This document shows positions 1-64,000 of a stretch of DNA of 64,000 bases, one piece after another. The position numbers and the translations under genes were made by a program. Source of the stretch: Pelotomaculum sp. GTDB taxonomy: Bacteria; Bacillota; Desulfotomaculia; Desulfotomaculales; Pelotomaculaceae. The stretch is taken from assembly GCA_018435055.1 (NCBI GenBank), contig JAHDOA010000007.1:31853-95852 (forward strand), written 5' to 3'. Numbering within the stretch: position 1 is the first letter of the stretch; each line of letters opens with the position of its first letter. Under the pieces are notes generated by a model, which saw nothing but the letters and a program-made list of their open reading frames with translations, made no database searches and was not told the DNA's origin.

Positions 1-131
1 TCTCCTCCGTGAGTTAAATCCTTAAATTATATCAAATATAACGCAAAAGGCGCGCGTAATAAACTGTTATAATAGGCTTAATGAGAGAATGGCTCTCTTC
101 AGATAAAGCTTAAACGACGGGATGGAGCAAG

Positions 132-563
132 TTGAAAATTATTGTTGACGCGGACGCGACACCAAAGAACGCGTTGGAAATCTGCCGCCGGGCGGCAAAG
201 GAATTTTCGGTGCCCCTGATAACAGTAGCCAGCTTTAACCACCGCATCGAGTCCGACCGGCACGTGGTGGTGGGAAACGCGCCCCAGGAGGCGGATATGC
301 AGGTAGTTAACCTGACCACCGGCGGGGATGTCGTCGTCACCCAGGACTGGGGCCTGGCGGCAATGGCGCTGGGCAAGGGAGCTAAAGCTTTGTCCCCGGC
401 CGGGCGGATTTTCCGTGAGGACACTATAGAATTTCTCCTGGAAGAAAGAGAAATGAAGGCAAAGTTCCGGCGGGGCGGCGGCAGGACCAGGGGACCCAGG
501 AAGAGAACTCCTGAAGACGACTTGAATTTCAAAGTGAACCTGTACTCCCTTCTCCAAACGTGA
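132..563 (+). CDS. YaiI/YqxD (DUF188) family protein
   Basis: [11 protein letters not shown]...[16 protein letters not shown] pattern typical of DUF188; GGAG RBS before TTG. Confidence 0.85.
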
Positions 564-564
564 T

Positions 565-593
565 CGTGTCAAGGGGATGGTTCTCTTGACACG
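565..593. repeat. REP-like hairpin, copy 1 (intact)
   Basis: CGTGTCAAG-GGGATGGTTCT-CTTGACACG, perfect 9-bp stem; core shared with 1115-1143, 1856-1870, 5413-5429 and 57340-57368. Confidence 0.85.
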
Positions 594-641
594 GTTTACT
601 TTAAAGTTTGTTACCCGGCCGGCCTGTTGTTAACCAAAACC

Positions 642-944
642 TTAAAGGCTGTTTTTTTCATAAAAGCTCTCAAGAGCCTCTAATGTTTTTCTGGTGTTAT
701 TCATCATAACTATTCCCAAATTCCATTTACCATGGAGATTACCCGCACTTTTCATAAAAGCCGCATCATAAAAATCATTGTATAATCTTCTCCTTAAATG
801 GTTGATATAATTATTTACCTGACTAAGTATATCTTCATTAGTCTTACCTTCAAATAAAATACCTCTAATTACTAGTGATATTTTCTTGTTAGCCTGTTTT
901 ATCACCGGTTTAAAAAAAGACTTAACATATGTTATTAATCCCAA
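642..944 (-). CDS. hypothetical protein (AT-rich)
   Basis: 100-aa ORF, TTG start with AAGGTGA RBS; no family recognised. Confidence 0.55.
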   Translation of the reverse strand: MGLITYVKSFFKPVIKQANKKISLVIRGILFEGKTNEDILSQVNNYINHLRRRLYNDFYDAAFMKSAGNLHGKWNLGIVMMNNTRKTLEALESFYEKNSL

Positions 945-1038
945 CTATATCATCACCTTTGTTTAAACATCTTTGGCTATATTTTAACATATTACCCTGG
1001 CTAAATTTGTCAATACTAGCCAGTGCCATTCATCCTGT

Positions 1039-1084
1039 AAAAAAGCTTCCTGCATACCTAATAGATGGTAAGCAGGAAGCTTTT
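1039..1084 (-). terminator. intrinsic (probably bidirectional) terminator after GNAT gene
   Basis: AAAAGCTTCCTGC...GCAGGAAGCTTTT stem with A/T tracts on both sides. Confidence 0.7.
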
Positions 1085-1114
1085 ATTGGTAACATATAAG
1101 AACTTCACTAAAAT

Positions 1115-1143
1115 GCGACAGGAGAGAACCGTCCCCTTGACAC
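1115..1143 (-). repeat. REP-like element, copy 2
   Basis: minus strand GTGTCAAGGGGACGGTTCTCTCCTGTCGC; inverted relative to copy 1. Confidence 0.8.
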
Positions 1144-1180
1144 AAAGGACGGACACGACTTATTTGCACTTACAGAGCAA

Positions 1181-1657
1181 TCAGAGATTTTTAAGCATTT
1201 GATAATAAATCAGTTTTATATCTTTTCCCACATCAATATATTTTTCTGCCTGTGTAACATATCCCAGAGAATCATAAAATCTTTTTGCTGTCAGTGATCC
1301 TGACAAATCAACAGCTTTTTGTCCCTCATTTGAAGCCCTGTTTTCCAACTCCTTCATGATTAATTTTCCGAGACCATGCCCTTGATAACATTTATTAACG
1401 AATACCCGCCTGATATTTGCACCAAGCAGTGTCCCAGTTCCAACAATTTCTTTTTCCAACTCCGCAATAATCGTATAACCGTTGAGGTAATCGTCATATA
1501 TGTTTTCTTTACAGTGATATTGTTTGAAAAAGCGTATCGCCTCTTCCGGATAAACACTGGTATACGATTTATCTATTGTATCCATCACCAGGATATAAAC
1601 AGGTTCAATATCTGCCGGTTCAAAGATTCTTAATATCACCTTTTCATTAGTTAACAT
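1181..1657 (-). CDS. GNAT family N-acetyltransferase
   Basis: acetyl-CoA motif A VFVNKCYQGHGLGK and C-terminal AKRFYDSLGY; AGGGGTGA RBS. Confidence 0.9.
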   Translation of the reverse strand: MLTNEKVILRIFEPADIEPVYILVMDTIDKSYTSVYPEEAIRFFKQYHCKENIYDDYLNGYTIIAELEKEIVGTGTLLGANIRRVFVNKCYQGHGLGKLIMKELENRASNEGQKAVDLSGSLTAKRFYDSLGYVTQAEKYIDVGKDIKLIYYQMLKNL

Positions 1658-1775
1658 AAAAGCTCTTCACCCCTTTAGAACCGGCTGACCGGCGACAGGA
1701 GAAAAACCCCGGCCTGAGCCGTGTGTTTACTGACGACTGCCAGAAACTGATGTGTTTAATGCCTTTTTCCACAAA

Positions 1776-1850
1776 GGGCCGTGGTAGTACAGCTATTACT
1801 TCCACGTAGGGCTCTTTCATCCCCTGCCCTATGCCGGTTTATCCCGGCGT
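1776..1850 (-). mobile_element. 5' remnant of a group II intron RNA (domain I start), copy A
   Basis: minus strand ACGCCGGGATAAACCGGCATAGGGCAGGGGATGAAAGAGCCCTACGTGGAAGTAATAGC...CCACGGCCC resembles the GTGCGCCGGG...GAAGGAGTAGC...GGCCCC start of bacterial group II introns (recognised from memory); no RT ORF or domain V. Confidence 0.6.
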
Positions 1851-1855
1851 CTTTC

Positions 1856-1870
1856 GAACCGTCCCCATGA
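1856..1870 (-). repeat. REP-like left arm, copy 3 (right arm apparently displaced to 1692-1702)
   Basis: TCATGGGGACGGTTC; TCTCCTGTCGC at 1702-1692 is identical to the continuation in copy 2. Confidence 0.6.
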
Positions 1871-1996
1871 TCCCCCACACCCCAACCGGGTGTGTTTTTG
1901 TTTGATATTGGTTTTCCTAGTAGCAAAATTTTTATTTACATAAACAATTAAATGGGTATATAATTTACACAGCTAACTATAATGGAAGTGAAGTAA

Positions 1997-2437
1997 TTGA
2001 CTGATAATCTGATTTCTACTTTTGAAGAATTTGAACGGCTGTTAAAGTCAGTCTGGCAAAAATATCACCGGTATGTTGTGCCGGACATTTGCGGTCTTTC
2101 CCCTGTTCAGCTCTTCCTGCTGAAGTATGTACACGACAGAAAAGTCTGCAGACCTTCCGAAATCGCCATGGAGTTCGGGGTTACTCTCGGTGCGGTAACA
2201 GGTTTAATTGACCGTTTGCTCAAACTTGATCTCGTGTACAGAGAGCGCACCGAAGAGGACCGCAGGCTGGTATTAATCAGGTTAACTACCAGGGGAATGG
2301 ATACTGTTAAAGATTTTGACTTGCAACGCCGGCAAAAATTCACGGAGATTGCTCAAAACCTTGATGATGAAGACCTGGCCCGGCTGCTGCCGCTGATGAA
2401 AAAAATGTGCCTGTCCCTTAATAATTTAAAACACTGA
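1997..2437 (+). CDS. MarR family transcriptional regulator
   Basis: LSPVQLFLL...VTGLIDRLLKLDLVYRERTEEDRRLVLIRLT winged-helix signature. Confidence 0.92.
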   Translation: MTDNLISTFEEFERLLKSVWQKYHRYVVPDICGLSPVQLFLLKYVHDRKVCRPSEIAMEFGVTLGAVTGLIDRLLKLDLVYRERTEEDRRLVLIRLTTRGMDTVKDFDLQRRQKFTEIAQNLDDEDLARLLPLMKKMCLSLNNLKH

Positions 2438-2453
2438 AAAAAGGAGCAGCAAA

Positions 2454-4139
2454 ATGGGTATTCTACAGAGAACTGTCGGCTTAACCATTAATACTGTCGC
2501 CGGATCTTTTTTTAGAAATTTTGTTGCGGACACCCGCCGTGCCTCTGATGTTGAAGAATTAGTATTAATGAATATACTGGCGGACAACAAGAACACTGAC
2601 TTTGGCCTGCGTCACGGATTTGCCGGTATTACCTCCAAGAAAGAGTATAAAGATGCGGCGCCTCTGTCCACATACGATAATTACCGAAAAGATATTGAAA
2701 AATTAGCAGCCGGAGAAACCAATATCCTTACCTCGGAACCGGTAAAATATTTTGGCCTCACGTCAGGAACCACAGGGACCCAAAAAATGATCCCTGTCAC
2801 ACCCCGCTCTCACCGCATAGTAGCGGAACATATGGGTTTGTTAATGCAAGGAGTTTTATTTAATATTATCCCTGATTCCCGCCGTTTTGACCGGGGCTTG
2901 ATGCTTATCAACACGGTCACCTCAGGTTTAACACCGGCAGGCATCCCCACCGGCGCCGGCACCTCCGGCGGAATGCAGTCCATGAAGCGGCTGTTCCCGT
3001 ACCTGTGGACCTCACCTGCTGAAATATTTGAAATTAAAAGCCAGCCAGACGCCAACTACCTGCACCTGCTTTTCGCATTGAAGCATAAAAACCTGATGTA
3101 TATTGGAGCGCCCTTTGCCTCCGCTGTTCTGGAGCTGTTTAAGCAGCTGGAAAAATGTTGGCCCAGGCTGGTCGACGATCTGTCCAGAGGAAGCATAAAC
3201 GAAGAAATTCACCTGGATTTACCTGCAAGACACCGTTTGCAAAAAACCCTCCGCCCGGACCGTGCCAGGGCAGATGAATTAAAAAAGGAATTTGAGCGGG
3301 GTTTTGCCGGCATCGCCCGGCGGATCTGGCCCCGCCTCCTTTATATTAACAGTGTCGCCGGAGGCAGCTTTAGTATCTACGCCAAGAAATTAGAGCAATA
3401 TTTAGCGGGTATACCAATTTACTCTGCGGTCTACGGAGCGACAGAGGTCTTTATCGGCATCAGCCTGGAACCAGGTGAAACAACCTATGTTTTAACACCA
3501 AGAACCGCTTATCATGAATTTATTCCACTTAAATTTGCAGATGAAATCAATCCGCAAACGCTCGATCTTGAAGATTTGACTGTCGGGGAATGCTATGAAG
3601 TGGCTGTAACCAATTTTGCCGGTCTTTATCGCTACCGCCTTGGGGATATTGTTAAGGTCGCCGGCTACTACAACGAGTGCCCGGTAATCGAGTTTCTGTA
3701 CCGGAAGGGGCAACTTTTAAACCTCACAGGTGAAAAAACTTCTGAACAGGCTGTTTGCCACGCAGTCTTTCAGGCAGCGGCACGGACGGGTGTTGAGCTG
3801 GTTGATTACACGACGGTGGCTGACTGTGAGAATTCCCCGGGCCGGTATATCTTTTACGTAGAAGTAAAACTACCGGCGGGCGGCGGCAAAAACCTGCGCG
3901 GCACAGACGTGATTGAAGAAGCCCTCTGCCATGCCAATCCACGCTACCAGGCAGGCCGGCAGGCGGGGAAGATCGGACTGCCCGCAGTTAAGGTCGTCAA
4001 ACCCGGGACTTTTGGGGAATTAGTGAAGATACTCATAAAAAATGGCACATCAGCTAATCAATTAAAGATACCGCGGGTAGTAAGCGCTAAGAAACTGGTC
4101 GACTTTTTAGACCGCAACTGCATTTCACCAGGGAGATGA
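2454..4139 (+). CDS. GH3 family acyl acid-amido synthetase-like protein
   Basis: GH3 motifs: LTSGTTGTQKMIP P-loop, YGATE, LYRYRLGDIVKVAGYYNECP...RKGQLLNLTGEK. Confidence 0.9.
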   Translation: MGILQRTVGLTINTVAGSFFRNFVADTRRASDVEELVLMNILADNKNTDFGLRHGFAGITSKKEYKDAAPLSTYDNYRKDIEKLAAGETNILTSEPVKYFGLTSGTTGTQKMIPVTPRSHRIVAEHMGLLMQGVLFNIIPDSRRFDRGLMLINTVTSGLTPAGIPTGAGTSGGMQSMKRLFPYLWTSPAEIFEIKSQPDANYLHLLFALKHKNLMYIGAPFASAVLELFKQLEKCWPRLVDDLSRGSINEEIHLDLPARHRLQKTLRPDRARADELKKEFERGFAGIARRIWPRLLYINSVAGGSFSIYAKKLEQYLAGIPIYSAVYGATEVFIGISLEPGETTYVLTPRTAYHEFIPLKFADEINPQTLDLEDLTVGECYEVAVTNFAGLYRYRLGDIVKVAGYYNECPVIEFLYRKGQLLNLTGEKTSEQAVCHAVFQAAARTGVELVDYTTVADCENSPGRYIFYVEVKLPAGGGKNLRGTDVIEEALCHANPRYQAGRQAGKIGLPAVKVVKPGTFGELVKILIKNGTSANQLKIPRVVSAKKLVDFLDRNCISPGR

Positions 4140-5314
4140 GCTATATGAAAAATCACAGCAGAGAGACTATAATATTATTTTTTAGTTTATTTTTAGTAAT
4201 GGTCGGCTTTGGCATTATCATTCCGATCCTTCCTTTTTTTGTTACGCGCCTTAACGGCAACGCAACAGCGCTGGGATTTTTAATGGCTTCTTATTCCCTG
4301 ATGCAATTTTTCTTTGCTCCATTCTGGGGAAGACTCTCTGATCGAATAGGCCGCCGTCCTGTTCTCCTCATCGGTTTAAGCGGCTATGGCATAACCTTTA
4401 TTCTTTTCGGCCTTTCAACCCAGTTATGGATGCTCTTTTCGGCCAGAATTTTATCCGGTATAATCTCTTCGGCCACCCTGCCGACGGCCATGGCTTATAT
4501 CTCTGATATAACAGCCAGCAAGGACAGGGCCGGGGGGATGGGAACAATGGGAGCGGCCATGGGCCTGGGTATGATCTTCGGACCTGCCCTGGGAGGATGG
4601 CTTGGCCACTACAGCTTCTCACTGCCGTTTTTCGTCGCCGGGGGCCTTGCCATACTCACCCTTCCATTTGCCTGGTTCTTCCTGACGGAATCTTTAAAGG
4701 AACCGGGTGTAAGTACCCAGGAAGGCCGGCGGCTGTCCCTCGAAATATCTAAAAATCCCCAGTTCCCTCTTTTTTTCGTCGCTTTTGTGGTCAGCTTTTC
4801 CATGGCCATGTTTGAGAGTACCTTTGCCCTATTTGCTGCGGCGAGGGTCGGTTTCGGCCCCAGGGAAATGGGACTTCTTTTTACCGTTATAGGTGTTCTG
4901 AGCGTAATCATTCAAGCAGGTATGATCGGCAGGCTTGTCAACAGGTTCGGCGATGCAATGGTGATTACTGCAGGTATCGTTATTTCTGTAATCGGTTTCC
5001 TCCTTCTCATGGTTGCTCCCAATGCTGCTTTTATAATCGTTTACGCCGGAATATTCACCGCGGGAAACAGCCTGCTGCGGCCCAGTATTTCCACACTGGT
5101 CACCAAGACGGCACGTGAAGAAGAGCAAGGTTCCGCGGTGGGAATAATGCAGTCCTTTGACAGTCTGGGACGTATCCTGGGCCCGGTAACCGGCGGCATT
5201 GTCTTTGATTTTAACATCAACTTCCCTTACCTGCTCGGGATAATGGTATTAATTGCAGTTTTACTCTTTTTCAAACGCCACCAGGCCAATTTTTCGATGG
5301 AATCACGTGCATGA
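4136..5314 (+). CDS. MFS drug:H+ antiporter (TetA/Bmr-like)
   Basis: 12 hydrophobic segments, motif A GRLSDRIGRRPVL; ATGA overlap with the GH3 stop. Confidence 0.92.
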   Translation: MSYMKNHSRETIILFFSLFLVMVGFGIIIPILPFFVTRLNGNATALGFLMASYSLMQFFFAPFWGRLSDRIGRRPVLLIGLSGYGITFILFGLSTQLWMLFSARILSGIISSATLPTAMAYISDITASKDRAGGMGTMGAAMGLGMIFGPALGGWLGHYSFSLPFFVAGGLAILTLPFAWFFLTESLKEPGVSTQEGRRLSLEISKNPQFPLFFVAFVVSFSMAMFESTFALFAAARVGFGPREMGLLFTVIGVLSVIIQAGMIGRLVNRFGDAMVITAGIVISVIGFLLLMVAPNAAFIIVYAGIFTAGNSLLRPSISTLVTKTAREEEQGSAVGIMQSFDSLGRILGPVTGGIVFDFNINFPYLLGIMVLIAVLLFFKRHQANFSMESRA

Positions 5315-5399
5315 ATCTGGGCCGTGGTGGCGCGGCTACTCCTTCCACGTAGGGTTCTCTCATCCCCTGCCCTTGCCATATGCCGGTTTATCCCGGTAC
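5305..5399 (-). mobile_element. 5' remnant of a group II intron RNA, copy B
   Basis: minus strand GTACCGGGATAAACCGGCA...GGGGATGAGAGAACCCTACGTGGAAGGAGTAGCCGCGCCACCACGGCCCAGATTCATGCACG; direct repeat of 1776-1850. Confidence 0.6.
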
Positions 5400-5412
5400 A
5401 GTAGAACGGCTC

Positions 5413-5429
5413 AACCGTCCCCGTGACAC
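5413..5429 (-). repeat. REP-like left arm, copy 4
   Basis: GTGTCACGGGGACGGTT next to intron remnant B. Confidence 0.65.
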
Positions 5430-5443
5430 CGCTTGTTATAGTT

Positions 5444-7984
5444 TTAGAAGACGGGAGCCCAGGTGACCAGGGGCAGCTCTGTAAGGGGGAAATCCCTGCT
5501 GTCCGGCCTTACGCGCACCGTATATCCGTAGGAACCCTGCGGCAGGGTCAGGCTGCCTTTATAACGGTAGACATTGTCGTTTATTTCTCCTTCCAGAGTC
5601 ATCGGCACAACTACGATATTTCTCAGCTCACCTTCCACTGCCTCCCCGTACACAATCTCCAGGATGACGCTTCTGGTATAGATCAGGCCCAGGTTGACCA
5701 CAGCGGATATCTTGATCTCCTCGCCGGCGAGCATTTTTGTCCTGCCGCTTGATTCCACTGAAACAAAAGAAACCTGGTCCCAGTAATCAATTATAAGCTT
5801 TTTGAAGTTGGCGGCATGATTAGCCAGGTAATTTTCATTTGCCGCGAACATTTTTCCCCGGTCAATTGCCGGTATGTAAAAGCGATCCGTGTATTCCGCC
5901 ACCATCCGGCCGGTGTTAAAGACCGGAGCGATAGTTTTTATCGTTTCTTTCATCATGCGCACCCACTCCGGTGAAAACCCGTCTTCCCTGCGGTAATACA
6001 TCGGTATAACTTTTTCCTCCAGCACGCTGTAGAGAGAAAAGCAATCGTCCCGGTCCTGGATATCTTCGTTTAAATAGGCTTGGTCGGAACCAACAATAAA
6101 ACCGTTATTTCCATTATAGGCTTCAGGCCACCAACCGTCCAAAGTACTGACATTGATTAACCCGTTTAACGACGCCTTCAGACCGCTGGTACCGCTGGCC
6201 TCCATCGGGCGGCGCGGCGTGTTGAGCCATACGTCCACCCCCTGTACCAGGTGGCGGGCAAGGTGGATGTCGTAGTTTTCCAGCAGCACTATCTTGCCCC
6301 TGAATCCGGGCGTTTGTGAAAAATCATATATTTTTTTAATTAACTCCTGCCCCAGTGTATCGGCCGGGTGGGCCTTGCCGGAAAACACAAACCGCACCGG
6401 GCGTTCATTGTTGTTAAGCAGGCGTTCCAGCCTTTCCGGGGTGCGAAAAAGAAGGGTCGCTCTCTTATATGTGGCAAAGCGCCGGGCAAAACCAATGGTC
6501 AGGATATCAGGGTCAAGATAGCCGTCTACCTCCAGTATGCTCTGGATCGGCTCACGGTTGCGCCGGCGTTGCTGCTTCAGGTTAGCCCGCGCAAAGGAGA
6601 TCATCCTCTCCTTGAGCAACCGGTGCACTCTCCACAGTTCCCGGTCAGGTATCAGGTCAACCTTATTCCATATTTCTTGTTCTCTAAGCTGCTCAAACCA
6701 CCTTTTGCCGAGATAGCGGGCAAAAAGCTCTTTGATTTCCGCAGCCAGCCAGGTCCCTACATGGACACCGTTGGTAACCGAGGTAACCGGTATCTCCTCA
6801 GGGTGTAACCTGCTATACTCGGATTGGAACATTTTTCTCGACACCTCTCCGTGCAGGCGGCTTACACCATTGGTGAGGAAAGCGTGACGGAGCGCCAGCA
6901 GGGTCATGTTGAAGCTGTTTCGCTCCGCATCCCAGGCTAAACCTTTAAGTGTTTTAAGATCTATACCCATTTCGCTAATCATGTGTGCAAAATATTTTAT
7001 TATAAATTCTTCGGTGAAAAGGTCATGGCCTGCCGGCACGGGCGTATGGGTGGTAAAAATAGTTGAGGCCCGCACGACCTCCCTGGCGGTTTCAAAAGAA
7101 ACCATGTAGCGCATCAGTTCCCTGATCCGCTCAATAATTAAAAAGGCGGCGTGACCTTCGTTGATGTGCCAGACGCTGGGGTTAATCCGCATCGCCCGCA
7201 GCGCCCTCACACCCCCAACTCCCAGGACAATCTCCTGGGAAAGGCGGTACTCCCGGTCACCACCGTACAACTGTCCTGTCAGGTTGCGGTCCTGCGGCGA
7301 ATTCTTAGAAGTATCGGTGTCAAGCAAATAGACTGTGACTCTTCCCACTTTTACCTGCCAGACCTGGACAAACACCGTCCTCCCCTGCAATTCCACTGTC
7401 ACGTCGAGCTGGCTGCCGTCGGGGTTGTGCACAGGCGTTATCGGCAGTTCATAAAAATTGAGGTGCGGGTACTCGGCCTCCTGCATCCCTTCGCTGTTTA
7501 TCCTCTGATGAAAATAGCCCTGTTTATACAGCAGGCCGACACCGATAAACGGCAAACCCAGGTCACTGGCTGATTTACAGTGGTCCCCCGCTAAAAGGCC
7601 CAGTCCCCCGGAATAAATAGGGTGGGATTCATGCAGACCGAATTCGGCGGAAAAGTAGGCGATAATGTCCTCTCTATATTCAGGGTATTTCCCGTCAAAC
7701 CAGGTCTTCCGGCTTATGTAGCGGTCATATAAATCAAGCGTCCTCTTGTAAAGGACCAGGTAGTCATCATCATGCGCCGCTCTATCAAGGTCTTCCTTTT
7801 GGACGCGCATAAGAAATTTGACGGGGTTGTGCTCGACTTCCCGCCAGAGTTCAGGATTGATTGATCTGAAGAACTCGATGCCGGCCGGGCTCCAACTAAA
7901 CCAGAAATCATAAGCAATTTCTCTCAGCCGGCTGATTGGTTCCGGCAACCCGGGTGTTACGGATACTATACGGAAAGGAAACAT
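5444..7984 (-). CDS. glgP: alpha-glucan (glycogen) phosphorylase
   Basis: YFSAEFGLHESHPIYSGGLGLLAGD, HINEGHAAF and the PLP motif EASGTSGLKA. Confidence 0.96.
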   Translation of the reverse strand: MFPFRIVSVTPGLPEPISRLREIAYDFWFSWSPAGIEFFRSINPELWREVEHNPVKFLMRVQKEDLDRAAHDDDYLVLYKRTLDLYDRYISRKTWFDGKYPEYREDIIAYFSAEFGLHESHPIYSGGLGLLAGDHCKSASDLGLPFIGVGLLYKQGYFHQRINSEGMQEAEYPHLNFYELPITPVHNPDGSQLDVTVELQGRTVFVQVWQVKVGRVTVYLLDTDTSKNSPQDRNLTGQLYGGDREYRLSQEIVLGVGGVRALRAMRINPSVWHINEGHAAFLIIERIRELMRYMVSFETAREVVRASTIFTTHTPVPAGHDLFTEEFIIKYFAHMISEMGIDLKTLKGLAWDAERNSFNMTLLALRHAFLTNGVSRLHGEVSRKMFQSEYSRLHPEEIPVTSVTNGVHVGTWLAAEIKELFARYLGKRWFEQLREQEIWNKVDLIPDRELWRVHRLLKERMISFARANLKQQRRRNREPIQSILEVDGYLDPDILTIGFARRFATYKRATLLFRTPERLERLLNNNERPVRFVFSGKAHPADTLGQELIKKIYDFSQTPGFRGKIVLLENYDIHLARHLVQGVDVWLNTPRRPMEASGTSGLKASLNGLINVSTLDGWWPEAYNGNNGFIVGSDQAYLNEDIQDRDDCFSLYSVLEEKVIPMYYRREDGFSPEWVRMMKETIKTIAPVFNTGRMVAEYTDRFYIPAIDRGKMFAANENYLANHAANFKKLIIDYWDQVSFVSVESSGRTKMLAGEEIKISAVVNLGLIYTRSVILEIVYGEAVEGELRNIVVVPMTLEGEINDNVYRYKGSLTLPQGSYGYTVRVRPDSRDFPLTELPLVTWAPVF

Positions 7985-8012
7985 ATGACGGCCTCCTGGA
8001 TTTTTTGGGAAA

Positions 8013-8040
8013 CTTCTACTCCGTTCCTGCTAAATCCTTT
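8013..8040 (-). promoter_or_regulatory. SigH-like promoter for glgP
   Basis: AAAGGATTT-N12-GTAGAAG vs consensus RNAGGAWWW-N11/12-RNNGAAT. Confidence 0.5.
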
Positions 8041-8199
8041 TAATCATGATAATATCGATTAAAATTAAAGATATAGCCTGACTTTAACACAAAGCGCTAC
8101 TTATATATTATGAATTTTAGGCGCCGGCCGAAACTAAAAACCCCTTAACCCGCTTCAATCTGAGCGGGAACTGTGAATTTATGTCCTTTAAAAAAAATT

Positions 8200-8226
8200 G
8201 CAGGATTTTTCATTTTATATTCGAAG
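8200..8226 (+). promoter_or_regulatory. SigH-like promoter for the acyl-CoA ligase operon
   Basis: GCAGGATTT-N12-TCGAAG. Confidence 0.5.
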
Positions 8227-8271
8227 TAGTTAAACACTTTCATAACACCGGGGGATAAGGATTTACAAGAG

Positions 8272-10389
8272 GTGAAACTTCATTCAATGGATGCGGTAAA
8301 CAGTTTTACTAACCCGAAATCTCTGGCTGTTATCGGCGCCTCCAACACACCAGGGAAAATTGGCGCCGCTATTGTAAACAACCTGCTGAAAAGCGGTTAC
8401 AAAGGAAAAATCTACCCGATCAACCCGAAAGAAAAAGAAATATCAGGAATCCGGTGTTATGCCACTGTGGCCGATGTGCCGGGGGACATTGAAATGGCCA
8501 TCTTCAGCATTCCCGCCCGTAAAACCCTGGAAACGGCGGAAGAGTGCGGTAAAAAAGGCGTTAAAAACCTGGTTGTTATTACAGCCGGGTTCAAAGAAAT
8601 TGGCCGCGCCGGCGCCGGGCTGGAAAAGGAATTAATGTCGGTCTGCAGTCAATATGGCATGCGCGTGCTTGGTCCAAACGTAGTCGGATTTATTGATACC
8701 CATACTCCCATTAACGCTACTTTTTTAAAAGGATTCCCCCCAAAAGGAGAAATAGCCTTTATTTCGCAGAGCGGCGCCATCCTGGCCTCTATTCTGGATT
8801 GGAGCCAATCGGCAGGCATTGGCTACAGTAAAATTTACAGCCTGGGCAATAAAGCGGACCTGAGCGAGGTTGACTTTATCGCGGAAGCTGCTGCCGATCC
8901 AAACACAAAAGTTATCCTCTGCTATATTGAAGACGTGTCGCACGGACCCGAATTTTTAAAAGTGGTAGGCGAAGCGACTCGCAAAAAACCGGTGATAATT
9001 CTGAAATCAGGCACCAGCCAGTCCGGCGCCCTGGCCGCCTCGTCCCATACGGGGGCCCTGGCGGGAAGTGACCTTGCTTACAAAACAGCCTTCCAAAGAT
9101 GCGGTGTCCTGCGGGTATCCAGCATGTCCGAGCTTTTTGACCTGGCCATATCTTTTGTCAACCAGCCGGCGCCGAAAGGAGACAGGGTGGCCATTATCAC
9201 CAACTCCGGCGGACCGGGCATTATAGCCACCGACAAGGTTGAGGCACACGCCCTGCAGATGGCCCGATTTTCCAGGGAAACTATTGAAGAACTGCGCTCA
9301 TACCTGCCTGCCGAAGCCGGCATATACAACCCGGTGGACGTCCTGGGCGACGCCAAAGCAGACCGCTTCAGGTTTGCTTTTGAAAAAGTTTTCAAGGATG
9401 AAAATGTGGACAGTGTAGTACTGCTGCTGTGTCCCGTGGCGGTAACCGAACCACTTGAAACAGCGCAGGCCCTGGTTGAGTTTAACCGGCTCCACCCGGA
9501 AAAGACAGTCATGGCCGCCTACATGGGCGGCAAATCTCTGGCCGATGGGGCGGCGCTCCTTTCCAGCAGCGGCATCCCCTGTTTTCCCATGCCGGAAACT
9601 GCTGTCGCGGCTGTCGCGGGGATGACCGCTTACAGGAGGATGAGGGATCGCGCGGTAACGGAAGTGAGAAATGCAGACATAAAACCGGACTTAAAAACCG
9701 TTAAGGCAAATTTCTATGATGTCAAAAGAGATAACCGCCTGGCCCTGCTGGGTAGCGAAGCTGCAGAGGTTATCGCAGCTTACGGCATAGCGGCGGCCCC
9801 CACTATACTATCACAAAACCCTGATGAGGCTGCGGCAACAGCTGATCTATTGGGATACCCGGTTGTGCTGAAAATCGCCTCGCCGAAAATTATGCACAAA
9901 ACTGACGTAGGCGGGGTTATTAGCGGACTCCAGTCACCTGAGGAAGTCAAACACGCTTATGTAAATATTATTGAAAATGTCCACCGTTATTTACCCAGGG
10001 TCGTGCCTTATGGTATTGAGGTGCAAAAAATGGTACCGCAAGGAATAGAGCTGATCCTGGGCATGACCAGGGACGTCCAATTCGGCCCCTTGATAGGTTT
10101 CGGCCTGGGCGGAATATATGTTAACCTGATTAAGGACGTTTCCTTCAAGCTGGCCCAGGGCTTGACCAGTGATGAAATAGCCGATATGATAACAGAAACC
10201 AAAGCTTATTCCCTGATGAAAGGCTACCGGGGCAGCAGCCCGGTCGATATCCAGGCAGTGAGCGAAGCGGTTAAGCGCTTGTCTGTATTAGTCACTGATT
10301 TTCCGGAAATAACTGAGATTGATATCAATCCTCTCTTTGCTTATGGAAACAGCATAGCAGCCATCGATGTAAAAATAACCCTGTCTTGA
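8272..10389 (+). CDS. ADP-forming acetate/acyl-CoA ligase (fused alpha-beta)
   Basis: CoA-binding N-terminus (AVIGAS), phospho-His motif SHTGALAG, NPVDVLGDA, ATP-grasp C-terminus (HKTDVGGV, EIDINP); no GNAT domain. Confidence 0.9.
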   Translation: MKLHSMDAVNSFTNPKSLAVIGASNTPGKIGAAIVNNLLKSGYKGKIYPINPKEKEISGIRCYATVADVPGDIEMAIFSIPARKTLETAEECGKKGVKNLVVITAGFKEIGRAGAGLEKELMSVCSQYGMRVLGPNVVGFIDTHTPINATFLKGFPPKGEIAFISQSGAILASILDWSQSAGIGYSKIYSLGNKADLSEVDFIAEAAADPNTKVILCYIEDVSHGPEFLKVVGEATRKKPVIILKSGTSQSGALAASSHTGALAGSDLAYKTAFQRCGVLRVSSMSELFDLAISFVNQPAPKGDRVAIITNSGGPGIIATDKVEAHALQMARFSRETIEELRSYLPAEAGIYNPVDVLGDAKADRFRFAFEKVFKDENVDSVVLLLCPVAVTEPLETAQALVEFNRLHPEKTVMAAYMGGKSLADGAALLSSSGIPCFPMPETAVAAVAGMTAYRRMRDRAVTEVRNADIKPDLKTVKANFYDVKRDNRLALLGSEAAEVIAAYGIAAAPTILSQNPDEAAATADLLGYPVVLKIASPKIMHKTDVGGVISGLQSPEEVKHAYVNIIENVHRYLPRVVPYGIEVQKMVPQGIELILGMTRDVQFGPLIGFGLGGIYVNLIKDVSFKLAQGLTSDEIADMITETKAYSLMKGYRGSSPVDIQAVSEAVKRLSVLVTDFPEITEIDINPLFAYGNSIAAIDVKITLS

Positions 10390-10398
10390 GGTGATAAC

Positions 10399-11454
10399 AT
10401 GAAAAACCTTTATATTACAGGTATCGCTGGATGCGGCAAGACTGCCATTGCGCTGGGCATCGCCCTGAAACTGAAAGAAGAAGGCGTCAAGGCCACCTAC
10501 TTTAAGCCTGTGGGGAGCCGCCCGAAACTGGCCTGCGGTAGAGACAACGACGCCCTATTAATGCAAGAGATCCTGCACATGAAGGCTGGTGTGGAACAAA
10601 TCGCGCCTTTTACTGCCGGCACCTCGTACCTGTCAGGGCTGAAGAATCCGGAGACGGCTATGGCCAGCATCATAGCAGCCTATCAGGCCATCTCCGCGGA
10701 GGCGGACCTGATCATTATTGACGGGGCTACCTTTCCACATGTGGGCGCCGCTTACGGCCTTGATGTAGTCTCCCTGACTCCAAAGTTTAATGCTTCGGTC
10801 TTAAATGTGATCAAGGTGGAGAACGATCTCAGCGTGGATCAGGCCATCTTCTTCAATAACTGCTGCAGGTCGAGCGGACTGGCGGTTTCCGGGCATATTT
10901 TCAACAATGTTCCCAGGCAGCTGCTGGCCAAAACAGAAGGGGTTTTCAAACCGGTTTTGGAGAAAAAGGGCTGCGCTACCCTCGGCATTATACCAATGCG
11001 ACCGGAAATTGCCTCGCCTACTGTTGCGGAGTATTATGAAGCTCTGGGCGGTGAACTGCTGACCGGTGAAGACAAACTGAACAGACTGGTAGAAGAAGTC
11101 GTAGTGGGGGCCATGACTATGGAAAGCGCCCTAAAGTATATGCGCCGTTCAGCAAATAAGGCGATTATAATGGGGGGAGACCGGGCTGATATGGCCCTGG
11201 CCACCCTTGAGACCAGCACATCAGCTTTGATTTTAACAGGCGGCCTTTATCCGGATGTGAAGGTAGTTTCCCGCGCTGCCGAGAAAGGCGTACCTATTAT
11301 TCTTGTTCATTATGACACATATACCACGATAGAAAGATTAACGGAAATATCCAGGCGGATCAGCCCCGGCGACGCCACCGGCATCAATATCGCCAAGGAA
11401 AACATCGAGCAGCACTGTGACTGGAAATCAATTATCAAAACCCTTGAGGAGTGA
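10399..11454 (+). CDS. BioD-like/DRTGG domain protein (Pta N-terminal region only)
   Basis: P-loop GIAGCGKT, YFKPVG, GGDRAD (DRTGG-like); lacks the Pta catalytic domain. Confidence 0.85.
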   Translation: MKNLYITGIAGCGKTAIALGIALKLKEEGVKATYFKPVGSRPKLACGRDNDALLMQEILHMKAGVEQIAPFTAGTSYLSGLKNPETAMASIIAAYQAISAEADLIIIDGATFPHVGAAYGLDVVSLTPKFNASVLNVIKVENDLSVDQAIFFNNCCRSSGLAVSGHIFNNVPRQLLAKTEGVFKPVLEKKGCATLGIIPMRPEIASPTVAEYYEALGGELLTGEDKLNRLVEEVVVGAMTMESALKYMRRSANKAIIMGGDRADMALATLETSTSALILTGGLYPDVKVVSRAAEKGVPIILVHYDTYTTIERLTEISRRISPGDATGINIAKENIEQHCDWKSIIKTLEE

Positions 11455-11464
11455 AACAATTGGG

Positions 11465-11494
11465 GCCTGCCGGGTTAAACCGGCAGGCTTTTTT
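11465..11494 (+). terminator. intrinsic terminator
   Basis: GCCTGCCGG-N6-CCGGCAGGC-TTTTTT. Confidence 0.85.
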
Positions 11495-11590
11495 AACTGC
11501 TGACAGCCAAATATTTTATTATGGATTTTTTATGCTGTAATTTTATTTTTTTTGGCTAAACTAAATAGGATAAAAAACGGGGGGGTTTTG

Positions 11591-12238
11591 ATGTCTGACC
11601 ATAGTCCTTCCAACGTAGTGCTTGAAAGGGATATTGACTGGTCCGGGACCATCGGGGTTACCGTTCCTGTCTCCGATGTGCAGGTTTACCAGCGGGCTGA
11701 AAATATTGATCTGAAGATTATAAATGACGGCATTCTAAGGGTACAGGCGGCATTAAAGCTGTTTGCCATGGTCACGGCCGGGCTGGATGAAAAACATATT
11801 TTTAACCCGGCCAAGATATTTACCAACGTCATTAATATCAATTCTTTTATTCATCTAAAATCTAAAATCAAACGGGAAGACATAATATCAGTGGACTATG
11901 GTCTGGATATTAAAAATTATGCTCTCCGGCCCGATAACATAATTATCAGCGGAACATTAAAACTGAAGATAAAATACGTCATCCACCTGGTCCTGGATGG
12001 TGTGGTAATTGACTTTGCCGGCAACAATGCAATTAACGGCGCCACTATAAATGTAAAGGACTTAGAAAGCGGTGAGATAAAAGCAACTGTGACTACCGGC
12101 AGCGACGGCAGGTATTCTTTCAATAACATGCCCCCAGGTATCTACCTGGTTGAGGCTTTTACAGACTCCCATAAGCTGGAACAGAAGGTGAGCGTGATGA
12201 AAACACGGGACACCGTGAATTTTGTTCTACACCAGTAA
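11591..12238 (+). CDS. hypothetical protein with C-terminal carboxypeptidase-regulatory-like domain
   Basis: C-terminus GATINV...TTGSDGRYSFNNMPPGIYLVEA; ATG at 11591 has a G-rich RBS. Confidence 0.7.
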   Translation: MSDHSPSNVVLERDIDWSGTIGVTVPVSDVQVYQRAENIDLKIINDGILRVQAALKLFAMVTAGLDEKHIFNPAKIFTNVININSFIHLKSKIKREDIISVDYGLDIKNYALRPDNIIISGTLKLKIKYVIHLVLDGVVIDFAGNNAINGATINVKDLESGEIKATVTTGSDGRYSFNNMPPGIYLVEAFTDSHKLEQKVSVMKTRDTVNFVLHQ

Positions 12239-12248
12239 CCCCGAAACT

Positions 12249-13259
12249 TTATTCAAAAATTTTCCCCACAAACTTGATTTCCTCGCCGCAATTGCTGCAG
12301 TTACTGCCGGACAAGCCCACGCCACGGGCGGAAAAGCCGATCCTGCTGATCACCTCGTCGCCGCACCTGGGACAGAAGGTGTCGCCGGTACCCGGGACCT
12401 GCGCGTTTCCGATATAGACATAGTGCAGTTTTTTAGTCGCGATTTCCCTGGCCCGCACCAGTTTTTCCAGCGGGGTAGCCGGCAGGCCCATCTTGTACAT
12501 GGGGAAATAGCGGGAAAAATGCAGGGGGATGTCCCGGTCCAGGGAAGCAATCCAGCCGGTCAGGCGCCCGATCTCCTCCTCCGTATCGTTCAACCCGGGG
12601 ATGAGCAGGGTGGTCAACTCGACATGGCATTCACGCCGGGCTGTTTCCACGGTCTTAAGGACAGGCTGCAGGCTACCTTTGCAGTATTTCTTATAATAAT
12701 CCTCCGTAAAGCCCTTGACGTCTATATTCATGGCGTCAATATGGGGAAGGATTTGCCGCAGGGGAGCCTCGTTGACCGAGCCGTTTGTCACAAGCACATT
12801 TTTCAGGCCGGCTTCTCTAGCCAGCACGGCTGTTTCAAAAACAAACTCATACCACATGAAAGGTTCATTGTATGTATAGGCAAGGCCGATATTCGGGTAG
12901 CCCATGCCGGCATAGTCCATGGCCATCTCCACCAGGCCTGCCGGGGTGATCTCGTTAGTGGGCGGGTCATCGTGGGCTATCGACCAGTTCTGGCAGAACT
13001 GGCATTTAAAATTGCAGCCGACCGTGCCTGCTGAAAGGATATAAGAGCCGGGATAAAAATGGTAAAGCGGCTTTTTCTCGATCGGATCCATCCCGTAGGA
13101 AGAAACCTTGCCGTAGTTTGTGGCATAAAGAATACCGCTGCGGTTTTGCCTGGTGCGGCAGACACCGGTTTTTCCCTCCTGTATTTTGCAATAATGCGGA
13201 CAGAGAACACAGGCTGCTATATCTTTCTCTTTATTTTCGTAAAACAGCGCTTCTCGCAT
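12249..13259 (-). CDS. amrS: AmmeMemoRadiSam system radical SAM enzyme
   Basis: N-terminal CVLCPHYC...GVC, DPIEKKPLYHF, CxxxCxxC (GCNFKCQFCQN), C-terminal CPRCG. Confidence 0.93.
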   Translation of the reverse strand: MREALFYENKEKDIAACVLCPHYCKIQEGKTGVCRTRQNRSGILYATNYGKVSSYGMDPIEKKPLYHFYPGSYILSAGTVGCNFKCQFCQNWSIAHDDPPTNEITPAGLVEMAMDYAGMGYPNIGLAYTYNEPFMWYEFVFETAVLAREAGLKNVLVTNGSVNEAPLRQILPHIDAMNIDVKGFTEDYYKKYCKGSLQPVLKTVETARRECHVELTTLLIPGLNDTEEEIGRLTGWIASLDRDIPLHFSRYFPMYKMGLPATPLEKLVRAREIATKKLHYVYIGNAQVPGTGDTFCPRCGDEVISRIGFSARGVGLSGSNCSNCGEEIKFVGKIFE

Positions 13260-13282
13260 TCACAATCACCTCTTAAAACATA

Positions 13283-13520
13283 TTGACAGGATTTACAGGA
13301 TTTTTTCGGATTAACAGGATTAAAACCATAGATACTAGATTTATTTTGGAAACCATTATTTAATCTTTTTGTTCTGCAATCTTATAAACATTTAAATAAA
13401 AATTTGATTAATTTAATCTATTGAATCCTGCTAACTATTCATTATGTGAGATTATTATTTAAATATCATTTGGTTTTTTAAATCCTGTAAATCCTGTTTT
13501 TATCCTGTTAATCCTGTCAA
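13283..13520. repeat. MITE-like element with inverted terminal arrays of ACAGGATT units
   Basis: left TTGACAGGATTTACAGGATT...AACAGGATT; right AATCCTGTAAATCCTGT...ATCCTGTTAATCCTGTCAA; very AT-rich interior. Confidence 0.75.
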
Positions 13521-13526
13521 ATTGTT

Positions 13527-14927
13527 TTATCTATACCTTACCACTTCAAACCTTTCCAACATTACCGGCTCGTCCGGCCGGATGCCGGCCTTCTGGCGGG
13601 CTATGCGTACCTGTTCTTCCGCCGTGTCTATCCCTTCCAGGTTGGGCAGCAGCAGGCCGCTTCTACGGCCGGACCGCACTATTACTCCGTACTTCACGGG
13701 GTCCAACTGTTGCAGGCCGGATATGGGTTCGGGCGGCTGCAGCACATCCACGGAATAGTCAAGGTCGTTCAGCTCATCCTTGCGCACAGGCTGAAAGCGC
13801 GGATCATGCATGCCGGCGCTGATGGCGTTGGCAGCAACCTCCTCGGCAATGCTGGCTTTGTCCGGTTCTATGGTTCCTATACAGCCGCGCAACTGCCCGT
13901 GCTTTTTAATGGAAACAAACACACCTGCTTTTTTCTTGAATTCCTCTGGTATCTCAGCGGCTGCGGGCGGCAGGGACCCGCTGACATAGCTTTCCAGGGT
14001 GTTACGCGCCAGTTTGACCAGGAGGCTTTCCCCAGCCTGTTGTTTTTCCCTTTCTGCCTGCCGTTCGGCACGTATTTTATTTAAAAACGATTTTTCCGGG
14101 TTTTTGCCTTCAGGTTCGAGGGAGGCCACAAGGTAGCCAACCCCGAACGGCCCCTCATATGACAGGACCTCGGCTTTGACATCGTACCCGTCCAGGGCGC
14201 CCAGCATCATGACAATAGAGTGGTAACCGCACTCCCCCGCCTGGGCGACCAGGTCCGGGTCCATTTTGACAATGCACTCCACGTCTGTCACGGCCAACAA
14301 CCTGGCCAGCAGGCTGTCAAAATCTTTTCCTTTCGGCAGGTAGCCTCCCGGAGCATCGTGTGTAAGGCCGTGGGAAAGGTCGCCGCTCGCCAGCAGGGCC
14401 ACCCTGCGCCCCAGCGCGTCGGCGGCTTTGCGGACAGCGACACCGAAGAGGTAAAGTCTTTGGGGCAGTCCCAGCGCCATTGACACATGCACGAGCGGTG
14501 TTTCCAATCCGGCCTTGCGGAGAAAATACAGCGGCACGATCACCCCGTGATCCAGGCGCAGGCTAATACCGTATTGCCTTTCTTCTTCTTCGGTCAGTTC
14601 TACCACAAACATACCCAGGTTTGCGGATTGTTCTTTAATTTCACGGGCCAGAACCGTGTCGTTTTCCATTATATATCTGACATTACCGGCCCGGAAATGC
14701 CCCAGGTCCCCCTCTAACTGCGGGGAAAGGTTTATGCCGATTACATCCCGGAAAACCGGCGCGTGCGGTGAAATAATTACAACCGTATCGGCGCCGCTCT
14801 CTTTAATCCGCCTGCCCAGCTCAAGAAGCGCTTCCTGGGTATCGGAAACTATAGCAGCCTCTGGCCCGCCGACTTCCGGTACGGCTATGGGGGGGTGCGG
14901 GCAGATGCCGCAAAACACTACGGTCAT
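13527..14927 (-). CDS. amrA: AmmeMemoRadiSam protein A fused to a MEMO/LigB-like domain
   Basis: N-terminal PHPP...SPH...DHG...SGDLSH...GPFGVGY; C-terminal AMMECR1 motif GVFVSIKKHGQLRGCIGT...DPRF; ATG at 14927 fits the AGGAGG RBS. Confidence 0.92.
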   Translation of the reverse strand: MTVVFCGICPHPPIAVPEVGGPEAAIVSDTQEALLELGRRIKESGADTVVIISPHAPVFRDVIGINLSPQLEGDLGHFRAGNVRYIMENDTVLAREIKEQSANLGMFVVELTEEEERQYGISLRLDHGVIVPLYFLRKAGLETPLVHVSMALGLPQRLYLFGVAVRKAADALGRRVALLASGDLSHGLTHDAPGGYLPKGKDFDSLLARLLAVTDVECIVKMDPDLVAQAGECGYHSIVMMLGALDGYDVKAEVLSYEGPFGVGYLVASLEPEGKNPEKSFLNKIRAERQAEREKQQAGESLLVKLARNTLESYVSGSLPPAAAEIPEEFKKKAGVFVSIKKHGQLRGCIGTIEPDKASIAEEVAANAISAGMHDPRFQPVRKDELNDLDYSVDVLQPPEPISGLQQLDPVKYGVIVRSGRRSGLLLPNLEGIDTAEEQVRIARQKAGIRPDEPVMLERFEVVRYR

Positions 14928-15024
14928 TTTCACTTCCTCCTATACATTTAAAAGTAATACATCTTGTCAATCCGTGAAAATATTATCAATTATTTACCAG
15001 TATTATTACCTGACCCGCATTTTA

Positions 15025-15714
15025 TCATGTAAATATACCGTAATAGAGGAAATAACCGCCGAGGCCTAAAAGGAAAATCCCGCAGGCCGCGATGATCCCA
15101 CTGTAGATCCTGTCACTGAGGAATTTCCTGCCGCCTGCCACCACCGCAGAGATCAGACTGTACCAGATAAGATCAGCCAGGATATGTCCGGTAAAAAAAG
15201 AGGCCAGCCCCGGGGCTCCTTTTTGCAGTGACAGGGTTATATACCCCAGGCCAACTGTGGCCCACCACAGGGTCCAGTATGGATTGGCAACACTGACCAG
15301 TATGCCGGCCAGAACCGGGTGCATGCGTTTTGGCGCGTTCTGCCGCGCTGTCGCCAGGCTCCCAGCGCTTTCAACAGCTTTTCCATCCTGTCCGGACTGA
15401 CCGGACATCTTGAACGAAACCCTCCCCGCTGCTGCGTCCCGGGCCATACCGGCGCCCATATACAGTAAAAAGGCCCCTCCTATAACAGCGACAATGTGCG
15501 ATACCCGCTCCGTCGCTAATAAGGCAGACAGCCCGCCGGCCAGTGCCAGGAGCAAAACCAGTTCAAGGATTGCGTGGCCGGCCACGATTAACGGCCCGGC
15601 CAGAAAGCCTCGCCGCGCGCTCTCTCCTATCGTAACAGTAAGCAACGGGCCCGGCATTATTGCCCCGGAGAACCCGATGATAAAAGACGTGGTAAAAATT
15701 GCATATATCTCCAA
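15025..15714 (-). CDS. LysE family exporter
   Basis: GAIMPGPLL, GGAFLLYMG and VANPYWTLWW motifs. Confidence 0.88.
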   Translation of the reverse strand: MEIYAIFTTSFIIGFSGAIMPGPLLTVTIGESARRGFLAGPLIVAGHAILELVLLLALAGGLSALLATERVSHIVAVIGGAFLLYMGAGMARDAAAGRVSFKMSGQSGQDGKAVESAGSLATARQNAPKRMHPVLAGILVSVANPYWTLWWATVGLGYITLSLQKGAPGLASFFTGHILADLIWYSLISAVVAGGRKFLSDRIYSGIIAACGIFLLGLGGYFLYYGIFT

Positions 15715-15771
15715 TAAATCACCGCCATTTTTACTATTTTCTTTTCTGCAGGCAAAAATACCTGCCTTATA

Positions 15772-16422
15772 TTGAAAAAATCATTTTACCCCCTTTACAA
15801 ATTCCCGGGCAAAGACGATAGTCTTAATATGAATATAAATTCTATAGCTTCCATATTATCCGAACTGACATATCAGCAAAAAAATGTTTCGTCTTCTGCC
15901 GCCAGGGTAGAGGGAGTCTCCCAGCTGCGCGACGCAACGGCTGCGATTAGAGAGACGCTAGCGAACGAAGGTGTAAAAACCACCATGCTGCAGACCGCCC
16001 GGACGGATGCGCCGCAGCAAAAAGCTGAACAGCCCTTTCCGCTCCCCGCTTTTATACCTTTGCCGCTGCGCACAGATTTGTTTCAGGAAGCCCGTTTTTT
16101 CGCCAGGCCTGGCGAGGAAAAAGAAGGCGCCGGAACCAACCGGGAGGCGGAAGAAATCTTCATCTGCCTGATCACCGAAAACCTTGGCCGGATCTGGGTG
16201 GGCATCGCCATGCGCAACGATTTCCTGTCAGTAAAATATTTTACCGAGCGGGAAGCTTCAAATAAGACGCTGAGACAGAATTTTCCTCCCTTAAGGGAAG
16301 AACTGAAGTCAATCGGTTTTAGCAGGGTCTCATTAATCAGTCAGGCCAGGACTGAACTGGGCGCGGTAGTGGAGGGACTCCTCCCGAAATTTGAAGCGCA
16401 CCTCCTTGACCGGAAGATTTGA
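15772..16422 (+). CDS. FliK C-terminal-like (YlqG-like) protein; start uncertain
   Basis: LITENLGRIWVGI...LREELKSIGF resembles the FliK T3S4 domain; directly precedes an FlhB-like gene. Confidence 0.6.
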   Translation: MKKSFYPLYKFPGKDDSLNMNINSIASILSELTYQQKNVSSSAARVEGVSQLRDATAAIRETLANEGVKTTMLQTARTDAPQQKAEQPFPLPAFIPLPLRTDLFQEARFFARPGEEKEGAGTNREAEEIFICLITENLGRIWVGIAMRNDFLSVKYFTEREASNKTLRQNFPPLREELKSIGFSRVSLISQARTELGAVVEGLLPKFEAHLLDRKI

Positions 16423-16434
16423 GGGGTGATAGGC

Positions 16435-16710
16435 ATGAGTGATCTGAGAGAGGAATTTGCCACGGCGCTGCGCTACAAACCGGGCGAGGATAACGCCCCG
16501 GTTATCGTCGCGGCGGGCCAGGGTCTAAAAGCGAGGCAAATCAAAAAAATAGCGGAAAAATCGGGGGTGCCGTTATATCAGGATCAGACCCTGGCCAAAA
16601 CACTATATAACCTGGGTATCGGGGTGGAGATCCCGCCCCGGCTGTATGAAGCCATGGCCAGAGTCCTTGTATTTGTGATGAAACTGGATAAAAAAGCCCC
16701 CGGTTCATAG
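16435..16710 (+). CDS. FlhB cytoplasmic-domain-like protein (YlqH/EscU-type)
   Basis: ALRYKPGEDNAPVIVAAGQG...EIPPRLYEAMARVL. Confidence 0.88.
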   Translation: MSDLREEFATALRYKPGEDNAPVIVAAGQGLKARQIKKIAEKSGVPLYQDQTLAKTLYNLGIGVEIPPRLYEAMARVLVFVMKLDKKAPGS

Positions 16711-16720
16711 AGAGATAGAG

Positions 16721-16748
16721 AGGCCCATCAACAATTTAATGGGCCTTT
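16721..16748. terminator. terminator between convergent genes
   Basis: AGGCCCAT-N10-ATGGGCCT-TT. Confidence 0.55.
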
Positions 16749-16797
16749 ATAGTAGTAGATTTATCTATTGGGTAACAAGTAAATCCTGGTCATGATC

Positions 16798-18543
16798 CTA
16801 AATCTTCAGGTTGGAAATGGCCTCCTGCATCTGATTGACAAATTCGTCCACCGTCTTGGCTGCGGTAGTGAACCTTTCTACCAGCGCAGTTTGTTCCCCG
16901 GTAGCCTGGTTTACAGCGCTAATCCCATCCATCACCTGCTGTGAATGGCTGATAATCTCTTTTACCATAACGATCATATTATTGAGGTCTGCCAGCAGCG
17001 ACTTAACGGACTGGGAAGCCCCGCTGGCCGCGCTATACCCCTCGGTCACTATTTTCTGGTCATCCTCCAGGCTGGCTGACGCCTGGCGGGCATGCTGCAG
17101 CGCCTTTTCAAACAGACTGTATATTCCCTTGGTAGCATTGGCGGCATCCTGCGAACGCTTTTGTATTTCAGCCGCCAGCGCAGTAAAGTTGGACTCTTCC
17201 CCGGCTATAGCTTCAGCCGCCCCCGCAATCTCCGTTTGGGTCTTGGCTTTATTGCTGTTGGCGATAAAGCTTTTCATTTCAGTAACCGCCTTCTGGGCCA
17301 GGAGATTAGCCTGATCAGCGATCAGTGCGATAAATTGTATTATGTCGCCTATCTTTTCCAGATGGGACTCAAGTTCTTTAACCGATTCACTGGTGCGCAG
17401 CATGGCTACACTGCTTGATTTCATCTGTTTCAAAAATTTCTCCAGGGTTTCCTCAGCGCGCGCCAGGCTTTCAGCAGTTTTCTCTGAAGCGTTGATTACC
17501 GCTTCAGAGCTGGACTCCATCTTGCTTGCAGTTTCAGAAAGCTGGCTCATTTTCGTCACAGCGGCATTAGATGTGTCGGCTGCTTTCTTGATGCTGACCT
17601 GCAATTCGCTTGTATACTCGGCGGCGCTTGCCACCGAATGGTTCATTCTCTCGCCCAGATCACGCAGTTTATTGACCATGTTGCCAAACGACCGGATCAG
17701 ACTGCCGAGTTCGTCCTTGGACGAAGTTTCCAGATTTATGGCTGTAAAATCCCACCCGGCGATACGGTCTGCTTCTATCTCCAGCCTTTTAACAGTGTCT
17801 GTAATCCGGTTTGAAATATATATGATCAAAATAATCAAGGCGATGGTGAGGACAGCGCCTCCACCAAGGATTTGCCCCCTGGCCACGGCGAGCTGCCTGT
17901 TGGTTTCAACCATGGAGAAACCGACCCGGAACCCCCCCCAGTGGCGACCATTGACATAAATCGGAGAGGATATGTCCCACATGGTTTCACCCGTGTCGCC
18001 CCTTTTATACACCTGCAGCAGGTATGGTTCGGTGTTCTGTGAAGAGGCCAGTCCTACCGCATCATTAAATATGCGTTTGCTGCGGGCCGGGTTGTCGCCT
18101 ATCCCGCCGGGCTCGAAGACACCGCTCTTGGGATAAACATTGTTATGGGTGGGGACGTAACCGTTGATATCCTGCGATACCGCGTATATAACCACTTGAT
18201 CGTTAAGAAACGGGTCCTGTACCCTGCTTAAATTTATGTCAGTAAAGGAGTCAAACATGGTATGGTATTTTTGCGGGCTGGTATTCGTGATGGGTATATA
18301 ATTTGTGTCAAAGATCTGTTCTTCGGCCATCACACCGTGGCCAATAGCGTCCGACATTATTTTACCTGAAGTCGCCGCGCCTGTCTGAGCCAGTATGATG
18401 CCTCTTTCGAGCAGGGCGTTGCGCAGCGTGTTGGACTGCCGGTAAAGGTCATAAGCTAAAAAGCCTACAAGCATGGGCAGTATTACGCTGATTATAATAA
18501 TACTGTTTTTAAGTTTAAGGGATTTTACAGCAAATTTCTGCAC
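16798..18543 (-). CDS. methyl-accepting chemotaxis-like protein (TM-sensor-TM-HAMP-degenerate signalling domain)
   Basis: two TM helices, HAMP (SKDELGSLIRSFGNMV), IADQANLLA...FTALAAEI. Confidence 0.82.
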   Translation of the reverse strand: MQKFAVKSLKLKNSIIIISVILPMLVGFLAYDLYRQSNTLRNALLERGIILAQTGAATSGKIMSDAIGHGVMAEEQIFDTNYIPITNTSPQKYHTMFDSFTDINLSRVQDPFLNDQVVIYAVSQDINGYVPTHNNVYPKSGVFEPGGIGDNPARSKRIFNDAVGLASSQNTEPYLLQVYKRGDTGETMWDISSPIYVNGRHWGGFRVGFSMVETNRQLAVARGQILGGGAVLTIALIILIIYISNRITDTVKRLEIEADRIAGWDFTAINLETSSKDELGSLIRSFGNMVNKLRDLGERMNHSVASAAEYTSELQVSIKKAADTSNAAVTKMSQLSETASKMESSSEAVINASEKTAESLARAEETLEKFLKQMKSSSVAMLRTSESVKELESHLEKIGDIIQFIALIADQANLLAQKAVTEMKSFIANSNKAKTQTEIAGAAEAIAGEESNFTALAAEIQKRSQDAANATKGIYSLFEKALQHARQASASLEDDQKIVTEGYSAASGASQSVKSLLADLNNMIVMVKEIISHSQQVMDGISAVNQATGEQTALVERFTTAAKTVDEFVNQMQEAISNLKI

Positions 18544-18578
18544 CGGAAAACTCACCCCTTTTTTACTTGTAGGTTAAT

Positions 18579-18606
18579 TATTCGATTTTTTAAGTAAATA
18601 TCCTGC
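18579..18606 (-). promoter_or_regulatory. SigH-like promoter for the MCP gene
   Basis: GCAGGATAT-N12-TCGAATA. Confidence 0.6.
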
Positions 18607-18754
18607 CAAATAAAATCTTACGGGGGTCGTAATAAAAAAAGTCACGGGACACGGAGCGCAAGCAAGGTGAAGTCTTAAGGTCCTTGTAACCTAAAACAAC
18701 ACTTTTTTGCACTCGCCCCGCTGCCTGTGACCTGTGAAAAATCCACCCAATCAT

Positions 18755-19459
18755 CTATATACCGAGGTATGCCTCTTTAATATGCTCGTCATTCAACAGC
18801 TCCTCGCCGGTACCTTGCGTGTAGATCTTGCCGTTTTCCAGAACGTAGGCACGGTGACACATCTTTAAAGTCTGCACAACATTCTGTTCAACCTGCAACA
18901 CAGTAACACCTTCGTTGTTAATTTCCTTGATATTGTCAAAAATTTGCGTTACCAGCACCGGGGCCAGCCCCAGCGACGGTTCATCCAGGATCAGGAGCTT
19001 GGGCAGCGCCATCAGCCCCCTGCCGAGAGCCAGCATCTGCTGCTGGCCGCCGGAGAGCGTTCCCGCTTCTTTATTCTGTTTTTCCTCCAGAATGGGAAAC
19101 TGCTCAAATATTTTTTTCATGGTTTCCTTCCTCTTAGCCTTAGCCTCAGGAAAAAGAGATCCCATTTCCAGGTTTTCACGCACAGTCATCTCGGGGAAAA
19201 GCCGCCTGCCCTCCGGCACGTGGATAATGCCCAATTCCGCGATTTTATACCCCGGCAGTTGAGTTATATCCTTCCCCAGAAATTCAATCGCACCCTTTTT
19301 TACTTTCAGCAGGCCGGAGATAGCGTTCAAAGTGGTAGTCTTACCAGCGCCGTTGGCGCCGAGGAGCGCCACAAACTCACCCTGGTTTACCTCAAAGGAA
19401 ATATCCCATAACACCTGTACGTCTTTATAAGCCACATCAATGTTTGTTACTCTAAGCAT
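18755..19459 (-). CDS. livF: Liv-type ABC transporter ATPase (LivF)
   Basis: GANGAGKT, LSGGQQQM, LDEPSLGLAP. Confidence 0.92.
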   Translation of the reverse strand: MLRVTNIDVAYKDVQVLWDISFEVNQGEFVALLGANGAGKTTTLNAISGLLKVKKGAIEFLGKDITQLPGYKIAELGIIHVPEGRRLFPEMTVRENLEMGSLFPEAKAKRKETMKKIFEQFPILEEKQNKEAGTLSGGQQQMLALGRGLMALPKLLILDEPSLGLAPVLVTQIFDNIKEINNEGVTVLQVEQNVVQTLKMCHRAYVLENGKIYTQGTGEELLNDEHIKEAYLGI

Positions 19460-20171
19460 AGGCCTCTCCTAAATATGCTTTAATTACCTCAGGGTGGTTG
19501 GCCACTTCCTGCGGTTTTCCCATAGCTATTTCCTTCCCGAAATTGATCGCCAGGATCCGGTCGGAGATACCCATCATCACCTTCATGATGTGTTCAATAA
19601 TAATAATGGTAATTCCCGTATCCCGAATGCGCCTGATCAGCTCAATGGCCGCCTCGGACTCCTTGGGGTTGAGGCCCGCGCAGGTTTCGTCAAGCAGGAG
19701 CAACTGGGGCTCCGTGGCCAGCGCCCTGGCTATTTCCAGCCGCTTGCGCAGAGGGATGGGCAGTCCTTTGGATGCCCGGAACTTATAATTCTCCAGGTTG
19801 CAGAAATTAATAATTTCTTCCGCCTTTTGCCTGGCCTTGCTGATGCTGCCCGTGCGCAGGAATGCGCCCGCCATCACATTTTCCTGAACGGTCATGCGTC
19901 TTAAAGGTTTAACCACCTGAAACGTCCTGCCTATACCTATTTTGCATATTTCGTGGGCCGGCAGCGTGTCAATCCTTTTGTCGTTAAAATAGATTTCACC
20001 CGCCGTAATCGGAAAGAAACGGCTGATCATATTGAACACGGTAGTTTTTCCAGAACCGTTCGGTCCGATAATGCCAAATATTTCCCCCTTGTTTACAGTA
20101 AAGGTTAAGTCATTGACAGCTGTCAGGCCGCCAAATCTCTTGGTTATCCCCCTGGTTTCAAAAATACTCAT
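19452..20171 (-). CDS. livG: Liv-type ABC transporter ATPase (LivG)
   Basis: KRFGGLTAV, GPNGSGKT, LDETCAGLNP. Confidence 0.92.
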   Translation of the reverse strand: MSIFETRGITKRFGGLTAVNDLTFTVNKGEIFGIIGPNGSGKTTVFNMISRFFPITAGEIYFNDKRIDTLPAHEICKIGIGRTFQVVKPLRRMTVQENVMAGAFLRTGSISKARQKAEEIINFCNLENYKFRASKGLPIPLRKRLEIARALATEPQLLLLDETCAGLNPKESEAAIELIRRIRDTGITIIIIEHIMKVMMGISDRILAINFGKEIAMGKPQEVANHPEVIKAYLGEAYA

Positions 20172-21128
20172 CTACACACCCCCGGACAAGCCAGCTTTTT
20201 TCCGCTGGGCAATACGTTTTATTATATCCAGCTCTCCCGCGATGCCGTTGGGCAGGAACATAATAATGAGACAAACGAGCACGCCAAACACCAGCACGTT
20301 GGCCGACCCAAGGGTGGTACGGAACAGTTCGCCCATGATAATGTACAGCGCCGCGCCGATGGTCGGTCCCCAGGTCGTGGCTACACCGCCGAGCATAACC
20401 ACCAGGATCACCATGATCGATATATTTGTCAGGTTGAACACGATGTTAGGGTCGATAAAGGCGACATAATTCATATAAAAAGCGCCCGCCAGGCCGGTGA
20501 AAAAAGCGCTCGGCAACAGGGCCAGGTTTTTATAAAGCGTGGTGGGTATGCCCAGGGAGGTAGCCGCGTCCTGGTCCTCTCTGATGGAAACCAGGTAATA
20601 GCCGATCTTGGAGTGCACGATCAGGTATGTCACCAGCAGGGTGACTGCCAGCATGCCCAGCCCGGCGTAATAATAAATGATTTTTGACGTGATCGAGGGC
20701 ATGATCAAAATTCCCTTGGCTCCGTTTGTAAATTCTGTCATATTCAAAAATACCAGCCGGAATATCTCACCCAGCGCCAGGGTGGCCAGAGCAAAATACG
20801 GCCCCCTTAAACGGAAAGCAATGGCGCCGATGGGCAAAGCTATTAACATGGACATCACCGGACCCAGGATTAACCCCCACCAGGGAGAAAGACTATAGTG
20901 CAGGGTCAAAATGCCGGCAGAGTAAGCGCCTACGCCAAAGAAAGCGGCATGACCGAACGAAACCTGCCCCGCATAACCGCTGAGAAGATTCCAAGCAGTG
21001 CCGATAGTCGCCCAAATTAAGACCAGGATCAGAATGTGCTGCTGGTAAGGCGCATTAATAACCAGCGGCAATACAAGTGCGATTAGAGCAAAAACAATTG
21101 TCATCAACATATTTTTTTTGTTTAACAT
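20172..21128 (-). CDS. livM: Liv-type ABC permease (LivM)
   Basis: GYAGQVSFGH, RLRGPYFALATL, SIREDQDAA. Confidence 0.9.
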   Translation of the reverse strand: MLNKKNMLMTIVFALIALVLPLVINAPYQQHILILVLIWATIGTAWNLLSGYAGQVSFGHAAFFGVGAYSAGILTLHYSLSPWWGLILGPVMSMLIALPIGAIAFRLRGPYFALATLALGEIFRLVFLNMTEFTNGAKGILIMPSITSKIIYYYAGLGMLAVTLLVTYLIVHSKIGYYLVSIREDQDAATSLGIPTTLYKNLALLPSAFFTGLAGAFYMNYVAFIDPNIVFNLTNISIMVILVVMLGGVATTWGPTIGAALYIIMGELFRTTLGSANVLVFGVLVCLIIMFLPNGIAGELDIIKRIAQRKKAGLSGGV

Positions 21129-21135
21129 GTTTTTA

Positions 21136-22023
21136 TCACCTCTTCACTAAACTCCTTATACCACCCGGCAGGAACAAAAGCACCAGTATAAACATCACCA
21201 ATCCGACCACGTCTTTATAGCCCATGGATATATAGGTGGCGCCGAGAGACTCCGAAAGCCCGATGACCAGCCCGCCGATAGCGGCGCCCCAGGTGCTGCC
21301 CAAACCGCCGAGGATGGTAATGATAAAGGATTTAGCCGTAAACAGGTGTCCTACATCCGGGAAAAGGTAAAACAGCGGCAGGAGGAGCGAGCCGCCGGCA
21401 GCGGCCAGGGCCGCGCCCAGGCCAAATGTGATCATGGTGATTTTTGAGGAGTTAACACCCATAAAAACAGCGGCGTCCCGGTCCTGCGAAGTCGCCCTGA
21501 TTGACTTGCCGAGATCTGTTTTAGTCAGGAACATGTGTAAAAGGAACGTGAAAGTCATAGCGATGATGAACCCGATCACCAGCGGCACGCTTATCGACAT
21601 GTCGCCAAGAAAAACTGTGTTCGAGGAATAGCTGGTGACAACCGAGCGGTAGTCGGATTTAAAAAACAGACGGATACCTTCTGTTAAAACCAGCATGATG
21701 CCGACCGTGAGCAGCACCTGGTTTTCAGGCAAAATGGAATCCACCTCAACCAACCGGTTAATCATATACTTTTGAATAAGGCAACCCAGCAAAAACAATA
21801 CCGGCATGGCTATAAACATGCCAATATACGGGTCAATGCCATAATTTGTGGAACAGATATAGGTCACATACATTCCTACCATTACCAGGGCGCCGTGCGC
21901 CAGGTTGATGATCTTCATCACACCCATGATCAAGGTCATCCCAATGGCGATCAGCGAGTACATGCCGCCAAGCAGTATACCGCATATTACCGTCTGGCCG
22001 AATTTAATCCAAGCGTCTTCCAA
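21136..22023 (-). CDS. livH: Liv-type ABC permease (LivH)
   Basis: GVMKIINLAHG, TDLGKSIRA, ILGGLGS. Confidence 0.9.
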   Translation of the reverse strand: MEDAWIKFGQTVICGILLGGMYSLIAIGMTLIMGVMKIINLAHGALVMVGMYVTYICSTNYGIDPYIGMFIAMPVLFLLGCLIQKYMINRLVEVDSILPENQVLLTVGIMLVLTEGIRLFFKSDYRSVVTSYSSNTVFLGDMSISVPLVIGFIIAMTFTFLLHMFLTKTDLGKSIRATSQDRDAAVFMGVNSSKITMITFGLGAALAAAGGSLLLPLFYLFPDVGHLFTAKSFIITILGGLGSTWGAAIGGLVIGLSESLGATYISMGYKDVVGLVMFILVLLFLPGGIRSLVKR

Positions 22024-22076
22024 AGTTTACCCCACCTCCGTTATGCAAAAAAGCAAAAAGCGTTTTTTGGGCCACA

Positions 22077-22104
22077 AACGGAAGGAGCGTTAGCTCCTTC
22101 CGTT
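22077..22104. other. 12-bp intergenic stem-loop between livK and livH (partial terminator or mRNA stabiliser)
   Basis: AACGGAAGGAGC-GTTA-GCTCCTTCCGTT. Confidence 0.65.
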
Positions 22105-22133
22105 CTGCCGAATATTAATTTAATACCTGAGTG

Positions 22134-23351
22134 TTATCTCTCGCTCCATTTCGGGACAGGGTAAACATAGCTGGCCGATTTAACGTCTTCCGGCCATATA
22201 ACTTCCAGTTTCCCTTTTGACCACTGGACAACATAGGTATTGGGCTTGTTCTGGTTGGTGAAGCCGTCCCAGTCCTCAAACTTGATCGGCCCCATGATGG
22301 TCTGGATGTCAGCCTGCTTCAGAGCCTTCTGAATGCCCGCGTTGGTCAGGTCGGTAGCCCTGCCCAGGGCGTCGGCTATTACATACATCGTGGCATATGC
22401 CTGCGCGCCGTGGTAATCAGGCTCTTTCCCAAACTTCTGCTTGTATTTTTCAAAATAGTCCTTCGCGCCCGGCCAGGTCACGTTCGGCACCCACAGACTG
22501 GTAGAAGCGACAAAGTCCGAAGCAGCTCCGGCGTTTTGGTAGAACTCAGGCATGGTGTAACCCGCGCCGTTGCCGACAAAAAGCTTGGTGTTGAAATCAA
22601 GCTCCTTCATCTGTTTCACGATCATGGAAGCGTCCATGACATAGGAAGTCGCGAATATCATATCCGGGTTGGTGCTTCTTAGGTTGGCCAGCATCGGCTT
22701 GAAATCGATGGCGCCGTGCTCGTAAGCCTGGTCAAAAACAATATTGATGCCTCTCTTTTGGCATTCTGTGCGGAAGCCTTTGGATGAAGATGTGCCAAAA
22801 TCCGTGTTTTCAAAAATGATGGCCACGCTTTGCGGATCGACCACTTTTTCCATCATATCCCAAAAAGCGCCGGTGTACTTGCTGGCTGGCGCCGCGGTCC
22901 CCCTGAAAACGTAGTTCCAGCCCTGCTTGGTAATGTCGTCGGATGAACCGGTGACAATAAGGAAAGGTACGTTCGCGTTCTGGGCCGAACCGGCTATCAC
23001 GTTGGTGCAGGCGCTGCTGTAGCCGCCGCTGAGCATGGCGACCTTGTCCTGGTTGACTAGCTTTTCAGTTGCGGACCTGGCCACGTCCTGTTTGCCCTGA
23101 TCGTCCTCGTACATCAGCTTAATCTCTTTACCGCCGACAGTGGTTTTACCGGCAGCCTTCAGCTCTTCATAAGCCATCTCAAAAGAATTTTTTTCCATCT
23201 CGCCAAACATGGCCTCACTGCCGGTTAGCGGCAATATTACCCCGACCTTTACTGTTGTATCTGAACTACCGTCGCCACCGCAACCGGTAGTAACGAGCGC
23301 CAGAAAAGTTACAAGGAGTAATACAGTTAAGACCTTCCTGTACTTTTTCAC
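22134..23351 (-). CDS. Liv-type ABC substrate-binding lipoprotein
   Basis: lipobox VTTGC, VKVGVILPLTG, YEDDQG; GTG at 23351 has a GAGGGGG RBS. Confidence 0.9.
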   Translation of the reverse strand: MKKYRKVLTVLLLVTFLALVTTGCGGDGSSDTTVKVGVILPLTGSEAMFGEMEKNSFEMAYEELKAAGKTTVGGKEIKLMYEDDQGKQDVARSATEKLVNQDKVAMLSGGYSSACTNVIAGSAQNANVPFLIVTGSSDDITKQGWNYVFRGTAAPASKYTGAFWDMMEKVVDPQSVAIIFENTDFGTSSSKGFRTECQKRGINIVFDQAYEHGAIDFKPMLANLRSTNPDMIFATSYVMDASMIVKQMKELDFNTKLFVGNGAGYTMPEFYQNAGAASDFVASTSLWVPNVTWPGAKDYFEKYKQKFGKEPDYHGAQAYATMYVIADALGRATDLTNAGIQKALKQADIQTIMGPIKFEDWDGFTNQNKPNTYVVQWSKGKLEVIWPEDVKSASYVYPVPKWSER

Positions 23352-23555
23352 TAAAATCCCCCTCATTAAATGAATTTTTTTGACCATAAAAATTCAAATA
23401 TTAATAGCTCCACACCAGTTCCTCACCCACAAACAGCATAACTAATTACTACTGTTTTGGATCACCTCCTATTAATATTTATATTAATGTGAACCCAAAA
23501 TAATATCTAGCTAGTTGCCTATACTGTTTAATGTTTAATGGCTATAAACACTTAA

Positions 23556-23569
23556 TATTGTATACAATA
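23556..23569. promoter_or_regulatory. palindromic operator (GntR/FadR-like TTGTATACAA core) upstream of the Liv operon
   Basis: perfect TATTGTATACAATA, downstream of an extended -10 (TGtTATAAT, 23606-23598, minus strand). Confidence 0.55.
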
Positions 23570-23829
23570 GCCATCCTTTCGCGTTTTTAACATTATTATT
23601 ATAACATATTAATTATCCAGTCCGTTAATAAAATCACCTATTTTATATGTATTTTGCAATGTATATTGAATACTTGGATACAAGGATACAGTAATACAGT
23701 ATAGCAAATTCATTAGTGTGACATATCCTTAAAGATGCCAAACATATCAAGGGGACAGCTCTCCCGGTACGATCATTATTTATGGAGATATGGAGGACAG
23801 ACTTGCGGCGACATTCTGCCCACACCCTC

Positions 23830-25209
23830 CTAGCCAACCATGATTTTTTCCTCAGGATAGCGCAGGTGTGACTTTTGTTTGGCCCTGGCCATAGCGAAAG
23901 CCAGGGTCAAGGGGCCCAGCCTGCCCAGGAACATGGTCATAATGATCAATATCCGGCCAAACGTGGTGAGATGGGTTGTTATACCCATAGTTAGGCCCAC
24001 TGTGCCGAAAGCTGATGTCGTTTCAAATAATAACGCCAGAAAATCAGCTTTTTCCGTAATTGTCAGCAACAGTGTCACCATAGTTACAAGACCGCCGGCA
24101 AGGAGAAGGATGGCCAGGGATTTGTATACCTGGTGTTGTCCAATCCGGCGCTGAAAAATCTCTGTATTTTCCTTTCCCCTGATTATGCACCAGACAGAAA
24201 CTACCAGGGCGCCAAAGGTGGTGGTCTTGATACCCCCGCCGGTAGAACCGGGGGAGGCGCCGATAAACATTAGAATAACTATTAAAAACTGGGTAGCAGA
24301 GTGCAGCGCTCCGATGTCAAGTGTATTGTATCCCGCTGTCCTGGGCGTGACTGCCTGGAAGTAAGAGGCCAGGACCTTGCCCGGCAGGCTCAGGCCCTGC
24401 AGGGTGTTGTTATATTCGAGAAGATAGAACATAATTGTGCCGGTTAAAATTAAGAAACCACTGACGGAAAGGACCAGTTTCGTGTGCAGCTGCAGGCGGC
24501 CTGATACCTTAAAATATTTGGCAACATCGACAATAACACTAAAACCTATGCCACCCAGGATGATCAGTGTGGTGACACAGATAGTAACTGTGGCGTCACT
24601 GGCGTAAGCGGTCAGGCTCTTGAACCCGCCAAAAAGATCAAAGCCGGCGTTATTAAAGGAAGATATGGAATGGAAAAGGCCAAACCACAGGCCCTTCTGC
24701 CAGCCCAGGTCATATGACCAGCGCAGCGAGAGAATAGCAGCAAAACTCAGTTCAGTTACAAAAGTAAAGAAAAGGACATGCCTGGCCAGCCTGACAATTC
24801 CGGCCAGGCTGGTATAATTCATGGATTCCTGGATAATGAGCCGCTGTTTCAAACCGATGCGGCGGCCTAAAAGCATATATAAAAATGTCGCCATGGTCAT
24901 AAAACCCAGGCCGCCAACCTGGATTAAGGCCAGAATCACTATATGCCCGAAGGTAGTCCAGTGCGTCCCCGTGTCCACCACTACCAGGCCGGTTACACAA
25001 ACGGCGGAGGTCGCCGTAAAAAGAGATGTTAAAAAATTTATATCTTTCCCGGGCTGCACAGCCAAAGGCAGTGACAGTAAAACGGCGCCGAGAAAAATAA
25101 TCGCGGCAAAACCGAGGACCAGAACCTGCGCAGGAGTTGCCCGCAGCGCAAATTTTTTTTCTGCGTCGGTTCCCAAGAGGGTGTACTCTTCTCCGTCTTC
25201 TATTTCCAT
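23830..25209 (-). CDS. TrkH/KtrB potassium channel subunit
   Basis: four filter loops: SAVCVTG, FNNAGF, TPRTAGY, SAFGTVG; MFLGRLG. Confidence 0.93.
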   Translation of the reverse strand: MEIEDGEEYTLLGTDAEKKFALRATPAQVLVLGFAAIIFLGAVLLSLPLAVQPGKDINFLTSLFTATSAVCVTGLVVVDTGTHWTTFGHIVILALIQVGGLGFMTMATFLYMLLGRRIGLKQRLIIQESMNYTSLAGIVRLARHVLFFTFVTELSFAAILSLRWSYDLGWQKGLWFGLFHSISSFNNAGFDLFGGFKSLTAYASDATVTICVTTLIILGGIGFSVIVDVAKYFKVSGRLQLHTKLVLSVSGFLILTGTIMFYLLEYNNTLQGLSLPGKVLASYFQAVTPRTAGYNTLDIGALHSATQFLIVILMFIGASPGSTGGGIKTTTFGALVVSVWCIIRGKENTEIFQRRIGQHQVYKSLAILLLAGGLVTMVTLLLTITEKADFLALLFETTSAFGTVGLTMGITTHLTTFGRILIIMTMFLGRLGPLTLAFAMARAKQKSHLRYPEEKIMVG

Positions 25210-25259
25210 AGTAATTTCTCCCGTAAATCATCATTAATTAAAAACGCAGAATGACGGGG

Positions 25260-26642
25260 TCAGCCTACAATAATATGCTCTTTTACATAATGGTACCTGT
25301 CTTCCGGCTTCCGCCCCCGAAACAAAAACAACAGGGGGATAAACCCGATACGGCCGATAAACATAAGTATAATCAGCACTATCTTGCCCGCAGTAGATAA
25401 ATTTGCGGTTATGCCCATAGAAAGGCCGGTTGTGCCGAAAGCTGAACAAACTTCAAAAAGGATTTCCATGGTTGTGAAATTTTCAATAGAAGAAAGTATA
25501 ATAACAGCAAACGCCATTAGTGTCACTGCGATAAAAAATACCATAAACGCTTTTATAATATCTTCCTGAAAAAGCTCCCGGCGGAATACCTTGACGCTCG
25601 ACTTACCCCTTAAAAACGCCAGCAAAGCAAGTACAAGCACGGCGAAAGTGGTTGTCCGGATGCCGCCGCCGCAGCTGCTTGGCGAGGCCCCGATAAACAT
25701 CAACAGACAAAAAAACAATAGCGTTGAATGGTTATATGCGCTGATATCCACCAGGCTGAAGCCGCCGCTTTTGGTTGTCAGGGACTGAAAAATTGATACT
25801 GTAATCTTTTGATACCAGGGCATCCCGGCCAGTGTGCCGTACTGTTCGGACTGCAGCACAAATATAAAACCAGCCAGAAGCAAAGCTAAGAAGGTGACTG
25901 TAGTTATCTTGGTATAGAGGGAAAACTTTAATTTTCTCTGTCTGCGCCAGGAATTAATGTTGGCGCTGACCTCCAGCAGCACGGGAAAACCGATGGCCCC
26001 CGCCAGCAATAATAAGCCAATAACACTTATTACTACATGGTCATGTTGAAAACCCTGCAAACTGTTGCCAAACAGCTCAAAACCACAGTTTGTAAAACCA
26101 GATATACTGTGAAAAAGACCCGAGCTCAGCGCGCTGAGAAAAGGCGCCTGATAATTACTCATGAAATGCAAGGTCAGGATCAGCGCGGCCAGCAGTTCAA
26201 AAATAACAGCAGCTTTAAAGATGAAAAGTATTAGATAAACCATCCCCTGCAGGGACAGCTGGTTCTGATCGGCGCTGATCATCATGCGCTCCCGCAGTCT
26301 GATTTGGTTCCCCCGCACGACGAAAAGCAGGGTGCCCAGGGCCATAATACCGATACCACCGAACTGCATTAAAAAAGCCAGGATAAACTTGCCGGTCGTG
26401 TTGAAGGTATCATTCGTATCGACGACGGCGAGCCCGGTAACGCTGATCGCGCTGGTGGCTGTAAAAAGGGCGTCAACCAGGCTGAAATCCACTCCCGGCT
26501 GCAGTGAAAAAGGCAAACTTATAAGCGCTGTCCCCAAAATCGCAAACAGCATGTACCCCAGCACAATCAACTGAAATGGGGTTATAGCCAGCTTGTTTCT
26601 TTTTATTCCTCTTAGATATAAACCCTGCTTTTTCAAAAGCAA
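25260..26642 (-). CDS. TrkH/KtrB potassium channel subunit (second paralogue)
   Basis: SAISVTG, FTNCGF, TTKSGGF, SAFGTTG; MFIGRIG. Confidence 0.9.
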   Translation of the reverse strand: MLLKKQGLYLRGIKRNKLAITPFQLIVLGYMLFAILGTALISLPFSLQPGVDFSLVDALFTATSAISVTGLAVVDTNDTFNTTGKFILAFLMQFGGIGIMALGTLLFVVRGNQIRLRERMMISADQNQLSLQGMVYLILFIFKAAVIFELLAALILTLHFMSNYQAPFLSALSSGLFHSISGFTNCGFELFGNSLQGFQHDHVVISVIGLLLLAGAIGFPVLLEVSANINSWRRQRKLKFSLYTKITTVTFLALLLAGFIFVLQSEQYGTLAGMPWYQKITVSIFQSLTTKSGGFSLVDISAYNHSTLLFFCLLMFIGASPSSCGGGIRTTTFAVLVLALLAFLRGKSSVKVFRRELFQEDIIKAFMVFFIAVTLMAFAVIILSSIENFTTMEILFEVCSAFGTTGLSMGITANLSTAGKIVLIILMFIGRIGFIPLLFLFRGRKPEDRYHYVKEHIIVG

Positions 26643-26701
26643 CCCTGCCTATAGAGAACTTATTATCTATTGTTTGCCCCAGTTAAGATATTAAAACAAA
26701 T

Positions 26702-26738
26702 AAAAATCCCGGCAAAAAACCATCAGCAGCCGGGTTTT
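26702..26738 (-). terminator. intrinsic terminator in the trkH leader
   Basis: AAAACCCGGC-loop-GCCGGGATTTTTTATTT, 60 nt before the trkH start. Confidence 0.6.
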
Positions 26739-26859
26739 GGACATATTAAAATATACACATTACACATACCACATCCCTCAATGAATATATTATAAGCCCG
26801 CTGTTAAAAAAAACAAGTATTATTTTAGACAAGCAGATACCGGTTTAATTCTAATTCCG

Positions 26860-26888
26860 GCAGGATTTTAACTGACAAAAAACGAATA
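26860..26888 (+). promoter_or_regulatory. SigH-like promoter for the cobalamin salvage operon
   Basis: GCAGGATTT-N12-AACGAATA. Confidence 0.55.
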
Positions 26889-26914
26889 CAGTTTTAATAG
26901 AATATAGCCGCACT

Positions 26915-27086
26915 TAAAATAGTGAACAGGTCGCATTTAATAGCGTTAAAAGGGAAGTCCGGTATGATCCGGCGCGGTCCCGCCACTGTAAGGGGATGAA
27001 CTCTAAAATGTCACTGGTCAGGCTCAGCTGCCGGCCGGGAAGACAGAGCCGTCAAATGACCCTCAGCCAGGAGACCTGCCTGTTCT
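26915..27086 (+). promoter_or_regulatory. cobalamin riboswitch 1
   Basis: AAAGGGAAGTCCGG...CCGGCGCGGTCCCGCCACTGTAA...CACTGG...GGGAAG...AGCCAGGAGACCTGCC (B12 box); terminator-like hairpin at 27166-27197. Confidence 0.93.
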
Positions 27087-27254
27087 TTAATCACTAAAAT
27101 ACCTACGGTTGATAGGTAGTGATTGTTCAGGTCAAAGTTGTTATTACGAAAAACCTGGATGAACTGCCCCGTCCCCGTGTTTTAGGTCGGGGTTTTTGAT
27201 TTATATAAGGCTATGTGCGCATAAATTTTTGTGAGATGAGGATGGTGTTAGGGT

Positions 27255-28037
27255 TTGGTAAATGCTAGCCGGACTTCGTTGGAATATCTCCTGCCTGAAG
27301 CAGGCAAATGGCTTACACTGCAAGACGGACTGTACGCCATCCCGGGGCCCGGTTATATTCTGGTAACAGCCGTTACACCGTGGCTCACTGTTAATTCTGG
27401 AATAATTGGCGGCGGTATCAACTACAAGCGGTACTTTATAAACCGCCAGGTAGAAAAAGATTACACCTCGGACTTTCCAGCAGATGAGATGGCTGATTAC
27501 CTGACATCGCGCTTTGCGTCATACAAACCTGCCGCATCAGAATGGGCGGCACTGATGACAGCAGCCAGGGTAGTTGACGCGTGCTGGCTGAAAATAACAC
27601 ACCGGGACTGCCGGGCGCATGTGATAGTTACAGCTGGGGTCAACAACGCCTGCTCCGCCGGCGTTACCCCCTATTGCGTTCCCGGCAAATTAGCCCCCGG
27701 AACAATTAACATCATGTCCTTCTTCTCCCACGCCCTGACACCGGGCGCGCTGGTTAACGCCGTTCAGACGGTGACGGAAGCCAAAACCCAGATCTTGCGC
27801 GAGTTCAATATTACCTGCCCGGCAACGGGCGCCTTCGCCAGCGGGACAAACACCGACGCGACGTTAATAGCTGCCGCTACAGGCGCCCTTCTCCACGAAT
27901 ATGCCGGACCGGGGACATTAGCCGGTTATATACTCGCCTGCGGCGTACGCGCAGCGTTGACCCGGGCGCTTAAGACCTACCTGGCGCGGCAGGCGCAGGG
28001 CGTTTATGATGAAATCCCATGTAAAGATATTTTATGA
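27255..28037 (+). CDS. cbiZ: adenosylcobinamide amidohydrolase
   Basis: LMTAA, VTAGVNNA, PGTINI, VQTVTEAK, ASGTNTDA; under a B12 riboswitch. Confidence 0.8.
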   Translation: MVNASRTSLEYLLPEAGKWLTLQDGLYAIPGPGYILVTAVTPWLTVNSGIIGGGINYKRYFINRQVEKDYTSDFPADEMADYLTSRFASYKPAASEWAALMTAARVVDACWLKITHRDCRAHVIVTAGVNNACSAGVTPYCVPGKLAPGTINIMSFFSHALTPGALVNAVQTVTEAKTQILREFNITCPATGAFASGTNTDATLIAAATGALLHEYAGPGTLAGYILACGVRAALTRALKTYLARQAQGVYDEIPCKDIL

Positions 28038-28055
28038 TCTTGAAAGGAGTCTGTT

Positions 28056-29003
28056 ATGTTTAGAGAAAGGAAATCGTCTTTTTCTGCGCTGCTTTTTGTT
28101 TCATTAATCCTGTCTGTCACAATCCTGCTGCAGGGTTGCGGCCAGCCAATTAAATCATCCAGCGTCACAAGTTTTCCTATGCAAATTACTGATGATCTGG
28201 GCCGGACAGTAACAATCGAGGAGGCGCCCCGGCGCATTGTTTCCCTGGCGCCGGCTATCACTGAAAGCCTCTTCGCTCTGGGATTAGCTGACAAGGTAGT
28301 GGGCGTGACCAATTACTGTGACTATCCGGCTGAGGCTGCGACAAAACCAAAAATCGGCGGTTTTTCCACTCCGAATGTGGAACTGGTAGTGGCAGCCGGG
28401 CCGGATCTGGTCTTGGCGTCTACCATTAACGCCAATTATGTGCCGCAATTGGAAAATGCGGGCCTTACAGTGGTTACGGTAGAATCGCTGAACCTGGAAG
28501 AGGTACTGGATAACATTCGCCTGATCGGCAGGGTTAGCGGGGCGGCAGAAGCGGCAGACAGCCTGACGGCTGATATGAGGCAACGAATCGACAGCATTAC
28601 CGCCCAATTGAGTGGCCTTGCCGAAGAACAAAAGCCTGCAGTGTATTTTGAAATATGGCCGGATCCCCTTACTACGGGCGGCTCGAAAAGCTTTGTCAAC
28701 AGTCTCATAACTACGGCGGGGGGCAGAAACATCGCCGGCGACGTGGCTCGGGACTGGGTAAATTTGAGTCCCGAGATGGTGTTGGCCAGGGATCCCCAGG
28801 TGGCGATTTTATGCCACCACGGTTCATCCTTGCAAACTGTGGAAGAATTTAAAAACCGCACGGGCTGGGGACAGGTGTCCGCCATCAGGAATAACCGCAT
28901 CGGCCTGGTCAGCGACGAAAACACTGTGGTCCGCACCGGCCCGCGCGTGATAGAGGGTTTTGAATTTATTGCGAAATTGGTCCACCCCGACTTGATAAAA
29001 TAG
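28056..29003 (+). CDS. btuF: cobalamin ABC substrate-binding lipoprotein
   Basis: lipobox LQGC, RRIVSLAPAITE, VTNYCDYP, RTGPR. Confidence 0.88.
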   Translation: MFRERKSSFSALLFVSLILSVTILLQGCGQPIKSSSVTSFPMQITDDLGRTVTIEEAPRRIVSLAPAITESLFALGLADKVVGVTNYCDYPAEAATKPKIGGFSTPNVELVVAAGPDLVLASTINANYVPQLENAGLTVVTVESLNLEEVLDNIRLIGRVSGAAEAADSLTADMRQRIDSITAQLSGLAEEQKPAVYFEIWPDPLTTGGSKSFVNSLITTAGGRNIAGDVARDWVNLSPEMVLARDPQVAILCHHGSSLQTVEEFKNRTGWGQVSAIRNNRIGLVSDENTVVRTGPRVIEGFEFIAKLVHPDLIK

Positions 29004-29023
29004 AAAATTTAGGGGGGAATTAG

Positions 29024-30076
29024 TTGAACCAACATGACCGGAATTGGCGGCGGAGGGCGGTAGTATTCATATTGCCGGCCGCCCTGGGGCTGACAGTGAT
29101 TTTATGTACTACTATCGGCCCGGCGGGGATAGCTTTTACAGATGTGCTGACGATGCTGTTGCGCCGCTTACCCTGGATCGGCAACCTGATACCGCGCGGC
29201 GATTGGCCCGCAAACTATGAAATTATCGTTTTGCAAATGAGGCTGGCGCGGGTAATCCTGGCGGCCCTTGTCGGCGCAGGGCTGGCCGCCTCCGGTGTAG
29301 TCCTGCAGGGGCTTCTCATAAACCCGATGGCCGACCCTTATATCCTGGGTATTTCCCAGGGCGCCGCCCTCGGCGCAACAGTAGCCATGCTGTCACTTGG
29401 CGGGACAATAGCGCTGGGGATATATTCGGTCCCACTGGTGGCCTTTCTATGCGGCTTGGCCACGTCCATCATTGTCTACAACCTGGCCAGAGCAGGAAAC
29501 CGGGTGCAAATGTCCACCCTGCTCCTGGCCGGTATAGCAGCCGGGCTGTTTCTTTCATCCATAACCTCGTATCTCATGATTACCAGCGGGCAGAACGCCC
29601 ATCAGATACTTTTCTGGATGATTGGCGGTTTCTCCGGACGCGGCTGGGATCATGTAAAGATTTTGCTGCCATATATCCTGATCGGTTACTTCCTGATGCA
29701 TCTTTATGCCCGCAAGATGAACATAATCCTGCTGGGAGAAGAATCAGCGCAGCACCTGGGCATAGATGTGGAAAAAATGAAAAAAATTCTGCTGGCGGCG
29801 GCGACATTAACTACCGCTTCCGCCGTTTCAGTCAGCGGCGTTATTGCTTTTGTCGGGCTGATTATACCCCACGCGGTGCGTATGCTGGTTGGCCCCGATC
29901 ACCGGACGCTGCTCCCCGCAGCGGCTCTCACCGGAGCGATTTTCCTGGCTGTGGCGGACGCCCTGGCCCGCGTCGCAGCAGCCCCCGAGGAGATACCGGT
30001 AGGCATTATTACAGCCCTGTGCGGCGGTCCCTTTTTCATATACTTGTTAAGAAAAAAAAATCACCCGGGATATTAA
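29024..30076 (+). CDS. btuC: cobalamin ABC permease (FecCD family)
   Basis: RLARVILA, NPMADPYILGISQGA, IAFVGLIIPH, GGPFFIYLL. Confidence 0.88.
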   Translation: MNQHDRNWRRRAVVFILPAALGLTVILCTTIGPAGIAFTDVLTMLLRRLPWIGNLIPRGDWPANYEIIVLQMRLARVILAALVGAGLAASGVVLQGLLINPMADPYILGISQGAALGATVAMLSLGGTIALGIYSVPLVAFLCGLATSIIVYNLARAGNRVQMSTLLLAGIAAGLFLSSITSYLMITSGQNAHQILFWMIGGFSGRGWDHVKILLPYILIGYFLMHLYARKMNIILLGEESAQHLGIDVEKMKKILLAAATLTTASAVSVSGVIAFVGLIIPHAVRMLVGPDHRTLLPAAALTGAIFLAVADALARVAAAPEEIPVGIITALCGGPFFIYLLRKKNHPGY

Positions 30077-30124
30077 AGAGATTTCTCCGGCATCCGCTTT
30101 TTGCTGAACCTGGAGGTTAAGATA

Positions 30125-31381
30125 ATGGCTGTGACTTTAAAAATAAATGATATCGAATGTTCATACGGGGCGGTTAAAGTGCTGAACGGGTTGGCCTTTT
30201 CCATCAGCAGCGGTAGTTTTAACGGCATAATCGGCCCCAACGGCTCAGGCAAATCGACCCTTCTAAAATCACTGAGCCGGGTGCTTAAACCTGTCAAAGG
30301 GACAGTACTGCTGAACGAAAAGGACCTGTACAAAATGAGCCCGCAGGAAGTGGCCAAAAAAATGGCTGTGGTTCCCCAGGAAACTGCTGTAAACTTCTCA
30401 TTCACTGTTAAAGATATCGTTATTATGGGCCGTTCCCCTCACCTGGGACGCTTTGAAAACGAAGGGGAAAAAGATTTTGCAGCGGCCAGACAGGCAATGG
30501 CCTTGACCGGCACGCTCCACCTGGCTGACCGTCTGATCACGGCTGTCAGCGGCGGTGAAAGACAGAGAGTGATTATTGCCAGGGCTTTAACCCAGGAACC
30601 GGAGATAATCTTACTGGACGAGCCGACATCACACCTGGATATCAACCACCAGGTAGAAATCCTCAGCCTGCTGCAGCGGCTGAACAGGGAAAACAACCTG
30701 ACCATAATCTCAGTCTTTCACGATCTGAACCTGGCCGCGCAGTACTGCGACAGCCTTATTTTAATGAAAAAGGGCGCTGTATTCACTGTGGGCGAACCAG
30801 CGTCAGTACTTACATCCGGCAACATAAAGGAAGTATATGGCGCCAGTGTTTTAGTTAGAAAACATCCCGTGACCGGACGGCCTTCTATTATTCTTTTGGG
30901 CCGGGACACGCAGATTAATTCTAAAGGCGGTCGCATCCATGTGGTATGCGGCGGCGGGGCGGGCGCCTCCATACTGGGGCTGCTGGCCGGACAGGGTTAT
31001 GAGTTGACCGCCGGTGTGCTCAACGCGGGGGATGTCGACTGGGAAACGGCCAGGTTCCTGGATATCAGGATGGCTGAGGAAATACCCTTCCTGCCGGTTT
31101 CTGAACAAAGCCACCGGGAAAACATAAAACTCCTCACTGAAGCCGATGTATGCATACTGGCAAACATCCCCTTCGGCCGGGGTAACTTGAAAAACCTAGA
31201 GGCTGTCTCACTTGCCCTGGAACAGTCAAAACCTGTCTTGATTATTGAAGGACGGGATATCAAGGAGCGTGATTTTACGGGCGGCGAAGCGGAGCTGCTG
31301 TATAACGGGTTAAAGGAAAATGGCGCCCTTGTCCTGCGTGATGAAGCCGCTGTCCTGAATAAACTGCGGGATTATTTTTAA
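30125..31381 (+). CDS. btuD: cobalamin ABC ATPase with C-terminal extension
   Basis: GPNGSGKS, VSGGERQR, LLDEPTSHLD; about 170 extra C-terminal residues; GGAGG RBS before ATG 30125. Confidence 0.85.
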   Translation: MAVTLKINDIECSYGAVKVLNGLAFSISSGSFNGIIGPNGSGKSTLLKSLSRVLKPVKGTVLLNEKDLYKMSPQEVAKKMAVVPQETAVNFSFTVKDIVIMGRSPHLGRFENEGEKDFAAARQAMALTGTLHLADRLITAVSGGERQRVIIARALTQEPEIILLDEPTSHLDINHQVEILSLLQRLNRENNLTIISVFHDLNLAAQYCDSLILMKKGAVFTVGEPASVLTSGNIKEVYGASVLVRKHPVTGRPSIILLGRDTQINSKGGRIHVVCGGGAGASILGLLAGQGYELTAGVLNAGDVDWETARFLDIRMAEEIPFLPVSEQSHRENIKLLTEADVCILANIPFGRGNLKNLEAVSLALEQSKPVLIIEGRDIKERDFTGGEAELLYNGLKENGALVLRDEAAVLNKLRDYF

Positions 31382-31407
31382 TTTTCTTTGATTTTACAAA
31401 TTCAATA

Positions 31408-31436
31408 TTGCCACAAACAACCCTTGTTGGTATAAT
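31408..31436 (+). promoter_or_regulatory. SigA promoter for the c-di-AMP riboswitch-dapB transcript
   Basis: TTGCCA-N17-TATAAT with extended TG. Confidence 0.7.
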
Positions 31437-31480
31437 AAGTTGTAGCAAATATTTGACAATTGAGTGATTACTGTTTTACA

Positions 31481-31672
31481 AACCGCTCAATTCTAATAGT
31501 TAGAAGCGGGGGAACCAATCTTTACCGGGGTGAATCAATTCAGTAGTTAGTAGTTAGTAGTCAGTAGTCGAACACCATCTGACAACAGACTACCCACAAC
31601 CGACTACCGAATCGTAGGGCTATTCTTTCAGCCCGAATCCGTCAGCTAACCTCGTCAGCGTTGAAAGGGAAG
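31481..31672 (+). promoter_or_regulatory. c-di-AMP (ydaO/yuaA) riboswitch
   Basis: CCGCTCAAT...GCGGGGGAACCA...GGGGTGAATC...GTAGGGCTA...CCCGAATCCGTCAGCTAACCTCGTCAGCG consensus blocks. Confidence 0.92.
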
Positions 31673-31738
31673 CAGTTTAATTTATATATGCCGCATAATT
31701 CTGCCATGCGCTCATGCATTATATTGCGCGTTCCTTTT

Positions 31739-31770
31739 AACCCCGGTATTTTAGACCACGGGGTTTTTTT
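31739..31770 (+). terminator. expression-platform terminator of the c-di-AMP riboswitch
   Basis: AACCCCGGT...ACCACGGGGTT followed by a T tract, 30 nt before dapB. Confidence 0.75.
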
Positions 31771-31801
31771 ATCAAAAAATTGTGGTATAGGAGGGAACTA
31801 A

Positions 31802-32665
31802 ATGTCCGCCAAAGTTAGAGTAGCGCTTTTTGGATTTGGCCGTATGAGTCAGGCTGCAGCCAGGAATTTGCTAAGAAACCCGTCTGTAAAGCTTGTGCTG
31901 GTGGCAAGCCGCAGCGGCGGCGAAAAAATAGGCAGGGATATAGGGGATATCCTGGGGATTCCGGCCACAGGGTTAATTGTCAAGGGAGCTGATCAACTTG
32001 CCCAGTCTCTGGCTGCGGCGCGTCCCAGTATTGTAGTCGATTTCACCAACCCCGAAGCAAGCCTCACCAACCTGAAAACAGCAGCCAAATACGGCGCTCA
32101 CTTGATTGTGGGCACCACGGGGTATACAAAATTCCAGACCGAAGCGTTGCGTTCCATAGCGAATATGTATGAAGTAAGCCTGATTATGGCGCCCAACCTT
32201 TCTATCGGCATAAACGTGCTGATAGATTCAGCGAAAAAGATGGCGAAAGTGCTGAAGGGATTTGATATTGAGGTAATTGAGGAACACCACCGGCACAAGA
32301 AGGATGCTCCTTCCGGCACCGCCATCCGGCTGGCCAGGTTAATTGCTGAAGGGGTGGGTATAAATCCTGAGAAAGAATTGATTTTTGGCAGGCAGGGAAA
32401 TAAAAGCGCCAAAGGAAGAGAAATCGCCATACATGCCATACGTGGCGGCGGAACCATAGGAGTGCATAAAATTGTCTTTATCAGTGACAACGAACGACTG
32501 GAAATAAAACATGAATCATTAAACCGCAACGCTTTTACCGACTGCTTAATAAAAGTAATAGAATATGTGCACTCCCATCCACCCGGCATATATTCAGTTG
32601 AAGAAATTTTAGGTCTGGGAACACCTGCGCCTGTTGCAAAGATGGTAAAAATGGATGTATCGTAG
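31802..32665 (+). CDS. dapB: 4-hydroxy-tetrahydrodipicolinate reductase
   Basis: VDFTNP, VGTTG, APNLSIG, catalytic EHHRHKKDAPSGTA. Confidence 0.9.
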   Translation: MSAKVRVALFGFGRMSQAAARNLLRNPSVKLVLVASRSGGEKIGRDIGDILGIPATGLIVKGADQLAQSLAAARPSIVVDFTNPEASLTNLKTAAKYGAHLIVGTTGYTKFQTEALRSIANMYEVSLIMAPNLSIGINVLIDSAKKMAKVLKGFDIEVIEEHHRHKKDAPSGTAIRLARLIAEGVGINPEKELIFGRQGNKSAKGREIAIHAIRGGGTIGVHKIVFISDNERLEIKHESLNRNAFTDCLIKVIEYVHSHPPGIYSVEEILGLGTPAPVAKMVKMDVS

Positions 32666-32742
32666 CTGGCCTTTTTTATCCCAACCAATATTTTTTATAT
32701 GGACAAATCTACTGGTTGATGTTAGGATGTTCTTAATTAAAA

Positions 32743-32916
32743 AATACTGTCCAGGTACTCCGGAGATGGAGTGTGAAAAGGGAACCGGGTGCGAATCCCG
32801 GACGGTCAGGCCACTGTATGTGGGGAGCGGCTCCCTTGATGCCACTGGGTTAACGGTTAGCCCGGGAAGGCGGGAGTATGGCTGAGATCCACAAGTCAGG
32901 AGACCTGCCTGGTCAG
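32743..32916 (+). promoter_or_regulatory. cobalamin riboswitch 2 (no credible downstream CDS)
   Basis: AGGT...AAAAGGGAACCGGGTGCGAATCCCGGACGGTCAGGCCACTGTA...GCCACTGGG...CCCGGGAAGGC...AAGTCAGGAGACCTGCC. Confidence 0.92.
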
Positions 32917-33053
32917 TTGGTACCGCCTTCCGTGTAAAGGCCGGGCTGTTTTTTGTTTTTCACAGTGTTTTAGCTTTGGGAAACCCGGATTTCTCAGCGA
33001 AGGAGCCGGGTTTTCCATTTGTCTCCTTCTTCCAAAATCATTTTATTTTATTT

Positions 33054-33080
33054 ATCCGTCCATTTGGACGGATTTTTTTT
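33054..33080 (+). terminator. intrinsic terminator ending the riboswitch-2 transcript
   Basis: ATCCGTCC-ATTT-GGACGGAT followed by a T tract. Confidence 0.85.
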
Positions 33081-33174
33081 GTCCACCAAACGGGATTTGA
33101 CAATTTTAAGAATAAATATATGCTAATATCAGAGGAGTATTTTACTCTAAAGAGTTTATCTGGGAGTGATAATT

Positions 33175-33711
33175 GTGAACAGACGCAGGAGAGCCAGCCG
33201 CAAATTTAAGCAAGCATGCCAACCGGAGAAACAGCGCCGCATTGATGCTGAACAACCGGCTGCATCCAAATTAGCAGGAGAAGAACCCGTTCAGGAAAAA
33301 CCAGCCCGGGCAGAAAAAGACCAGGCAGTAAAAACAAGCGGCCTCCCGCTTGCCGTGATCCTGGAGATACTAGCCACAGAATATGAGGATGGAAGACAGG
33401 GGGACGCGCTGTGCAGGGTAGCGGCGCGCCTGGCCGAGGAAAGCGGGGAAATCGCCGGATACCGGGCCAGATGGGACGAGGCCCTGGAAGAACCCTCCGG
33501 CAACCTTTCAATATACCTGTTTGACCGCCGCCAGGCTATGGAACTGATTCGCTATCATCAGAACAAGGGGAACAGGGAAGCCTTGAAAAAAGAAGAGGAC
33601 AAACTCCGGTTAGCAGAAGGACGCCTGCTCCTCGGTCAGTCCCAGCCGCTGAGAATAACCAGCGACGACCTTGAGAAACTGGAGGAATTCATCAGGGAAA
33701 GCGGGTTCTAG
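33175..33711 (+). CDS. hypothetical protein
   Basis: 178-aa ORF; GTG 33175 preceded by GGGAGTG; own TTGACA at 33097; no family recognised. Confidence 0.7.
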   Translation: MNRRRRASRKFKQACQPEKQRRIDAEQPAASKLAGEEPVQEKPARAEKDQAVKTSGLPLAVILEILATEYEDGRQGDALCRVAARLAEESGEIAGYRARWDEALEEPSGNLSIYLFDRRQAMELIRYHQNKGNREALKKEEDKLRLAEGRLLLGQSQPLRITSDDLEKLEEFIRESGF

Positions 33712-33791
33712 CAAAAACATCAGACTTAATGAGTATATCTGTGCATCGCGCAATTATAAATAGATAGAACCAACGGGAAAAGCCGGTAATC

Positions 33792-34229
33792 CTAGTCTTT
33801 GGTGATCAGAACCGGACACCTGGCATTCTGGGTTACATAGTTCGAAACGCTACCCAGCCCCAGCATAAGCCCTTCGAGAATGCCCCGGTTACGCGATCCC
33901 ATGGCAATCAAATCTATTTTTTCTTTTTCTGCAAAGCTTATAATAGCCGGCCCGGGGCTGTCTTTTACAATTAGCGTTTGCACCGGCACACCCTGGGCTT
34001 TAACTTTTTCTGCGGCCTCGGCCAGCTCTTCTTTAAAGTATTCACAACTTTTGTCCTCCAGATCTTTAAGCATATCCCGGTCTGCAAACGATGCAACCAT
34101 GCTGGGCATTTTGACGGAGGTAATGACAAATATTTCTGCATGGCAGTTATTGGCAATTTCTGTTGCAATTTCCAGGGCTTTACGGGCTTTTTTCCCGCTG
34201 TCATAAGCAACAAGAATCCTTTTGAGCAT
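33792..34229 (-). CDS. universal stress protein (UspA family)
   Basis: KRILVAYDSG, IDLIAMGSRNRG, LGSVSNYVTQNARCPVL. Confidence 0.93.
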   Translation of the reverse strand: MLKRILVAYDSGKKARKALEIATEIANNCHAEIFVITSVKMPSMVASFADRDMLKDLEDKSCEYFKEELAEAAEKVKAQGVPVQTLIVKDSPGPAIISFAEKEKIDLIAMGSRNRGILEGLMLGLGSVSNYVTQNARCPVLITKD

Positions 34230-34471
34230 TTTACTAACCATCCCTTTCTTGAATCATGAAGGAATTTCTTTCAGACTAGAATTCTCCTTCATAATTAATA
34301 ATCCTATAATGCCGCATTCTTTTCCTGCCAATAATAGATAAATAGGTAAAATTTCTTGTTCAGTTATAATCGTTATGATAGAGTAACATATAAACCCTTG
34401 TTTTAGTAAAACAAAATTTTTATGATTGATAGTAAATATCGGCTCAATAGACACCAGCCGGCATAAACGGA

Positions 34472-35878
34472 GTGAAGGTTTTGCCCGAACAGTACCAGGC
34501 AGCGATAGCCACTGCAATTTTTCTGATTACCTATACCATAATAGTATCCGAGAGGATACACCGTACAGTTGCCGCCCTTACCGGGGCGGTGCTGGTGGTA
34601 TTATTAGGCATAATCAATCTGGAGATATCGATCGAGGCTATTGACTTCAATACAATCGGCCTGCTGGTTGGGATGATGATTATTGTAGGGATAACCAGGC
34701 ATACCGGTGTGTTCGAGTTTCTAGCAATAAAGGCCGCCAAAAATGCGAAAGGGGAGCCGCTGAAAATCATCGCTGCCCTTTCGCTGGTTACGGCCGTACT
34801 ATCAGCGTTATTAGATAATGTCACTACCGTACTGTTAATTGTGCCTGTCACTTTTGCCATCGCCAGGCAGCTGAGAATCTCGCCGCTGCCATTTCTGATC
34901 GCTGAGATTATTGCCTCCAACATCGGCGGCACTGCCACATTAATTGGAGACCCGCCGAACATCATGATCGGCAGCGCTGTCGGTCTTGGGTTCATGGACT
35001 TTGTTTTCAACCTGACCCCGGTTGTTGTAGTAATATACGTTTTGACCATCCCCCTGCTCCAGCTCATCTACCGGAAACAACTGTCAGCCAGGGAAGACCT
35101 GCAGGAAAATATAATGCGTTTGAATGAGCGCGAAGAGCTAAAGGACCCCGTCCTGCTGCGAAAAAGTCTTCTAGTACTCGCCCTAACCGTATTAGGCTTT
35201 GTCCTGCACCAGTATGTCCACCTTGAATCGTCGGTGATAGCTCTCTCAGGCGCCACATTATTGCTGCTGATCACAAAGGAGGACCCCGAACGCGCCTTGC
35301 AGATCGTGGAATGGCCGGTTATCTTTTTCTTTATCGGGCTTTTTGTGTTGGTTGGAGCCCTGGAAGAGGTGGGTGTAATAGAAACGGTGGCCAGGTGGTC
35401 TCTTGAGGTAACGGGCGGAAACGTGCTCCCGGCAGGTATACTGATCCTCTGGCTGTCCGCTGTTGCATCATCGTTCGTTGACAACATCCCATTTGTGGCC
35501 ACGATGATCCCGCTGATCCAGGATTTGGGCCGTATCGGCGGTATTGCCGACCTGAATTTTTTGTGGTGGGCTTTGTCTTTGGGCGCCTGTCTGGGCGGCA
35601 ACGGGACCATCATCGGCGCCTCCGCCAATGTTGTAGTAATTGGTATGGCCGAAAAGAGGGGCCTTCATATAGGCTTTGTTGACTATTTTAAGATTGCCTT
35701 TCCGCTAATGCTTCTTTCTATCGTAATATCAACCGGATATCTTCTTTTCTGGTATGTTTTCCACACCCTGACCGCAATGCTCGTTACGCTAGGAACCGGA
35801 ATAATCCTGGCGCTGCTTACCAGGACGGTAACCGGCGTGCTGCTAAGAATGAGGCAAAGGGAAAACGCAAGCGGATAA
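34472..35878 (+). CDS. ArsB/NhaD (IT superfamily) ion transporter
   Basis: IDFNTIGLLVGMM, SALLDNVTTV, SNIGGTATLIGDPPNI, SSFVDNIPF, ACLGGNGT. Confidence 0.9.
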   Translation: MKVLPEQYQAAIATAIFLITYTIIVSERIHRTVAALTGAVLVVLLGIINLEISIEAIDFNTIGLLVGMMIIVGITRHTGVFEFLAIKAAKNAKGEPLKIIAALSLVTAVLSALLDNVTTVLLIVPVTFAIARQLRISPLPFLIAEIIASNIGGTATLIGDPPNIMIGSAVGLGFMDFVFNLTPVVVVIYVLTIPLLQLIYRKQLSAREDLQENIMRLNEREELKDPVLLRKSLLVLALTVLGFVLHQYVHLESSVIALSGATLLLLITKEDPERALQIVEWPVIFFFIGLFVLVGALEEVGVIETVARWSLEVTGGNVLPAGILILWLSAVASSFVDNIPFVATMIPLIQDLGRIGGIADLNFLWWALSLGACLGGNGTIIGASANVVVIGMAEKRGLHIGFVDYFKIAFPLMLLSIVISTGYLLFWYVFHTLTAMLVTLGTGIILALLTRTVTGVLLRMRQRENASG

Positions 35879-35898
35879 GGGATATATCCATACATATC

Positions 35899-36546
35899 TT
35901 ATTTTTCTTCCAGGTCTTTCAGCTTATTGTTACGGCCAACCACTACCAGGACATCCCCCTCCCGCACCACCTGTTTGGCGCCAGGGGATATAATAACATC
36001 ATTACCCCGCCTGATGGCCAGCACAGTTACCCCGTGTTTCACCCTCAAAGCGCCTTCAGCAAGCGTTTTACCGAATAAACCATCCGGCGCCGTCATCTCG
36101 ATAATGCTGTAGTCAGGCGACAGGTTGATCTGGTCCATAATATTCTTCGAAACAAGAGCCTGGGCCACACGCACACCCATATCCCGCTCGGGAAAGATCA
36201 CCTTGTCGGCGCCGACCCTTTCCAGGACCTTTCCATGTAGTTCGGTTATAGCCTTGGACACCACTTTTTTAACACCCATGTCTTTGAGCATTACGGTAAC
36301 CAGGATGTTGCTCTGGACGTCCTGCCCGATAGCTACGATCACCACGTCGAAATTGCGGATGCCGAGCGCTCTTAGCGCCTGCTCATCCATGGCGTCCACC
36401 TGGACCGCGTGGGTAACCCTGTCCATGATGTTGTTTACTTTATCCTCGTTTGTGTCCACCGCCAGAACATCATACCCCATTCTGGCAAGTGTTAAGGCTA
36501 AACTTGACCCGAACCGTCCGAGGCCGATAACGGCAAATTGTTTCAT
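35899..36546 (-). CDS. TrkA/KtrA RCK regulatory subunit
   Basis: MKQFAVIGLGRFG, VIFPERDMG, C-terminal RCK_C. Confidence 0.93.
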   Translation of the reverse strand: MKQFAVIGLGRFGSSLALTLARMGYDVLAVDTNEDKVNNIMDRVTHAVQVDAMDEQALRALGIRNFDVVIVAIGQDVQSNILVTVMLKDMGVKKVVSKAITELHGKVLERVGADKVIFPERDMGVRVAQALVSKNIMDQINLSPDYSIIEMTAPDGLFGKTLAEGALRVKHGVTVLAIRRGNDVIISPGAKQVVREGDVLVVVGRNNKLKDLEEK

Positions 36547-36657
36547 TTTCCCAACCACCTATACTGTTTTTCTAACTTATTCTTTTATATACTGTGCGTT
36601 TCACCCTGGATATTATGTAACATATAAGTTATAGCATACTGCCAAACGCAACAGCTG

Positions 36658-36858
36658 CTATTGAATTTTGGGGATCTGGCATATATTTCTTTTCAATGAA
36701 AAAACTGTGCGCCGGCTGGTTTCTCTCACAGTATCCGCTACTGCCAGGATGCCGGCCAGCTTACCGTTTATTTCAACCATGATCGCTGTTTTACCTTCAG
36801 ACCAGAGCCGTTCCAGGCAAATTTTCCATCCTGAAAGATCGATCCCGTTTTCGGACAG
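36658..36858 (-). pseudogene. internal fragment of a P1B (CopA/ZntA-type) ATPase
   Basis: LSENGIDLSG...LERLWSEGKTAIMVEINGKLAGILAVADTVRETS; no start, RBS or other domains. Confidence 0.75.
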
Positions 36859-36861
36859 GTT

Positions 36862-37004
36862 TAAAAAACACCTTCATTTCCCGGCGAAGGTGTTTTTGAG
36901 AGGGAGGAGAAAGGTTAATTAAATATTTATTAACCTATAATAGCTATTAACTTGAAACGAGCCATAATCACTTTATGTTTATTTCAGCCACTGTTCATTA
37001 TCTA
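36862..37004 (-). ncRNA. candidate sRNA (about 140 nt) with an anti-SD tract
   Basis: TTGACA-N17-TATAAT promoter (37038-37010), CCTTTCTCCTCCCTCT tract, 10-bp terminator at 36866-36895. Confidence 0.5.
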
Positions 37005-37099
37005 TTGTTATTATAATAGCCATATTATATTGTGTCAAGTCATGTTAATTATTTTTTGGGTTAGTTTTTGTTTAGTCATGCTATGTTAAATAATGCGGC

Positions 37100-37456
37100 T
37101 CAAATTCTTTTTTTGTAACACACCAAATTTTCTCCGGCCAGTTTATCCTCCCAGAGCATTTGAAGTATTTCCAGCTCCGCACTGTAGTCAGTTTTTGATT
37201 CGTCCCGGTCATATTCCAGGTTTTCCAGGATTTCTATGTCGAAATTTTCGGGGCCAAATTCTTTCCATTCTTTTTGCAGTTCCTGGTTTGGATGGAGGCC
37301 GCCTTCCAGCCTGACTTTGGCGCCGTTGATCACGCCTCTTAAATCCTGGGTCGCTTTTAAAAAAAACTTGCTGTTGACCCTGGAGCGGACAATAAATATG
37401 CCCATCTGCGGCTTCATCTGCTTGTACTGCATTTTTAATTCCTTTTTTCTGTCCAT
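37100..37456 (-). CDS. GIY-YIG nuclease-like protein (small firmicute family)
   Basis: MDRKKELK..YKQ..PQMGIFIVRS...HPNQELQKEWKEFGPENF. Confidence 0.75.
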   Translation of the reverse strand: MDRKKELKMQYKQMKPQMGIFIVRSRVNSKFFLKATQDLRGVINGAKVRLEGGLHPNQELQKEWKEFGPENFDIEILENLEYDRDESKTDYSAELEILQMLWEDKLAGENLVCYKKRI

Positions 37457-37539
37457 CTAAAAAGTTGTCCTTTCCCAATTTTTGATGATCCCGGTATCGT
37501 CCAGGAAGACCGGGATGTTGATCTTTTTCTTCCTTCTGC

Positions 37540-38025
37540 TTATTTGCAATAACCCATCTCCCTCAATATCCTTGCTAAAGTAAAAAGCCGTTCTCCCAGG
37601 ATTTCGTCGTCGTTGCTCAGCGCCTGACTGAATAAGCTGATATCCTCATCGATCTTTTCATTATCAGTACATACTGCCACCGTCATGGCGTCGCCCTGTA
37701 AACCGACCCGGTCAATAACGGGTTTCCCGGTGTCATATAATTTCTCATACTGGTAAGCTTCCCGAAAATGCAGTTTTGCGCGGCAGACTAAAATGGCCAG
37801 ATCCAGTACACGGTGCAACGGCATTTCTTCTGACTGCCTGGACCACTTCTCACCTGTGTACCGCCATACTTTGGCTGATATATCCACCTTGCCCCGGTCA
37901 TTCCACTGGGCCAGGCCCAGTGAAAGACCCTTGGCGTCTGAGTTATAGGCGTGCCTGCCGTCAACATTTTCGTAATTCTCGCATACAATGACCGGTTTGT
38001 GCCTTAAATTAGCCGGTATTTTCAT
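37540..38025 (-). CDS. DUF6530-type conserved hypothetical protein
   Basis: MKIP..L.HKPVIV.ENYENVDGR..YNSDAKGLSLGLAQWNDRGKVDISAKVWR. Confidence 0.7.
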   Translation of the reverse strand: MKIPANLRHKPVIVCENYENVDGRHAYNSDAKGLSLGLAQWNDRGKVDISAKVWRYTGEKWSRQSEEMPLHRVLDLAILVCRAKLHFREAYQYEKLYDTGKPVIDRVGLQGDAMTVAVCTDNEKIDEDISLFSQALSNDDEILGERLFTLARILREMGYCK

Positions 38026-38043
38026 TTCCCTGCCCCCACTAAA

Positions 38044-38104
38044 CTACTAATTTACTAAGCTACTAGACTACTAAAATTATAGTCGCCCTCCCGTACACTG
38101 TCAA
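38044..38104 (-). promoter_or_regulatory. consensus SigA promoter with a 4 x 8-bp direct-repeat operator
   Basis: TTGACA (38104-38099)-N17-TATAAT (38081-38076); YTACTAR repeats at 38044, 38052, 38060 and 38068. Confidence 0.75.
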
Positions 38105-38167
38105 TAATGTAAAAAAATCCAGCCGAACGACGTTATAAGGAACATGTTTCCGCATATGCGACAAAGC

Positions 38168-38197
38168 TTGACAATAAGTTAGATATCTAACTATAAT
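38168..38197 (+). promoter_or_regulatory. SigA promoter with palindromic operator AGTTAGATATCTAACT
   Basis: TTGACA-N18-TATAAT; 16-bp palindrome at 38177-38192. Confidence 0.8.
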
Positions 38198-38236
38198 GCA
38201 AATATAAAAAAGGAACCCTTTTAAGATAAGGGAGAA

Positions 38237-38923
38237 TTGACGATGACAATTGAAGAGATTTACGAAAAATTTGATCAGATCGGATGTTTAACATTTGCCA
38301 CAATTGACGGGGATTATCCGGAAACCAGGATCGCCCATTTGTTTGCCTGGGATGAAGAGGGTTTGTATTTTCGAACCATGACGGTAAAACCATTTTACAA
38401 ACAACTGAAAGATACCGGGAAAATATCTATATGCGGCATGTCAGCTTCCCCGCATGTAGAGATAGGAGAAGACGGTCTGCCGAACTTTGCGCCCGGATAT
38501 ACAATTAAAGCAACAGGCGATGTGAAAGAAATATCATTTGCAGAATTGCAGGAAAAAGCAAGCAAGAAACCAATTTTTCAATTAGGGGTAAAGGATACCA
38601 TCAAATATCCGGATACGGTTACATTTTGTATCTATCGTTTCAAGGGCGATTATTACAATTATGATTATGATTGCCATAGCCGTGACCATAAGATTATAAG
38701 AGAACACTTTAATTTTGGAAATTTTCCCGACCGTTTTAAAGGATTGAAAATTAACGCGAAAACATGTACCAGATGCGGCAAATGTGAAGAAATATGTCAA
38801 TCAATTAATTTTAAAGCAGTATACCAAACTGAAATTGGATATGCAATCGATGTAGATAAATGCGATGTTTGTGGGAGCTGCGCCAGGGAATGCCCTGTAA
38901 ATGCTATTGAGTCCTATTGTTAA
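38237..38923 (+). CDS. pyridoxamine 5'-phosphate oxidase-like domain fused to a 2x[4Fe-4S] ferredoxin
   Basis: CLTFATIDGDYPETRI...LYFRT..KPFYKQL; CTRCGKCEEIC and CDVCGSCARECP. Confidence 0.85.
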   Translation: MTMTIEEIYEKFDQIGCLTFATIDGDYPETRIAHLFAWDEEGLYFRTMTVKPFYKQLKDTGKISICGMSASPHVEIGEDGLPNFAPGYTIKATGDVKEISFAELQEKASKKPIFQLGVKDTIKYPDTVTFCIYRFKGDYYNYDYDCHSRDHKIIREHFNFGNFPDRFKGLKINAKTCTRCGKCEEICQSINFKAVYQTEIGYAIDVDKCDVCGSCARECPVNAIESYC

Positions 38924-39000
38924 AAGACAGGCCTCCCCGCCTGCCCCCCGGGCGCGAGGCACATATTCGCCCGGGGGAACACATTATCTATGCTTTTGCT

Positions 39001-41004
39001 TTAGTCATGTACTGTCAGGCTGCTGACTTTTCCGTTCTGTAAAACAATTGCAACCTCCGCATCGTCGTCTATATCTCTCAGTTTGATTTTATCTCCACGC
39101 TTGTCTTCCAGGAGCGGGACACGGACAAAGCTGTAAGTAAACCTGTTGCCGCTTACCTGTTCTATCTTTATCTTGTTATCGCCCTCACTAACGTATATTA
39201 CTGTTCCTGCCAGAGTAATGTCTTGATCGTTGGTTATTTCAATCCTTGTAACATAATTGTCGTCATTCACCCGGATTTTGACTTCAGCGCCGATTACAAT
39301 ATCACTCAGGCTGATGCTTTTACCTTCCCGGTAATATTCTGCGTTTCTTGCTAAATTATATTGCATCCTGCTGCCGTTGCTTTTTCTAATCCTGATCATT
39401 TTTTGCGAGCCGTCAGTTATTAGATCATTGACCGCGCCTTCTATGACAGAGTATTTTTCCATTACCTCGATATAGTAAACGCGGTCTTTGCTGTTCAATT
39501 TCAGCCTTGCCCATTCTCCTATATCCAGGTCATTAAAATCAATATCGCGGCTGTCCCGTACCACATCAACGTCGTCAAGCACAATATATCTCACATCTTT
39601 TCCCTCATCGTCCCGCAAGGTTATCCGCAGGGTCCCTCTGACAGTAAGATCTCTTATTTCTCCTTCTACTTGACTGGTGACTGACTCAAGCACCCTGATG
39701 CGGGAAACAAGGCCTTTGCTGTTCAGCTCCAGTCTTACCAACTCCCCTATCTCCAGGTCGTCAAAATCAATATCATAGCCGTCTCTTTCCACAGCAACGA
39801 TGCCGGCCACAACACATTTTACATTTTTCCCCGCATCATCCCGTATGGTTATCCCCGGGGTCCCCCTGCTATTCAGCTCATTTATTACACCTTTTAAAAT
39901 GGCGGGCGATGCAAGAAAATTAATTACAGTGATTTTGTTGTCTAAAATTTGGACTTCTATATACTCTCCCTTAACCAGCGCGGAAACATCCACACGGCCG
40001 CCTGTTTTATCAACTTTAACGCCGTCTGCCACCGCTCTGGTTATTTCTTGCCCGTCATCGCACACGAGGCCCAGCCAATATTGGCCGTCAATTGTCAGGA
40101 TGGAATTCACCACGCCCCTGTATTTTTGGCCATCATCCTGCAGCCGGGCGTTAATATAAACAGCATACAGGCTCTCATCTAAAATAAGCTGTACCGCGTC
40201 CCCGGCCTTGAGCTCGTCCGGGGCTATATTATTCCCGTTTTTAAAAACCTCACAGTCGGCAGTATAGAATATGCTGCCGTGATCCTTGATTTTTATCATC
40301 CGGCCGGCCAGGTCAATGTCTGAAATGACACCGTTTGTACGACGGTTAGCGCAGGGGTCGGCATATTTAAGCCCTACAATGTTAGACATCAGAACAGCCA
40401 TCTGAGCCCGGTTAATATTGTCATTGGGTTTGAATACATTGCCGGGCAATCCCTGCATAATGCCGTTCTTGACCACCGCAGCCACCCCATCCCTGTATTT
40501 ACCCGGTATTTGGTCCGCATCGCTAAATTCCAGTGCGCCGCTTTCCGGTTCAAATTCAAGGGCGTGGAAAGCCAGCATGGCCACTTCCGTACGGGTCGCC
40601 GGGGCGTTTGGCTGCAACAGGTAGAGATAGTCCCCATCCAGTATACCCAGGTTAACTGCCATAATTAGGTAACCCCTGCCCCAGTAAAGGTCAGAGGGCA
40701 TCCTATAATCAACAGGGTCCTCTTCAGCCGCCTTTGCCTGATCTTCCAGTCCGAGCATCCGGATCAGCATAGTCACCGCTTCCAGCATGGTGACATTGTT
40801 ATATGGCTTGTAAATAGCTCCCGGGTAGCCGGCAACTACTCCGCTGGCTGCCATTTCAGCTATAGCCTGCCGGGCCCACGAGGCTTCCTCCAAATCCACA
40901 AGCTTGCTTCCCTCAGCTTTTAACGCCTCTCCTCCGGCAAGGGTTAATAATACCGCCAACACCAGGACCAGAGAACAAAATCTTATATTCCTAAAAATCG
41001 ACAA
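39001..41004 (-). CDS. S-layer homology domain surface protein with repeated beta domains
   Basis: signal peptide, three SLH repeats (GYPGAIYKP.NNVT, ATRTEVA, GLPGNVFKPNDNINRAQMA), tandem repeats of about 75 aa. Confidence 0.9.
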   Translation of the reverse strand: MSIFRNIRFCSLVLVLAVLLTLAGGEALKAEGSKLVDLEEASWARQAIAEMAASGVVAGYPGAIYKPYNNVTMLEAVTMLIRMLGLEDQAKAAEEDPVDYRMPSDLYWGRGYLIMAVNLGILDGDYLYLLQPNAPATRTEVAMLAFHALEFEPESGALEFSDADQIPGKYRDGVAAVVKNGIMQGLPGNVFKPNDNINRAQMAVLMSNIVGLKYADPCANRRTNGVISDIDLAGRMIKIKDHGSIFYTADCEVFKNGNNIAPDELKAGDAVQLILDESLYAVYINARLQDDGQKYRGVVNSILTIDGQYWLGLVCDDGQEITRAVADGVKVDKTGGRVDVSALVKGEYIEVQILDNKITVINFLASPAILKGVINELNSRGTPGITIRDDAGKNVKCVVAGIVAVERDGYDIDFDDLEIGELVRLELNSKGLVSRIRVLESVTSQVEGEIRDLTVRGTLRITLRDDEGKDVRYIVLDDVDVVRDSRDIDFNDLDIGEWARLKLNSKDRVYYIEVMEKYSVIEGAVNDLITDGSQKMIRIRKSNGSRMQYNLARNAEYYREGKSISLSDIVIGAEVKIRVNDDNYVTRIEITNDQDITLAGTVIYVSEGDNKIKIEQVSGNRFTYSFVRVPLLEDKRGDKIKLRDIDDDAEVAIVLQNGKVSSLTVHD

Positions 41005-41079
41005 GCACTATCCCTCCCCAAAAAAAATTTTATAAGCTGCCATTTGCATCACTGACACGGCCTGTACCATGTCTATATA

Positions 41080-41107
41080 CTTCCATCCCCAGGCACAATT
41101 TTCCTAC
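41080..41107 (-). promoter_or_regulatory. SigH-like promoter for the SLH gene
   Basis: GTAGGAAAA-N12-ATGGAAG. Confidence 0.45.
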
Positions 41108-41262
41108 CGCCAGCAAGGAAATATAATATCGAATGATTGTGTCAGGCTGCTATATTATTTTTTCAAAAAAGATAGCGGCGGGTATGCACCCGCCAGATCC
41201 ACTAATTTTCATGGTATAATATGATAGTTGACCGTTAAGCCACATTCAACTGGAGGTTATAC

Positions 41263-41727
41263 GTGAATAATATTTTTTTCTACCAGACCGGTATCGGAGA
41301 AATCGGCATTGCAGAAAACGGGGGTAGCATAACAAATTTATTTTTTGCAAAAGAACAAATACCCCGCAACAACATTATCTTTGAAACCGGCATATTAAAA
41401 GAAGCAGCCAGGCAACTGCAGGGCTACCTGGCGGGCCAGCTGAAAGAATTTGACCTGCCGCTTGCTCTGGGCGGCACGGAGTTTATGCGGCGTGTATGGA
41501 AAAGCCTGCTTAATATACCTTATGGCGAAACCCGGAGCTACCAGGAAATAGCTCTAAGCGTGGGAAACAAAAACGCCTCAAGGGCGGTAGGACATGCCTG
41601 TAAGCAGAACCCGATCCCGGTTATTATCCCCTGCCACCGGGTGATCGGGGCCAATGGAAAGCTGACCGGCTTTGGGGGAGGGCTTGATCTCAAAGCTCAC
41701 CTGCTGGATTTAGAAAAGACTAAATAA
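41263..41727 (+). CDS. ogt: methylated-DNA-protein-cysteine methyltransferase
   Basis: IPYGETRSY, RAVG, IPCHRV active site. Confidence 0.95.
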   Translation: MNNIFFYQTGIGEIGIAENGGSITNLFFAKEQIPRNNIIFETGILKEAARQLQGYLAGQLKEFDLPLALGGTEFMRRVWKSLLNIPYGETRSYQEIALSVGNKNASRAVGHACKQNPIPVIIPCHRVIGANGKLTGFGGGLDLKAHLLDLEKTK

Positions 41728-41735
41728 CCCCGGGG

Positions 41736-42884
41736 TCACCAGGAACTTTCCCCTGATTCTTTTATTTCAGATTCGCCCAGGGGCAGGCTTATTTGAAAAG
41801 TACTGCCCTGACCGGGTTCACTCTGGACGGTAATCTTTCCATTGTGCATGTCCACGATTTTTTTGACGATAGACAGCCCGATACCCGTGCCGCTCACTTT
41901 TCGCGTGGCGGGGTTGTCAACTCTATAGAACTGGTCGAATATTTTCCCGTGTTCTTCACGGCTCATGCCGATGCCGCTGTCCCGTACCGTAATAACCGCT
42001 TTATCTCCCGACGCCTCAGCGGATAAATGCACAAATCCTTTTTCTGTATATTTAATCGCGTTGGAAACAAGGTTGGTGATTACCTGGTATAACCTGTCCC
42101 TGTCCCCGGCCACATATAACTGCTGCGGCAGATCAGTTTTAAGTTCCAGCCCTTTTTGTTCCGCCTCAAAAGCAAAAAGGCGCTGCGCCTGCTGCAGCAA
42201 GGGAACAAAGTCTACCGGCCGGGGGGTAAAAGAAAACTCGGTAGCCTCAAAACGGGCCAGTTCCGACAGGTCACCCAGGAGCTTGTTCAGGCGGTCGCAC
42301 TCTTCCAGGGCGCTGCCCAGGAAATCTTTCTGCGTTTCGTTCAAACTACCCGCGTCACCGGCTAATACCAGTTCCAGAAAGCCCTTGATTACGGTCAGAG
42401 GCGCTTTAAGGTCGTGGGTGACAGCTGACAGGAAACTGGCCTTGGTCTCCCTCAGTTCCTGCAGCAGTGTTACGTCCCGGAATACTTCTATGCCGCCGAT
42501 TACTTCTCCGTTATCCCCCATGATGGGCGCCACGCTTACTTCTACAATTACACGTGAGCCATCACGCCGCTTGGCCCGTACCAGGACCGGCTTGTCGCCG
42601 GGCGCCCCCTTGACCATGCACTGGTGCAGGGGACACAGGTCGCTTTCACAAAGCTGGTTCCCGTTTACATCAACATGGTTCAATATATTATTGGAACATT
42701 TGTGTCCAAGGGTGTGTTCAGCGCTAAAACCGGTAATTTCCTCGCAGGCCCGGTTCCAAAAAATAATCTTCCTGTTCCGGTCAGTCATATATACCCCGTC
42801 AGCTATACTGAGCAGAACGCGTCTAAAATTGTTGGTGTCGCTTAATAGAGTGCCTTCAAGCAAGTGCATTTCACCCTTGGACAA
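41736..42884 (-). CDS. soluble PAS-domain sensor histidine kinase (orphan)
   Basis: PAS, H-box HDLKAPL, N-box NLVSNAIKY, G-boxes DSGIG and GTGIGL; no TM helix and no adjacent response regulator. Confidence 0.9.
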   Translation of the reverse strand: MSKGEMHLLEGTLLSDTNNFRRVLLSIADGVYMTDRNRKIIFWNRACEEITGFSAEHTLGHKCSNNILNHVDVNGNQLCESDLCPLHQCMVKGAPGDKPVLVRAKRRDGSRVIVEVSVAPIMGDNGEVIGGIEVFRDVTLLQELRETKASFLSAVTHDLKAPLTVIKGFLELVLAGDAGSLNETQKDFLGSALEECDRLNKLLGDLSELARFEATEFSFTPRPVDFVPLLQQAQRLFAFEAEQKGLELKTDLPQQLYVAGDRDRLYQVITNLVSNAIKYTEKGFVHLSAEASGDKAVITVRDSGIGMSREEHGKIFDQFYRVDNPATRKVSGTGIGLSIVKKIVDMHNGKITVQSEPGQGSTFQISLPLGESEIKESGESSW

Positions 42885-43130
42885 TTACCAACACCCCCCG
42901 TTGAGTAACAAACGATTATGGGTTTCCATAATATCTTCAACAAAACAAGTCCTTTCCCTTTATCAAAGATACCCATACGGATTTTTACCACAGCAGGTAA
43001 AACGCAAACGGCCCTAATTGTCTTATCACTACCATATACAATAAGGGCCGTCTCTTCCCCGGGTTTCATTTGTTTGTTTTCCTGTCATATCAGGGTATAA
43101 TCCATATCCCCGCCCACCGGCATCTATCAG

Positions 43131-43160
43131 AAAAGAAGCAGCGCGGGAACAATCCCGCGC
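43131..43160 (-). terminator. terminator after mrp
   Basis: GCGCGGGA-N4-TCCCGCGC then TGCTTCTTTT. Confidence 0.6.
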
Positions 43161-43220
43161 CTCCTTGCTCAATATTATCAAACACATTTGCACCTTTCCA
43201 GGCGCCTTCGCTTAAAGCTG

Positions 43221-44075
43221 TCAGCAGCCACGACCGCCTGACACGTCCGGCATCTCCAGAATGTCGGCCGCATTTTCCAGCCAGTCCCCTTCATAAAGCT
43301 CAACCAGCCCTCTGTCGCAGGCTGTCGCAAGCCTTGGCTCGATAGGCAGCCTGGCCAGCACGTCGATTTTAGACTGCCGCGCGATTTCCTCAATGTGGCT
43401 GTTACCGAATATTTGATGTTCTTTCCCGCAGTCAGGACATTTGAAATACGCCATGTTTTCAACTATACCGGTAATCGGTATATCCATCATTTTGGCCATT
43501 TTTACCGCCTTGGACACTATCATTGAAACCAGTTCCTGGGGAGATGTCACAATTATTATCCCGTCAACAGGTATCGATTGAAACACGGTAAGAGCCACGT
43601 CCCCCGTTCCAGGCGGCATATCAATAAACATGTAATCCACGTCGCCCCAGATCACATCTGTCCAGAACTGCTTTACTGTGTTCCCGATAATGGGGCCCCT
43701 CCAGACAACCGGGTCCGTTTCATCCGGCAGCAGCAGGTTTATCGACATGATTTCGACGCCAGTTTTGCTCTTTGTCGGCAGCAGGCCGAAATCATTCCCC
43801 GTTGCTTTCTCCCTGATACCAAAGGCCTTGGGTATGGACGGCCCGGTAACGTCCGCATCCAGGATGGCCGTATTGTAGCCCCTCCTTTTCATCGTTACGG
43901 CAAGCAATGACGTTACCAGCGATTTGCCGACTCCTCCCTTGCCGCTGACAATGCCGATGACTTTCTTCATATTGCTCATTTCGTGGGGCCTGGCGAAAAG
44001 ATCTTGCGGTGTCTCCTTTCTTTCAGCGCAGTCTTCACCGCAGGCGCTGCATTTTTGGTCACAGTCTTTGCTCAT
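43221..44075 (-). CDS. Mrp/NBP35 Fe-S cluster carrier ATPase
   Basis: SGKGGVGKS, DADVTGPS, DMPPGTGD, CPDC; Cys-rich N-terminus. Confidence 0.93.
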   Translation of the reverse strand: MSKDCDQKCSACGEDCAERKETPQDLFARPHEMSNMKKVIGIVSGKGGVGKSLVTSLLAVTMKRRGYNTAILDADVTGPSIPKAFGIREKATGNDFGLLPTKSKTGVEIMSINLLLPDETDPVVWRGPIIGNTVKQFWTDVIWGDVDYMFIDMPPGTGDVALTVFQSIPVDGIIIVTSPQELVSMIVSKAVKMAKMMDIPITGIVENMAYFKCPDCGKEHQIFGNSHIEEIARQSKIDVLARLPIEPRLATACDRGLVELYEGDWLENAADILEMPDVSGGRGC

Positions 44076-44112
44076 ATCCTCTCTCCTTTATGATTATATG
44101 TCATTTGGATTT

Positions 44113-44472
44113 TTAGATCAGCTTTTGCCCGGCCCTGTGCCTGAAACACCTGCCGCACCCGTGTAACTGTTCGCTGCCGTCGCAAAGCTTATAATCCCCA
44201 CCCTCAATCTTCAGCATATTTCCCCTGACCAGGAATGCCGCGATTTTCCTGCGGGCTTCATTATAGCTCCTCTGAACGGTGGTGCGGGCAACATTCATTC
44301 TTTCCGCGCACTCTTCCTGCGTCATCGCTTCTAAATCTATGAGGCGGATGGTTTCAAATTCATCTATAGTCATGATGATCTTTTCCCCAGTCGGGCGATG
44401 CGCGTTAAGCGGCCCGAACAAGCTGTTTTCCGGCAGGTTGCATACCTTTCTCCGTTTTCTCGGCCGGGGCAT
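44113..44472 (-). CDS. DUF134 family HTH protein
   Basis: [12 protein letters not shown]....FGP...[27 protein letters not shown]...IEGGDY. Confidence 0.9.
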
Positions 44473-44501
44473 GATTTATTCACCTCAAGTATGTAATGTA
44501 A

Positions 44502-44527
44502 GTAACAGGGGATTGTCCCCCTGTCAC
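44502..44527. repeat. REP-related hairpin
   Basis: minus strand GTGACAGGGGGACAATCCCCTGTTAC; shares the GGGGAC core. Confidence 0.5.
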
Positions 44528-44546
44528 TTATGTTATTATGTTTCCC

Positions 44547-44661
44547 TTATAAATTTTCCAACTGTTTGCTGATGATGTCAAGCCTGTCTTGGAGAAGTTA
44601 CTTTTGTTCTTCCAGCAGACGGCTCATATCCTATCGGGCCAGTGCCGTCTCCCCCTGGCAT
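44547..44661 (-). pseudogene. DUF5320-type gene remnant
   Basis: RBS then MPGGDGTGPIG; in a shifted frame LLEEQK*LLQDRLDIISKQLENL*; Gly-rich middle deleted. Confidence 0.7.
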
Positions 44662-44791
44662 GTTCGTTACCCCCCTTCATGGTTATTGACATATGTCCTT
44701 TATAATTCTATTATACGTCCATATGAACGTAGGTCAATAACTAATACTGTGCCCTCGACTATTTTTTATTACTTTAAACGCATCATTACTG

Positions 44792-45382
44792 TCATGTTCT
44801 TTGGCTATATCTTATAACAGCACTGGCTGCGTCCACCCTGGCCTGATCGTAGATTTTAAAGAGTAGTTCGGCCCGTTGCCGGTTCAGGTATACTTTCCAG
44901 TATCTCGCCAGTAAATAGTTTTTCCCTTTATTGTCTATGAAGCCTTTCACATCCTCAACAGGGAACCCCAAAAATATACCCACTTCATGTGGGCAGGCAA
45001 ACGCAAACCTACTTTTTAACAAGCTTAGTTTTTCCTCCAAAGAAACAGCTTCCTGATAACCCAAACTGTTTAAAAAAATGATGTTATTTTTATTCGTTAA
45101 ATATTTTTCAAGCATTTTTCGCCTATAAAAAAGTACTGTGGAGATTTCCGCGCAGTTTTTCAACTCGCAATACTCCAGGTCAAACTCCCGGCATATATCT
45201 TCTTTATAGTAATGCCACAGGGTAAAAATATTTTTTCTCCGCGCGGAAAAAGCAAGCAGGGAGGAAGGCTTCTTGCCTTTAATCGTAGGGGCGGCGCCAA
45301 AGGAGATGACGGCTGCGATATAATCTTTGCCCTGCAGCCTGTTCAGACATTCCAAATATTTAAATTTAAGCGCTGTGTCCAA
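44792..45382 (-). CDS. DUF3793 family protein
   Basis: APTIKGKKPSSL, CPHEVGIFLGFPVEDVKGFI, YWKVY; TTG 45382 has a GGGGGT RBS. Confidence 0.85.
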   Translation of the reverse strand: MDTALKFKYLECLNRLQGKDYIAAVISFGAAPTIKGKKPSSLLAFSARRKNIFTLWHYYKEDICREFDLEYCELKNCAEISTVLFYRRKMLEKYLTNKNNIIFLNSLGYQEAVSLEEKLSLLKSRFAFACPHEVGIFLGFPVEDVKGFIDNKGKNYLLARYWKVYLNRQRAELLFKIYDQARVDAASAVIRYSQRT

Positions 45383-45659
45383 GGTATTACCCCCCATAAA
45401 GATAAAAAACATCATATTTTATATAATGCCAAACCTCGCCCCGGTTTTATTCCTGTTGAAGGGTCTATGGTATTGCAGCTTGTTTCCCTGGCGCAGGCAA
45501 GGCTTAAAGACGAGTTTTTGTGGGATGGATCCCGCCCTGCAGCCAACGGAGCACATCTCTGCCTGTAGGCGCGGCTTTAGGCGCACACATGTAAAAAAAG
45601 CCGCCAGCCTATCCGTACAATAAGCATGCGGCTTTGTTATTTTAATTATGATTTTTCGT

Positions 45660-48600
45660 TTAATTATCCAGGGGTGTTTCTTCGGGTGCTTCTCCGGCGG
45701 GCAATGCGGGCTTTTTCTTAAACCTCAGAGTCCAGTCGTCCAGAATACTATAAACAACTGGAACGAGGAACAGGGTGACAAAGGTCGTGGCCAAAAGGCC
45801 GCCGATCACTACGGTAGCCAGCGGGGCGTTGATCTCCGCGCCTTCTCCCAGTCCTGTCACCATCGGTGTCATGGCCAGAATGGTAGCCAGGGCGGTCATT
45901 AATATGGGCCGCAGCCTGACTCTGCCGGTCTCTGCCAGCGCGGCCGTCCGCTCCATGCCCCTGGCAATCATTTGTTTCAGGTAGTCAATGTAGACAATCG
46001 CGTTGGCGACAGCTATCCCGACCAGCATGATCAGCCCGATAAACGCCGAAACGCTGAAGCTTCTCCCCGTCAGCAGCAGCGCCAAAATGACCCCGATTAC
46101 CGCGCCGGGCAGGGAGAACAGGATTACAAACGGGTCTCTGAAAGACTCGTACTGTATCACCAGGACCACGTATACAAGCAGGACCGCCATTATGAATGCC
46201 ATTATCAGGCTGGCGAAAGACTCCATCATCTGCTCATTCGCTCCGCCGAAGTCGATGGTGTAACCGGCCGGGAGCTGAATATCCGCGAGGTCTGCCTGAA
46301 TATCCTTGGTAACACTGTTCAAATCTCTATTTAACAAATCACAGGAAATGGTCGCCTGGCGGGACTGGTCCTCACGGTCAATCTGCACCGGCCCGGTTGA
46401 AAGGCCAAAACTGGCTATTTCAGAGAGCGGGATACTATTGCCCTGAACGGTGAGGATCTGCAGCTGTTTCAGAGTCTCCATATCAGCGGCCTGGTTATTG
46501 CCGCTGGTTACCCTGATATCGATTTCGTCACCCTCGATGCGTAATTTTGAAGCCACCGAGCCGTTAATGGCAGTTCTGATTTCGCTGGAAACCTGGGCCG
46601 GCGTCAACCCGAAAAACGCGGCCCGCTGGCGGTCGATCCTTACCTGCACCTCGGGATTTCCGTCCGCCATTGAGGATTTTACTTCACGGGTCCCGGGGAC
46701 CTTTTTCACAATACCTTCGATCTGTTTGGAGATGCTCCGGAGCGTATCCAGATCATCACCCTGGAGATTGATTTGAACGGCGCCTTCGCTGCCCATAGAC
46801 ATCTCTTCGCTTACGCTTACCGACTTTTTAACACCGGACATGTCACTGAGTGACTGCCTTATTTCTTCAGCCACCTGTTCTACGCCTTTCCGCTGGCCTT
46901 TGGGGATTAGCTGGACACTGAAAGTGGCTGTATTGGCTGAACCGCCTTGCAATGACATCATCCCTTCACTGCCGATCCTGGTATATACGATATCGACAGC
47001 AGGATTACTCAAAAGTTTCTCCTCTGCTACCATGGCTATCTTATCCACATCTTCAATTATTGATCCCTTGTCTGCCTCGATCGTGACCGCAATGCTACCG
47101 GAGTCAGAGGCCGGCAAAAACTCAGCGCCGACGAGGGGGAGCATACAAAGGGATAAAACGATTAAGGCCGTCACGCCGATTATGACTCTGCGCCTGTGTC
47201 CCAGGGCCCACAGGATTGCTTTTTTATATTTTTCGCCCAGGCCGTCCAGCCAGTCTCCCAGGCGATGGAACTTGCTGCTGATGAAGCCCCTGCCCGCGCC
47301 TTTTCTTTCCATGGCTTTATCTGTCAGCAGGCGGGACGACATAAACGGAACCACCGTCAGGGATACCAGCAGGGAACAGCCGATGGCAATAGCGATGGTA
47401 AAGGCCAGCGGCCTGAACATGACCCCCGCGATCCCCTCCGCAAAGCCAATAGGCAGGAACACCATGATCATAGTCAGGGTGCTGGCCAGGACCGCCCCGC
47501 CCACTTCGCTGGTTCCCTTCAGGGCGGCTTCCCCGGCAGAAAGGCCCAGGCTCCGGTGGCGGTAGATATTTTCAAAAACCACGATGGAGTCGTCGATCAT
47601 TCGCCCCACCCCGAGGGCCAGGCCCCCGAGCGTAATGATATTCAAGGTGTTGCCGTTATAAAACATCACGATAAAAGTGGCTACCAGCGACAGGGGTATG
47701 GCTATGCCGACAATGGCCGTACTGCGCAGGTTGCGCATGAACAGGAAGATAATCAGGACCGCCAGAATGGCCCCCTCGACCAGCGTCCTGGCAGTACTGC
47801 CAATAGATTTATTGATATAATCCGACTGGTCCATGAGGTAATCCACATCTACTTTATCGCCCAGTTCAGCCTTGATTTTCTCCATTTCTTTTTTTACATC
47901 TTCACAGGCTGAGACAGTGTTGGCGTCGGAACCTTTCTGGCACAGGATGCTTACCGCAGCCCTGCCGTTAACACGGCTGATTTGTTCTGTCTTTTTATAG
48001 CCTTCATGAATTTCCGCAATTTCTTTAAGCTGAATTTTGCTGCCGGTGGCTGTTGTAAGCGCTACTTCTCCCACATCATCCACACTTTCGAATTCCTGCA
48101 AACTGCGGACAAAGTATTTTCGTTCTCCGAAGGAAATGTCCCCGCTGGACATATTGTAATTCTCCGCAGCCAGAGCGCCGGTTATTTGACTGAGGCTCAA
48201 GCCGTAATTCTGAGCCTTTACCGGGTCAACCGCCACTTTCACTTCACGTTGACGGCCCCCCAGTATGCTCACCGAAGCCACTTCCGGGATGCGCGACAAC
48301 CGGGGTTCAATATCATCTTCAGCAATGCTCTGCAATTGCGCCAGGGACAGTTCACCGGAACCAATGGCAACCGCGATGACCGGCATCATGTTCAGGTCCA
48401 TTTTCAACACCTGGGGTTTACCCGTGTCTTCCGGAAGATAAGATTCGGCCATCGAGATTTTATCCCGGAGATCCGCCATAGCAGTGTCCATATTTGTTCC
48501 ATAATTGAAGCCGATCAGGACCACGGACGAACCGGACCTGGACTGGGATATTAATATATCGATGTTGCTCACCGTGGCAACCATATTTTCAAGTGGTTTG

Positions 48601-48797
48601 CTGACCTGCTCTTCGACTTCTTCAGGACCGGCCCCGCTGTAACTGGTGATAACAGCCGCGTAAGGCAGTTCCATTTCCGGCATCAGGTCAACAGGCATCT
48701 GGGCCACGCTCATCCCGCCGATAAGAATAAGCGCTGCAATCAGTATGATTACCGTTGCCGACCTGTTTACTGCAAACTGGGCAATTTTCCTGATCAT
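45660..48797 (-). CDS. RND efflux permease (AcrB/SwrC-like)
   Basis: PVDLMPEME, GAGPEEVEEQV, IDDSIVVFENI, RLRPILMT. Confidence 0.95.
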   Translation of the reverse strand: MIRKIAQFAVNRSATVIILIAALILIGGMSVAQMPVDLMPEMELPYAAVITSYSGAGPEEVEEQVSKPLENMVATVSNIDILISQSRSGSSVVLIGFNYGTNMDTAMADLRDKISMAESYLPEDTGKPQVLKMDLNMMPVIAVAIGSGELSLAQLQSIAEDDIEPRLSRIPEVASVSILGGRQREVKVAVDPVKAQNYGLSLSQITGALAAENYNMSSGDISFGERKYFVRSLQEFESVDDVGEVALTTATGSKIQLKEIAEIHEGYKKTEQISRVNGRAAVSILCQKGSDANTVSACEDVKKEMEKIKAELGDKVDVDYLMDQSDYINKSIGSTARTLVEGAILAVLIIFLFMRNLRSTAIVGIAIPLSLVATFIVMFYNGNTLNIITLGGLALGVGRMIDDSIVVFENIYRHRSLGLSAGEAALKGTSEVGGAVLASTLTMIMVFLPIGFAEGIAGVMFRPLAFTIAIAIGCSLLVSLTVVPFMSSRLLTDKAMERKGAGRGFISSKFHRLGDWLDGLGEKYKKAILWALGHRRRVIIGVTALIVLSLCMLPLVGAEFLPASDSGSIAVTIEADKGSIIEDVDKIAMVAEEKLLSNPAVDIVYTRIGSEGMMSLQGGSANTATFSVQLIPKGQRKGVEQVAEEIRQSLSDMSGVKKSVSVSEEMSMGSEGAVQINLQGDDLDTLRSISKQIEGIVKKVPGTREVKSSMADGNPEVQVRIDRQRAAFFGLTPAQVSSEIRTAINGSVASKLRIEGDEIDIRVTSGNNQAADMETLKQLQILTVQGNSIPLSEIASFGLSTGPVQIDREDQSRQATISCDLLNRDLNSVTKDIQADLADIQLPAGYTIDFGGANEQMMESFASLIMAFIMAVLLVYVVLVIQYESFRDPFVILFSLPGAVIGVILALLLTGRSFSVSAFIGLIMLVGIAVANAIVYIDYLKQMIARGMERTAALAETGRVRLRPILMTALATILAMTPMVTGLGEGAEINAPLATVVIGGLLATTFVTLFLVPVVYSILDDWTLRFKKKPALPAGEAPEETPLDN

Positions 48798-49954
48798 TGC
48801 GCTGTTCCTCCGTCAACAAAATTCAGCACGCTGTTTTCATCAATGAGGGTATTGCCCCTGGTGACAACTCTTTGGCCCACCTGAAGGCCTTTGGTTATTT
48901 CTGTATAGGTCCCGTCGTTCAGCCCAGCTTCAACTACTACCGCCTGGGCGTGGTTTTCCTCGTTTACAATATACACGATATTCTCACCGCTTTTCGGCAG
49001 GACCGCGACCATCGGGATACCAGGGACACCCGTCCGGCGCTGCGTGCCGAGCATTACCTCGGCAAACATACCGGATTTCACCTGCGCCGCGTCATTATTG
49101 GAGAGGGAAACCTTGACCGGATAAGTTCGCGTAACCGGATCAGCCACTGAGGCGACACTCTTGATTGTACCTGTAAACGGTTCCTGACCGATGGCATCGA
49201 TCCGTACCTGGACGGTTGTTCCAGACTGGATAGAGGAGATATCAGCTTCACTGACCTTCACTTCAATTTCCAGGTCGGCGGTGTTATTGATCACAGCAAC
49301 TGGGCCCTGCATACTGGCCGTATCCCCCACCGCAACATCGACCCGGCCTACAATGCCGCTAATCGGGCTGGTAATCTCACAGTCAGACAAATTCTGTTGG
49401 GCCAGGCTGAGTGCGGCCTGCGCCTGAGCTACGCCTGCTTCCGCAGCGCCGGTATTAAGAGCGTCATACTGAGCCTTAGCTGCTTCCAGGGCTTGATCGG
49501 AAACAGCGGCAGCATCATGCAGCTGTTTCATGCGGTTGTAATTTTCCAGGGCTGTCTGCTTCTGGACCTCATTGGCCGCCAGGGCCGCCCTGGCCGAAGT
49601 TACCGCTGCTTCAGCCTGCTGGACAGCTGCATCAAGTTTGCTCCGGTCCAGGCTGACAATGACCTGCCCCTGTTGTACCGCTTGTCCTTCGGTCACATGA
49701 ACCGCTGTCACCCGGCGCGACAGGTTGGGCATTACTGCCACTTCATTGCTTCCTTTTACCCTGCCGATATAACCCGTATATTTTGTAATGTCAAGGTTCT
49801 TTACGACTGCCGTATCTACGGTGATGGTATCTTGTGCTGTCTCTTGTTCCGCCTTATTGCCGCAACCGCTTAAACCCAGGAGCAGGGACATAATAACCAG
49901 CGCGGCCATGACGTTTAGATACCTTGATTTCACTAAAATCCTCCCCTTAATCAT
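48794..49954 (-). CDS. RND membrane fusion (adaptor) lipoprotein
   Basis: lipobox LSGC, biotinyl-like halves, ADPVTRTYPVKV. Confidence 0.92.
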   Translation of the reverse strand: MIKGRILVKSRYLNVMAALVIMSLLLGLSGCGNKAEQETAQDTITVDTAVVKNLDITKYTGYIGRVKGSNEVAVMPNLSRRVTAVHVTEGQAVQQGQVIVSLDRSKLDAAVQQAEAAVTSARAALAANEVQKQTALENYNRMKQLHDAAAVSDQALEAAKAQYDALNTGAAEAGVAQAQAALSLAQQNLSDCEITSPISGIVGRVDVAVGDTASMQGPVAVINNTADLEIEVKVSEADISSIQSGTTVQVRIDAIGQEPFTGTIKSVASVADPVTRTYPVKVSLSNNDAAQVKSGMFAEVMLGTQRRTGVPGIPMVAVLPKSGENIVYIVNEENHAQAVVVEAGLNDGTYTEITKGLQVGQRVVTRGNTLIDENSVLNFVDGGTAQ

Positions 49955-49986
49955 TCAGTGCCGTAGCAAAATTTTGTTTACATTAG

Positions 49987-50433
49987 CTAGTTGTTTATAA
50001 TCATTTTTCTCATAAAACCATTGAACTTTTTTATACAGTCTACAAAATCCATGATTTCTTCTTCATCATTTGTTTCTAAAAATTGCCCATATTTTTTCTC
50101 CGCGGTATCCTCAATTTCCTGAATTATTACCTCACCACGCGCGCTAAACCTTAATTCCACAAACCGTTCGTCGTTTGGGTCCCTGCTTCGTATTATGAAG
50201 CCGGCCTTCTCCAGCTTTTTACACATGGTCGAAGCATTGCCGCTGGACAGCCCGATTTCACTGCACAGGGCGCCCACTGTCAGGTGTCCGTACTGCTTGA
50301 TTTCCATCAGTATGCGGATTTGCATCATGGTCAAACCATATTTTTCAACGATCGGGCGAAAAAAAGTATCTACATTATCTCTTAGGCCTCGCCAGAAGTC
50401 CCAAAGCAATATTTTTAGTTCCAGGCCTTTCAT
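49987..50433 (-). CDS. MarR family regulator of the RND operon
   Basis: GLTMMQIRIL...CKKLEKAGFIIRSRDPNDERFV; ATG 50433 follows AAGGAGG. Confidence 0.9.
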   Translation of the reverse strand: MKGLELKILLWDFWRGLRDNVDTFFRPIVEKYGLTMMQIRILMEIKQYGHLTVGALCSEIGLSSGNASTMCKKLEKAGFIIRSRDPNDERFVELRFSARGEVIIQEIEDTAEKKYGQFLETNDEEEIMDFVDCIKKFNGFMRKMIINN

Positions 50434-50653
50434 TGTAGCCTCCTTTCCCTTATAGCAATACTGCATAACATCTATACACAATAGATAATATATAGCAATT
50501 AATCCATTGTCAACAGGTTTTTACCAGAGCCTCCCGCTCAATAATTAACGCGGCGCAGATAATAATTTCCCGGCGCCCGGGCAGTGTCTTTTTGCTAGAC
50601 CAGGCAGGAAAAAGACAATAAAAATAAAAATATACCAATGTGGGGGTAATGCA

Positions 50654-51685
50654 ATGATTGAAATAAAAAACCTCAGTAAAATCTATTTTGCGTCAGGACA
50701 AGAAATATTAGCGCTGGACAATGTCAACCTCAGGGTGCAAAAGGGTGAGATATTCGGCATTATCGGCCTGAGTGGCGCAGGCAAGAGCACGCTGATCCGG
50801 TGCATCAATATGCTGGAAAAACCCACCCGGGGTTCTATCACAGTCGATGGCCGGAAGATTACCCTGCTTGACAAACGGGAGCTGCGCCTGGCCCGGCAAA
50901 AGATCGGCATGATTTTTCAGCAATTTAACCTGTTATCATCGCGGACTGTCTTTGATAATGTCCTGTTTCCGCTGGAGATCGCCGGGGCGCCGCGGCAGGA
51001 AGCCGCCAGGCGCGTCCAGGAACTGCTGGAGCTGGTAGGCCTCACCGATAAGGCCGGGATGTATCCGGCCCAGTTAAGCGGCGGCCAAAAGCAGCGGGTG
51101 GGGATCGCCCGGGCGCTGGCCAACGGCCCCAAGCTTCTTTTGTCCGACGAGGCCACTTCCGCCCTGGACCCGCAGACGACCCGCTCGATCCTCAAGCTGC
51201 TTAAAGATATCAACCGCCAGTTCCATTTGACGATTTTATTAATCACCCATGACATGAATGTCATTAAAGAGGTATGCGACCGGGTAGCGGTGATCGACAA
51301 CTCCCGCATCGTGGAGGTGGGCCACGTCCTGGAGGTTTTCTCGAACCCGCAGACACCGACCTCCCATAGTTTTGTCAATGCGGTAATCAGCAGGGATTTC
51401 CCCGGCGAGTTACTGCACAGTACCACTGAACGCAGCGGCGACATTGCCAGCAAACTGATCCGGGTGTCATTTATCGGCGCTTCCGCAGGCCAGCCCCTGA
51501 TATCCTCCATGATCCGGCGCTATAACCTGGATGTCAACATCATTTATGGCAACATCGACCGTATCAAGGATACCCCTTTTGGCAACTTGACCCTTGAAGT
51601 GCTAGGACATCCGGGGTTATTGCAGGAGGCTCTGGATTATCTGCGCGGTGAGGGTCTGGAAATAGAGGTGTTGAGAAATGCTTGA
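50654..51685 (+). CDS. metN: methionine ABC transporter ATPase
   Basis: [27 protein letters not shown]-terminal NIL domain. Confidence 0.94.
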
Positions 51686-52355
51686 GCTTTTGGGGAATAA
51701 TTCCTGGATGGCCGAGGCGGTGCTGCTGGCTACCTGGGAAACTATCTACATGGTCCTGACATCTACCGTTTTAAGCTACCTTTTTGGCCTGCCGCTGGGG
51801 ATCATCCTGGTCACCACCGCTGAAAACCACATCCTGGAAAACAGGGCCTTAAACCAGGTTCTCGGGTCGATCGTCAACGCTGCCAGGTCCATCCCGTTTA
51901 TCATTTTCCTGATATTGCTCATACCGCTGACCCGCTTTTTGATCGGCACCTCGATCGGCACGGTGGCGTCCATAGTGCCTCTTACGCTTGCTGCCATACC
52001 TTTTGTAGCCCGCATCGTGGAGACTTCGTTAAAAGAAATTGAACAGGGGCTTATTGAAGCGGCTATTTCGATGGGAGCTAACGCCTGGCAGATCATAGGC
52101 AAAGTTTTGTTGCCCGAGGCAACGCCTTCCTTATTGCTGGGGGTGGCCATAACCGCCATTAACCTGGTTGGCTATTCAGCTATGGCGGGAATTGTGGGAG
52201 GAGGTGGACTGGGTACCCTGGCTTACTACTACGGCTACCAGCGCTATGAGGACACCGTGATGTGGATTACCGTCATCGTCCTGATCATACTAGTGCAAGG
52301 GATGCAAATGCTCGGCGACAATCTTGCTAATAAAATAGTTAACAAAAGGAGGTAA
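51678..52355 (+). CDS. metI: methionine ABC permease
   Basis: [30 protein letters not shown]. Confidence 0.94.
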
Positions 52356-52359
52356 AAAA

Positions 52360-53184
52360 GTGAGGAGATTTTTGGTACTAATCGGTTGTTTAATTTTCAC
52401 AGCAGGTATCCTGGCGGGCTGCGGCAGCAATCCGGCCCCGGAAACTGCAGGGAAGGCCGGCTCCCCCGCCAAATTGGTGGTTGGCGCCACCGCCAAACCG
52501 CACGCGGAAATATTGGAAATTGTAAAGCCTGTTTTGCAAAAAGAGAATGTAGATCTGGAGATCAAAGTGTTTACTGATTACGTGCTGTTGAATCCAGCCC
52601 TGAAGGACAAGCAAATAGACGCTAACTATTTCCAACACCTGCCCTACCTGGAGGATTATAACGCCAAAAATAACGCCAACCTGGGGTGGACAGTGAAAGT
52701 CCATACCGAACCTATGGGTGTATACTCTAAAAAGGTCGCTCAACTTGACACGCTGGCTGACGGCGCCGGTGTGGGCATACCCAATGACGCCACCAACGGC
52801 GGGCGGGCCCTGGCGGTCCTTGAGCAAGCCGGGCTGCTTAAACTAAAGGAAGGGGCCGGTGTAACAGCTACAGATAAGGATATCGTTGAAAACCCCAAAA
52901 AACTTAAGATCAACATGATGGACGCGGCGATGCTGCCCAGGGCGCTGGAGGACCTGGATGTGTGCGTGATCAACAGCAATTACGCCCTGGAAGCGAATCT
53001 TAACCCGGTGGAGGACGCTATTTTCACAGAAGTAAAAGATTCGCCTTTCGCCAATATCCTGGCGGTCAGGCCTGAAGACAAAGACAAAGACAGCATCAAG
53101 AAGCTAGGCCAGGCCCTGCAGTCGCCTGAGGTTAAAAAATTCATTGAAGACAATTATAAAGGGAGCGTCATCCCTGCCTTTTAA
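52360..53184 (+). CDS. metQ: methionine-binding lipoprotein (NlpA family)
   Basis: lipobox LAGC, DANYFQH.PYL, IPNDATNGGRAL. Confidence 0.93.
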   Translation: MRRFLVLIGCLIFTAGILAGCGSNPAPETAGKAGSPAKLVVGATAKPHAEILEIVKPVLQKENVDLEIKVFTDYVLLNPALKDKQIDANYFQHLPYLEDYNAKNNANLGWTVKVHTEPMGVYSKKVAQLDTLADGAGVGIPNDATNGGRALAVLEQAGLLKLKEGAGVTATDKDIVENPKKLKINMMDAAMLPRALEDLDVCVINSNYALEANLNPVEDAIFTEVKDSPFANILAVRPEDKDKDSIKKLGQALQSPEVKKFIEDNYKGSVIPAF

Positions 53185-53262
53185 GGCGAATGCGCGGTTG
53201 GACAAATTCGCCTGCGGTGACCTGCAGGCTTACAACGCATAACTTGCTTAACAATAAAAAGC

Positions 53263-53291
53263 AATTGCCGGACATCAGATGTCCGGCAATT
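53263..53291. terminator. bidirectional terminator
   Basis: AATTGCCGGACAT-CAG-ATGTCCGGCAATT. Confidence 0.75.
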
Positions 53292-53296
53292 TCCTA

Positions 53297-54703
53297 TCAC
53301 AATTCTTTCCCATTCCAGCAGTAGGTGCAGAGTTTATCCTTGTCTACGCCGATGGCCTTGATCATATCGTGGATGTTTTGATATTTTAGCGTTGTCAGGT
53401 TGAGCCTCTTGCTGATGCAATCTACCATACAATTGTATTGTTCGGTTGCCGGATTACAATATGCGTCAAGGGACGCCGGTTCTTTTCCTTCCAGCTTGAT
53501 GATCGCCTGCCTTGCTGCCAGTTCCATAGCTGACCGTGCAGCCGTAAAATTTAAATATTTACAACCGAAAAGAATAGGCGGGCAGGCAGGCCGGATATGG
53601 ACTTCCCTGGCATTGCATTTATACAGCAGATCCACGGTTTCCCGCATCTGCGTACCGCGAACAATGGAGTCATCGCAAAAGAGCAGGCTTTTGCCGCAAA
53701 CGAGTTCAGGAATAGGCATCAGTTTCATTCTTGCCACCAGATTTCTAATTTCCTGTTTCTGCGGCATAAAACTCCTGGACCAGGTGGGAGTGTATTTTAT
53801 GAAAGGACGCCCATAAGGTACTTTGGATTGATTTGAATAACCGATGGCATGTCCGACACCGGAATCAGGCACACCGGCAACCATATCAATTTCCACATTG
53901 TCATTCCTGGCCAGCAGGGCGCCGTTTCTATAACGCATGGCCTCAACGCTTACCCCTTCATACGTTGAGGACGGGTAACCATAATAGACCCATAAAAAAG
54001 CACAGATTTGCATTTTATCCCCGGGCGGAGAAATCTTCTCAACACCTTCCGCTGTAACAAAAATGATCTCTCCGGGGCCAAGCTCATAGTTAAATCTGTA
54101 ACCGAGGTTGGCAAAAGCGCAGGATTCGGAAGAAACACAGTATGCGTCCTTTTTCTTCCCTACTACCAGAGGAGTCCGGCCCAGCTTGTCCCTGGACGCA
54201 TAAATCCCCTGCGGCGTCAAAAGCAGGATTGAACAGGAGCCTTGAATCAACTCCTGGGCTTTTAACAAACCATCAGGAAAAGAATTCTCGTGGTCTATAA
54301 TTACTGACACCATCTCCGTCGGATTGATAGCGCCTTTACTCGTCTCCATAAAATGAATATTTTTTCGTTCAGAGAATTCTTTGGCGACAATTTCATCCAG
54401 ATTGTTAATTCTCCCCACAGTAGTAATCGCGTATTGGCCCAGGTGTGAACGCACCGTCAAAGGCTGTGGATCGGTATCACTGATGCAACCCATGCCCATA
54501 TCGCCTTTTAAATTCACTATCTCAGCATCAAATTTCGCCCTGAATTGTGTATTCTCTATATTATGAATTGACCGGTTGAAACTGCTTCCGTTCCAGATCA
54601 CCATGCCTCCCCTGCTTGTACCCAGGTGCGAATGGTAATCCGTACCAAAATATACATCCGTGACACAATCATTTTTAGAAACAACACCGAATAACCCGCC
54701 CAA
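53297..54703 (-). CDS. amidophosphoribosyltransferase-like protein lacking the N-terminal Cys
   Basis: PRPP loop DDSIVRGT, PDSG, Fe-S Cys (CPPILFGC, LCTYC); starts MGGLFG. Confidence 0.88.
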   Translation of the reverse strand: MGGLFGVVSKNDCVTDVYFGTDYHSHLGTSRGGMVIWNGSSFNRSIHNIENTQFRAKFDAEIVNLKGDMGMGCISDTDPQPLTVRSHLGQYAITTVGRINNLDEIVAKEFSERKNIHFMETSKGAINPTEMVSVIIDHENSFPDGLLKAQELIQGSCSILLLTPQGIYASRDKLGRTPLVVGKKKDAYCVSSESCAFANLGYRFNYELGPGEIIFVTAEGVEKISPPGDKMQICAFLWVYYGYPSSTYEGVSVEAMRYRNGALLARNDNVEIDMVAGVPDSGVGHAIGYSNQSKVPYGRPFIKYTPTWSRSFMPQKQEIRNLVARMKLMPIPELVCGKSLLFCDDSIVRGTQMRETVDLLYKCNAREVHIRPACPPILFGCKYLNFTAARSAMELAARQAIIKLEGKEPASLDAYCNPATEQYNCMVDCISKRLNLTTLKYQNIHDMIKAIGVDKDKLCTYCWNGKEL

Positions 54704-54896
54704 AAACTACACCCCTTACAGTATTAATGATATATTAGATGTGTTTTGCAACCGACAGATAAGTTCAAAATTAGATACATTAATAGAATTACATTTTTAC
54801 GATAATATTGCAACAATATTTTAACCATTTGCGCAGGCGTTTTCTGATAATTCAATCTCCTTCATTATAAGTTATCGGTGTTAAGCTAACATGAAT

Positions 54897-55634
54897 CTAG
54901 ATATTCCACTCCAGCACTTTGCTTAGAAAAGCAGCCAGTTCCGCTGTGCGCGGCCGGGTAAACAGGTTTTTGCTCTCCCCGCATTCCGCCAGCTTGCCGT
55001 TCACAATAAACATCAGCTTGTCGCAGGCCTTTTTGGCAAAGCCCATTTCGTGTGTCACCAGAATAATGTTTAATCCATCATTTCTCAGTTCATTTAACAT
55101 ATCCAGCACTTCGCCGGTGAGCTCCGGGTCCAGCGCGCTTGTCGGTTCATCCAGCAATAGCAGCTTCGGCTTAACAGCGATTGCTCTGGCGATGGCCACT
55201 CTCTGCTGCTGGCCGCCGGACAGCTCGTGCGGAAATTTATGCCTGTCAGCGGACAGTCCAAACCGGTCCAGCAAATTGTCTGCGGTCGTTGCTGCACCGG
55301 TTTTTGTGTACCCATGGACATTTACCAGCGGCAAAATGACATTCTGCCTGGCGGTAAGGTGATAAAAAAGGCCTTTGGCCTGGAACACAAAGCCGATTTT
55401 CCGGCGGTAGTGGATTAAATGCTTCTCATCAAAGCTAACTTTACTCCCATCAAAGGACACTTCCCCGGTCGTCGGCGATATGAGTCCCCCGAGTATCCTC
55501 AATAGAGTGGATTTTCCTCCCCCGGACGGCCCGATAATCGCCAGGGCGTCAAAGTCTTCACTGTAACAAATATTATCCAGTACCTTTTTCCCGTCTGTAA
55601 AAACCTTGGTAACTCCCGCAAGTTCAATTCTCAT
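54897..55634 (-). CDS. polar amino-acid ABC ATPase
   Basis: GPSGGGKS, LSGGQQQRV, LDEPTSALDPE, VTHEMGFA; ATG 55634. Confidence 0.9.
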   Translation of the reverse strand: MRIELAGVTKVFTDGKKVLDNICYSEDFDALAIIGPSGGGKSTLLRILGGLISPTTGEVSFDGSKVSFDEKHLIHYRRKIGFVFQAKGLFYHLTARQNVILPLVNVHGYTKTGAATTADNLLDRFGLSADRHKFPHELSGGQQQRVAIARAIAVKPKLLLLDEPTSALDPELTGEVLDMLNELRNDGLNIILVTHEMGFAKKACDKLMFIVNGKLAECGESKNLFTRPRTAELAAFLSKVLEWNI

Positions 55635-56409
55635 AACTGAATCTGCTTTCAAGATACCTGGTATACATGGAAATCGGGAAGGTAAGCGCCAGATACAAAA
55701 GGCCCAGGAAGATGTAGCATTCAAATATGGCAAAATTTGTTGCACTGATCTCCCTGATGGTCTGGGTCAGCTCAATAACTGAAATCAGGGATAGCAGCGA
55801 AGAATCCTTAATAATCGAGGCAAATTGTCCAGCCAGGGCCGGCAAGGTGCGTTTTACGATCTGCGGCAGGACAATAAGACGCAATGTCTGTCTGCTTTCC
55901 AAACCTACAGCCTTTGCCGCCTCCAATTGGGTAGGTTCGATTGAATCAATGCCTCCTCTAATAATTTCCGCAATATATGCGCCTTCGAAAATGGAAAGAA
56001 TCAGGACCCCGGCTAAAAACCTGTTATCCACACCCCAGGCAGTGCCGACGATATAAAAAAACAGATAAACCTGCATAATCATAGGTGTACCTCTGAAAAA
56101 CTGCACATATACCCTGGCAAAATAAGAAATAGCCAAAACCCGCGAATTGTTGGCCATAGCAGATAAAAAACCCAGCAGCAGGCTCACCACCAGGCTAACC
56201 AGGCTCAGTTCTACGGTTGCGGCAAACCCCTGGGCCAGCCTGTAGCGGAATGACCACAGGAAGCTGAAGTCAAAGCCTATGTCTAAACGTCTGACGGAAA
56301 GAAAGAAAAACAACACAAAAAGGGCTACTGCAATGATGATATTAAAAGACTTCTGCAGCAAAGTCGTTTTGTCATTAACACCTTTGATGAAAAGCCTATA
56401 AAATGGCAT
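55624..56409 (-). CDS. polar amino-acid ABC permease
   Basis: FRGTPM, AYIAEIIRGG, IKDSSLLS. Confidence 0.9.
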   Translation of the reverse strand: MPFYRLFIKGVNDKTTLLQKSFNIIIAVALFVLFFFLSVRRLDIGFDFSFLWSFRYRLAQGFAATVELSLVSLVVSLLLGFLSAMANNSRVLAISYFARVYVQFFRGTPMIMQVYLFFYIVGTAWGVDNRFLAGVLILSIFEGAYIAEIIRGGIDSIEPTQLEAAKAVGLESRQTLRLIVLPQIVKRTLPALAGQFASIIKDSSLLSLISVIELTQTIREISATNFAIFECYIFLGLLYLALTFPISMYTRYLESRFSYEN

Positions 56410-56417
56410 AATTTCCC

Positions 56418-57224
56418 CTATTTATTCAAGTCAGAAAAGAACCACGCAAAGCCGTTTTCATCAAAGGCTGCCTTTTCTTCTTTTAAATATTTTTCAGTTA
56501 TGGCGTCAAAGCCGTTTTGAGTATAGTATTTGTCGATAAACATGTTTAATTGCTTCACCAGTTCCTGGTTGCCTTTTTTTACTCCTATCCCCCAGTACTC
56601 AACATCCTGGAAGGGTATGAAAACAGCTCTTGTGGCCTCCGGGTTTTTCAGGTTATTCCTATAAATAGTTAACTGATCATATATAAACGCATCAGCTTTT
56701 CCCTGAACTACCTCAGTCACACAGGCGCTTTCGTCCGGAAATGGTATGATTTTTGCCCTTTTCAGGTTTTTTTCGGCATAGATTTGCCCGGTAGAACCGG
56801 TCTTCACAGCAACTATTTTTCCTTCCTGGTCCAGGTCCCCTGCTTTACCGATATCTGACCCGCTGTTCACAAGCAGCGCCAGCAGGGCTTTGGCGTATGG
56901 CTTGGAAAAATCGATCTTTTCCAGTCTCTCTTCCTTTATTGTCATAGAGGAAATTACCATATCGACCTTTCCCGTCTGCAGCGCCGGAATTAATCCATCC
57001 CAACTGATATTTTCAATTTTCACAGGCCTGCCGGCATACTCGCCAAAAGCCCTGGCCAAATCAACACTAATACCGGTTGGATTGCCATACTCATCCTTTG
57101 TTTCAAATGGAGGATAGGCAAGTTCCATGCCCACGATCAGTTCATTTGATTCTTTCCGGCCGCATCCAGATACAATTATCACGGCACAAATTAAGATAAA
57201 CATTATAGGAACTAGCTTTTTCAT
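56418..57224 (-). CDS. polar amino-acid ABC binding lipoprotein
   Basis: lipobox VSGC, YPPFE, WDGLIPALQTGKVD. Confidence 0.9.
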   Translation of the reverse strand: MKKLVPIMFILICAVIIVSGCGRKESNELIVGMELAYPPFETKDEYGNPTGISVDLARAFGEYAGRPVKIENISWDGLIPALQTGKVDMVISSMTIKEERLEKIDFSKPYAKALLALLVNSGSDIGKAGDLDQEGKIVAVKTGSTGQIYAEKNLKRAKIIPFPDESACVTEVVQGKADAFIYDQLTIYRNNLKNPEATRAVFIPFQDVEYWGIGVKKGNQELVKQLNMFIDKYYTQNGFDAITEKYLKEEKAAFDENGFAWFFSDLNK

Positions 57225-57269
57225 TTTTACTTTTCCCCTTACAAATAATAGGCCTTTTTTCATACCTCC

Positions 57270-57298
57270 ATAATAGTTAGATATCTAACTATTGTCAA
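57270..57298 (-). promoter_or_regulatory. SigA promoter with palindromic operator AATAGTTAGATATCTAACTATT
   Basis: TTGACA-N17-TATTAT; 22-bp palindrome at 57272-57293, same core as 38177-38192. Confidence 0.8.
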
Positions 57299-57314
57299 GC
57301 TAAAAAAGGCGCCC

Positions 57315-57368
57315 AGGGTGTCAAGGGCAGGGTGTCAAGGGTGTCAAGGGGACGGGGTTGTTGACACC
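57315..57368 (+). repeat. REP-like hairpin with triplicated left arm
   Basis: GGGTGTCAA at 57316, 57330 and 57339, then GGGGACGGGGTTG-TTGACACC. Confidence 0.8.
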
Positions 57369-57558
57369 TTTTCAAGTTTGCAATTGTCAAATGTTTAATT
57401 CACCGGGTTTTGCGATTTTATGGGAAAGAAACCGTTTACAAAAAATCGCGGTTACCCCCCCGGGGGAAGATCATAACCGCTGATTATTAACAACAAAAAT
57501 TTGCCGTTTTGCATTTGTTCTTGACATACTTAACTTTTACAAACTATTATCCGTACCA

Positions 57559-58116
57559 TTATTTTATTAATGGCAACAGTTCTCTAAATTCAGCGGTATT
57601 GGCCTTTTTAATTAAATCGAAAAAAACTATTTCCGTGTTGACAACCACCGCGCCCATGAGCGACATCAGGGCCAAACCATTCAGATAATTCTCCTTTGTG
57701 CGCGAACATACAGCGTCCCCCACCACGAAAACCTGGTAACCGCAGGCCAGTAAGTCCCTCACTGTTTGGAAAACACAAACATGGGTTTCCATCCCGGTAA
57801 CAATGATTTTTCTTTTTCCCAGTTGTTTTAGAGCCGCCACTACTTCCTCAGTGCAACCCGAAAATGTGGTTTTTTCAAATGTTAAAGCCTTCGATATATC
57901 CAGGCTGATATCCGCTACGGTCTTGCCCAGTCCTTTTGGATATTGTTCGGTGACGATAACCGGCATCCCCAAATATGCAGCTGCGCCTATCAAGGTATTG
58001 CTCCTGCGAATAACTTGTTCACGGAATTTCATCGCCGCCGCCAGGCGTTCCTGAATATCAATAATCATCAGGACCGACTCGTTCCTGTTTAAGGTGAACT
58101 TGTCCAGGATAAACAC
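57559..58116 (-). CDS. isochorismatase/cysteine hydrolase family protein
   Basis: catalytic D (IIDIQ), K (EKTTFS), C (ETHVCV). Confidence 0.9.
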   Translation of the reverse strand: MFILDKFTLNRNESVLMIIDIQERLAAAMKFREQVIRRSNTLIGAAAYLGMPVIVTEQYPKGLGKTVADISLDISKALTFEKTTFSGCTEEVVAALKQLGKRKIIVTGMETHVCVFQTVRDLLACGYQVFVVGDAVCSRTKENYLNGLALMSLMGAVVVNTEIVFFDLIKKANTAEFRELLPLIK

Positions 58117-58228
58117 CCCTTAAAGTTTTTTAACGTTACTTATATGCGCTTTTTCCCTGTTATAGCCAAAGAGCCCGGATTTGCCAGGTTTTTTTGTATC
58201 AATTATTGTTTTTGTATTCTAGTCGCCG

Positions 58229-59083
58229 CTAATTCCAATCCCTCTCACCAATATATGGATTCAATTCCTTCGCCTTTTCATAAGCCTGCACAGCATCCTC
58301 ATGCCTGCCCAGTTCATCCAGCGCCACACCCTTGTTTATCCAGGCGGAAGGATTTTCCGGATCAAACTCCATGGCTTTTTCATAGGCCTGCAGCGCTTCA
58401 TCATACCGGCCCATCTCACCGAGAATAACACCCTTGTTAATCCAGGCGGAAGGCTCGTTTGGTCTAAGCTGTAACGCTTTTTCAAAATCCTGCAACGCAT
58501 CTTCGCTTCGGCCAAGAGAACCAAGGGCAACACCTTTGTTTACCCAAATAGACGGATTGTCGGGAAAAATCTCTGCTGCCTTTTCGTAGAACTGCACCGC
58601 TTCTTCATTTCGGCCCAACTCACCCAGCGCAATACCCTTGTTCAGCAAAGCAAAAGGATCACCTGGTTCATGCTCCAACGTTTTATCAAAGGCCTTGATT
58701 GCTTCTTCATAACGGCCTGTCGAACCCAGTGCGACGCCCTTGTTAAACCAGATATAATAATCGTCCGGATTTATCTCCAGAGCTTTGCCAAAGGCTTCTA
58801 CCGCCTCTTCGTGCCGGCCAGCCGAACCCAGCGCAACACCTTTACTGAACCAGACCGCAGGATCATCCTGGTTTTTCTGCAACGCCTTTTCAAATGCCAA
58901 CACCGCTTCTTCAAAGCGTTCTAACTTGCTCAGAGCCAGACCTCTTTTTACCCAGGCGGCCGGATCCTCTTGATTTTTCTCTATCTCCTTATCGTACTCC
59001 TGCAGCAATTTTTCGTATGGGTTCGAACCATTAGATTTTTTGCATGCATCATTTACATCGTCCATTTTACTGGATTTACCCAT
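58229..59083 (-). CDS. tetratricopeptide repeat protein
   Basis: about seven 34-aa repeats W.NKG.AL..LGR.EEA...YEKA. Confidence 0.92.
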   Translation of the reverse strand: MGKSSKMDDVNDACKKSNGSNPYEKLLQEYDKEIEKNQEDPAAWVKRGLALSKLERFEEAVLAFEKALQKNQDDPAVWFSKGVALGSAGRHEEAVEAFGKALEINPDDYYIWFNKGVALGSTGRYEEAIKAFDKTLEHEPGDPFALLNKGIALGELGRNEEAVQFYEKAAEIFPDNPSIWVNKGVALGSLGRSEDALQDFEKALQLRPNEPSAWINKGVILGEMGRYDEALQAYEKAMEFDPENPSAWINKGVALDELGRHEDAVQAYEKAKELNPYIGERDWN

Positions 59084-59184
59084 TGTTTTTTCTCCTCCGA
59101 ATTTTTATTTTACGCCATAGTTTATCATTTTAATTCTTACTGGTAAACTCTATGTGCAATTAACTTCCCGCCTGGTTATCGGTT

Positions 59185-59853
59185 TTACTTATAAATACCA
59201 TAGGTTTTATTAACATCCTGAACAAAAATAATGCCGTTACCCGGTTCGTCTATTCTTAGATGTGTCCGTATGGAAGATACTATTGCTTCGGTTAAATCCA
59301 CTTCTGATAAGATTATGACAATCTCTTTTTCCGGTTCAATATCCATCAAGAATAATTTTTTAGTTTCATGAATACCGGAACCCCTGCCGTTAATGATCGT
59401 ACCACCTTTGGAACCCGCTTTAGTAGCAGCGTCAATAACATCTTCAGCCTTGCCCCTGTCAACAATTATTGTTATAGCATGATACATAATATTATCTGCA
59501 CCTCTTTTACTTTTAATATCTTGACGGGAAATTGTCCTTGTTCCTAATACGGCACAAACGGAGGTCGTAAATACTACCCCATGATTTGGCTTGTTAAACG
59601 CAAATTCTTTATTCATCTTTTCAAGAGCTTGATAAGCTGTCTCTTTGTCAGCCAGCATTAAAACAATTTCTTTTCTAACATCAGAAAGCCCGAGGAAATT
59701 TAAAACGCGGTTATTTACTGTTCCTTTTCCTAATGCTACTGTCCCGCCTGGAACACCGCAGTGTTTAGCTGATTTTATTAATTTACTGGCCATGCCGAAA
59801 TTTACTATTATACATATTAATTCAATATCTGCGTCTTCAGATTTATTAGCCAT
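59185..59853 (-). CDS. tandem P-II-like signal protein
   Basis: two P-II-like halves (GGTVALGKG, GGTIINGRG; PGNGIIFV). Confidence 0.88.
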   Translation of the reverse strand: MANKSEDADIELICIIVNFGMASKLIKSAKHCGVPGGTVALGKGTVNNRVLNFLGLSDVRKEIVLMLADKETAYQALEKMNKEFAFNKPNHGVVFTTSVCAVLGTRTISRQDIKSKRGADNIMYHAITIIVDRGKAEDVIDAATKAGSKGGTIINGRGSGIHETKKLFLMDIEPEKEIVIILSEVDLTEAIVSSIRTHLRIDEPGNGIIFVQDVNKTYGIYK

Positions 59854-59854
59854 T

Positions 59855-61333
59855 TTATCCTATCCCTTCCTTTTTGGACTTGATTTTAAATATAAATCCC
59901 AATGTCTGCAGCGCAATGATCGGTGTCATCGCCACCATTGCAATCATGCCGAACCCGTCAGCTAAAACATTCGCTCCTTCTATAGCTTGCGCCGCCCCAT
60001 GCGCATATGCCAATATAAAAGTGGCTGTCATCGGCCCGGAGGCGACGCCGCCGGCGTCAAAAGCAATACCAATAAATAGCCTGGGGACTAAATACATCAT
60101 TGTTATAGCAATAATATACCCCGGCAGGAGATATTGCCATAATTGCAATTGCGGAATAAGAATTCTAATCATAGACAATGCTACAGCGGCGCCAACCCCG
60201 ATCGCAAGTGTAAACAAAACAATTTTCCTGTTTACATACCCGCTTGTAACATCCTCAATCTGATGCGTTAACACATAAACGGCCGGTTCCGCAATAACAG
60301 TAACAAAACCAAGTATAAAGCCGAATAAAACTAAATAGGCCTTATTGTCCAATGTAGCCAGGCTATACCCAACCGCGCTGCCCACGTCCATGAAACCAGC
60401 GTTAACACCAACTAAAAACAGAACAAGCCCGGTAAAAGTAAACAGTACACCAAATAAAATCCTGCGGACTACCCTAATTGATAATTTGAATGATATCCTT
60501 TGAAAAAACGCAAATACCATTAAAATCGGCAACAAAGCCAGGGTTACTTCACCTGCTACTACCGGCAGTTCATGCAGAAATGGTGTAATTATTGCTGTTG
60601 ACGCTAGTTCCAGAGAAAGATCACCTGTTATTCTATCTGTTCTTGTGATGATGTTCATCACCATTACAGATATTATCGCGCCTGCAGAAGCAATAGCCAC
60701 TAATCCAAAACTATCTTGTCCAGATGATTCGCTATCTTTTTTTAATTTTGAAACACCCATGGCCAGAGCCAGAATAAACGGCACAGTCAAGGCGCCGGTA
60801 GTCGCGCCTGAGGCGTCAAAAGATATCGCCAGGAATTCTCGCGATGTAAAAAAAGCAAGTAGAAGAATTACGCCATACAAAATGGTTAGTAATTTATACA
60901 GCGGGTAATTTAATACAATTCTAATCAGTCCGATAGAAAGCATTATGGCAATGCCAACTGAGACTATAATAACGATGCTGAACTTTGAAATCAGTCCGGA
61001 TGTAACATAATCTATTTGCCCTGCTAAAATATGAAGGTCAGGTTCAGCAATGGAGATAATGAAGCCAAGTACTATCCCGGCAATAGCCACGATCCATATT
61101 TTATTTGTTTTAACCATTGTAGATCCCATGGTGTTGCCAATCGGGGTAATTCCTGTGTCCACCCCCACTAAAAAAATTGTCAAACCAATAATGATCAGGA
61201 CTGCGCCAATAAGAAACCTTATTATAGTAGGTGTGTTAATCGTGGTTATAGAAAAATTGAGTATTAGCACTATTACTGTAATCGGGAGGACCGAATACAA
61301 GACTTCTTGAAATTTTTGCAAAACTACACTCAA
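59855..61333 (-). CDS. DUF1538 domain membrane protein (duplicated)
   Basis: IAEPDL / IAEPAV and FDASGATTG / FDAGGVASGPMT repeats. Confidence 0.88.
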   Translation of the reverse strand: MSVVLQKFQEVLYSVLPITVIVLILNFSITTINTPTIIRFLIGAVLIIIGLTIFLVGVDTGITPIGNTMGSTMVKTNKIWIVAIAGIVLGFIISIAEPDLHILAGQIDYVTSGLISKFSIVIIVSVGIAIMLSIGLIRIVLNYPLYKLLTILYGVILLLAFFTSREFLAISFDASGATTGALTVPFILALAMGVSKLKKDSESSGQDSFGLVAIASAGAIISVMVMNIITRTDRITGDLSLELASTAIITPFLHELPVVAGEVTLALLPILMVFAFFQRISFKLSIRVVRRILFGVLFTFTGLVLFLVGVNAGFMDVGSAVGYSLATLDNKAYLVLFGFILGFVTVIAEPAVYVLTHQIEDVTSGYVNRKIVLFTLAIGVGAAVALSMIRILIPQLQLWQYLLPGYIIAITMMYLVPRLFIGIAFDAGGVASGPMTATFILAYAHGAAQAIEGANVLADGFGMIAMVAMTPIIALQTLGFIFKIKSKKEGIG

Positions 61334-61463
61334 ATAATGCTCACCCCTTCTGTATTTATTATGCTGCCGCTTTTTTCTTTGTTATTATGTTACGCCTACA
61401 CTCTTCTATGTAATAAAAGAAAATCCCTTTCCTTCAGATTAGAAAGGGACTACTTTCACCCAG

Positions 61464-62276
61464 TTATAACCCGTATTGGCGTTTCATTTTTTCTACAAAC
61501 ATATAGTGGCCGGCATTTTTTAATTTTGAAGCCGCCGCCTGATCAAGCACAACAGTGATGCCCCCACTGTGCAGTTGTATGGCTGTGGCAGTAATCTGCG
61601 AGGTTACCGGCCCTTCCAGACATTTAGCAACCACATCAGCTTTCCTGGCTCCATTTACAATCATTAAAATATTTCTTGCCTCCAGTATGGTGCCAACTCC
61701 CATTGTAATGGCAAAATGGGGCATCTCGCTTCGGGCAATATTGGCTTTTTTATAGAAAGCTTCATAGTTGTCATCCAGGGTTTGTTCAGTCAGCGCCTGC
61801 ACTCTGGTCCTTGAGCCGAGGGATGAGCCTGGTTCGTTGAATCCCCAATGCCCGTCGCCGCCAAGCCCTAAAAGCTGCAAATCAATGCCCCCGGCCTTTT
61901 TAATTTCTTGTTCATACCACGCGCAATATTTCTTCGGGTCTTTTGTTTTACCATCGGGTATATAGATATTTTCCTTTTTAATGTTGATATGCTTGAACAG
62001 TTCCTCGTACATAAACCGGGCATAACTCTGATCCATATCATAGGTCTTCTCCAAATCGATACCTACTCCAAGGTATTCGTCAAGATTAAATGTTTTGACC
62101 TGAGAGAAATCAAGGCCTTCCCTGTGCATTTTAATCAGTTCCCGATAGGCGCCGATGGGTGTTGAGCCAGTCGCCAGGCCGAGTACACAGTCCGGCTTGG
62201 CTTTCACATAACCCGCAATAATTTCTGCTGCGCACTTACTCATTTTTTCATAGTTTTCCCTGATGATAATGTCCAT
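61464..62276 (-). CDS. nagB: glucosamine-6-phosphate deaminase
   Basis: GLATGSTP, FNLDEY, GGDGHWGFNEPG. Confidence 0.93.
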   Translation of the reverse strand: MDIIIRENYEKMSKCAAEIIAGYVKAKPDCVLGLATGSTPIGAYRELIKMHREGLDFSQVKTFNLDEYLGVGIDLEKTYDMDQSYARFMYEELFKHINIKKENIYIPDGKTKDPKKYCAWYEQEIKKAGGIDLQLLGLGGDGHWGFNEPGSSLGSRTRVQALTEQTLDDNYEAFYKKANIARSEMPHFAITMGVGTILEARNILMIVNGARKADVVAKCLEGPVTSQITATAIQLHSGGITVVLDQAAASKLKNAGHYMFVEKMKRQYGL

Positions 62277-62475
62277 TTTTTAATACTCCCCATCTGTTTT
62301 AGAATATAATGATAACATGTGGATTGATTTACCATTTTAAGGTTATTACCCTTACCTATTATACAAGGTATTTCTTTATGTTAAAATACTTTTAGCACAA
62401 TTCCAGATATATCTGGGAGGGGTGGCGGCAAATTTTTTCAGCCGGCCCCTGAAAATCGAAACGAGGTGGCATAAT

Positions 62476-63087
62476 TTGACTCTAAGTGAAATTATTAGAG
62501 AACGCCGGAGCATACGCAAGTATCAGGACAAAGATATCCCCCGGCAGGTTTTAAATGAACTGCTGGAGGACGCGTTGTGGGCGCCGTCGGGCACGAACAG
62601 GCAGAACTGGTACATTTATGTTGTAAAAGGCGAAAAAAAAGAAAAACTGTTTAAAAGCATGCTACAGGCCAGCCAGGTTTTAAAACCTAAACTTGACAAG
62701 CTGTTTCCGGAAAAGATCGTGGAAATCACCATGAATTTCTTCAAACGACTCGGTGGCGCTCCGGTGTTGCTGTTGGTCTATATGCCGAAACACACCTACG
62801 ATCTCAGTAAGGACATGAGCTTATCAGAAAGATATAAGGTAGAGTATGACCGCTTTACCAATTCACTAAGCGCGTCCGCCCTGATCCAGAACATCCTGCT
62901 GCTGGCCAAAGAAAAAGGCCTGGGGACTTGCTGGCTGACCGCTCCCAAGCACGCCGAGGACACAATCAATGAAGAAATGGGCATTACAGATATGGAGCTC
63001 GTTTCCGTGGTTACCATTGGTTATCCTAATGAGGACCCGCCTGCCCCCAGAAGAAAGGGCGAAAAAATTGAATGGATCGGCTATTAA
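62476..63087 (+). CDS. nitroreductase family protein
   Basis: RRSIRKY, APSGTNRQ.W, GLGTCW, IGYP; TTG 62476 follows GAGGTGG. Confidence 0.9.
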   Translation: MTLSEIIRERRSIRKYQDKDIPRQVLNELLEDALWAPSGTNRQNWYIYVVKGEKKEKLFKSMLQASQVLKPKLDKLFPEKIVEITMNFFKRLGGAPVLLLVYMPKHTYDLSKDMSLSERYKVEYDRFTNSLSASALIQNILLLAKEKGLGTCWLTAPKHAEDTINEEMGITDMELVSVVTIGYPNEDPPAPRRKGEKIEWIGY

Positions 63088-63096
63088 ACAAACAGG

Positions 63097-63128
63097 CAAA
63101 CGGCTCACATGAGCCGTTTGTTTGTTTT
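63097..63128 (+). terminator. terminator after the nitroreductase gene
   Basis: CAAACGGCTC-ACAT-GAGCCGTTTG-TTTGTTTT. Confidence 0.75.
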
Positions 63129-63219
63129 ACACCAATTTACAAGTCTGTATTTTATGAGAACCCTATAATTTTTACCGGGGTCCAGCCGACCGAATATACC
63201 AGGGACACGGGATTAAAAT

Positions 63220-63255
63220 AAACTGTGCATTCCTGCCTTTAGAAATGCACAGTTT
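63220..63255 (-). terminator. terminator after the SLH gene
   Basis: AAACTGTGCATT-N12-AATGCACAGTTT. Confidence 0.65.
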
Positions 63256-63289
63256 GGTTAATAGTTATTTTCCACCTTAGTATTTGTTG

Positions 63290-64000
63290 CTACAGCAGTT
63301 TACCGATTATAACCGCAGCTTCCGCCCGGGTGGTTTTTCCCCGGGGTCTGAAACTGCCATCGGCATAGCCGGTGATGAATCCAGCTTTAAAGGCGGCGGC
63401 AACGCCGGGTTTGGCCCAGGGGGAGATAGATTGGCTGTCGGTGAAGTTCAACTCGCCGGTGGCAGCTTCTAGTTGAGCGGCGCGAGCTATGATTACTGCT
63501 GCCTGTTCTCTGGTAATCAGGTCATCGGGGCCGAAGGTGTCTTTACTATAGCCGCTGATAATACCATGGGCTGCGGCAATGACTATACTGTCTTTGGCCC
63601 AGTGTTCACTGCTGTCCTCAAATGTGTCCCACGCTTTCGCTTCCAGTTTCAAGGCTTTAACCAACATAACAGTAAATTCCGCCCGGGTAACAGTCTTATC
63701 CGGTTGGAAAGTGCCATCGGGGTAACCGGATATGACTCCAGAATTAATTAGCCTCAAAATGCTGTCTTTGGCCCAGTGACCCGGAATATCGCCGGGGATA
63801 TTTACGGCCGGCTGGGGAGTAACAGGTTGGGATGGTTTTTCTGCTTCAATGACTTTGGGGGTAGCTATTACGGCAAATTTAGTGAAATGAGTAGTATCAC
63901 CGCTGATGGTACCCGTCTCCAGGTTAAGCCTGATGTTGTCCAAAGCTATCCATTTACCCGTATCTTCATCATAGCAGTAAATAGCGATGTCATATTCATC
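63290..64000 (-). CDS. S-layer homology domain protein, C-terminal part (continues beyond the window)
   Basis: frame open to the window edge; three SLH repeats (GYPDGTFQPDKTVTRAEF etc.). Confidence 0.9.
   Translation of the reverse strand, partial: DEYDIAIYCYDEDTGKWIALDNIRLNLETGTISGDTTHFTKFAVIATPKVIEAEKPSQPVTPQPAVNIPGDIPGHWAKDSILRLINSGVISGYPDGTFQPDKTVTRAEFTVMLVKALKLEAKAWDTFEDSSEHWAKDSIVIAAAHGIISGYSKDTFGPDDLITREQAAVIIARAAQLEAATGELNFTDSQSISPWAKPGVAAAFKAGFITGYADGSFRPRGKTTRAEAAVIIGKLL

Follow-up and report, generated by a model that had tools for sequence, protein, structure and literature searches.

RAYT-linked repeats at the boundaries of a gene-variable 5-kb interval between yaiI and glgP in Pelotomaculum

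A short repeat associated with RAYT genes, which encode a domesticated transposase, lies at every boundary of a 5-kb stretch in which Pelotomaculum relatives differ in gene content. The stretch lies between yaiI and glgP in the 64-kb window (the whole stretch of Pelotomaculum sp. DNA analysed), and it is probably a recombination and insertion hotspot that is marked by REP-type sequences and scarred by mobile elements, not a cassette system of the integron kind.

Repeat family and genes of the interval

The repeat consists of GTGTCAAGGGGACGG, five variable bases and TTGACAC, and is a member of a hairpin family that occurs across Clostridia. A search with GTGTCAAGGGGACGGTTC, allowing up to three mismatches, returned five copies in the window against a mean of 0.04 in shuffled sequences, and none of 100 shuffles reached five; the core GGGGACGGKT occurs three times, versus 0.27 expected. 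The copies were found at 566-583 (+), 1126-1143 (-), 1856-1873 (-), 5412-5429 (-) and 57341-57358 (+), all of them intergenic, and four of the five copies of the family motif fall between yaiI and glgP. The counts therefore support the first-pass annotation, which had reported four members of one repeat family at these places in the interval. It had also placed them at module boundaries, and indeed a repeat is present in each of the four gaps that separate the transcription units of the interval, yaiI and glgP included, versus 1 of about 35 gaps elsewhere in the window (hypergeometric p ~6e-5; for these counts, yaiI was entered by hand in place of an overlapping ORF picked by the script). Its description of the four copies as hairpins is correct for 566-592 (GTGTCAAGGGGATGGTTCTCTTGACAC; -21.7 kcal/mol, z = -6), the sole full hairpin among them, but the other three (1126, 1856 and 5412) are half-hairpins that retain the 5' arm and the loop core and continue into unrelated 3' sequence. 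A related copy reported at 57315 corresponds to a family member that sits nearby, at 57341, and folds as a full hairpin (57341-57367), while the copy reported at 44502 proved to be a different simple palindrome (AACAGGGGATTGTCCCCCTGTCAC) lacking the shared geometry and core. The feature at 57315..57367 (+) is a solo hairpin of the second subtype preceded by partial tandem GTGTCAAGGG units, the same layout as at the upstream end of RAYT loci (compare L131).

This genome appears to carry multiple copies of the hairpin, since at least six further contigs at the same depth have it in metagenome run X1. Syntrophomonas, Pelotomaculum, Sporomusa and Lachnospiraceae are among the groups enriched in the motif, which is widespread in Clostridia and Negativicutes; a 15-nt core is identical across genera, and the stem variants show compensating changes (GAGACAA/TTGTCTC, GAGCCA/TGGCTC, GTGCC.../...GGCAC). 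No GTAG or CGTC tag was found at the stem foot, the stems beginning with GTGTCAA, GAGACAA or GTGCC.

The interval is bordered on one side by the conserved gene yaiI (132..563, +; DUF188, Pfam PF02639, 1.7e-38), and the complete REP/TIR-type hairpin (566..592, +) starts 2 nt after its stop codon. An ORF encoding a hypothetical protein of 100 aa follows (642..944, -), with 30% GC and foreign composition, and a homologous segment is present in genomes L122 and L137. Between this ORF and the GNAT acetyltransferase gene (1181..1657, -; Pfam; 35% GC) lie a strong terminator-like stem-loop read from the sequence (1034..1090, no strand assigned), which explains the only weak Rfam hairpin matches in that region, and the half-hairpin at 1126..1143 (-). 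The GC content of the two genes is thus 30-35%, versus 48% for the window. The GNAT gene is 95% identical in L122 and 65% identical in L134, and adjoins glgP in both. In the half-hairpin at 1126, the 5' arm and core correspond to GTGTCAAGGGGACGG, and the next bases, TTCTCTCCTGTCGCATTTT, are the 3' arm of a different stem subtype (GCGACAGG, as in L134), making this copy a chimera of two stem subtypes; L122 has a degenerate counterpart.

The gap between the divergent GNAT and MarR genes contains a group II intron remnant, X1 (1776..1855, -), a half-hairpin immediately upstream of it (GGATCATGGGGACGGTTC; 1856..1873, -), and an orphan terminator-like stem-loop, also read from the sequence (CACACCCCAACCGGGTGTG and a T run; 1876..1905, +), which resembles a sequence beside the yaiI-side hairpin in L120. 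Next come genes for a MarR-family regulator (1997..2437, +; Pfam), a GH3-family adenylating enzyme with Pfam GH3 N, M and C domains (2454..4139, +) and an MFS transporter (4136..5314, +; Pfam), whose final codons extend into a second intron remnant, X2 (5306..5396, -). The last half-hairpin (GTGTCACGGGGACGGTTG; 5412..5429, -), the sequence of which is interrupted by a DDE IS in L128, is located 14 nt after the stop codon of the other conserved flank, the glgP-like alpha-glucan phosphorylase gene (5444..7984, -; Pfam), whose product is 88% identical to the P. propionicicum protein.

Gene content between yaiI and glgP in relatives

Adjacency of glgP and yaiI is the ancestral state, and the two genes adjoin in four of the seven relatives compared. 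They do so with no hairpin in L123, L125 and L126, and in P. propionicicum (L121) they are separated only by a 58-nt perfect inverted hairpin doublet. The window and three other relatives hold differing genes inside outer hairpins of conserved position. Wherever these occur, one starts 2 nt downstream of the yaiI stop codon and the other 4-14 nt downstream of that of glgP, with identical positions across five genomes; the yaiI-side hairpin occupies the same position in L120, L121 and L122. In L122, the order is hairpin, GNAT, counterpart of the 1126 half-hairpin, hypothetical gene, hairpin, and inverted terminal repeats of this kind, 33 nt long, enclose the two genes. The interval of L120 comprises a half-hairpin, TusA and sulfur transporter genes, a second hairpin, the MFS gene with the promoter region but no MarR gene, and a further hairpin; its MFS orthologue matches the window at 84% nucleotide identity as far as position 5287. 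In L128, the hairpin is interrupted by an IS. Across the doublet, identity of the window to L121 jumps: it is 82.8% towards glgP and 93.1% towards yaiI. The glgP tree does not settle whether genes were inserted into a doublet or deleted down to one.

Between its glgP and yaiI genes, L134 carries a GNAT gene, a gene for a 255-aa protein and a PhdYeFM/YoeB pair. None of the boundaries of this cargo has a hairpin, though the family occurs elsewhere in the genome; therefore, the site may be permissive for reasons besides the hairpins. The first-pass annotation had named identical genes in identical order in relatives lacking the repeats as evidence that would speak against its model, and the GNAT and other cargo of L134 come close to this. 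Several hairpin-free indels within the same 18 kb affect a response regulator, Flg_hook/Bac_export_2, a CoA ligase (L125) and, relative to L120, MarR-GH3. Another pair of convergent genes (radical SAM / CarboxypepD_reg) has the doublet at its junction in L120, L122, L123 and L126 but not in the window or L125. The comparison of relatives suggested in the first-pass annotation thus gave a divided result: the interval does vary in genes, and its outer boundaries and most of the inner ones carry hairpins, but several nearby indels occur without them.

RAYT-type protein and mobile-element junctions

In L023, L103 and L129-L133, a Y1_Tnp / REP_Tyr_transpos gene encoding 253 aa lies between inverted copies of the motif. 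The protein matches Pfam Y1_Tnp and NCBIfam REP_Tyr_transpos (81.8 bits versus a cut-off of 80) and extends about 110 aa past the Y1 domain into a tail with no Pfam match; about 6000 homologues were found, and the top matches listed are 65-83% identical, many of them named REP-associated tyrosine transposase. The repeat family is associated with a conserved, single-copy HUH-Y1 protein of the RAYT/TIRYT type, as the first-pass annotation had supposed, with the linkage coming from other Clostridia genomes and none from this genome or any Pelotomaculum. It had also stated that the window lacks a recombinase, and a tblastn search of the 64 kb for a RAYT-type gene was negative.

Homology to L122 stops exactly after GGGGACGGTT, and novel DNA recurrently begins directly after GGGGACGGTT(C). 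In five unrelated genomes (L012, L062, L088, L110 and L128), found partly because the loci had been fetched by the motif, the inverted repeat of an IS1182/IS5-like DDE IS, which always cuts the loop at one position, abuts GGGGA(C/A)GGTTC. The MarR-GH3-MFS genes are flanked by direct repeats of about 100 nt (1776-1873 and 5306-5429), each joining a half-hairpin to what is left of the 5' end of a group II intron, and the exact breakpoints of the insertion cannot be placed within the repeat. This direct repeat, ending in the copies at 1856 and 5412, is absent from the first-pass annotation. X1, from domain I, is 88.8% identical over 80 nt, and X2 80% over 91 nt, to the intron of L138, which matches RF02005 at 178 bits; X1 and X2 are about 85% identical to each other and lie right after, or 12-15 nt after, the GGGGACGGTT core. 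About 80-115 nt of intron are left, the 5' GUG is unconserved in an alignment with a Cupriavidus intron, and searches of the window for a complete ribozyme (GUGYG 5' end, domains V and VI) or intron RT gave no Intron_gpII or D1D4 match. X1 and X2 are dead intron remnants; no further X2 copies at 80% identity or more were detected in run X1.

Origin of the interval and related systems

In the scenario that we favour, an inverted hairpin doublet would have settled in the short spacer of the convergent glgP and yaiI genes in the Pelotomaculum lineage, and this spacer would then have turned into a hotspot in which lineages hold different genes inside the outer hairpins. The low-GC GNAT and hypothetical genes may represent older foreign DNA, while MarR-GH3-MFS most likely entered by homologous recombination (Campbell-type or double-crossover), the diverged direct copies of half-hairpin and intron 5' remnant serving as portable homology. 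The inner repeats would be scars rather than cassette recombination sites: hairpins that broke just behind the loop core GGGGACGGTT(C), a position also used for insertion by the DDE IS and the group II intron. We infer both the recombination mechanism and this order of events, and RAYT cleavage might have had some role in them.

A distinctly less likely possibility, though one of some weight, is that RAYT-mobilised hairpins gather in permissive spacers of recently acquired DNA and at convergent gene ends without contributing to the gain or loss of genes, marking boundaries because these are the only non-coding DNA on offer. REPs are extragenic by nature, and both the coming and going of the doublet at the radical SAM / CarboxypepD_reg junction and the hairpin-free cargo of L134 agree with such colonisation. 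However, newly inserted copies would be expected to form complete hairpins or doublets, whereas three of the four copies in the interval are half-sites, as are more in L120 and L122, all cut at one shared loop position, and one is chimeric between two subtypes; the identical outer positions in five genomes and the enrichment in gaps (4/4 versus 1/~35) also argue against it. It is highly improbable that convergence made ordinary intrinsic terminators or binding sites of regulators look like one family: the repeats do follow stop codons of convergent genes, and the 3' arm holds TTGACA, placed like a -35 box in RAYT loci, but the core identity across genera, the linkage to RAYT genes, the multiple copies that break assemblies, the stemless half-sites and the modules' own terminators (e.g., 1034-1090) all contradict this.

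The family resembles REPtrons, REP/REPIN elements with a RAYT (TnpA_REP) that were reportedly described by Nunvar 2010, Bertels and Rainey 2011 and Ton-Hoang 2012 and were treated by Quentin et al. (2018; PMC6006769), in its short extragenic palindromes, single or in inverted doublets and apparently multi-copy, in its single-copy HUH-Y1 gene with inverted flanking repeats at a conserved chromosomal position, and in its preference for convergent gene ends. Unlike REPtrons, it has no GTAG/CGTC tag, its conserved part is the loop core (GGGGACGG) and not the stem foot, its copy number seems modest, and motif and enzyme are conserved across Firmicutes families and classes instead of being species-specific. 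Judging by features of both repeat and protein, the closest described kind would be the TIRYT/TIRtron class. The TIRYTs of subclass 2.1 carry a C-terminal HTH (Bac_DnaA_C-like) extension. TIRYTs were described as RAYT-like Y1 proteins, longer than classical RAYTs due to a C-terminal extension, whose flanking inverted repeats share GGGGWSAS, some being self-complementary and found in dispersed families (Di Nocera et al. 2013; PMC3733652). The core GGGGACGG fits this consensus at 7/8 positions, and GGGGACAG, present in some relatives, fits it fully. In their work on REP/RAYT systems, Quentin et al. (2018; PMC6006769) equated TIRYT with TnpA_REP subclass 2.1 and reported no REP-like sequences around subclass 2.1 genes; in the present family, by contrast, clear hairpins flank the gene and are dispersed in the genome as well, and the protein would be a candidate member of subclass 2.1.

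In Proteobacteria, Tobes and Pareja (2006; PMC1525189) characterised REPs as hot spots for IS insertion and genome plasticity, some IS being highly REP-selective, noted group II introns in REPs of P. putida KT2440 (2/9), and suggested that REPs located where convergent genes end offer a safe place to land. The family described here differs in belonging to Firmicutes and in receiving IS1182/IS5-like DDE IS at a fixed loop position, and a single REP site is documented in a series of states that differ in gene content. The interval also recalls the minimal mobile elements of Neisseria, reportedly described by Saunders and Snyder 2002, in which one pair of conserved flanking genes encloses differing genes from strain to strain, exchange proceeds by homologous recombination in the flanks, and short repeats are often close by. 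Those elements need no specific repeat, while here the repeat positions coincide with breakpoints.

The first-pass annotation proposed an integron-like cassette array built by REP-targeted recombination with a recombinase acting in trans. In such a model, the hairpins would behave like attC sites and a RAYT would excise and integrate hairpin-bounded cassettes as single-stranded circles, which we consider improbable. Imperfect hairpins do bound unrelated genes as in integron arrays, RAYT genes themselves lie between inverted hairpins, and the inverted 33-nt terminal repeats around the L122 genes, the chimeric hairpin at 1126 and the variation of cargo between lineages all fit such a model. A curious parallel to the intron remnants is that group IIC-attC introns target attC sites. 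However, no integrase, attI or attC-like cassette unit was found, and no intI, attI or Pc lies beside the array, its flanks being yaiI and glgP with no integrase between or beside them. The modules, among them a three-gene operon with its own MarR regulator, have their own promoters and terminators and lie on both strands, and the array copies are mixed in orientation, three of four sites lacking the second arm. The data do not support the integron analogy, the boundary sites being mostly truncated, two of them fused to dead intron 5' ends, and the IS using the same loop position. No module was found in a second hairpin-bounded context: GNAT homologues occupy this same site or, in L136, lie in unrelated surroundings that have no hairpins, and the GH3 module was not found elsewhere. 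As to the excised circles that had been suggested, eight metagenomes holding this species showed one fixed gene order and neither excision joints nor depth deficits, a weak test since it used contigs only, which hide rare forms.

A bolder proposal, to which we likewise give little credence, is that the GGGGACGGTT loop core, which Firmicutes conserve widely, could serve as a common site of recombination, with the conserved RAYT cleaving it in single-stranded hairpins and joining hairpins of differing origin, as the chimeric hairpin at 1126 suggests, so that modules would be exchanged between distant Clostridia at REP 'landing pads'. If true, this would represent an HUH-based counterpart of integron cassette capture, with IS and group II introns exploiting the same site.

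Repeats and genes between yaiI and glgP

The interval opens with yaiI/DUF188 (132–563, plus strand) and closes with an alpha-glucan phosphorylase gene, glgP (5444–7984, minus strand). Between them lie a 100-aa hypothetical ORF (642–944) and a GNAT gene (1181–1657), both on the minus strand, and MarR (1997–2437), GH3 (2454–4139) and MFS (4136–5314) genes on the plus strand; these identities agree with those assigned in the first-pass annotation. The GNAT gene and the hypothetical ORF are of foreign composition, with 30–35% GC versus 48%.

The 18-mer GTGTCAAGGGGACGGTTC occurs five times in the window with up to three mismatches, at 566 (+), 1126 (−), 1856 (−), 5412 (−) and 57341 (+), against a mean of 0.04 in shuffled sequences, while the core GGGGACGGKT was found three times versus 0.27 expected. 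Each of the four gaps between transcription units from yaiI to glgP carries a copy; among the about 35 other gaps of the window, one does (p about 6e-5; the yaiI gap was corrected by hand for this count). The four boundary repeats described in the first-pass annotation are thus present, but only that at 566–592 is a complete hairpin. The only other complete hairpin among the window copies is that at 57341–57367, and the copies at 1126, 1856 and 5412 comprise only the 5' arm and the loop core. Of these, the 1126 copy is chimeric, its 5' arm deriving from the GTGTCAAG subtype and its 3' arm (TTCTCTCCTGTCGCATTTT) from the GCGACAGG subtype, a stem subtype that occurs in the relative L134. The half-hairpins at 1856 and 5412 each form the end of one copy of a direct repeat of about 100 nt, which had been missed previously; the part of this repeat beyond the core is termed X. 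Neither the hairpins nor X in the window matched an Rfam family, at the gathering score or at E up to 10.

A further copy had been reported at 44502; this is an unrelated simple palindrome and was rejected as a member of the family. It lies directly upstream of DUF134, which together with a ParA/NUBPL-type ATPase occupies 43221–44472, about 40 kb away on the glgP side. Genes of both families are located just beyond yaiI in three relatives (L120, L122 and L125), and their placement reflects a paralogous cluster or else a large rearrangement. Elsewhere, the window contains two cobalamin riboswitches (26911–27097 and 32736–32926) and one c-di-AMP (ydaO) riboswitch (31474–31674), all on the plus strand and scoring well above their Rfam gathering thresholds. 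An ORF on the minus strand (58229–59083) contains, at 58257–58970, six to seven tandem 102-nt units with 61–74% identity, which encode tetratricopeptide repeats (seven TPR_1 matches). Two 205-nt direct repeats with 72% identity, 228 nt apart (39464–39896), are probably an internal protein repeat of a 667-aa ORF (39001–41004, minus strand).

The hairpin family and its linked transposase

Scanned in one genome per species, GGTGTCAMGGGGAYGG gave chance matches in GC-rich genomes and was clearly over-represented in Syntrophomonas, Pelotomaculum, Sporomusa, Lachnospiraceae, Congzhengia and other Bacillota. In these enriched Bacillota, five variable bases and then TTGACA(C) come after the motif, which therefore folds as a hairpin; inverted doublets or partial tandem copies are common. 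Stem variants of the family carry compensating changes (GAGACAA/TTGTCTC, GAGCCA/TGGCTC, GTGCC.../...GGCAC). At least six other contigs of equal depth end in the hairpin in the metagenome holding the window's organism (about 50x), so the hairpin is multi-copy in its genome.

In line with the first-pass annotation, which reported no recombinase, no gene for a REP-associated tyrosine transposase (RAYT) was found within the 64-kb window. A RAYT gene flanked by the same motif, which it had proposed to seek in the genome, was found in two other loci (L023 and L103) and in a Peptococcaceae lineage. In L023 and L103, an ORF beginning MPRxARxxSxxGIYH lies between inverted motif copies and matches Pfam Y1_Tnp and NCBIfam REP_Tyr_transpos (81.8 bits, cut-off 80). 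It has about 6000 homologues; the top matches listed share 65–83% identity and belong to Desulfitobacteriaceae, Peptococcaceae, Syntrophomonadaceae and Negativicutes, and many of the listed matches carry the name REP-associated tyrosine transposase. For many of those listed the contig is also only about 1 kb long, close to the length of the gene, which fits with flanking repeats breaking short-read assemblies. In the Peptococcaceae lineage the gene has a single, conserved place in the chromosome, with a tRNA methyltransferase gene on one side and a T1RH-like gene on the other, and is flanked by inverted GTGTCATGGGGACGGGGTTGTTGACA and partial GTGTCATGGG units; the solo copy at 57315–57367 of the window has the same layout as these flanks.

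TTGACA lies within the hairpin's 3' arm (window 586–592; RAYT loci, e.g., L131:5941–6001), and at RAYT loci about 17 nt separate this hexamer from a downstream TAAAGT/TATAAT-like box that precedes the RAYT start codon. The hairpin may thus double as a RAYT promoter or operator.

Among described systems the TIRYT/TIRtron class comes closest; its inverted repeats share GGGGWSAS (PMC3733652), and it has been equated with TnpA_REP subclass 2.1 (PMC6006769). For that subclass, large and with a C-terminal extension, no REP-like partner was found (PMC6006769), whereas the hairpin partner is clear here for a RAYT that is widespread among Clostridia and Negativicutes.

States of the glgP–yaiI spacer and junctions at the loop core

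No exact match to the window's own glgP protein was found; the locus was taken from relatives at 91% to 68% glgP identity and a glgP tree was built. Adjacency of glgP and yaiI is the ancestral state; the two genes are neighbours, without a hairpin, in L123 and L124 (glgP 79%), L126 and L127 (73%) and L125 (87%). Pelotomaculum propionicicum (L121), whose phosphorylase is 88% identical to that of the window, has a perfect inverted doublet consisting of GTGTCAAGGGGACGGTTCTTCTGACAC, GATC and the reverse complement of GTGTCAAGGGGACGGTTCTTCTGACAC. L122 (87%) and L137 contain a complete hairpin, GNAT, a degenerate counterpart of the chimeric half-hairpin, the hypothetical ORF and a complete hairpin. 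In L120 (91%), reading from glgP, a degenerate half hairpin, TusA, a sulfur transporter and a second hairpin-like site are followed by MFS, its promoter region and a complete hairpin, this MFS being orthologous to that of the window (84% nucleotide identity); in L128 (90%) the hairpin is interrupted by a DDE insertion sequence (IS). Wherever hairpins occur, the outer ones start 2 nt past the yaiI stop and 4–14 nt past the glgP stop. Therefore, the spacer is a hotspot, with cargo lying between the two halves of what is the doublet in L121.

Across the doublet, identity of the window to L121 changes from 82.8% on the glgP side (5413–12238) to 93.1% on the yaiI side (1–593). This jump suggests recombination between lineages at the hairpin site, which looks like a boundary between segments of different histories. 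Hairpin content also varies among relatives at a second convergent junction, radical SAM/CarboxypepD_reg, with a single hairpin, a doublet, a hairpin accompanied by an additional 464-aa gene, or two hairpins in tandem (sites at L120:5797, L122:5089–5145, L123:3298 and L126:4929–4975); the window has only a 10-nt spacer there (12239–12248), with no hairpin.

Breaks after the loop core recur. Relative to L122, the window has 3,642 additional bases (1771–5412), and on the glgP side homology stops exactly after GGGGACGGTT. An IS with terminal inverted repeat GAGAYYRCTGAAAAAG and a DUF772/DDE_Tnp_1 transposase inserts at the same loop position, adjoining GGGGA(C/A)GGTTC in L012 (6314), L062 (4248), L088 (6304), L110 (192) and L128 (4591–6287). 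In these five genomes, from different families, insertion is at the same loop nucleotide, after GGGGACGGTTC, and in Firmicutes the element appears to target REPs specifically.

X comes after the core at both 1856 and 5412. At ≥80% identity, the source metagenome (run X1) holds no further copy, only these two local ones, and a dispersed repeat or MITE was rejected; so was a small ORF (MKEPYVE...), its similarity stopping after 15 codons and tracking the DNA repeat. A gapped pattern scan retrieved one metagenome contig, L138, and it is only via this match that X is identified, as the start of a group II intron (RF02005, 178 bits, with a reverse-transcriptase ORF). On thousands of plasmids, ltrA-annotated introns also match the intron region, which aligns as well with a Cupriavidus intron beginning GTGCGCC; the X pattern was not found in viral contigs. 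The two copies of X, X1 (1776–1855) and X2 (5306–5396), are 88.8% and 80% identical to L138, respectively, and are dead remnants, since both lack the GUG start, domains V–VI and the reverse transcriptase. The MarR–GH3–MFS block is thus flanked by two diverged direct copies of a half-hairpin followed by an intron 5' end.

Cassette array or insertion hotspot

The interval had been read as an integron-like cassette array built by REP-targeted recombination. No integrase, attI or common promoter was found at the locus, and the modules bring a regulator, promoters and terminators of their own. In L134 (glgP 68%) glgP is followed by GNAT (65% identical), then a 255-aa gene and a PhdYeFM/YoeB pair, before yaiI; none of these boundaries has a hairpin, although the family is present elsewhere in that genome. 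MarR–GH3 is missing from L120, and that indel has no hairpin. Further hairpin-free indels occur in the shared 18 kb (response regulator, Flg_hook/Bac_export_2, CoA ligase in L125), the GNAT homologue of L136 has an unrelated context without hairpins, and the metagenome contigs searched contained no relatives of the GH3 module. Excision, sought as module-skipping joints, left none in contigs of eight metagenome runs from several studies, a test that rare forms would escape because it covers contigs only; all eight runs hold the species with the same gene order and equal depth across cargo and flanks. Apparent joints 593→1124 were other hairpin doublets of the genome with 20-nt sides, and no deletions of the hypothetical gene. 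In a second strain (runs X8, X9, X12 and X14), a few percent divergent and with a 10-nt deletion at 1849, the MarR–GH3–MFS segment (1818–5339) assembles as a looping 3543-nt contig. As its depth equals that of the flanks, the contig does not indicate a circle; an assembly graph takes this form when a direct repeat encloses a unique segment. X1 and X2 are similar enough in that strain to give such a loop, which may reflect gene conversion between them. The locus does not belong to the integron family, and the analogy is limited to hairpins at gene boundaries.

We propose instead that a hairpin doublet entered the convergent glgP–yaiI spacer and that its loop would have been a favoured entry point for mobile elements. 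Later recombination via the repeated units of a hairpin and a mobile-element end, and via the conserved flanks, would have imported or rearranged modules, leaving half-hairpins as scars. Alternatively, hairpins may just colonise permissive spacers, although such passive spread accounts less well for the truncated and chimeric sites.

RAYT/TIRYT systems are already known, and to our knowledge REP/RAYT work is almost confined to Proteobacteria. There, it is established that IS and some group II introns favour REPs at convergent gene ends as hot spots (PMC1525189). New here is a Clostridia case of a REP hotspot with a RAYT/TIRYT system, in which the core is unusually conserved and the states of a single site form a well-resolved series, graded from empty, through a doublet, to a doublet split by varied cargo, IS or intron remnants. 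The loop core is a defined candidate substrate for biochemistry on this RAYT class, and the locus offers a concrete, testable example of REP-type repeats channelling insertions and gene turnover in syntrophic digester Firmicutes.

Follow-up and report, generated by a model that had tools for sequence, protein, structure and literature searches.

The group II intron RmInt1 (PMC4238363) homes into ISRm2011-2, as other introns home into multicopy mobile DNA. The targets of bacterial group II introns fall into three styles, namely long homing sites, terminators and attC sites (PMC4424553). Introns of class IIC insert after terminator hairpins or attC (Robart et al, 2007; Leon & Roy, 2009; PMC4424553), where they lie downstream of the whole hairpin and use an IBS1 of 3-4 nt and no EBS2 (PMC4424553). 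Classes IIE and IIF are recognised by a 5-nt domain V loop, a ribozyme of 450-700 nt and an IEP without an En domain (Nagy et al, 2013; PMC3753933). The 5' splice site of C.te.I1 of Clostridium tetani is shifted, with alternative splicing of the host gene (McNeil & Zimmerly, 2014; PMC4024640). Finally, REPs are known as landing pads for REP-targeting insertion sequences (Tobes & Pareja, 2006; PMC1525189), and a P. putida group II intron has 2 of its 9 copies at REPs (PMC1525189).

We analysed a window of 64,000 nt, corresponding to positions 31853-95852 of contig C36 in a 3.28-Mb, 70-contig Pelotomaculum sp. genome (G000, to which contig numbers given alone refer). An earlier note on this DNA had proposed that a REP near the start of the window is split by the 5' remnant of a group II intron; the observation holds, and its interpretation is largely supported. 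On the minus strand, the apical REP core GGGGACGGTTC (1866-1856, within which lies the GGACGGTTC of the note, 1864-1856) and a REP 3' arm variant, TCTCCTGTCGC (1702-1692), are separated by 153 bp (1703-1855) that begin with GAAAGACGCC. The first 80 nt of this insert (1776-1855, minus strand) comprise a 5' terminal hairpin and the first domain I stems, and end in ...CCACGGCCC. They are nt 1-80 of an intron lineage that we call lineage B, and the REP core is the 5' exon, with an exact 5' junction between the two. Over approximately 90 nt (1776-1866), the sequence is 85-91% identical to bona fide intron 5' ends in seven sister-genus genomes (G014, G017, G016, G012, G019, G035 and G029), and these matches always start at the REP core and always end at or past ...CCACGGCCC. 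In nhmmer searches against profiles of those introns the stub scored E-values of 6.1e-20 and 1.1e-20, and a full-length intron profile (1939 positions) matched it at positions 6-79 only. The window copy has no EBS1 loop, domain V, domain VI (with its branch A) or AY 3' end. It is therefore an intron fragment without a catalytic core, and inert; presumably the stub has no present function.

Rfam returned nothing for the stub at the gathering threshold, and neither RF00029 nor any other group II model matched window positions 1000-2100 at E <= 10. This silence reflects the shortness of the stub, since the Rfam model starts approximately 38 nt into the element and the window copy retains only about 45 of 225 model positions. 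The check by covariance model that the earlier note had suggested thus fails on the stub itself and succeeds on its full-length homologues, which continue into RF02005 matches of 137-172 bits, with domains V/VI.

The repeat that received the intron is a genuine REP of the RAYT type, being a short imperfect palindrome in tens to hundreds of copies, with inverted REPs around a Y1 gene. Allowing one mismatch, the 3.28-Mb genome contains GGGGACGGTTC at 159 sites. At 79 of them it caps an intact hairpin whose 12-bp stem carries the loop ACGGT; occupied and partial copies exist besides. The commonest form is CGTGTCAAGGGG-ACGGT-TCTCTTGACACG. The arms differ among copies (GTGTCAA, GTGCCAC, GAGACAA, GCGACAG and others) with complementarity kept and the apex constant. 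G-T pairs at stem positions 1 and 3 restrict good folding of the hairpin to this strand. All of the copies that we inspected individually lie between genes. The genome contains eight matches to PF01797 (Y1, IS200-like transposase), and the Y1 gene at C54:35500-35832 is flanked by two REPs upstream (plus strand) and two downstream (minus strand), giving the inverted doublets of the RAYT/REP arrangement. Such RAYT-like loci with inverted doublets occupy C54:35275-36300 and C5:1-1300, and in the latter the REP upstream of the Y1 transposase gene holds a sister intron, intron A, described below. As a separate observation, two REPs on C39 (near 40794 and 35861; L080 5730-5810) share an insert of about 68 nt immediately behind GGGGACGGTT; it has no Rfam match, and beyond it lies a REP-like unit whose loop is altered.

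Two further REPs lie close to the split one. An intact REP of the same family, with the core GGGGATGGTTC (565-593, plus strand) was found by reading and by the genome-wide core search, and an unsplit REP, copy 2, was read directly as GTGTCAAGGGGACGGTTC-TCTCCTGTCGC (1115-1143, minus strand); its 16-mer GGTTCTCTCCTGTCGC is unique to it in the genome. At the split REP, the core is preceded by a degenerate 5' arm, GGGGGATCAT (1867-1876, minus strand; compare REP variants with ...GTCAT and ...ATCAT arms), which lacks complementarity to the 3' arm CCTGTCGC, so that the two REP halves form no hairpin together. The arms of copy 2 are likewise mutually mismatched. Adjoining the REP half of the stub there is a hairpin, CACACCC-CAACC-GGGTGTG (1876-1894), with a T run behind it. 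The loop of this hairpin is similar to the complement of the REP loop, and the structure may be either a terminator or a degenerate REP.

The insert starts with GAAAG, which the earlier note, expecting GTGCG, had put down to decay or to a call that was partly wrong. Decay has to be given up as the reading, since the same start is found in at least 120 copies in several phyla, and GAAAG is the native 5' end of lineage B. All of the copies in the family begin GAAAG(C/T)(G/A)CC directly after GGGGAC plus 5 nt. In a one-genome-per-species scan of public genomes (L128-L207), the start GAAAG(C/T)(G/A)CCGGGATAAACCGGCATAG was found at at least 120 loci, in Desulfobacterota, Nitrospirota, Syntrophomonadales, Desulfotomaculaceae and others, and with few exceptions the 5' exon consisted of GGGG(A/T)C and 5 further nt. 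When aligned by eye on the first hairpin, GAAAGCG occupies the place of GUGCG, with the U at position 2 replaced by AAA.

Full-length relatives with a reverse transcriptase ORF, another check that had been suggested, do exist. L135, L144, L130 and L160 are approximately 1935 nt long with an ORF of about 1380 nt, and the full-length members of the lineage encode an intact reverse transcriptase (P0001; RVT_1, 9e-43) with a YADD motif, in which Pfam sees RVT_1 only. Full-length members of lineage B and intron A score 156-172 bits with RF02005 and 41-50 bits with RF00029 (domains V/VI). In G029 the match runs through to domains V/VI and a 3' end of ...CCUACCGCGAU, followed by TCTT. The lineage ends in ...CCGCGAU or ...GAC, in agreement with the AY rule; its 5' end, GAAAG, departs from the GUGYG consensus. 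ORF-less GAAAG miniatures that retain domains I, V and VI were also seen (L077, G029:C24:11750-12400, about 350 nt; L145, L146 and L150, 670-800 nt). In the present genome no intact lineage B copy was found. Elsewhere, the GAAAG type has moved recently, as at least four copies in a Syntrophomonadales MAG are 99.6-99.9% identical and lie on different contigs. Our literature search turned up neither this 5' end nor any homing of E/F-type introns to the tips of REPs; the Zimmerly database or Simon et al (2008), which lay outside that search, may already list a GAAAG start.

What fixes the 5' junction of these introns at N6|GAAAG is covariation: the six exon bases before GAAAG (IBS1) pair and covary with a loop at intron nt ~185-195 (EBS1). 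Among 27 distinct IBS1/EBS1 combinations, 17 are fully paired (6/6), and the mean is 5.48 of 6 pairs compared with 3.16 for mismatched partners. Examples are CGGTTC with GAACCG, CGTTCT with GGAACG, CGGGGT with ACCCCG, CACACC with GGTGTG, CCTGGG with CCCAGG and TGCCAC with GTGGCA (IBS1 and EBS1, respectively). The GUGCG-start introns of the same Rfam type have the same EBS1 loop. At the window REP, IBS1 is the last 6 nt of the core, CGGTTC (1861-1856), so that the exon-binding site of the relatives, GAACCG, does pair with the REP, a check that the earlier note had suggested. For EBS2-IBS2 we found no such support: UCACCC, which lies in the single-stranded stretch after CGAAA in lineage B, does not covary with the A/T at exon position -7, and neither does the UCCC that follows CGAAA in intron A and forms 4 bp with GGGA.

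The sister intron uses the same site and is still alive. Intron A starts with GUGCG, is 1910 nt long and has the EBS1 GAACCG, the exact complement of CGGTTC. In this genome it sits at GGTTC|TC(T/C)TGACACG in 10/10 5' junctions and 10/10 3' junctions, filling this position at least ten times, and it is the EBS1-IBS1 pairing that accounts for all ten copies being at one REP bond. Ten contig ends (C3, C13, C22, C26, C31, C45, C48, C59, C61 and C65) carry the 5' junction ...GGGGACGGTT(C/T)|GTGCGCCACGAGG..., and ten others (C4, C5, C22, C26, C34, C35, C40, C45, C59 and C61) read from domain V/VI (RF00029, 50.2 bits) through ...CTACTCGAT|T(C/T)NTGNCNC.... All 20 stop approximately 120 nt into the intron, the interior of which is absent from the assembly; indeed, intron A is a main cause of its fragmentation. 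Whole copies of 1910 nt, with GGTTC and TC(T/C)TGACACG on their two sides, are present on metagenome contigs L255 and L256, and a third metagenome contig has the same 5' junction. The copy on L255 scores 156 bits with RF02005 and 50 bits with RF00029, and its ORF of 460 residues encodes a reverse transcriptase that has the YADD motif. The IEPs of intron A and lineage B are 40% identical. Intron A is thus a living intron that uses the split point of the window REP, and this REP position is used by two lineages.

Lineage B and intron A both fit an E/F-like class, an assignment made by matching them to published criteria rather than to labelled class E or F sequences. Their domain V loops are of 5 nt (UAGUU in B and UAAUA in A), their sizes (1935 and 1910 nt, respectively, including an ORF of about 1380 nt) are as described for IIE/IIF (PMC3753933), and in the IEP of lineage B Pfam sees RVT_1 and no En domain. 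They are not IIC introns, since IBS1 is 6 nt long and the insertion lies inside the hairpin, not after it. In both this genome and the Syntrophomonadales MAG, the first two nucleotides of the 3' stem arm precede the insertion point, which is between GGTTC and TC or at the corresponding bond. In the MAG, copies with both flanks give the site as GCATCACGGGG-ACAGT-CC|CCGTGATGC, again the loop plus 2 nt of a REP-like hairpin. The suggestion of the earlier note that an intron lineage homes into this REP family is thereby borne out in Pelotomaculum and its relatives, and in Syntrophomonadales the introns take the same position in REP-like hairpins. Exon positions -11 to -6, GGGG(A/T)C, are nearly invariant even in phyla in which no clear hairpin was seen, which makes recognition of the sequence certain. 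A further step, that two E/F-like lineages, one of them GAAAG-ended, are dedicated to the apex of RAYT-type REPs and that the extruded hairpin, in addition to the 6-nt IBS1 and the conserved GGGG, is part of what they recognise, we regard as tentative and on balance doubtful. If it were true, it would add a fourth target style to homing sites, terminators and attC, and structured targets of this kind would not be limited to class C introns.

These results are best explained if a group II intron of class E/F-like type once retrohomed into the tip of a REP hairpin, was later mostly deleted and survives as 1776-1866 (minus strand), a reading to which we give a probability of roughly 0.88. The EBS1 loop (GAACCG) of an E/F-like intron ribonucleoprotein would have annealed to CGGTTC at the hairpin tip, and reverse splicing would have placed the intron at the bond that joins GGTTC to TC, two nucleotides inside the 3' arm. 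Later deletion or rearrangement would then have taken everything past nt 80, that is, most of domain I, the reverse transcriptase ORF and domains V/VI, leaving the 80-nt stub beside its 5' exon, 73 nt of other DNA and the REP 3' arm. This order of events, insertion followed by loss, is what we infer. Incomplete reverse transcription starts from the 3' end of an intron and could not have produced a 5' stub, so that a later deletion or rearrangement must be responsible. The non-complementary arms, seen also in copy 2, fit recombination among REPs or intron copies.

The 73 nt between the stub and the REP 3' arm (1703-1775, minus strand) contain a small GC hairpin and, after it, a run of T. They had no homologue by BLAST over 36 family genomes and no match to the 1939-position full-length intron profile with nhmmer --max at E <= 100. 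A shorter nhmmer profile extended the stub match to approximately 1730, at posteriors of 0.2-0.7, an extension that the full-length profile did not reproduce. This segment is neither the intron 3' end, nor domains V/VI, nor any other detectable part of an intron, and a simple internal deletion cannot explain the whole insert. Of the 153 bp, only the first 80 are demonstrably intron. At the far end, the 3' arm variant TCTCCTGTCGC (1692-1702, minus strand) is shared as a 3' arm with copy 2 and with a REP on C9. The genome holds seven copies of it where 1.56 would be expected, three of the seven in a REP context, and on these statistical grounds it is likely to be the original partner half of the split REP.

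The main alternative concerns this last point. The stub would still sit at its own REP 5' half, but TCTCCTGTCGC would be the orphan arm of another REP, reached when a deletion or recombination extended past the intron into adjacent DNA, and the picture of a 153-bp insert in one split REP would be partly illusory. The failure of the 73-nt segment to match any intron part and the non-complementarity of the 5' and 3' arms are both as expected if this were so; moreover, orphan or duplicated REP 3' arms are common, being found beside intron A 3' junctions and on C44 and C49, and the region is rearranged relative to another genome of the genus, G028. Against it, the 11-mer is rare, with just those seven copies in the genome, the only other junction of GGTTC with TCTCCTGTCGC lies approximately 570 bp away, and the join restores that REP variant exactly. 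We therefore regard an orphan arm as possible but the less probable of the two origins.

Comparison with the same genus could not supply the unoccupied site. The same-genus search found no orthologous empty site: in G028, the neighbouring DUF188 and MFS genes are present and window positions 819-1931 and 2017-4144 are absent, and a genome without the whole of 819-1931 offers no empty site. At that locus (L254; G028:C114), DUF188, a REP, a promoter and MFS are directly joined, compared with 606-771, 819-1931 and 2017-4144 of the window, and what G028 lacks is the GNAT gene, REPs and stub included, as well as most of MarR plus GH3. AT-rich look-alikes at 772-818 and 1932-1975 form the edges of the first extra segment. 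Further into the window there are two cobalamin riboswitches (112 and 123 bits; 26911-27097 and 32736-32926) and one c-di-AMP riboswitch (89 bits; 31474-31674).

The window contains a second stub of the same lineage (5303-5396, minus strand), which covers profile positions 8-95 and is 82% identical to the first (nhmmer E-values of 2.4e-18 and 7e-19). Its first 7 nt have been replaced, and upstream of it, as read and as recovered by the core search, is a REP 5' half, GTGTCACGGGGACGGTTG (5412-5429, minus strand). Both stubs have the derived bases GGGCAGGGG in common, where relatives have GAGTAGGGG. The far end of the second stub overlaps the stop codon of an MFS gene (4136-5314, plus strand) and, since the stub runs antisense across the end of that gene, the stop codon (5312-5314) lies in intron-derived sequence. 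Further fragments of this lineage, extinct here, are found at C5:99648-99829, C5:36920-36972 and C9:78055-78090.

One could imagine that the conserved 80-95 nt were retained for their structure as RNA or DNA, for example as a GNAT leader or as a recombination site to either side of MarR-GH3-MFS. Indeed, the two stub regions (1776-1866 and 5303-5429) have the same orientation and bracket the GH3 operon with its MarR and MFS genes, the first lies upstream of the GNAT start, and the region folds somewhat better than shuffled sequences (z = -2.7). However, the second stub lies between convergent genes and so cannot be a leader, no promoter-like site was found in the insert (1703-1855), and the other fragments of the same intron are scattered on C5. 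Since descent from the intron explains all of the similarity, we consider retention as such an element improbable. Still harder to sustain is a functional, ORF-less miniature intron spliced in trans by the protein of its sister: the ORF-less derivatives with domains V/VI (L077, L145, L146 and L150) give it a precedent, but the window copy, with no EBS1 loop, domain V, domain VI or AY 3' end, is without the catalytic core, and this refutes it. An IS200/IS605 end or omega-RNA was dropped for want of support once the intron homology was found, and a MITE, a riboswitch or leader and a pseudogene fragment were considered and rejected.

Having arisen, in our preferred reading, by retrohoming and later loss, the stub is ordinary debris, and its value lies in exposing a parasitic targeting system with three layers: a Y1 transposase with its REPs, the hairpin tips of those REPs and the group II introns that enter them. 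Introns that are not IIC are found at one REP bond in 10 of 10 copies, a regularity that is explained by base pairing and lies outside the three styles of PMC4424553. There are practical consequences also. These introns break short-read assemblies, as the 20 contig ends in intron A illustrate, and boundary-finding pipelines that expect GUGYG may miss a GAAAG 5' end. The widespread GAAAG lineage, in Desulfobacterota, Nitrospirota and Firmicutes, is moreover a natural test of how far a group II ribozyme needs GUGYG.

How does this system compare with those already described? It resembles RmInt1 in that an intron without an endonuclease exploits a multicopy selfish element as a safe, repeated site, which it recognises by EBS-IBS pairing; the target here, however, is a 29-nt REP and not an IS gene. 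As in C.te.I1, EBS1-IBS1 pairing determines the 5' splice site, which does not fall at a canonical GUGYG, yet here a whole widespread lineage has the fixed 5' end GAAAG. The association of the P. putida intron with REPs was partial and unexplained, whereas here it is 10/10, at one phosphodiester bond, and pairing explains it. With IIC introns there is a shared liking for a small, repeated intergenic hairpin present in many copies per genome, and a shared lack of an endonuclease domain in the IEP; in contrast to them, the present introns lie inside the hairpin (loop plus 2 nt), have a covarying 6-nt IBS1 and match the RF02005 fold, not that of IIC. The closest likeness is to the class E/F introns, such as Pe.th.I2 of Pelotomaculum thermopropionicum, Ge.ur.I1 and Sy.wo.I1 (PMC3753933; Toro & Martinez-Abarca, 2013, PMC3552965), in a ribozyme of approximately 530-555 nt without the ORF, a 5-nt domain V loop, an endonuclease-less IEP and a 6-bp EBS1-IBS1 pairing directly 5' of the splice site; indeed, the GUGCG-start introns of a closed genome of 3,025,375 bp (G013) match the same model, RF02005. 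From these the lineage of the stub differs in starting with GAAAGCG instead of GUGCG (U2 replaced by AAA), and in having as its homing site the apex of a multicopy REP hairpin.

Follow-up and report, generated by a model that had tools for sequence, protein, structure and literature searches.

The window, by which we mean the whole stretch of 64,000 nt that was analysed, contains at 1997-5314 three open reading frames on one strand (+), encoding a MarR-family regulator, a GH3 acyl-acid amido synthetase and an MFS transporter (Table 1). An earlier note on this DNA had described three tightly spaced genes of the same orientation, and both the reading frames and their Pfam domains were confirmed exactly there. 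A gap of 16 nt separates MarR from GH3, and the GH3/MFS junction is either a 4-nt overlap or a 5-nt gap, according to whether the MFS gene starts at 4136 or at 4145.

Table 1. Features of the MarR-GH3-MFS cassette and its borders (positions in the window).
Feature	Position	Strand	Basis or remark
Dispersed repeat, upstream copy, ~100 nt	1776..1875	+	Direct orientation; brackets the cassette with the downstream copy
Terminator-like element: G+C-rich hairpin, then T run	1876..1894	+	Consensus match only
Conserved cassette promoter and leader	1893..1996	+	Promoter scan; alignment with L001, L002, L003
MarR-family winged-helix regulator, 146 aa	1997..2437	+	TTG start; Pfam MarR E = 1.5e-12
GH3 acyl-acid amido synthetase, 561 aa	2454..4139	+	Pfam GH3 N/M/C domains; model; motifs
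DHA1-type 12-helix MFS transporter, 389 aa	4145..5314	+	Alternative in-frame start 4136 = 392 aa
Dispersed repeat, downstream copy	5319..5430	+	Begins 5 nt past the MFS stop

The regulator, of a length typical of MarR proteins (~140-150 aa), matched both Pfam MarR and MarR_2 and reached no NCBIfam equivalog cut-off; its best solved relatives were generic MarR proteins (E = 3e-11 and weaker). Its start position is supported because the start codons of relatives coincide there, as TTG in the window, GTG in other strains and ATG in the related locus L001. Upstream, the promoter scan predicted a -35 box TTTACA (1935-1940) and a -10 box TATAAT (1959-1964) with 11 of 12 matches, and the promoter and leader aligned with those of L001, L002 and L003 at a mean column identity of 84%. 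A candidate operator, read by eye as a 19-bp pseudo-palindrome at 1961-1979, is palindromic at 19/19 positions in L001, 16/19 in L002 and 10/19 in the window; the last of these figures, for a site that is itself putative, is a point against repression by MarR. The terminator-like hairpin sits between the upstream repeat copy and this promoter. Low-depth contigs assembled from RNA libraries that may contain DNA crossed both the MarR/GH3 junction (2313-2498 and 2355-2576) and the GH3/MFS junction (4038-4365), as expected from the co-transcription that had been proposed, and the 5'-most of them began at 1974, 1976 and 1988, just past the predicted -10 box.

In the GH3 protein, the Pfam N, M and C domains were matched nearly end to end (3-304/304, 1-75/75 and 5-117/119) and far above gathering scores, with E-values of 7e-81, 6e-25 and 2e-23, and the comparison with AtGH3.6 gave E = 2.4e-74 (HMMER). 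The earlier claim that its adenylation motifs are intact held for all three: TSGTTGTQK (103-111), YGATE (327-331) and GLYRYRLGD (390-398) follow the nucleotide-binding motif definitions of PMC12493201 (S/T-S-G-T-S/T...K; Y-G-S/A-S/T-E; G-L-Y-R-Y-R-x-G-D), the third being identical to JAR1 motif III as printed in that paper. Key positions were invariant in 25 homologues (S104, G105, T106, T107, G108, K111, Y327, E331, G390, Y392, R393, Y394 and D398). The AlphaFold2 model (pLDDT 84.5) displayed a two-lobed ANL-like GH3 fold, and Foldseek gave TM-scores of 0.82-0.84 to AtGH3.5, AtGH3.6, OsGH3-8 and PBS3 at ~30% identity, but only ~0.45 to acyl-CoA ligases; as modelled, the catalytic apparatus and the fold are intact. 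Plant GH3s are the textbook hormone-conjugating enzymes, and the window protein has the three-domain architecture and the three motifs in common with them (AtGH3.5, AtGH3.6, OsGH3-8, PBS3 and JAR1); by analogy, it is expected to adenylate an acid and then transfer it to an amino acid. Unlike them, it is a bacterial protein encoded in one operon together with a regulator and a pump, and its setting is not a hormonal one.

The likeness to plant enzymes did not extend to the acyl pocket. Using the residue list for AtGH3.6 from PMC9894192 and the HMMER alignment, we mapped Y134, L175, Y178, Y179, F184 and T193 to G128, T170, G173, M174, a gap and L184, and Y195, V231, I312, M337 and A339 to W185, P220, V301, V326 and G328. 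The auxin-type (group II) aromatic and hydrophobic pocket was thus not matched in this sequence alignment, which is less certain in the loop region, and the aligned pocket of the window enzyme appears unlike that of any characterised plant GH3. Since these residues differ, the substrate class is not transferable from plant GH3s; an aromatic or indolic acid, of the kind considered in the earlier note, is unsupported, since Gly or another small residue stands where the AtGH3.6 pocket has aromatic ones, and an attempt to predict the substrate from the pocket gave no usable answer. The earlier note's remark that bacterial GH3s have been little characterised needs updating for OlsH of Singulisphaera acidiphila, reported in 2025, a GH3-family lyso-ornithine lipid synthetase that makes an N-acyl amino acid with ATP (PMC12493201) and the only bacterial GH3 found characterised in the literature searched. 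OlsH provides a precedent for bacterial GH3 chemistry, although its partner is the lipid acyltransferase OlsI and that of the window enzyme is an efflux pump. Identity with OlsH was rejected: the score was 107 bits against an NF052613 (NCBIfam) cut-off of 620, with the best match confined to the C-terminal half (residues 290-548), and no OlsI-type alpha/beta-hydrolase O-acyltransferase was found within the cassette or directly beside it.

The MFS reading frame extends from 4136 to 5314 and matched Pfam MFS_1 at E = 5e-63. The translational coupling by ATGA that had been noted is literally present (ATG at 4136-4138, TGA at 4137-4139), but the conserved and annotated start is the in-frame ATG at 4145, 5 nt past the GH3 stop. 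This start is the better supported because the MKNH... N-terminus of L001 and L002 begins there, because a Shine-Dalgarno sequence, AGGGAG (4130-4135), sits 9 nt upstream, and because public gene calls give the 389-aa product. In L001, L002, L007 and L010, the corresponding MFS start and the GH3 stop do share an ATGA, so that tight GH3-MFS coupling is a family trait. The best solved relative of the transporter was Staphylococcus aureus NorA (172 bits, full length; aligned over residues 9-387), and motif A (GRLSDRIGRR) and antiporter motif C (GMIFGPALGG) are both carried. In NorA, the membrane-embedded acidic residues E222 and D307 serve proton coupling, and D307 is essential; E222 is kept as E227 in the window protein, and D307 corresponds to S312 (Ser). 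An exporter-type pump is supported as the predicted function. A tetracycline pump was rejected, the Tet(A/B/C) model scoring 229 bits against an NCBIfam cut-off of 475. The near-identical public protein OQA11033.1 is annotated as 'Tetracycline resistance protein, class C', a label that is unsupported.

Relatives were gathered by exact-protein look-ups and an alignment-based metagenome scan; a single-protein scan of a genome collection gave one locus only. The GH3-MFS pair was found in 13 modules, in the window and 11 further distinct loci from Desulfotomaculia-type Bacillota, with GH3 identities of 36-83% across modules; in every module the two genes share a strand and either overlap or are separated by no more than 35 nt. 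Of the MarR-GH3-MFS neighbourhood whose conservation the earlier note had put forward for a survey, this pair is therefore kept, but MarR is exchanged for PadR in some lineages: MarR lies upstream in 7 loci and PadR in 5 loci, where it accompanies 6 modules. The replacement of MarR by PadR occurs in sister lineages, and both are small winged-helix proteins. Judged by family membership, the regulator in GH3-MFS loci would always be a small ligand-responsive winged-helix protein. In a neighbour-joining tree, from which the later-found L097 was left out, the modules formed one GH3 clade except for two modules of L049; only 2 members of that clade were without the pump, and GH3s standing alone inside it belong to L004 and L014. 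GH3 and MFS diverge in parallel, their pairwise identities being correlated at r = 0.96, with 0 of 5000 permutations as high in a Mantel test. MFS relatives at 56-57% identity occur without GH3 in Desulfitobacterium and Heliobacillus, so exporting a conjugate need not be the pump's sole task, and these together with the lone GH3s of the clade indicate that each protein can work without the other. In a separate GH3 clade, GH3-GH3-ABC-ABC exporter operons were present in 5 loci.

Of this region, L001 and L002 share only 1893-5300, the promoter and the three genes; the surroundings there differ, and the L002 flanks match the window at 37.1-38.1 kb and 43.6-44.7 kb. The cassette relocates as a unit. 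No other biosynthetic genes accompany it in the block shared in this comparison. Plasmid carriage was rejected, with no GH3 homologue at E <= 1e-20 among 72,556 plasmids, and a compositional test gave no sign of foreign origin, the GC content of the cassette (47-50%) being similar to that of the remaining window. The two repeat copies are 85-93% identical and are the only ones in the window; their core (1805-1849) recurs with other flanks in metagenome contigs. The repeat was not found in L001, L002 or the other relative loci examined at that stage, no tRNA or tmRNA attachment site was found at the repeats, and no Rfam family matched them. An Rfam match to a group II intron in the downstream copy (5300-5360, E = 2.7e-5) appeared only with the region cut at 5300 and was gone when it was widened, and is therefore a truncation artefact. 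X8 and X9 each held a cassette-sized contig of 3543 nt, X4 and X9 held a joint from 5339 to 1814, and contigs of 3543/3553 nt recur in Logan samples. A circular or tandem form of the cassette was rejected, since a 34-nt unitig shared in these strains would collapse the assembly graph and explain such contigs; the 3543-nt contigs and the joint are no evidence of excision.

The module is real and conserved, and its combination of regulator, GH3 and pump is unstudied in bacteria as far as the literature searched extends; in line with the earlier note, the search found no paper joining the GH3 product name with MFS or MarR terms. Judged by its genes, the MarR-GH3-MFS cassette is likely to tag an organic acid and expel it, and an amide made and then exported, the operon logic suggested from the start, appears well supported at the level of sequence. 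More specifically, we propose an inducible conjugate-and-export unit, to which we give a probability of roughly 45%, and in which we infer MarR repression, the acid and amino acid chemistry, export of the conjugate and a purpose of detoxification. MarR would repress the promoter (1935-1964) through the candidate operator, whose position takes in part of the -10 box and the transcription start, and binding of a small-molecule ligand would lift the repression. GH3 would then adenylate a carboxylic acid with ATP and pass the acyl group to an amino acid, and the NorA-like MFS antiporter would expel the amide against an influx of protons and might do the same for the free acid. A membrane-permeant weak acid that is conjugated first would be kept from diffusing back. 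Each molecule so treated would use up one amino acid and convert ATP to AMP, a heavy expense for a syntrophic anaerobe that counts against the proposal.

Parts of such a unit are found in known systems. DHA1 multidrug pumps of the NorA/Bmr/Blt type that are under local MarR- or PadR-type repressors have 12 helices, motifs A and C and an upstream winged-helix regulator in common with the cassette; the cassette differs in that GH3 is inserted between regulator and pump and NorA D307 is not kept. A functional analogue, in which an acid-amino-acid ligase gene lies beside a multidrug-type pump gene, is the iaaL-matE pair of Pseudomonas savastanoi and P. syringae, two co-ordinately expressed neighbours that take part in the handling of the organic acid IAA (PMC7074806). 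That pump belongs to the MATE family rather than MFS, it operates in plant pathogenesis and not in an anaerobic digester, and MatE is concluded to move IAA rather than IAA-Lys (PMC7074806).

Three other accounts of the gene pair were weighed. The cassette could serve biosynthesis and secretion, coupling an amino acid to an endogenous acid (fatty, aryl or hydroxy) and releasing the N-acyl amino acid through the MFS protein as its dedicated exporter, for use as a signal, a surfactant or a simple metal chelator. The product of OlsH is N-acyl ornithine, and the authors who described this enzyme propose that other bacterial GH3s likewise synthesise N-acyl amino acids (PMC12493201). The pairing of GH3 with an exporter also recurs with two transporter superfamilies, and the pump has weak similarity to the bacillibactin exporter BcbE; however, no further biosynthetic genes travel with the cassette, which also carries no Fur-type or quorum-type regulator. 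Local regulators of the MarR/PadR kind typify stress and efflux units more than metabolite production, and we regard this account as fairly unlikely.

Less probable still is that one regulator governs two parallel defences, the MFS protein acting as an ordinary multidrug pump on the free toxicant and GH3 separately inactivating the remainder, with no obligatory hand-over. NorA-like pumps are polyspecific, and both the lone MFS relatives, at an identity level equal to that of GH3-linked ones, and the lone GH3s within the clade fit such independence; against it, the close co-divergence and the conserved overlap of stop and start codons point to partners in fixed stoichiometry, and ABC exporters are independently paired with GH3 in another GH3 clade. 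Import and capture, with the MFS protein taking up an acid, an amine or a lyso-lipid that GH3 traps or re-acylates, would resemble the architecture of LplT-Aas in Gram-negative bacteria, where an adenylate-forming enzyme lies next to an MFS protein, and transport direction is not readable from sequence. Yet the window transporter falls in the DHA1/NorA group with antiporter motif C and gave no LplT-type family match, and the regulators belong to types usual for efflux and stress units; we consider import very improbable.

In a broader form of the conjugate-and-export proposal, which we put forward only tentatively, the cassette would correspond to the 'phase II / phase III' metabolism of eukaryotes in a bacterial, self-contained and relocatable form: a ligand-sensing repressor would switch on ATP-dependent conjugation of a toxic or xenobiotic carboxylic acid to an amino acid, and a proton antiporter would then export the conjugate. 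The scheme may have been reinvented with ABC exporters in the sister clade. Candidate substrates would be long-chain fatty or aromatic acids and the carboxylate drugs or herbicides of wastewater. If conjugation and export are correct, bacterial GH3s would have a second and different role, tagging carboxylic acids for export where OlsH makes a membrane lipid, and the cassette would be a gene candidate for those N-acyl and aryl-acyl amino acids released by anaerobic Firmicutes that have no known enzyme. The host lineage, a Pelotomaculum-like syntroph, is abundant in digester, wastewater and landfill metagenomes and lives alongside carboxylate pollutants and aromatic and fatty acids that are inhibitory. 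The module could thus matter for how robust digesters are and for which products acidic micropollutants are transformed into.

The protein encoded between the regulator and the pump is a bona fide GH3-family member. Its Pfam N-terminal, central and C-terminal domains were each covered nearly full length, solved plant GH3 structures matched it from end to end (AtGH3.6, E = 2.4e-74; PBS3, 2.4e-70; JAR1, 1e-59), and its AlphaFold2 model (pLDDT 84.5, pTM 0.76) gave TM-scores of 0.82-0.84 against AtGH3.5, AtGH3.6, OsGH3-8 and PBS3 at ~30% identity, with PaaK-type acyl-CoA ligases forming the next structural tier at only ~0.45. The earlier note had described the adenylation motifs as intact, and all three nucleotide-binding motifs (as defined in PMC12493201) are indeed present: TSGTTGTQK (residues 103-111), YGATE (327-331) and GLYRYRLGD (390-398), the last identical to that of JAR1. 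Key motif residues were unchanged across 25 homologues at 41-83% identity. Acyl-pocket residues of AtGH3.6 (PMC9894192) were carried over through a HMMER alignment, less certain in the loop, in which Y134, L175, Y178, Y179, F184 and V231 correspond to G128, T170, G173, M174, a deletion and P220. Judged from this alignment, the acyl pocket differs from that of auxin-type enzymes and the protein is not an auxin-type GH3; since these residues are replaced, the substrate class cannot be inferred from the pocket. Identity with OlsH, the lyso-ornithine lipid synthetase of Singulisphaera acidiphila and the only characterised bacterial GH3 in the literature searched, was ruled out (the protein reaches 107 bits where 620 are required).

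Features of the cassette and related elements in the window
Feature	Position	Strand or orientation	Remarks
MarR-family regulator	1997-2437	same strand as GH3 and MFS	146 aa, TTG start; Pfam MarR E = 1.5e-12
GH3 protein	2454-4139	same strand	561 aa; Pfam N, central and C domains E = 7e-81, 6e-25, 2e-23
MFS transporter (ORF)	4136-5314	same strand	Pfam MFS_1 E = 5e-63
Sigma-70-like promoter	1935-1964		TTTACA-18-TATAAT, 11/12 matches
Candidate MarR operator	1961-1979		19 bp
~100-nt structured element, two copies	1776-1875, 5319-5430	direct	85-93% identical; bracket cassette exactly
CCGTCCCCNTGAYMC copies	566-580(-), 1129-1143(+), 1859-1873(+), 5415-5429(+), 57341-57355(-)		
Riboswitches (two cobalamin, one c-di-AMP)	26911-27097, 32736-32926, 31474-31674		above Rfam gathering scores

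The third gene encodes a NorA-like pump rather than a Tet pump. Among solved proteins it is closest to NorA, a multidrug antiporter of S. aureus (172 bits, residues 9-387); motif A (GRLSDRIGRR) and the antiporter motif C (GMIFGPALGG) are both present, and NorA E222 is conserved as E227, while D307 is replaced by S312. A near-identical public protein (OQA11033.1) is annotated as "Tetracycline resistance protein, class C"; the window MFS (4145-5314) scored 229 bits with the Tet(A/B/C) model, less than half of the NCBIfam cut-off of 475, so that the tetracycline names are over-annotation. The Sporotomaculum homologue is likewise recorded as a "class B" tetracycline resistance protein.

The proposed translational coupling of GH3 and MFS through an ATGA overlap required revision. 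Both ATG 4136 and TGA 4137-4139 are there, but the in-frame ATG 4145 is better supported as the MFS start: the N-terminus kept in the closest relatives begins at this codon (MKNHSRE in the window, MKNHGKE in locus L001, MKNHNRE in L002), a Shine-Dalgarno sequence (AGGGAG, 4130-4135) lies 9 nt upstream, and the product in public gene calls is 389 aa long. This start leaves a 5-nt gap in the window. The GH3 stop and the homologous MFS start do overlap as ATGA in L001, L002, L007 and L010, so that coupling of stop and start characterises the family despite that gap. The MarR start is TTG in the window, GTG in other strains and ATG in L001, three different codons at one site, which supports its position.

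To survey the neighbourhood, 97 loci were brought together: one hit in a genome collection, entries retrieved by exact-protein look-up, and matches from scanning metagenomes with a GH3 alignment. They were analysed by ORF calling, phmmer and a neighbour-joining (NJ) tree of GH3. A same-strand relative of the window pump (288-712 bits) lies directly 3' of GH3 in 13 modules: the window, L001, L002/3, L005, L006 (Desulfolucanica intricata), L007 (Sporotomaculum syntrophicum), L008/9, L010/11 (Desulfosporosinus acidiphilus), L016, L021, L049 (two) and L097 (Desulfallas thermosapovorans; found later and left out of the tree). Two further loci, L015 and L019, carry MarR upstream of GH3 and end before the pump position. 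One GH3 clade takes in all modules but the two of L049, and within it the pump is absent only from L004 and L014. Pairwise identities of GH3 and MFS across 12 modules were strongly correlated (r = 0.96; Mantel, 0/5000 permutations as high). For 79 distinct GH3 genes, 137 directly adjacent genes were tallied; MFS was the commonest family (12), followed by MarR (6), a second GH3 (5) and ABC exporters (5). This linkage is tempered by MFS relatives from Desulfitobacterium (L095) and Heliobacillus mobilis (L096) that are 56-57% identical and have no GH3 nearby. A different GH3 clade (~35% identity) forms GH3-GH3-ABC-ABC operons of overlapping or abutting genes in L046, L047 (2217-9123), L048, L051 and L053, where GH3 is present as two paralogues in tandem and the exporter is an ABC heterodimer, an independent pairing of GH3 with another exporter superfamily.

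Two other arrangements were observed. The bioreactor contig L049 (318-7487) carries tandem modules, PadR-GH3-MFS followed by GH3-MFS-PadR, with GH3s 36% identical to that of the window. In L071 (1024-8404), an epimerase, an alpha/beta-hydrolase, an enolase-superfamily enzyme, a GH3 (30% identity), a 476-aa MFS and a radical-SAM protein stand in a row, possibly a small biosynthetic cluster; the hydrolase is reminiscent of the pairing of OlsH with its partner OlsI.

The Pelotomaculum and Desulfosporosinus subclades have MarR as their regulator, and the Desulfolucanica/Sporotomaculum/Desulfallas subclade and L049 have PadR, a swap of non-orthologous regulators that leaves the regulator-enzyme-pump logic intact. 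The window MarR is generic, falling under every equivalog cut-off. L001, L002 and L003 share its conserved promoter region, and the candidate operator overlaps the -10 box and start, with a palindrome that is perfect in L001, 16/19 in L002 and 10/19 in the window. RNA-type library contigs spanned the MarR/GH3 junction (2313-2498, 2355-2576) and, in one case, the GH3/MFS junction (4038-4365). The 5'-most contigs of the unit begin at 1974, 1976 and 1988, just 3' of the -10 box; none covered 1931-1973, and one contig of set X25 lay on the upstream repeat (1778-1930). These contigs, which are of low depth, strandless and possibly affected by DNA carry-over, fit one transcript from near 1972.

Collectively, the general logic of the earlier note (sense, conjugate, export) is the best-supported reading, to which we assign a probability of roughly 0.45: a ligand would release the repressor, GH3 would ligate an acid to an amino acid using ATP, and the exporter would expel the product. 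Conjugation ahead of export would block re-entry of a membrane-permeant weak acid, which may be relevant in digesters with abundant aromatic and long-chain fatty acids. Somewhat unlikely, with precedents, is that endogenous acids are made into a secreted N-acyl amino acid, as OlsH makes one (PMC12493201) and C. difficile secretes them (a term search of PMC13595955 turned up no enzyme named for these). The stand-alone relatives would suit two parallel defences between which no conjugate is handed over, an arrangement we consider improbable, and import and capture is more doubtful still, given the DHA1 motifs of the pump.

The closest functional analogue is iaaL beside matE in Pseudomonas (PMC7074806), a pair with a pump of a different family. 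According to the OlsH paper (PMC12493201), what other bacterial GH3s do has yet to be studied, and in the literature searched no paper used MFS or MarR terms alongside the product name given to GH3 in public records. The cassette is real, conserved, passed over or mislabelled by annotation, and readily testable. Its sequence was found in wastewater, anaerobic-digester and landfill metagenomes, the nearest named records being Firmicutes bacterium ADurb.Bin373 (MFS, 99% identity) and an uncultured Pelotomaculum MAG (GH3, 83%).

In blastn, homology between the window and L001/L002 was limited to 1893/1908-5295/5300, the promoter and three genes, and the L002 flanks (8946-10266 and 1-1443) matched window 37096-38082 and 43559-44745 at 84-91% identity, 32-40 kb from the cassette and in reversed order. 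The block therefore sits at different places in related genomes, and the displaced, reversed flanks show a rearrangement between the L002 and window genomes. The direct repeat pair may be a trace of cassette insertion by recombination. No further copies occur in the 64-kb window, the element was not found in L001 or L002, and it matched no Rfam family or tRNA; its 45-nt core recurs with other flanks, at up to ~10x local depth, in related metagenome contigs. Cassette GC content is unremarkable, and a search for GH3 homologues on plasmids found none among 72,556. Cassette-sized looping contigs in other runs are accounted for by collapse of the assembly graph at a shared 34-mer and provide no evidence of a circular cassette. 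The motif CCGTCCCCNTGAYMC, which terminates both flanking repeats, occurs five times in the window against 0.05 expected. The copies at 566-586 and 1123-1143 lie on either side of a 100-aa ORF (642-944; local GC 36-40% versus about 50%) as an inverted repeat of 95% complementarity, resembling the termini of a small mobile element. The riboswitches elsewhere in the window are unrelated to the cassette.

Follow-up and report, generated by a model that had tools for sequence, protein, structure and literature searches.

The Pelotomaculum DNA analyzed here (a stretch of 64,000 nucleotides, hereafter the window) carries a cobalamin riboswitch which leads no gene yet is transcribed alone at a high level, and which is therefore probably a B12-controlled regulatory RNA. 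There is good support for a non-coding riboswitch RNA which stands free, has a strong promoter and occurs in two or more isoforms. The majority of its transcripts are a short RNA of ~233 nt (~32730–32963) ending just behind a first terminator, T1, while a minority, long form of ~285–295 nt stops at a hairpin, H2. We give about even odds (roughly 0.5) to the reading that this is an RNA gene in which T1 would be gated by B12 and in which the 3′ module behind T1 would serve as a trans-acting effector. The features of the locus are collected in Table 1.

Table 1. Features of the orphan riboswitch locus; identities are mean pairwise values over 11 sequences.
Feature	Position	Strand	Pairwise identity	Basis and remarks
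Promoter of riboswitch RNA	32700–32728	+		Consensus scan; −35 TGGACA 32700–32705, extended −10 TGTTAGGAT 32720–32728
Cobalamin riboswitch aptamer	32736–32926	+		Rfam RF00174 match
Putative antiterminator strand GGAAGGCGG	32865–32873	+		Candidate partner of CCGCCTTCC (32923–32931); nine perfect pairs
B12 box AGTCAGGAGACCTGCC	32894–32909	+		Within aptamer
Terminator T1	32923–32963	+	0.91 (hairpin)	Hairpin CCGCCTT/AAGG-CGG 32923–32943, outer stem to 32948, U-tract 32949–32960
H1	32964–32976	+	0.55	Short weak hairpin region of variable sequence between T1 and H2
H2	32977–33020	+	0.92–0.93 (stems), 0.62 (apex)	Fold; strong hairpin TGGGAAACCCGG ... CCGGGTTTTCCA then TTTTCCATTT; hairpin itself 32977–33017
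CU tract	33016–33033	+	0.98	CATTT(G/A)TCTCCTTCTTCC, anti-Shine-Dalgarno-like
Spacer	33034–33053	+	0.50	U/A-rich, variable
Terminator T2	33054–33081	+	0.72	Terminator scan; ATCCGTCC ATTT GGACGGAT + T8; stem 33054–33073, T run to ~33080
Next gene	33097–33711	+		Consensus scan; promoter TTGACA-16-TATGCT 33097–33124, 178-aa hypothetical protein
Four-fold degenerate sites of neighboring gene			0.47	

Identity and genomic setting

The aptamer was identified through its match to Rfam family RF00174 [122.6 bits, E 2.7e-30; gathering score 31.5], which covers model positions 1–189, that is, the whole model with the B12 box included; an intact B12 aptamer had been proposed in the initial annotation from the letters of the sequence. 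Judged by the covariance-model score and the B12 box the orphan switch is a cobalamin riboswitch, for which binding of cobalamin is predicted. Aptamers scoring 105–127 bits occupy the equivalent site in six GTDB relatives and four metagenome contigs. Covariation of the L5–L13 kissing loop was not evident by eye in the alignment of relatives.

The same window contains, according to Rfam, a B12 aptamer of the ordinary gene-leading type (26911–27097) and a c-di-AMP riboswitch (31474–31674). The former leads cbiZ, a btuF-like gene, a btuC-like gene and a corrinoid ABC ATPase gene at 27255–31381. This corrinoid operon is followed by the c-di-AMP riboswitch, a bona fide dapB [TIGR00036, 239.8 bits] and the orphan switch, past which lie the gene for the 178-aa protein and then an opposite-strand Usp gene. 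The window's two B12 switches show no similarity in their expression platforms. The DNA sequencing runs in which this locus occurs derive from digesters, sludge, wastewater and landfill.

GTG 33175 is the most probable start codon of the next gene, whose 178-aa product is on record solely with that start. The protein possesses no Pfam or NCBIfam match. Its AlphaFold model (pLDDT 73.5) consists of a disordered, basic, arginine-rich N-terminus and a six-helix domain, for which the PDB yielded no match below E 0.5; with neither a family nor a fold match it was rejected as a recognizable RNA-binding protein.

Promoter and observed transcripts

The promoter motifs GTGGACAAAT and TGTTAGGAT are kept in every full-length relative. 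RNA contigs begin at 32729–32732 in five runs, and the upstream dapB has a depth of 0. These transcripts were taken from metatranscriptome assemblies (Logan contigs), which are unstranded, give only crude depths and represent B12-replete habitats; RNAs of ~60 nt would escape contig assembly, as would short RNAs and rare isoforms generally. Matching RNA at the window locus or at its homologue in a related species (L007) was present in 23 RNA-labelled runs.

In run X25 the short form appears as a contig spanning 32731–32965 with a depth of 192, the flanking genes having depths of 0–5. The contig ends in ...TTTTTCAC, followed by the Illumina adapter AGATCGGAAGAG; because the adapter begins right after it, C32963 must be the 3′ end of the short RNA. 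The short form was found likewise in X26 (32729–32963, depth 14), X32 (3′ end 32962, depth 178) and X37 (3′ end 32962), and further in X27, X29, X31, X38 and X39. The 3′ ends in four runs (32962–32965) thus lie directly behind the T-tract at 32949–32960, which had been noted beforehand as a likely stop. Riboswitch RNA depths of 192, 178, 81 and 14 compare with 0–10 for flanking genes, and the gene-leading switch at 26911 showed no comparable accumulation in the same runs.

The read-through form is rarer than the short form. Its contigs cross T1 and end at 33013 (X28), 33020 (X30), 33012 (X34) and 33012 (X35), none of the four with an unaligned overhang. No RNA contig reached T2 in the 23 runs, and none contains the entire CU tract, most of which is uncovered; the furthest end is the equivalent of ~33026, and the middle of the tract was reached once, by a contig of the L007-type species (X57). 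Of the two isoforms predicted by the initial annotation, ~210 and ~340 nt, the first therefore has its counterpart in the ~233-nt RNA ending at the T-tract, while none of these runs showed a 340-nt form with its end at T2. Its central proposal, that the switch heads a non-coding unit of its own rather than a gene, agrees with the conserved promoter, the high depth and the lack of a conserved ORF.

A second species behaves in the same manner. In run X50 the L007-type riboswitch RNA has a depth of 81, that of dapB being 7–10, and it ends with adapter at the homologous site behind the T1 U-tract. Depth is zero for ~180 nt (L007 5165–5341) between the riboswitch RNA and the contig of the next gene, which has a depth of 9.6 and begins ~20 nt past the predicted start site. 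In an L004-like strain (X51, X54) a single contig extends from dapB across the switch and into H2; transcription from upstream can therefore also enter the module. Raw-read runs X47–X49 gave zero reads at the locus (1% sampled), the pure-culture transcriptomes X44 and X45 gave nothing at the locus, and L002-type RNA was absent from the four runs examined.

Might the switch nevertheless control the 178-aa gene in cis, either by promoter interference or by transcription running on past T1, H2 and T2? The synteny with that gene is strict at every locus bearing the module. Three terminators intervene, however, and the gene has retained its own, conserved promoter, as the initial annotation had supposed, even in genomes from which the module has been deleted; moreover, the zero-depth interval in L007 occurs although both units are expressed. 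A classical cis-acting riboswitch has a gene directly downstream on a shared transcript. Neither is the case here, there being no conserved ORF before T2, and we regard control in cis as very unlikely.

The abundance of the short form raises the question whether the aptamer RNA is itself the product, either acting in trans like SreA/SreB or serving as a cobalamin buffer, with T1, H2 and T2 insulating the neighbor's promoter from a very strong one. The short form exceeds the flanking mRNAs 8 to >40 fold in several independent runs, three terminators stand in series within 120 nt, and no transcription is seen between them and the start of the next gene. Contig depths are crude, however, and terminated riboswitch leaders often accumulate without function. 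Since this explanation also fails to account for the invariance of the CU tract and the conservation of the H2 stem and of the AGGA side of its loop, we consider it unlikely. In a related and somewhat less probable version the abundant B12 aptamer RNA would itself buffer or report the corrinoid pool of a syntroph that needs B12 for its propionate pathway, the riboswitch would tune the length of its own RNA, and the CU tract would have another purpose. In a variant of this less probable version, read-through RNA would be cleaved after H2, giving an anti-SD sRNA of ~60 nt (CU tract and T2) which standard RNA-seq would miss.

Terminator T1 and the proposed switch

The T1 expression platform consists of a hairpin and a U-tract with mapped 3′ ends in four runs and a homologous end in a second species. 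Among relatives the hairpin is 91% identical and 98.9% of its cells are paired. Its 5′ strand CCGCCTTCC can pair alternatively with AAGG-CGG, giving T1, or with GGAAGGCGG. Folding the short RNA without constraints gives a minimum-energy structure that contains the nine base pair GGAAGGCGG/CCGCCTTCC helix, and the GGC and GGGAG of the GGAAGGCGG stretch are paired inside the folded aptamer according to the Rfam alignment.

From these alternative pairings we infer that T1 is a B12-dependent OFF switch. With B12 bound, the folded aptamer would sequester GGAAGGCGG, leaving CCGCCTTCC free to form the T1 hairpin, and transcription would stop. When B12 is absent, GGAAGGCGG and CCGCCTTCC would pair as an antiterminator and the polymerase would go on to add the 3′ module. 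There are three possible partners for the strand next to the U-tract, and thermodynamics alone therefore leaves the choice between ON and OFF unfixed. That the short form prevails in habitats rich in corrinoids agrees with OFF logic.

The 3′ module

H1 has three pairs in the window and 5–11 pairs in relatives, where its stems differ in sequence (AAGGT/ACCTT, ACAGGT/ACCTGT, TTTTCACAGGT/ACCTGTGAAAA). In several relatives it competes for the A-tract of H2, thereby freeing the U-tract.

H2 comprises 12 basal and five apical pairs in its minimum-energy fold, and the folded 191-nt stretch has a z score of −3.4. All cells of the basal helix (100%) are paired among the relatives, with compensatory exchanges of GC for AU or the reverse in four sequences and of CG for UA or the reverse in one. 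The covariation asked for in the initial annotation is thus present, though it lends H2 only modest support because most pairs are invariant. The 3′ side of the loop is kept purine-rich (GGAGGAA, GAAGGAG or CGAGGAA) and always includes AGGA, while the pyrimidines facing it vary in sequence and register.

H2 also has the makings of an intrinsic terminator: an A-tract, a core CCCGG/CCGGG, the U-rich TTTTCCATTT and four contig ends at 33012–33020. Since the read-through contigs end within its U-tract, we take H2 to act as the terminator of the long RNA or to form its 3′ end. The strong hairpin expected at 32980–33015 is real (32977–33017), but the role given to it in the initial annotation, that of an internal functional hairpin in a long RNA ending at T2, conflicts with these contig ends.

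The CU tract reads CATTTGTCTCCTTCTTCC in the window, 18 nt whose reverse complement spells a Shine-Dalgarno sequence and an ATG. It is unique in the window, where 0.09 chance matches are expected at up to three mismatches. The anti-SD-like tract first noticed at 33020–33033 can be extended to 33016–33033 and is nearly invariant in relatives. It is unpaired in the consensus fold, and thus has the properties of a conserved, single-stranded, pyrimidine-rich seed. Given read-through contigs which end at 33012–33020, the tract is situated at the observed 3′ ends or past them.

The spacer varies in length. T2, likewise anticipated as a strong terminator (33054–33080), was recovered by the terminator scan and is kept in all relatives with altered stem sequences. 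An nhmmer search of the window and all loci for a second copy of H2 and the CU tract returned the modules themselves and one weak match in L068. Other Rfam families matched the tail only at sub-threshold, chance level; the segment 33020–33080 matches RF02278 with 25.5 bits [E 0.003; gathering score 50].

Conservation among relatives

The closest genomes are those of Pelotomaculum propionicicum, Ca. Syntrophopropionicum and Desulfotomaculaceae MAGs. The whole module, from promoter and aptamer through T1, H1, H2, CU tract and spacer to T2, occurs in 13 distinct Pelotomaculum/Desulfotomaculaceae sequences (the window, L001/L067, L002/L066, L003, L004, L005, L006, L007/L068/L070–72, L069, L073/L074, L075, L077 and L078). 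It invariably lies directly upstream of the conserved promoter and a hypothetical gene of 175–180 aa; upstream of it one finds dapB, the ABC ATPase gene directly (L069, L073, L077) or an unrelated region (L075). Strains MGP and C1 of P. propionicicum (L002 and L005) and Ca. Syntrophopropionicum ammoniitolerans are among its carriers. Clean deletions have removed the module from two relatives: in L010 only a T2-like terminator is left after dapB, while in L080 the deletion extends from inside dapB into T2. The module must therefore be dispensable.

When set beside the four-fold degenerate sites of the neighboring gene (Table 1), the identities indicate that the 3′ extension is under purifying selection. 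In none of the relatives compared is there a gene, B12 gene included, between the switch and T2, and the idea of a deletion scar, by which the initial annotation would have been overturned, is consequently inapplicable to this constrained tail. That annotation had also asked whether the tail is conserved and transcribed: conserved it is, while transcription was seen as far as H2 only and did not reach T2.

These comparisons bear too on the suggestion that we are dealing with a decaying leader, a functionless though transcribed riboswitch whose gene has been lost. An orphan adjoining a B12 uptake operon, and absent from L010 and L080, could be such a relic. Yet lineages in which neutral sites have nearly saturated (0.47) still keep the full module, with an invariant 18-mer, compensatory changes in H2 and a strong promoter, and in no relative does a gene follow the switch directly. 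A relic is accordingly among the most improbable of the explanations.

Coding potential

No conserved ORF was found in the module on either strand. On the plus strand small ORFs were rejected, as their start codons are absent in relatives and their lengths variable. The candidates included an ORF from TTG 33019, a start codon confined to the strain of the window, and one from ATT 33017 with the loop AAGGAG as SD, for which the spacing is 12–13 nt, the SD lies inside H2 and the lengths vary. The initial annotation was thus right in seeing no ORF with a usable ribosome-binding site on the plus strand, but it overlooked an ORF on the minus strand (33018 to 32896) whose ATG follows a perfect SD, the reverse complement of the CU tract.

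One might therefore suppose that the CU tract is conserved as GGAAGAAGGAGAYAAATG, the ribosome-binding site of this small minus-strand ORF, which would be antisense to the expression platform. Perfect SD and ATG, properly spaced, occur in 13/13 sequences, gene callers annotate a 41-aa ORF in L073 and L077, and the CU tract falls outside most of the plus-strand RNA. The peptides, however, would be 8, 15, 16, 18, 22, 35, 40 or 41 aa long; the ORF is frameshifted in L005 and L007; the similarity of residues is what the hairpin arms impose, and a compensatory E/K change matches the RNA helix. There is no convincing minus-strand promoter, and the start codon abuts a strong hairpin. The contig boundaries fit a plus-strand unit, with which the adapter orientation agrees if the library was dUTP-stranded. 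We think it most improbable that the tract serves this purpose.

The ANTAR question and protein binding

The loop AGCGAAGGAGC (32996–33006), which had been likened to the ANTAR element, does exist in the window, but its sequence is unconserved in relatives. ANTAR substrates are hexaloop hairpins with conserved positions 1 and 4, G4 being obligatory (PMC8934654). The apical loops of H2 measure 4–9 nt and those of H1 3–6 nt, positions 1 and 4 are unconserved, and an ANTAR site in the 3′ extension was rejected because neither the sizes nor the sequences of the loops are conserved as hexaloops. The search for ANTAR proteins proposed along with the loop was equally negative: no eut, pdu or ANTAR gene was present among the 49 window ORFs scanned or the called genes of related loci.

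In a broader form, the long RNA might be a protein sponge, the GGA/AGGA of H2 titrating an ANTAR regulator, CsrA or the neighboring 178-aa protein. The architecture parallels that of EutX/Rli55 (PMC5821096), the H2 loop preserves AGGA opposite variable pyrimidines, and the gene for the 178-aa protein, with its disordered basic N-terminus, always co-occurs. Against titration of an ANTAR protein stand the loops of 4–9 nt (PMC8934654) and the lack of ANTAR or eut genes in the window; a single GGA site would make a poor CsrA sponge, and the 178-aa protein, which has no Pfam, NCBIfam or fold match, persists where the module is deleted. A sponge is in our opinion improbable.

Proposed function and targets

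The 3′ module is constrained and leads no gene, and regulation in trans is therefore the most economical function for it. Under the preferred reading, that of a B12-gated RNA gene with a trans-acting 3′ effector, read-through in the absence of B12 would add H1 and then H2 with its exposed, purine-rich AGGA loop; should the polymerase pass H2 as well, the RNA would also take in the invariant CU tract and extend to T2. The likeliest mode of action would be for the CU tract, or else the 3′ tail ...CAUUUGUCUCC, to pair with the purine-rich ribosome-binding regions of mRNAs, presumably those which need a different setting under B12 scarcity. We favor base-pairing by the CU tract or the tail, even though the tract, the most conserved element and the putative seed, lies mostly outside the observed RNAs.

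No target stood out in the 64-kb window, either in a pattern search with up to three mismatches or in a sliding RNAduplex scan. In L068 a cupin gene at a distance of 5.7 kb has a perfect 17-nt complement at its stop codon. It reflects the cupin C-terminus PEEGDK*, shared by the whole protein family. Synonymous changes have weakened the complement in P. propionicicum, a carrier of the module, and it is present in L083 and Desulforudis, neither of which has the module; since it is degraded in a carrier and present in genomes lacking the module there is no sign of co-evolution. With the protein C-terminus accounting for the complement, the L068 cupin 3′ end was set aside as a target and is at most a candidate.

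Comparison with known systems

Should the RNA act in trans, organisms dependent on a B12 enzyme for their core catabolism would have in it a tie between B12 status and post-transcriptional control. Being so abundant in metatranscriptomes, it would furthermore lend itself as a natural reporter of the B12 available to such a community, and the invariant 18-mer just past the observed RNA ends poses a concrete, testable puzzle. Our literature searches found no published description of such an element in Pelotomaculum or Desulfotomaculia.

The nearest parallels are EutX of Enterococcus faecalis and Rli55 of Listeria monocytogenes, in which a B12 aptamer is transcribed from a constitutive promoter, the ligand inducing a short form without the effector while a longer form carries it (PMC5821096). 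The Pelotomaculum RNA likewise has a 5′ cobalamin aptamer and its own promoter, is non-coding with no downstream ORF, and occurs in a short and a longer form (ends at 32962–32965 and 33012–33020). Unlike EutX and Rli55 it lacks a dual-hexaloop ANTAR site, and neither a eut locus nor EutV/W is found nearby; instead it lies with an operon for corrinoid salvage and uptake (cbiZ-btuFCD) on one side and an uncharacterized gene on the other. Its 3′ extension consists of one terminator-like hairpin followed by the invariant CU tract, and its host is a syntrophic member of the Desulfotomaculia. Having looked for an ANTAR substrate and a eut context and found neither, we do not place it in the EutX/Rli55 family.

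With the SAM riboswitches SreA and SreB of Listeria and the SAM-I riboswitch/sRNA of Desulfovibrio vulgaris (bioRxiv 10.1101/803072) it shares the accumulation of a terminated riboswitch RNA which may act in trans. Those RNAs also lead genes in cis, whereas the Pelotomaculum RNA leads none, and its most conserved element outside the aptamer is located downstream of the first terminator. In layout, the segment 33020–33080 (a 5′ pyrimidine motif of the UGUCUCCU type, a spacer and an intrinsic terminator) recalls the toxic sRNA of Betaproteobacteria (RF02278) and the C-rich RsaE/RoxS of Firmicutes. It differs from the RF02278-type sRNAs in scoring far below the gathering threshold, in belonging to an unrelated phylum, in lacking a separate promoter and in that this segment was unseen as RNA. 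AspocR, a B12-riboswitch-controlled antisense RNA of Listeria, offers another precedent for a B12 riboswitch gating the elongation of a non-coding transcript. In Pelotomaculum, by contrast, the downstream gene lies on the same strand and behind terminators, and there is thus no antisense target.

To our knowledge only a few riboswitch-controlled stand-alone RNAs have been characterized (EutX/Rli55, AspocR), all of them from Bacilli and following eut/pdu logic. To these the present RNA adds a lineage-wide and highly expressed example with a non-ANTAR 3′ module, carried by the uncultured or hard-to-grow syntrophic propionate oxidizers of anaerobic digesters.

Genes surrounding the module

The cobalamin riboswitch module is preceded by a dapB gene, immediately 5' of which lies a c-di-AMP riboswitch. 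This pair is kept across all close relatives, and is also present in a Spirochaetia bin (loci L028 and L032). dapB is an uncommon member of the c-di-AMP regulon and ties c-di-AMP to the synthesis of diaminopimelate and the cell wall. The surroundings of the locus in the window are rich in ion-homeostasis genes, specifying TrkH (two copies), TrkA, an ArsB/CitMHS-type transporter and Usp. Na+ riboswitches (RF03071), which are absent from the window, occur near the locus in relatives L002, L005, L008, L066 and L069.

The gene directly downstream of the module specifies a hypothetical protein which is confined to the lineage and whose gene has the module and the operon for corrinoid uptake as invariable neighbours. 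The protein's N-terminus (residues 1–54) is disordered and arginine-rich, while its C-terminal domain is confidently predicted to consist of six helices. No match was found among Pfam, NCBIfam or PDB folds.

Features of the locus and its relatives
Feature	Sequence	Position	Remarks
c-di-AMP riboswitch	window	31474–31674	88.8 bits
dapB	window	31802–32665	TIGR00036, 239.8 bits; bona fide
40-aa ORF	window	32896–33018	minus strand; perfect SD and ATG
Hypothetical protein gene	window	33175–33711	product 175–180 aa in homologues (P0001–P0051)
Two TrkH genes	window	23830–26642	
ArsB/CitMHS-type transporter gene	window	34472–35878	
TrkA gene	window	35899–36558	
Perfect 17-nt complement to CU tract	L068	6761–6777	inside minus-strand cupin gene 6758–7105
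Na+ riboswitch	L002	3360–3416	RF03071
Na+ riboswitch	L005	3091–3147	RF03071
Na+ riboswitches (n=2)	L008	1691–1751, 5533–5590	RF03071

Loss and variation of the module

The module has been lost independently in two relatives. After dapB of L010 only a sequence like T2, the last terminator of the module, is left (4862–4960), and in L080 (2266–2400) a deletion starts within dapB and ends within T2. In L078 (1700–1850) the module is retained, and adjoins what looks like a decayed remnant of dapB.

A strain variant (L067 1006–1060; DNA run X40) carries at window position 32717 an 18-nt tandem duplication (GATGCTAGGATGTTCTTA), which gives the riboswitch promoter a second copy of its -10 region. The RNA contig from run X31 starts further upstream, at 32719, as if the first -10 copy were used. 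At 32935, in the loop of T1, the terminator behind the aptamer, the window has T and the strain dominating the metatranscriptomes has G (CCGTGGA, the same as in the module-bearing sequence L001/L067); this substitution leaves the T1 stem unaffected.

Sequences related to the module tail

Read as its reverse complement, the invariant CU tract supplies the SD and ATG of the minus-strand ORF. Gene calling marks this ORF as a gene of 41 aa in loci L073 and L077; neither its length (8–41 aa) nor its frame is conserved. The complement to the CU tract in L068 spans the final codons and stop (PEEGDK*) of the cupin gene. Since this C-terminus is conserved throughout the cupin family, and the complement occurs also in genomes lacking the module, the cupin site provides no evidence of co-evolution.

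Against Rfam, window positions 33020–33080 gave a sub-threshold match to the full model of the Betaproteobacteria toxic sRNA (RF02278; 25.5 bits, E 0.003), with which they share a layout, the UGUCUCCU motif followed by a terminator.
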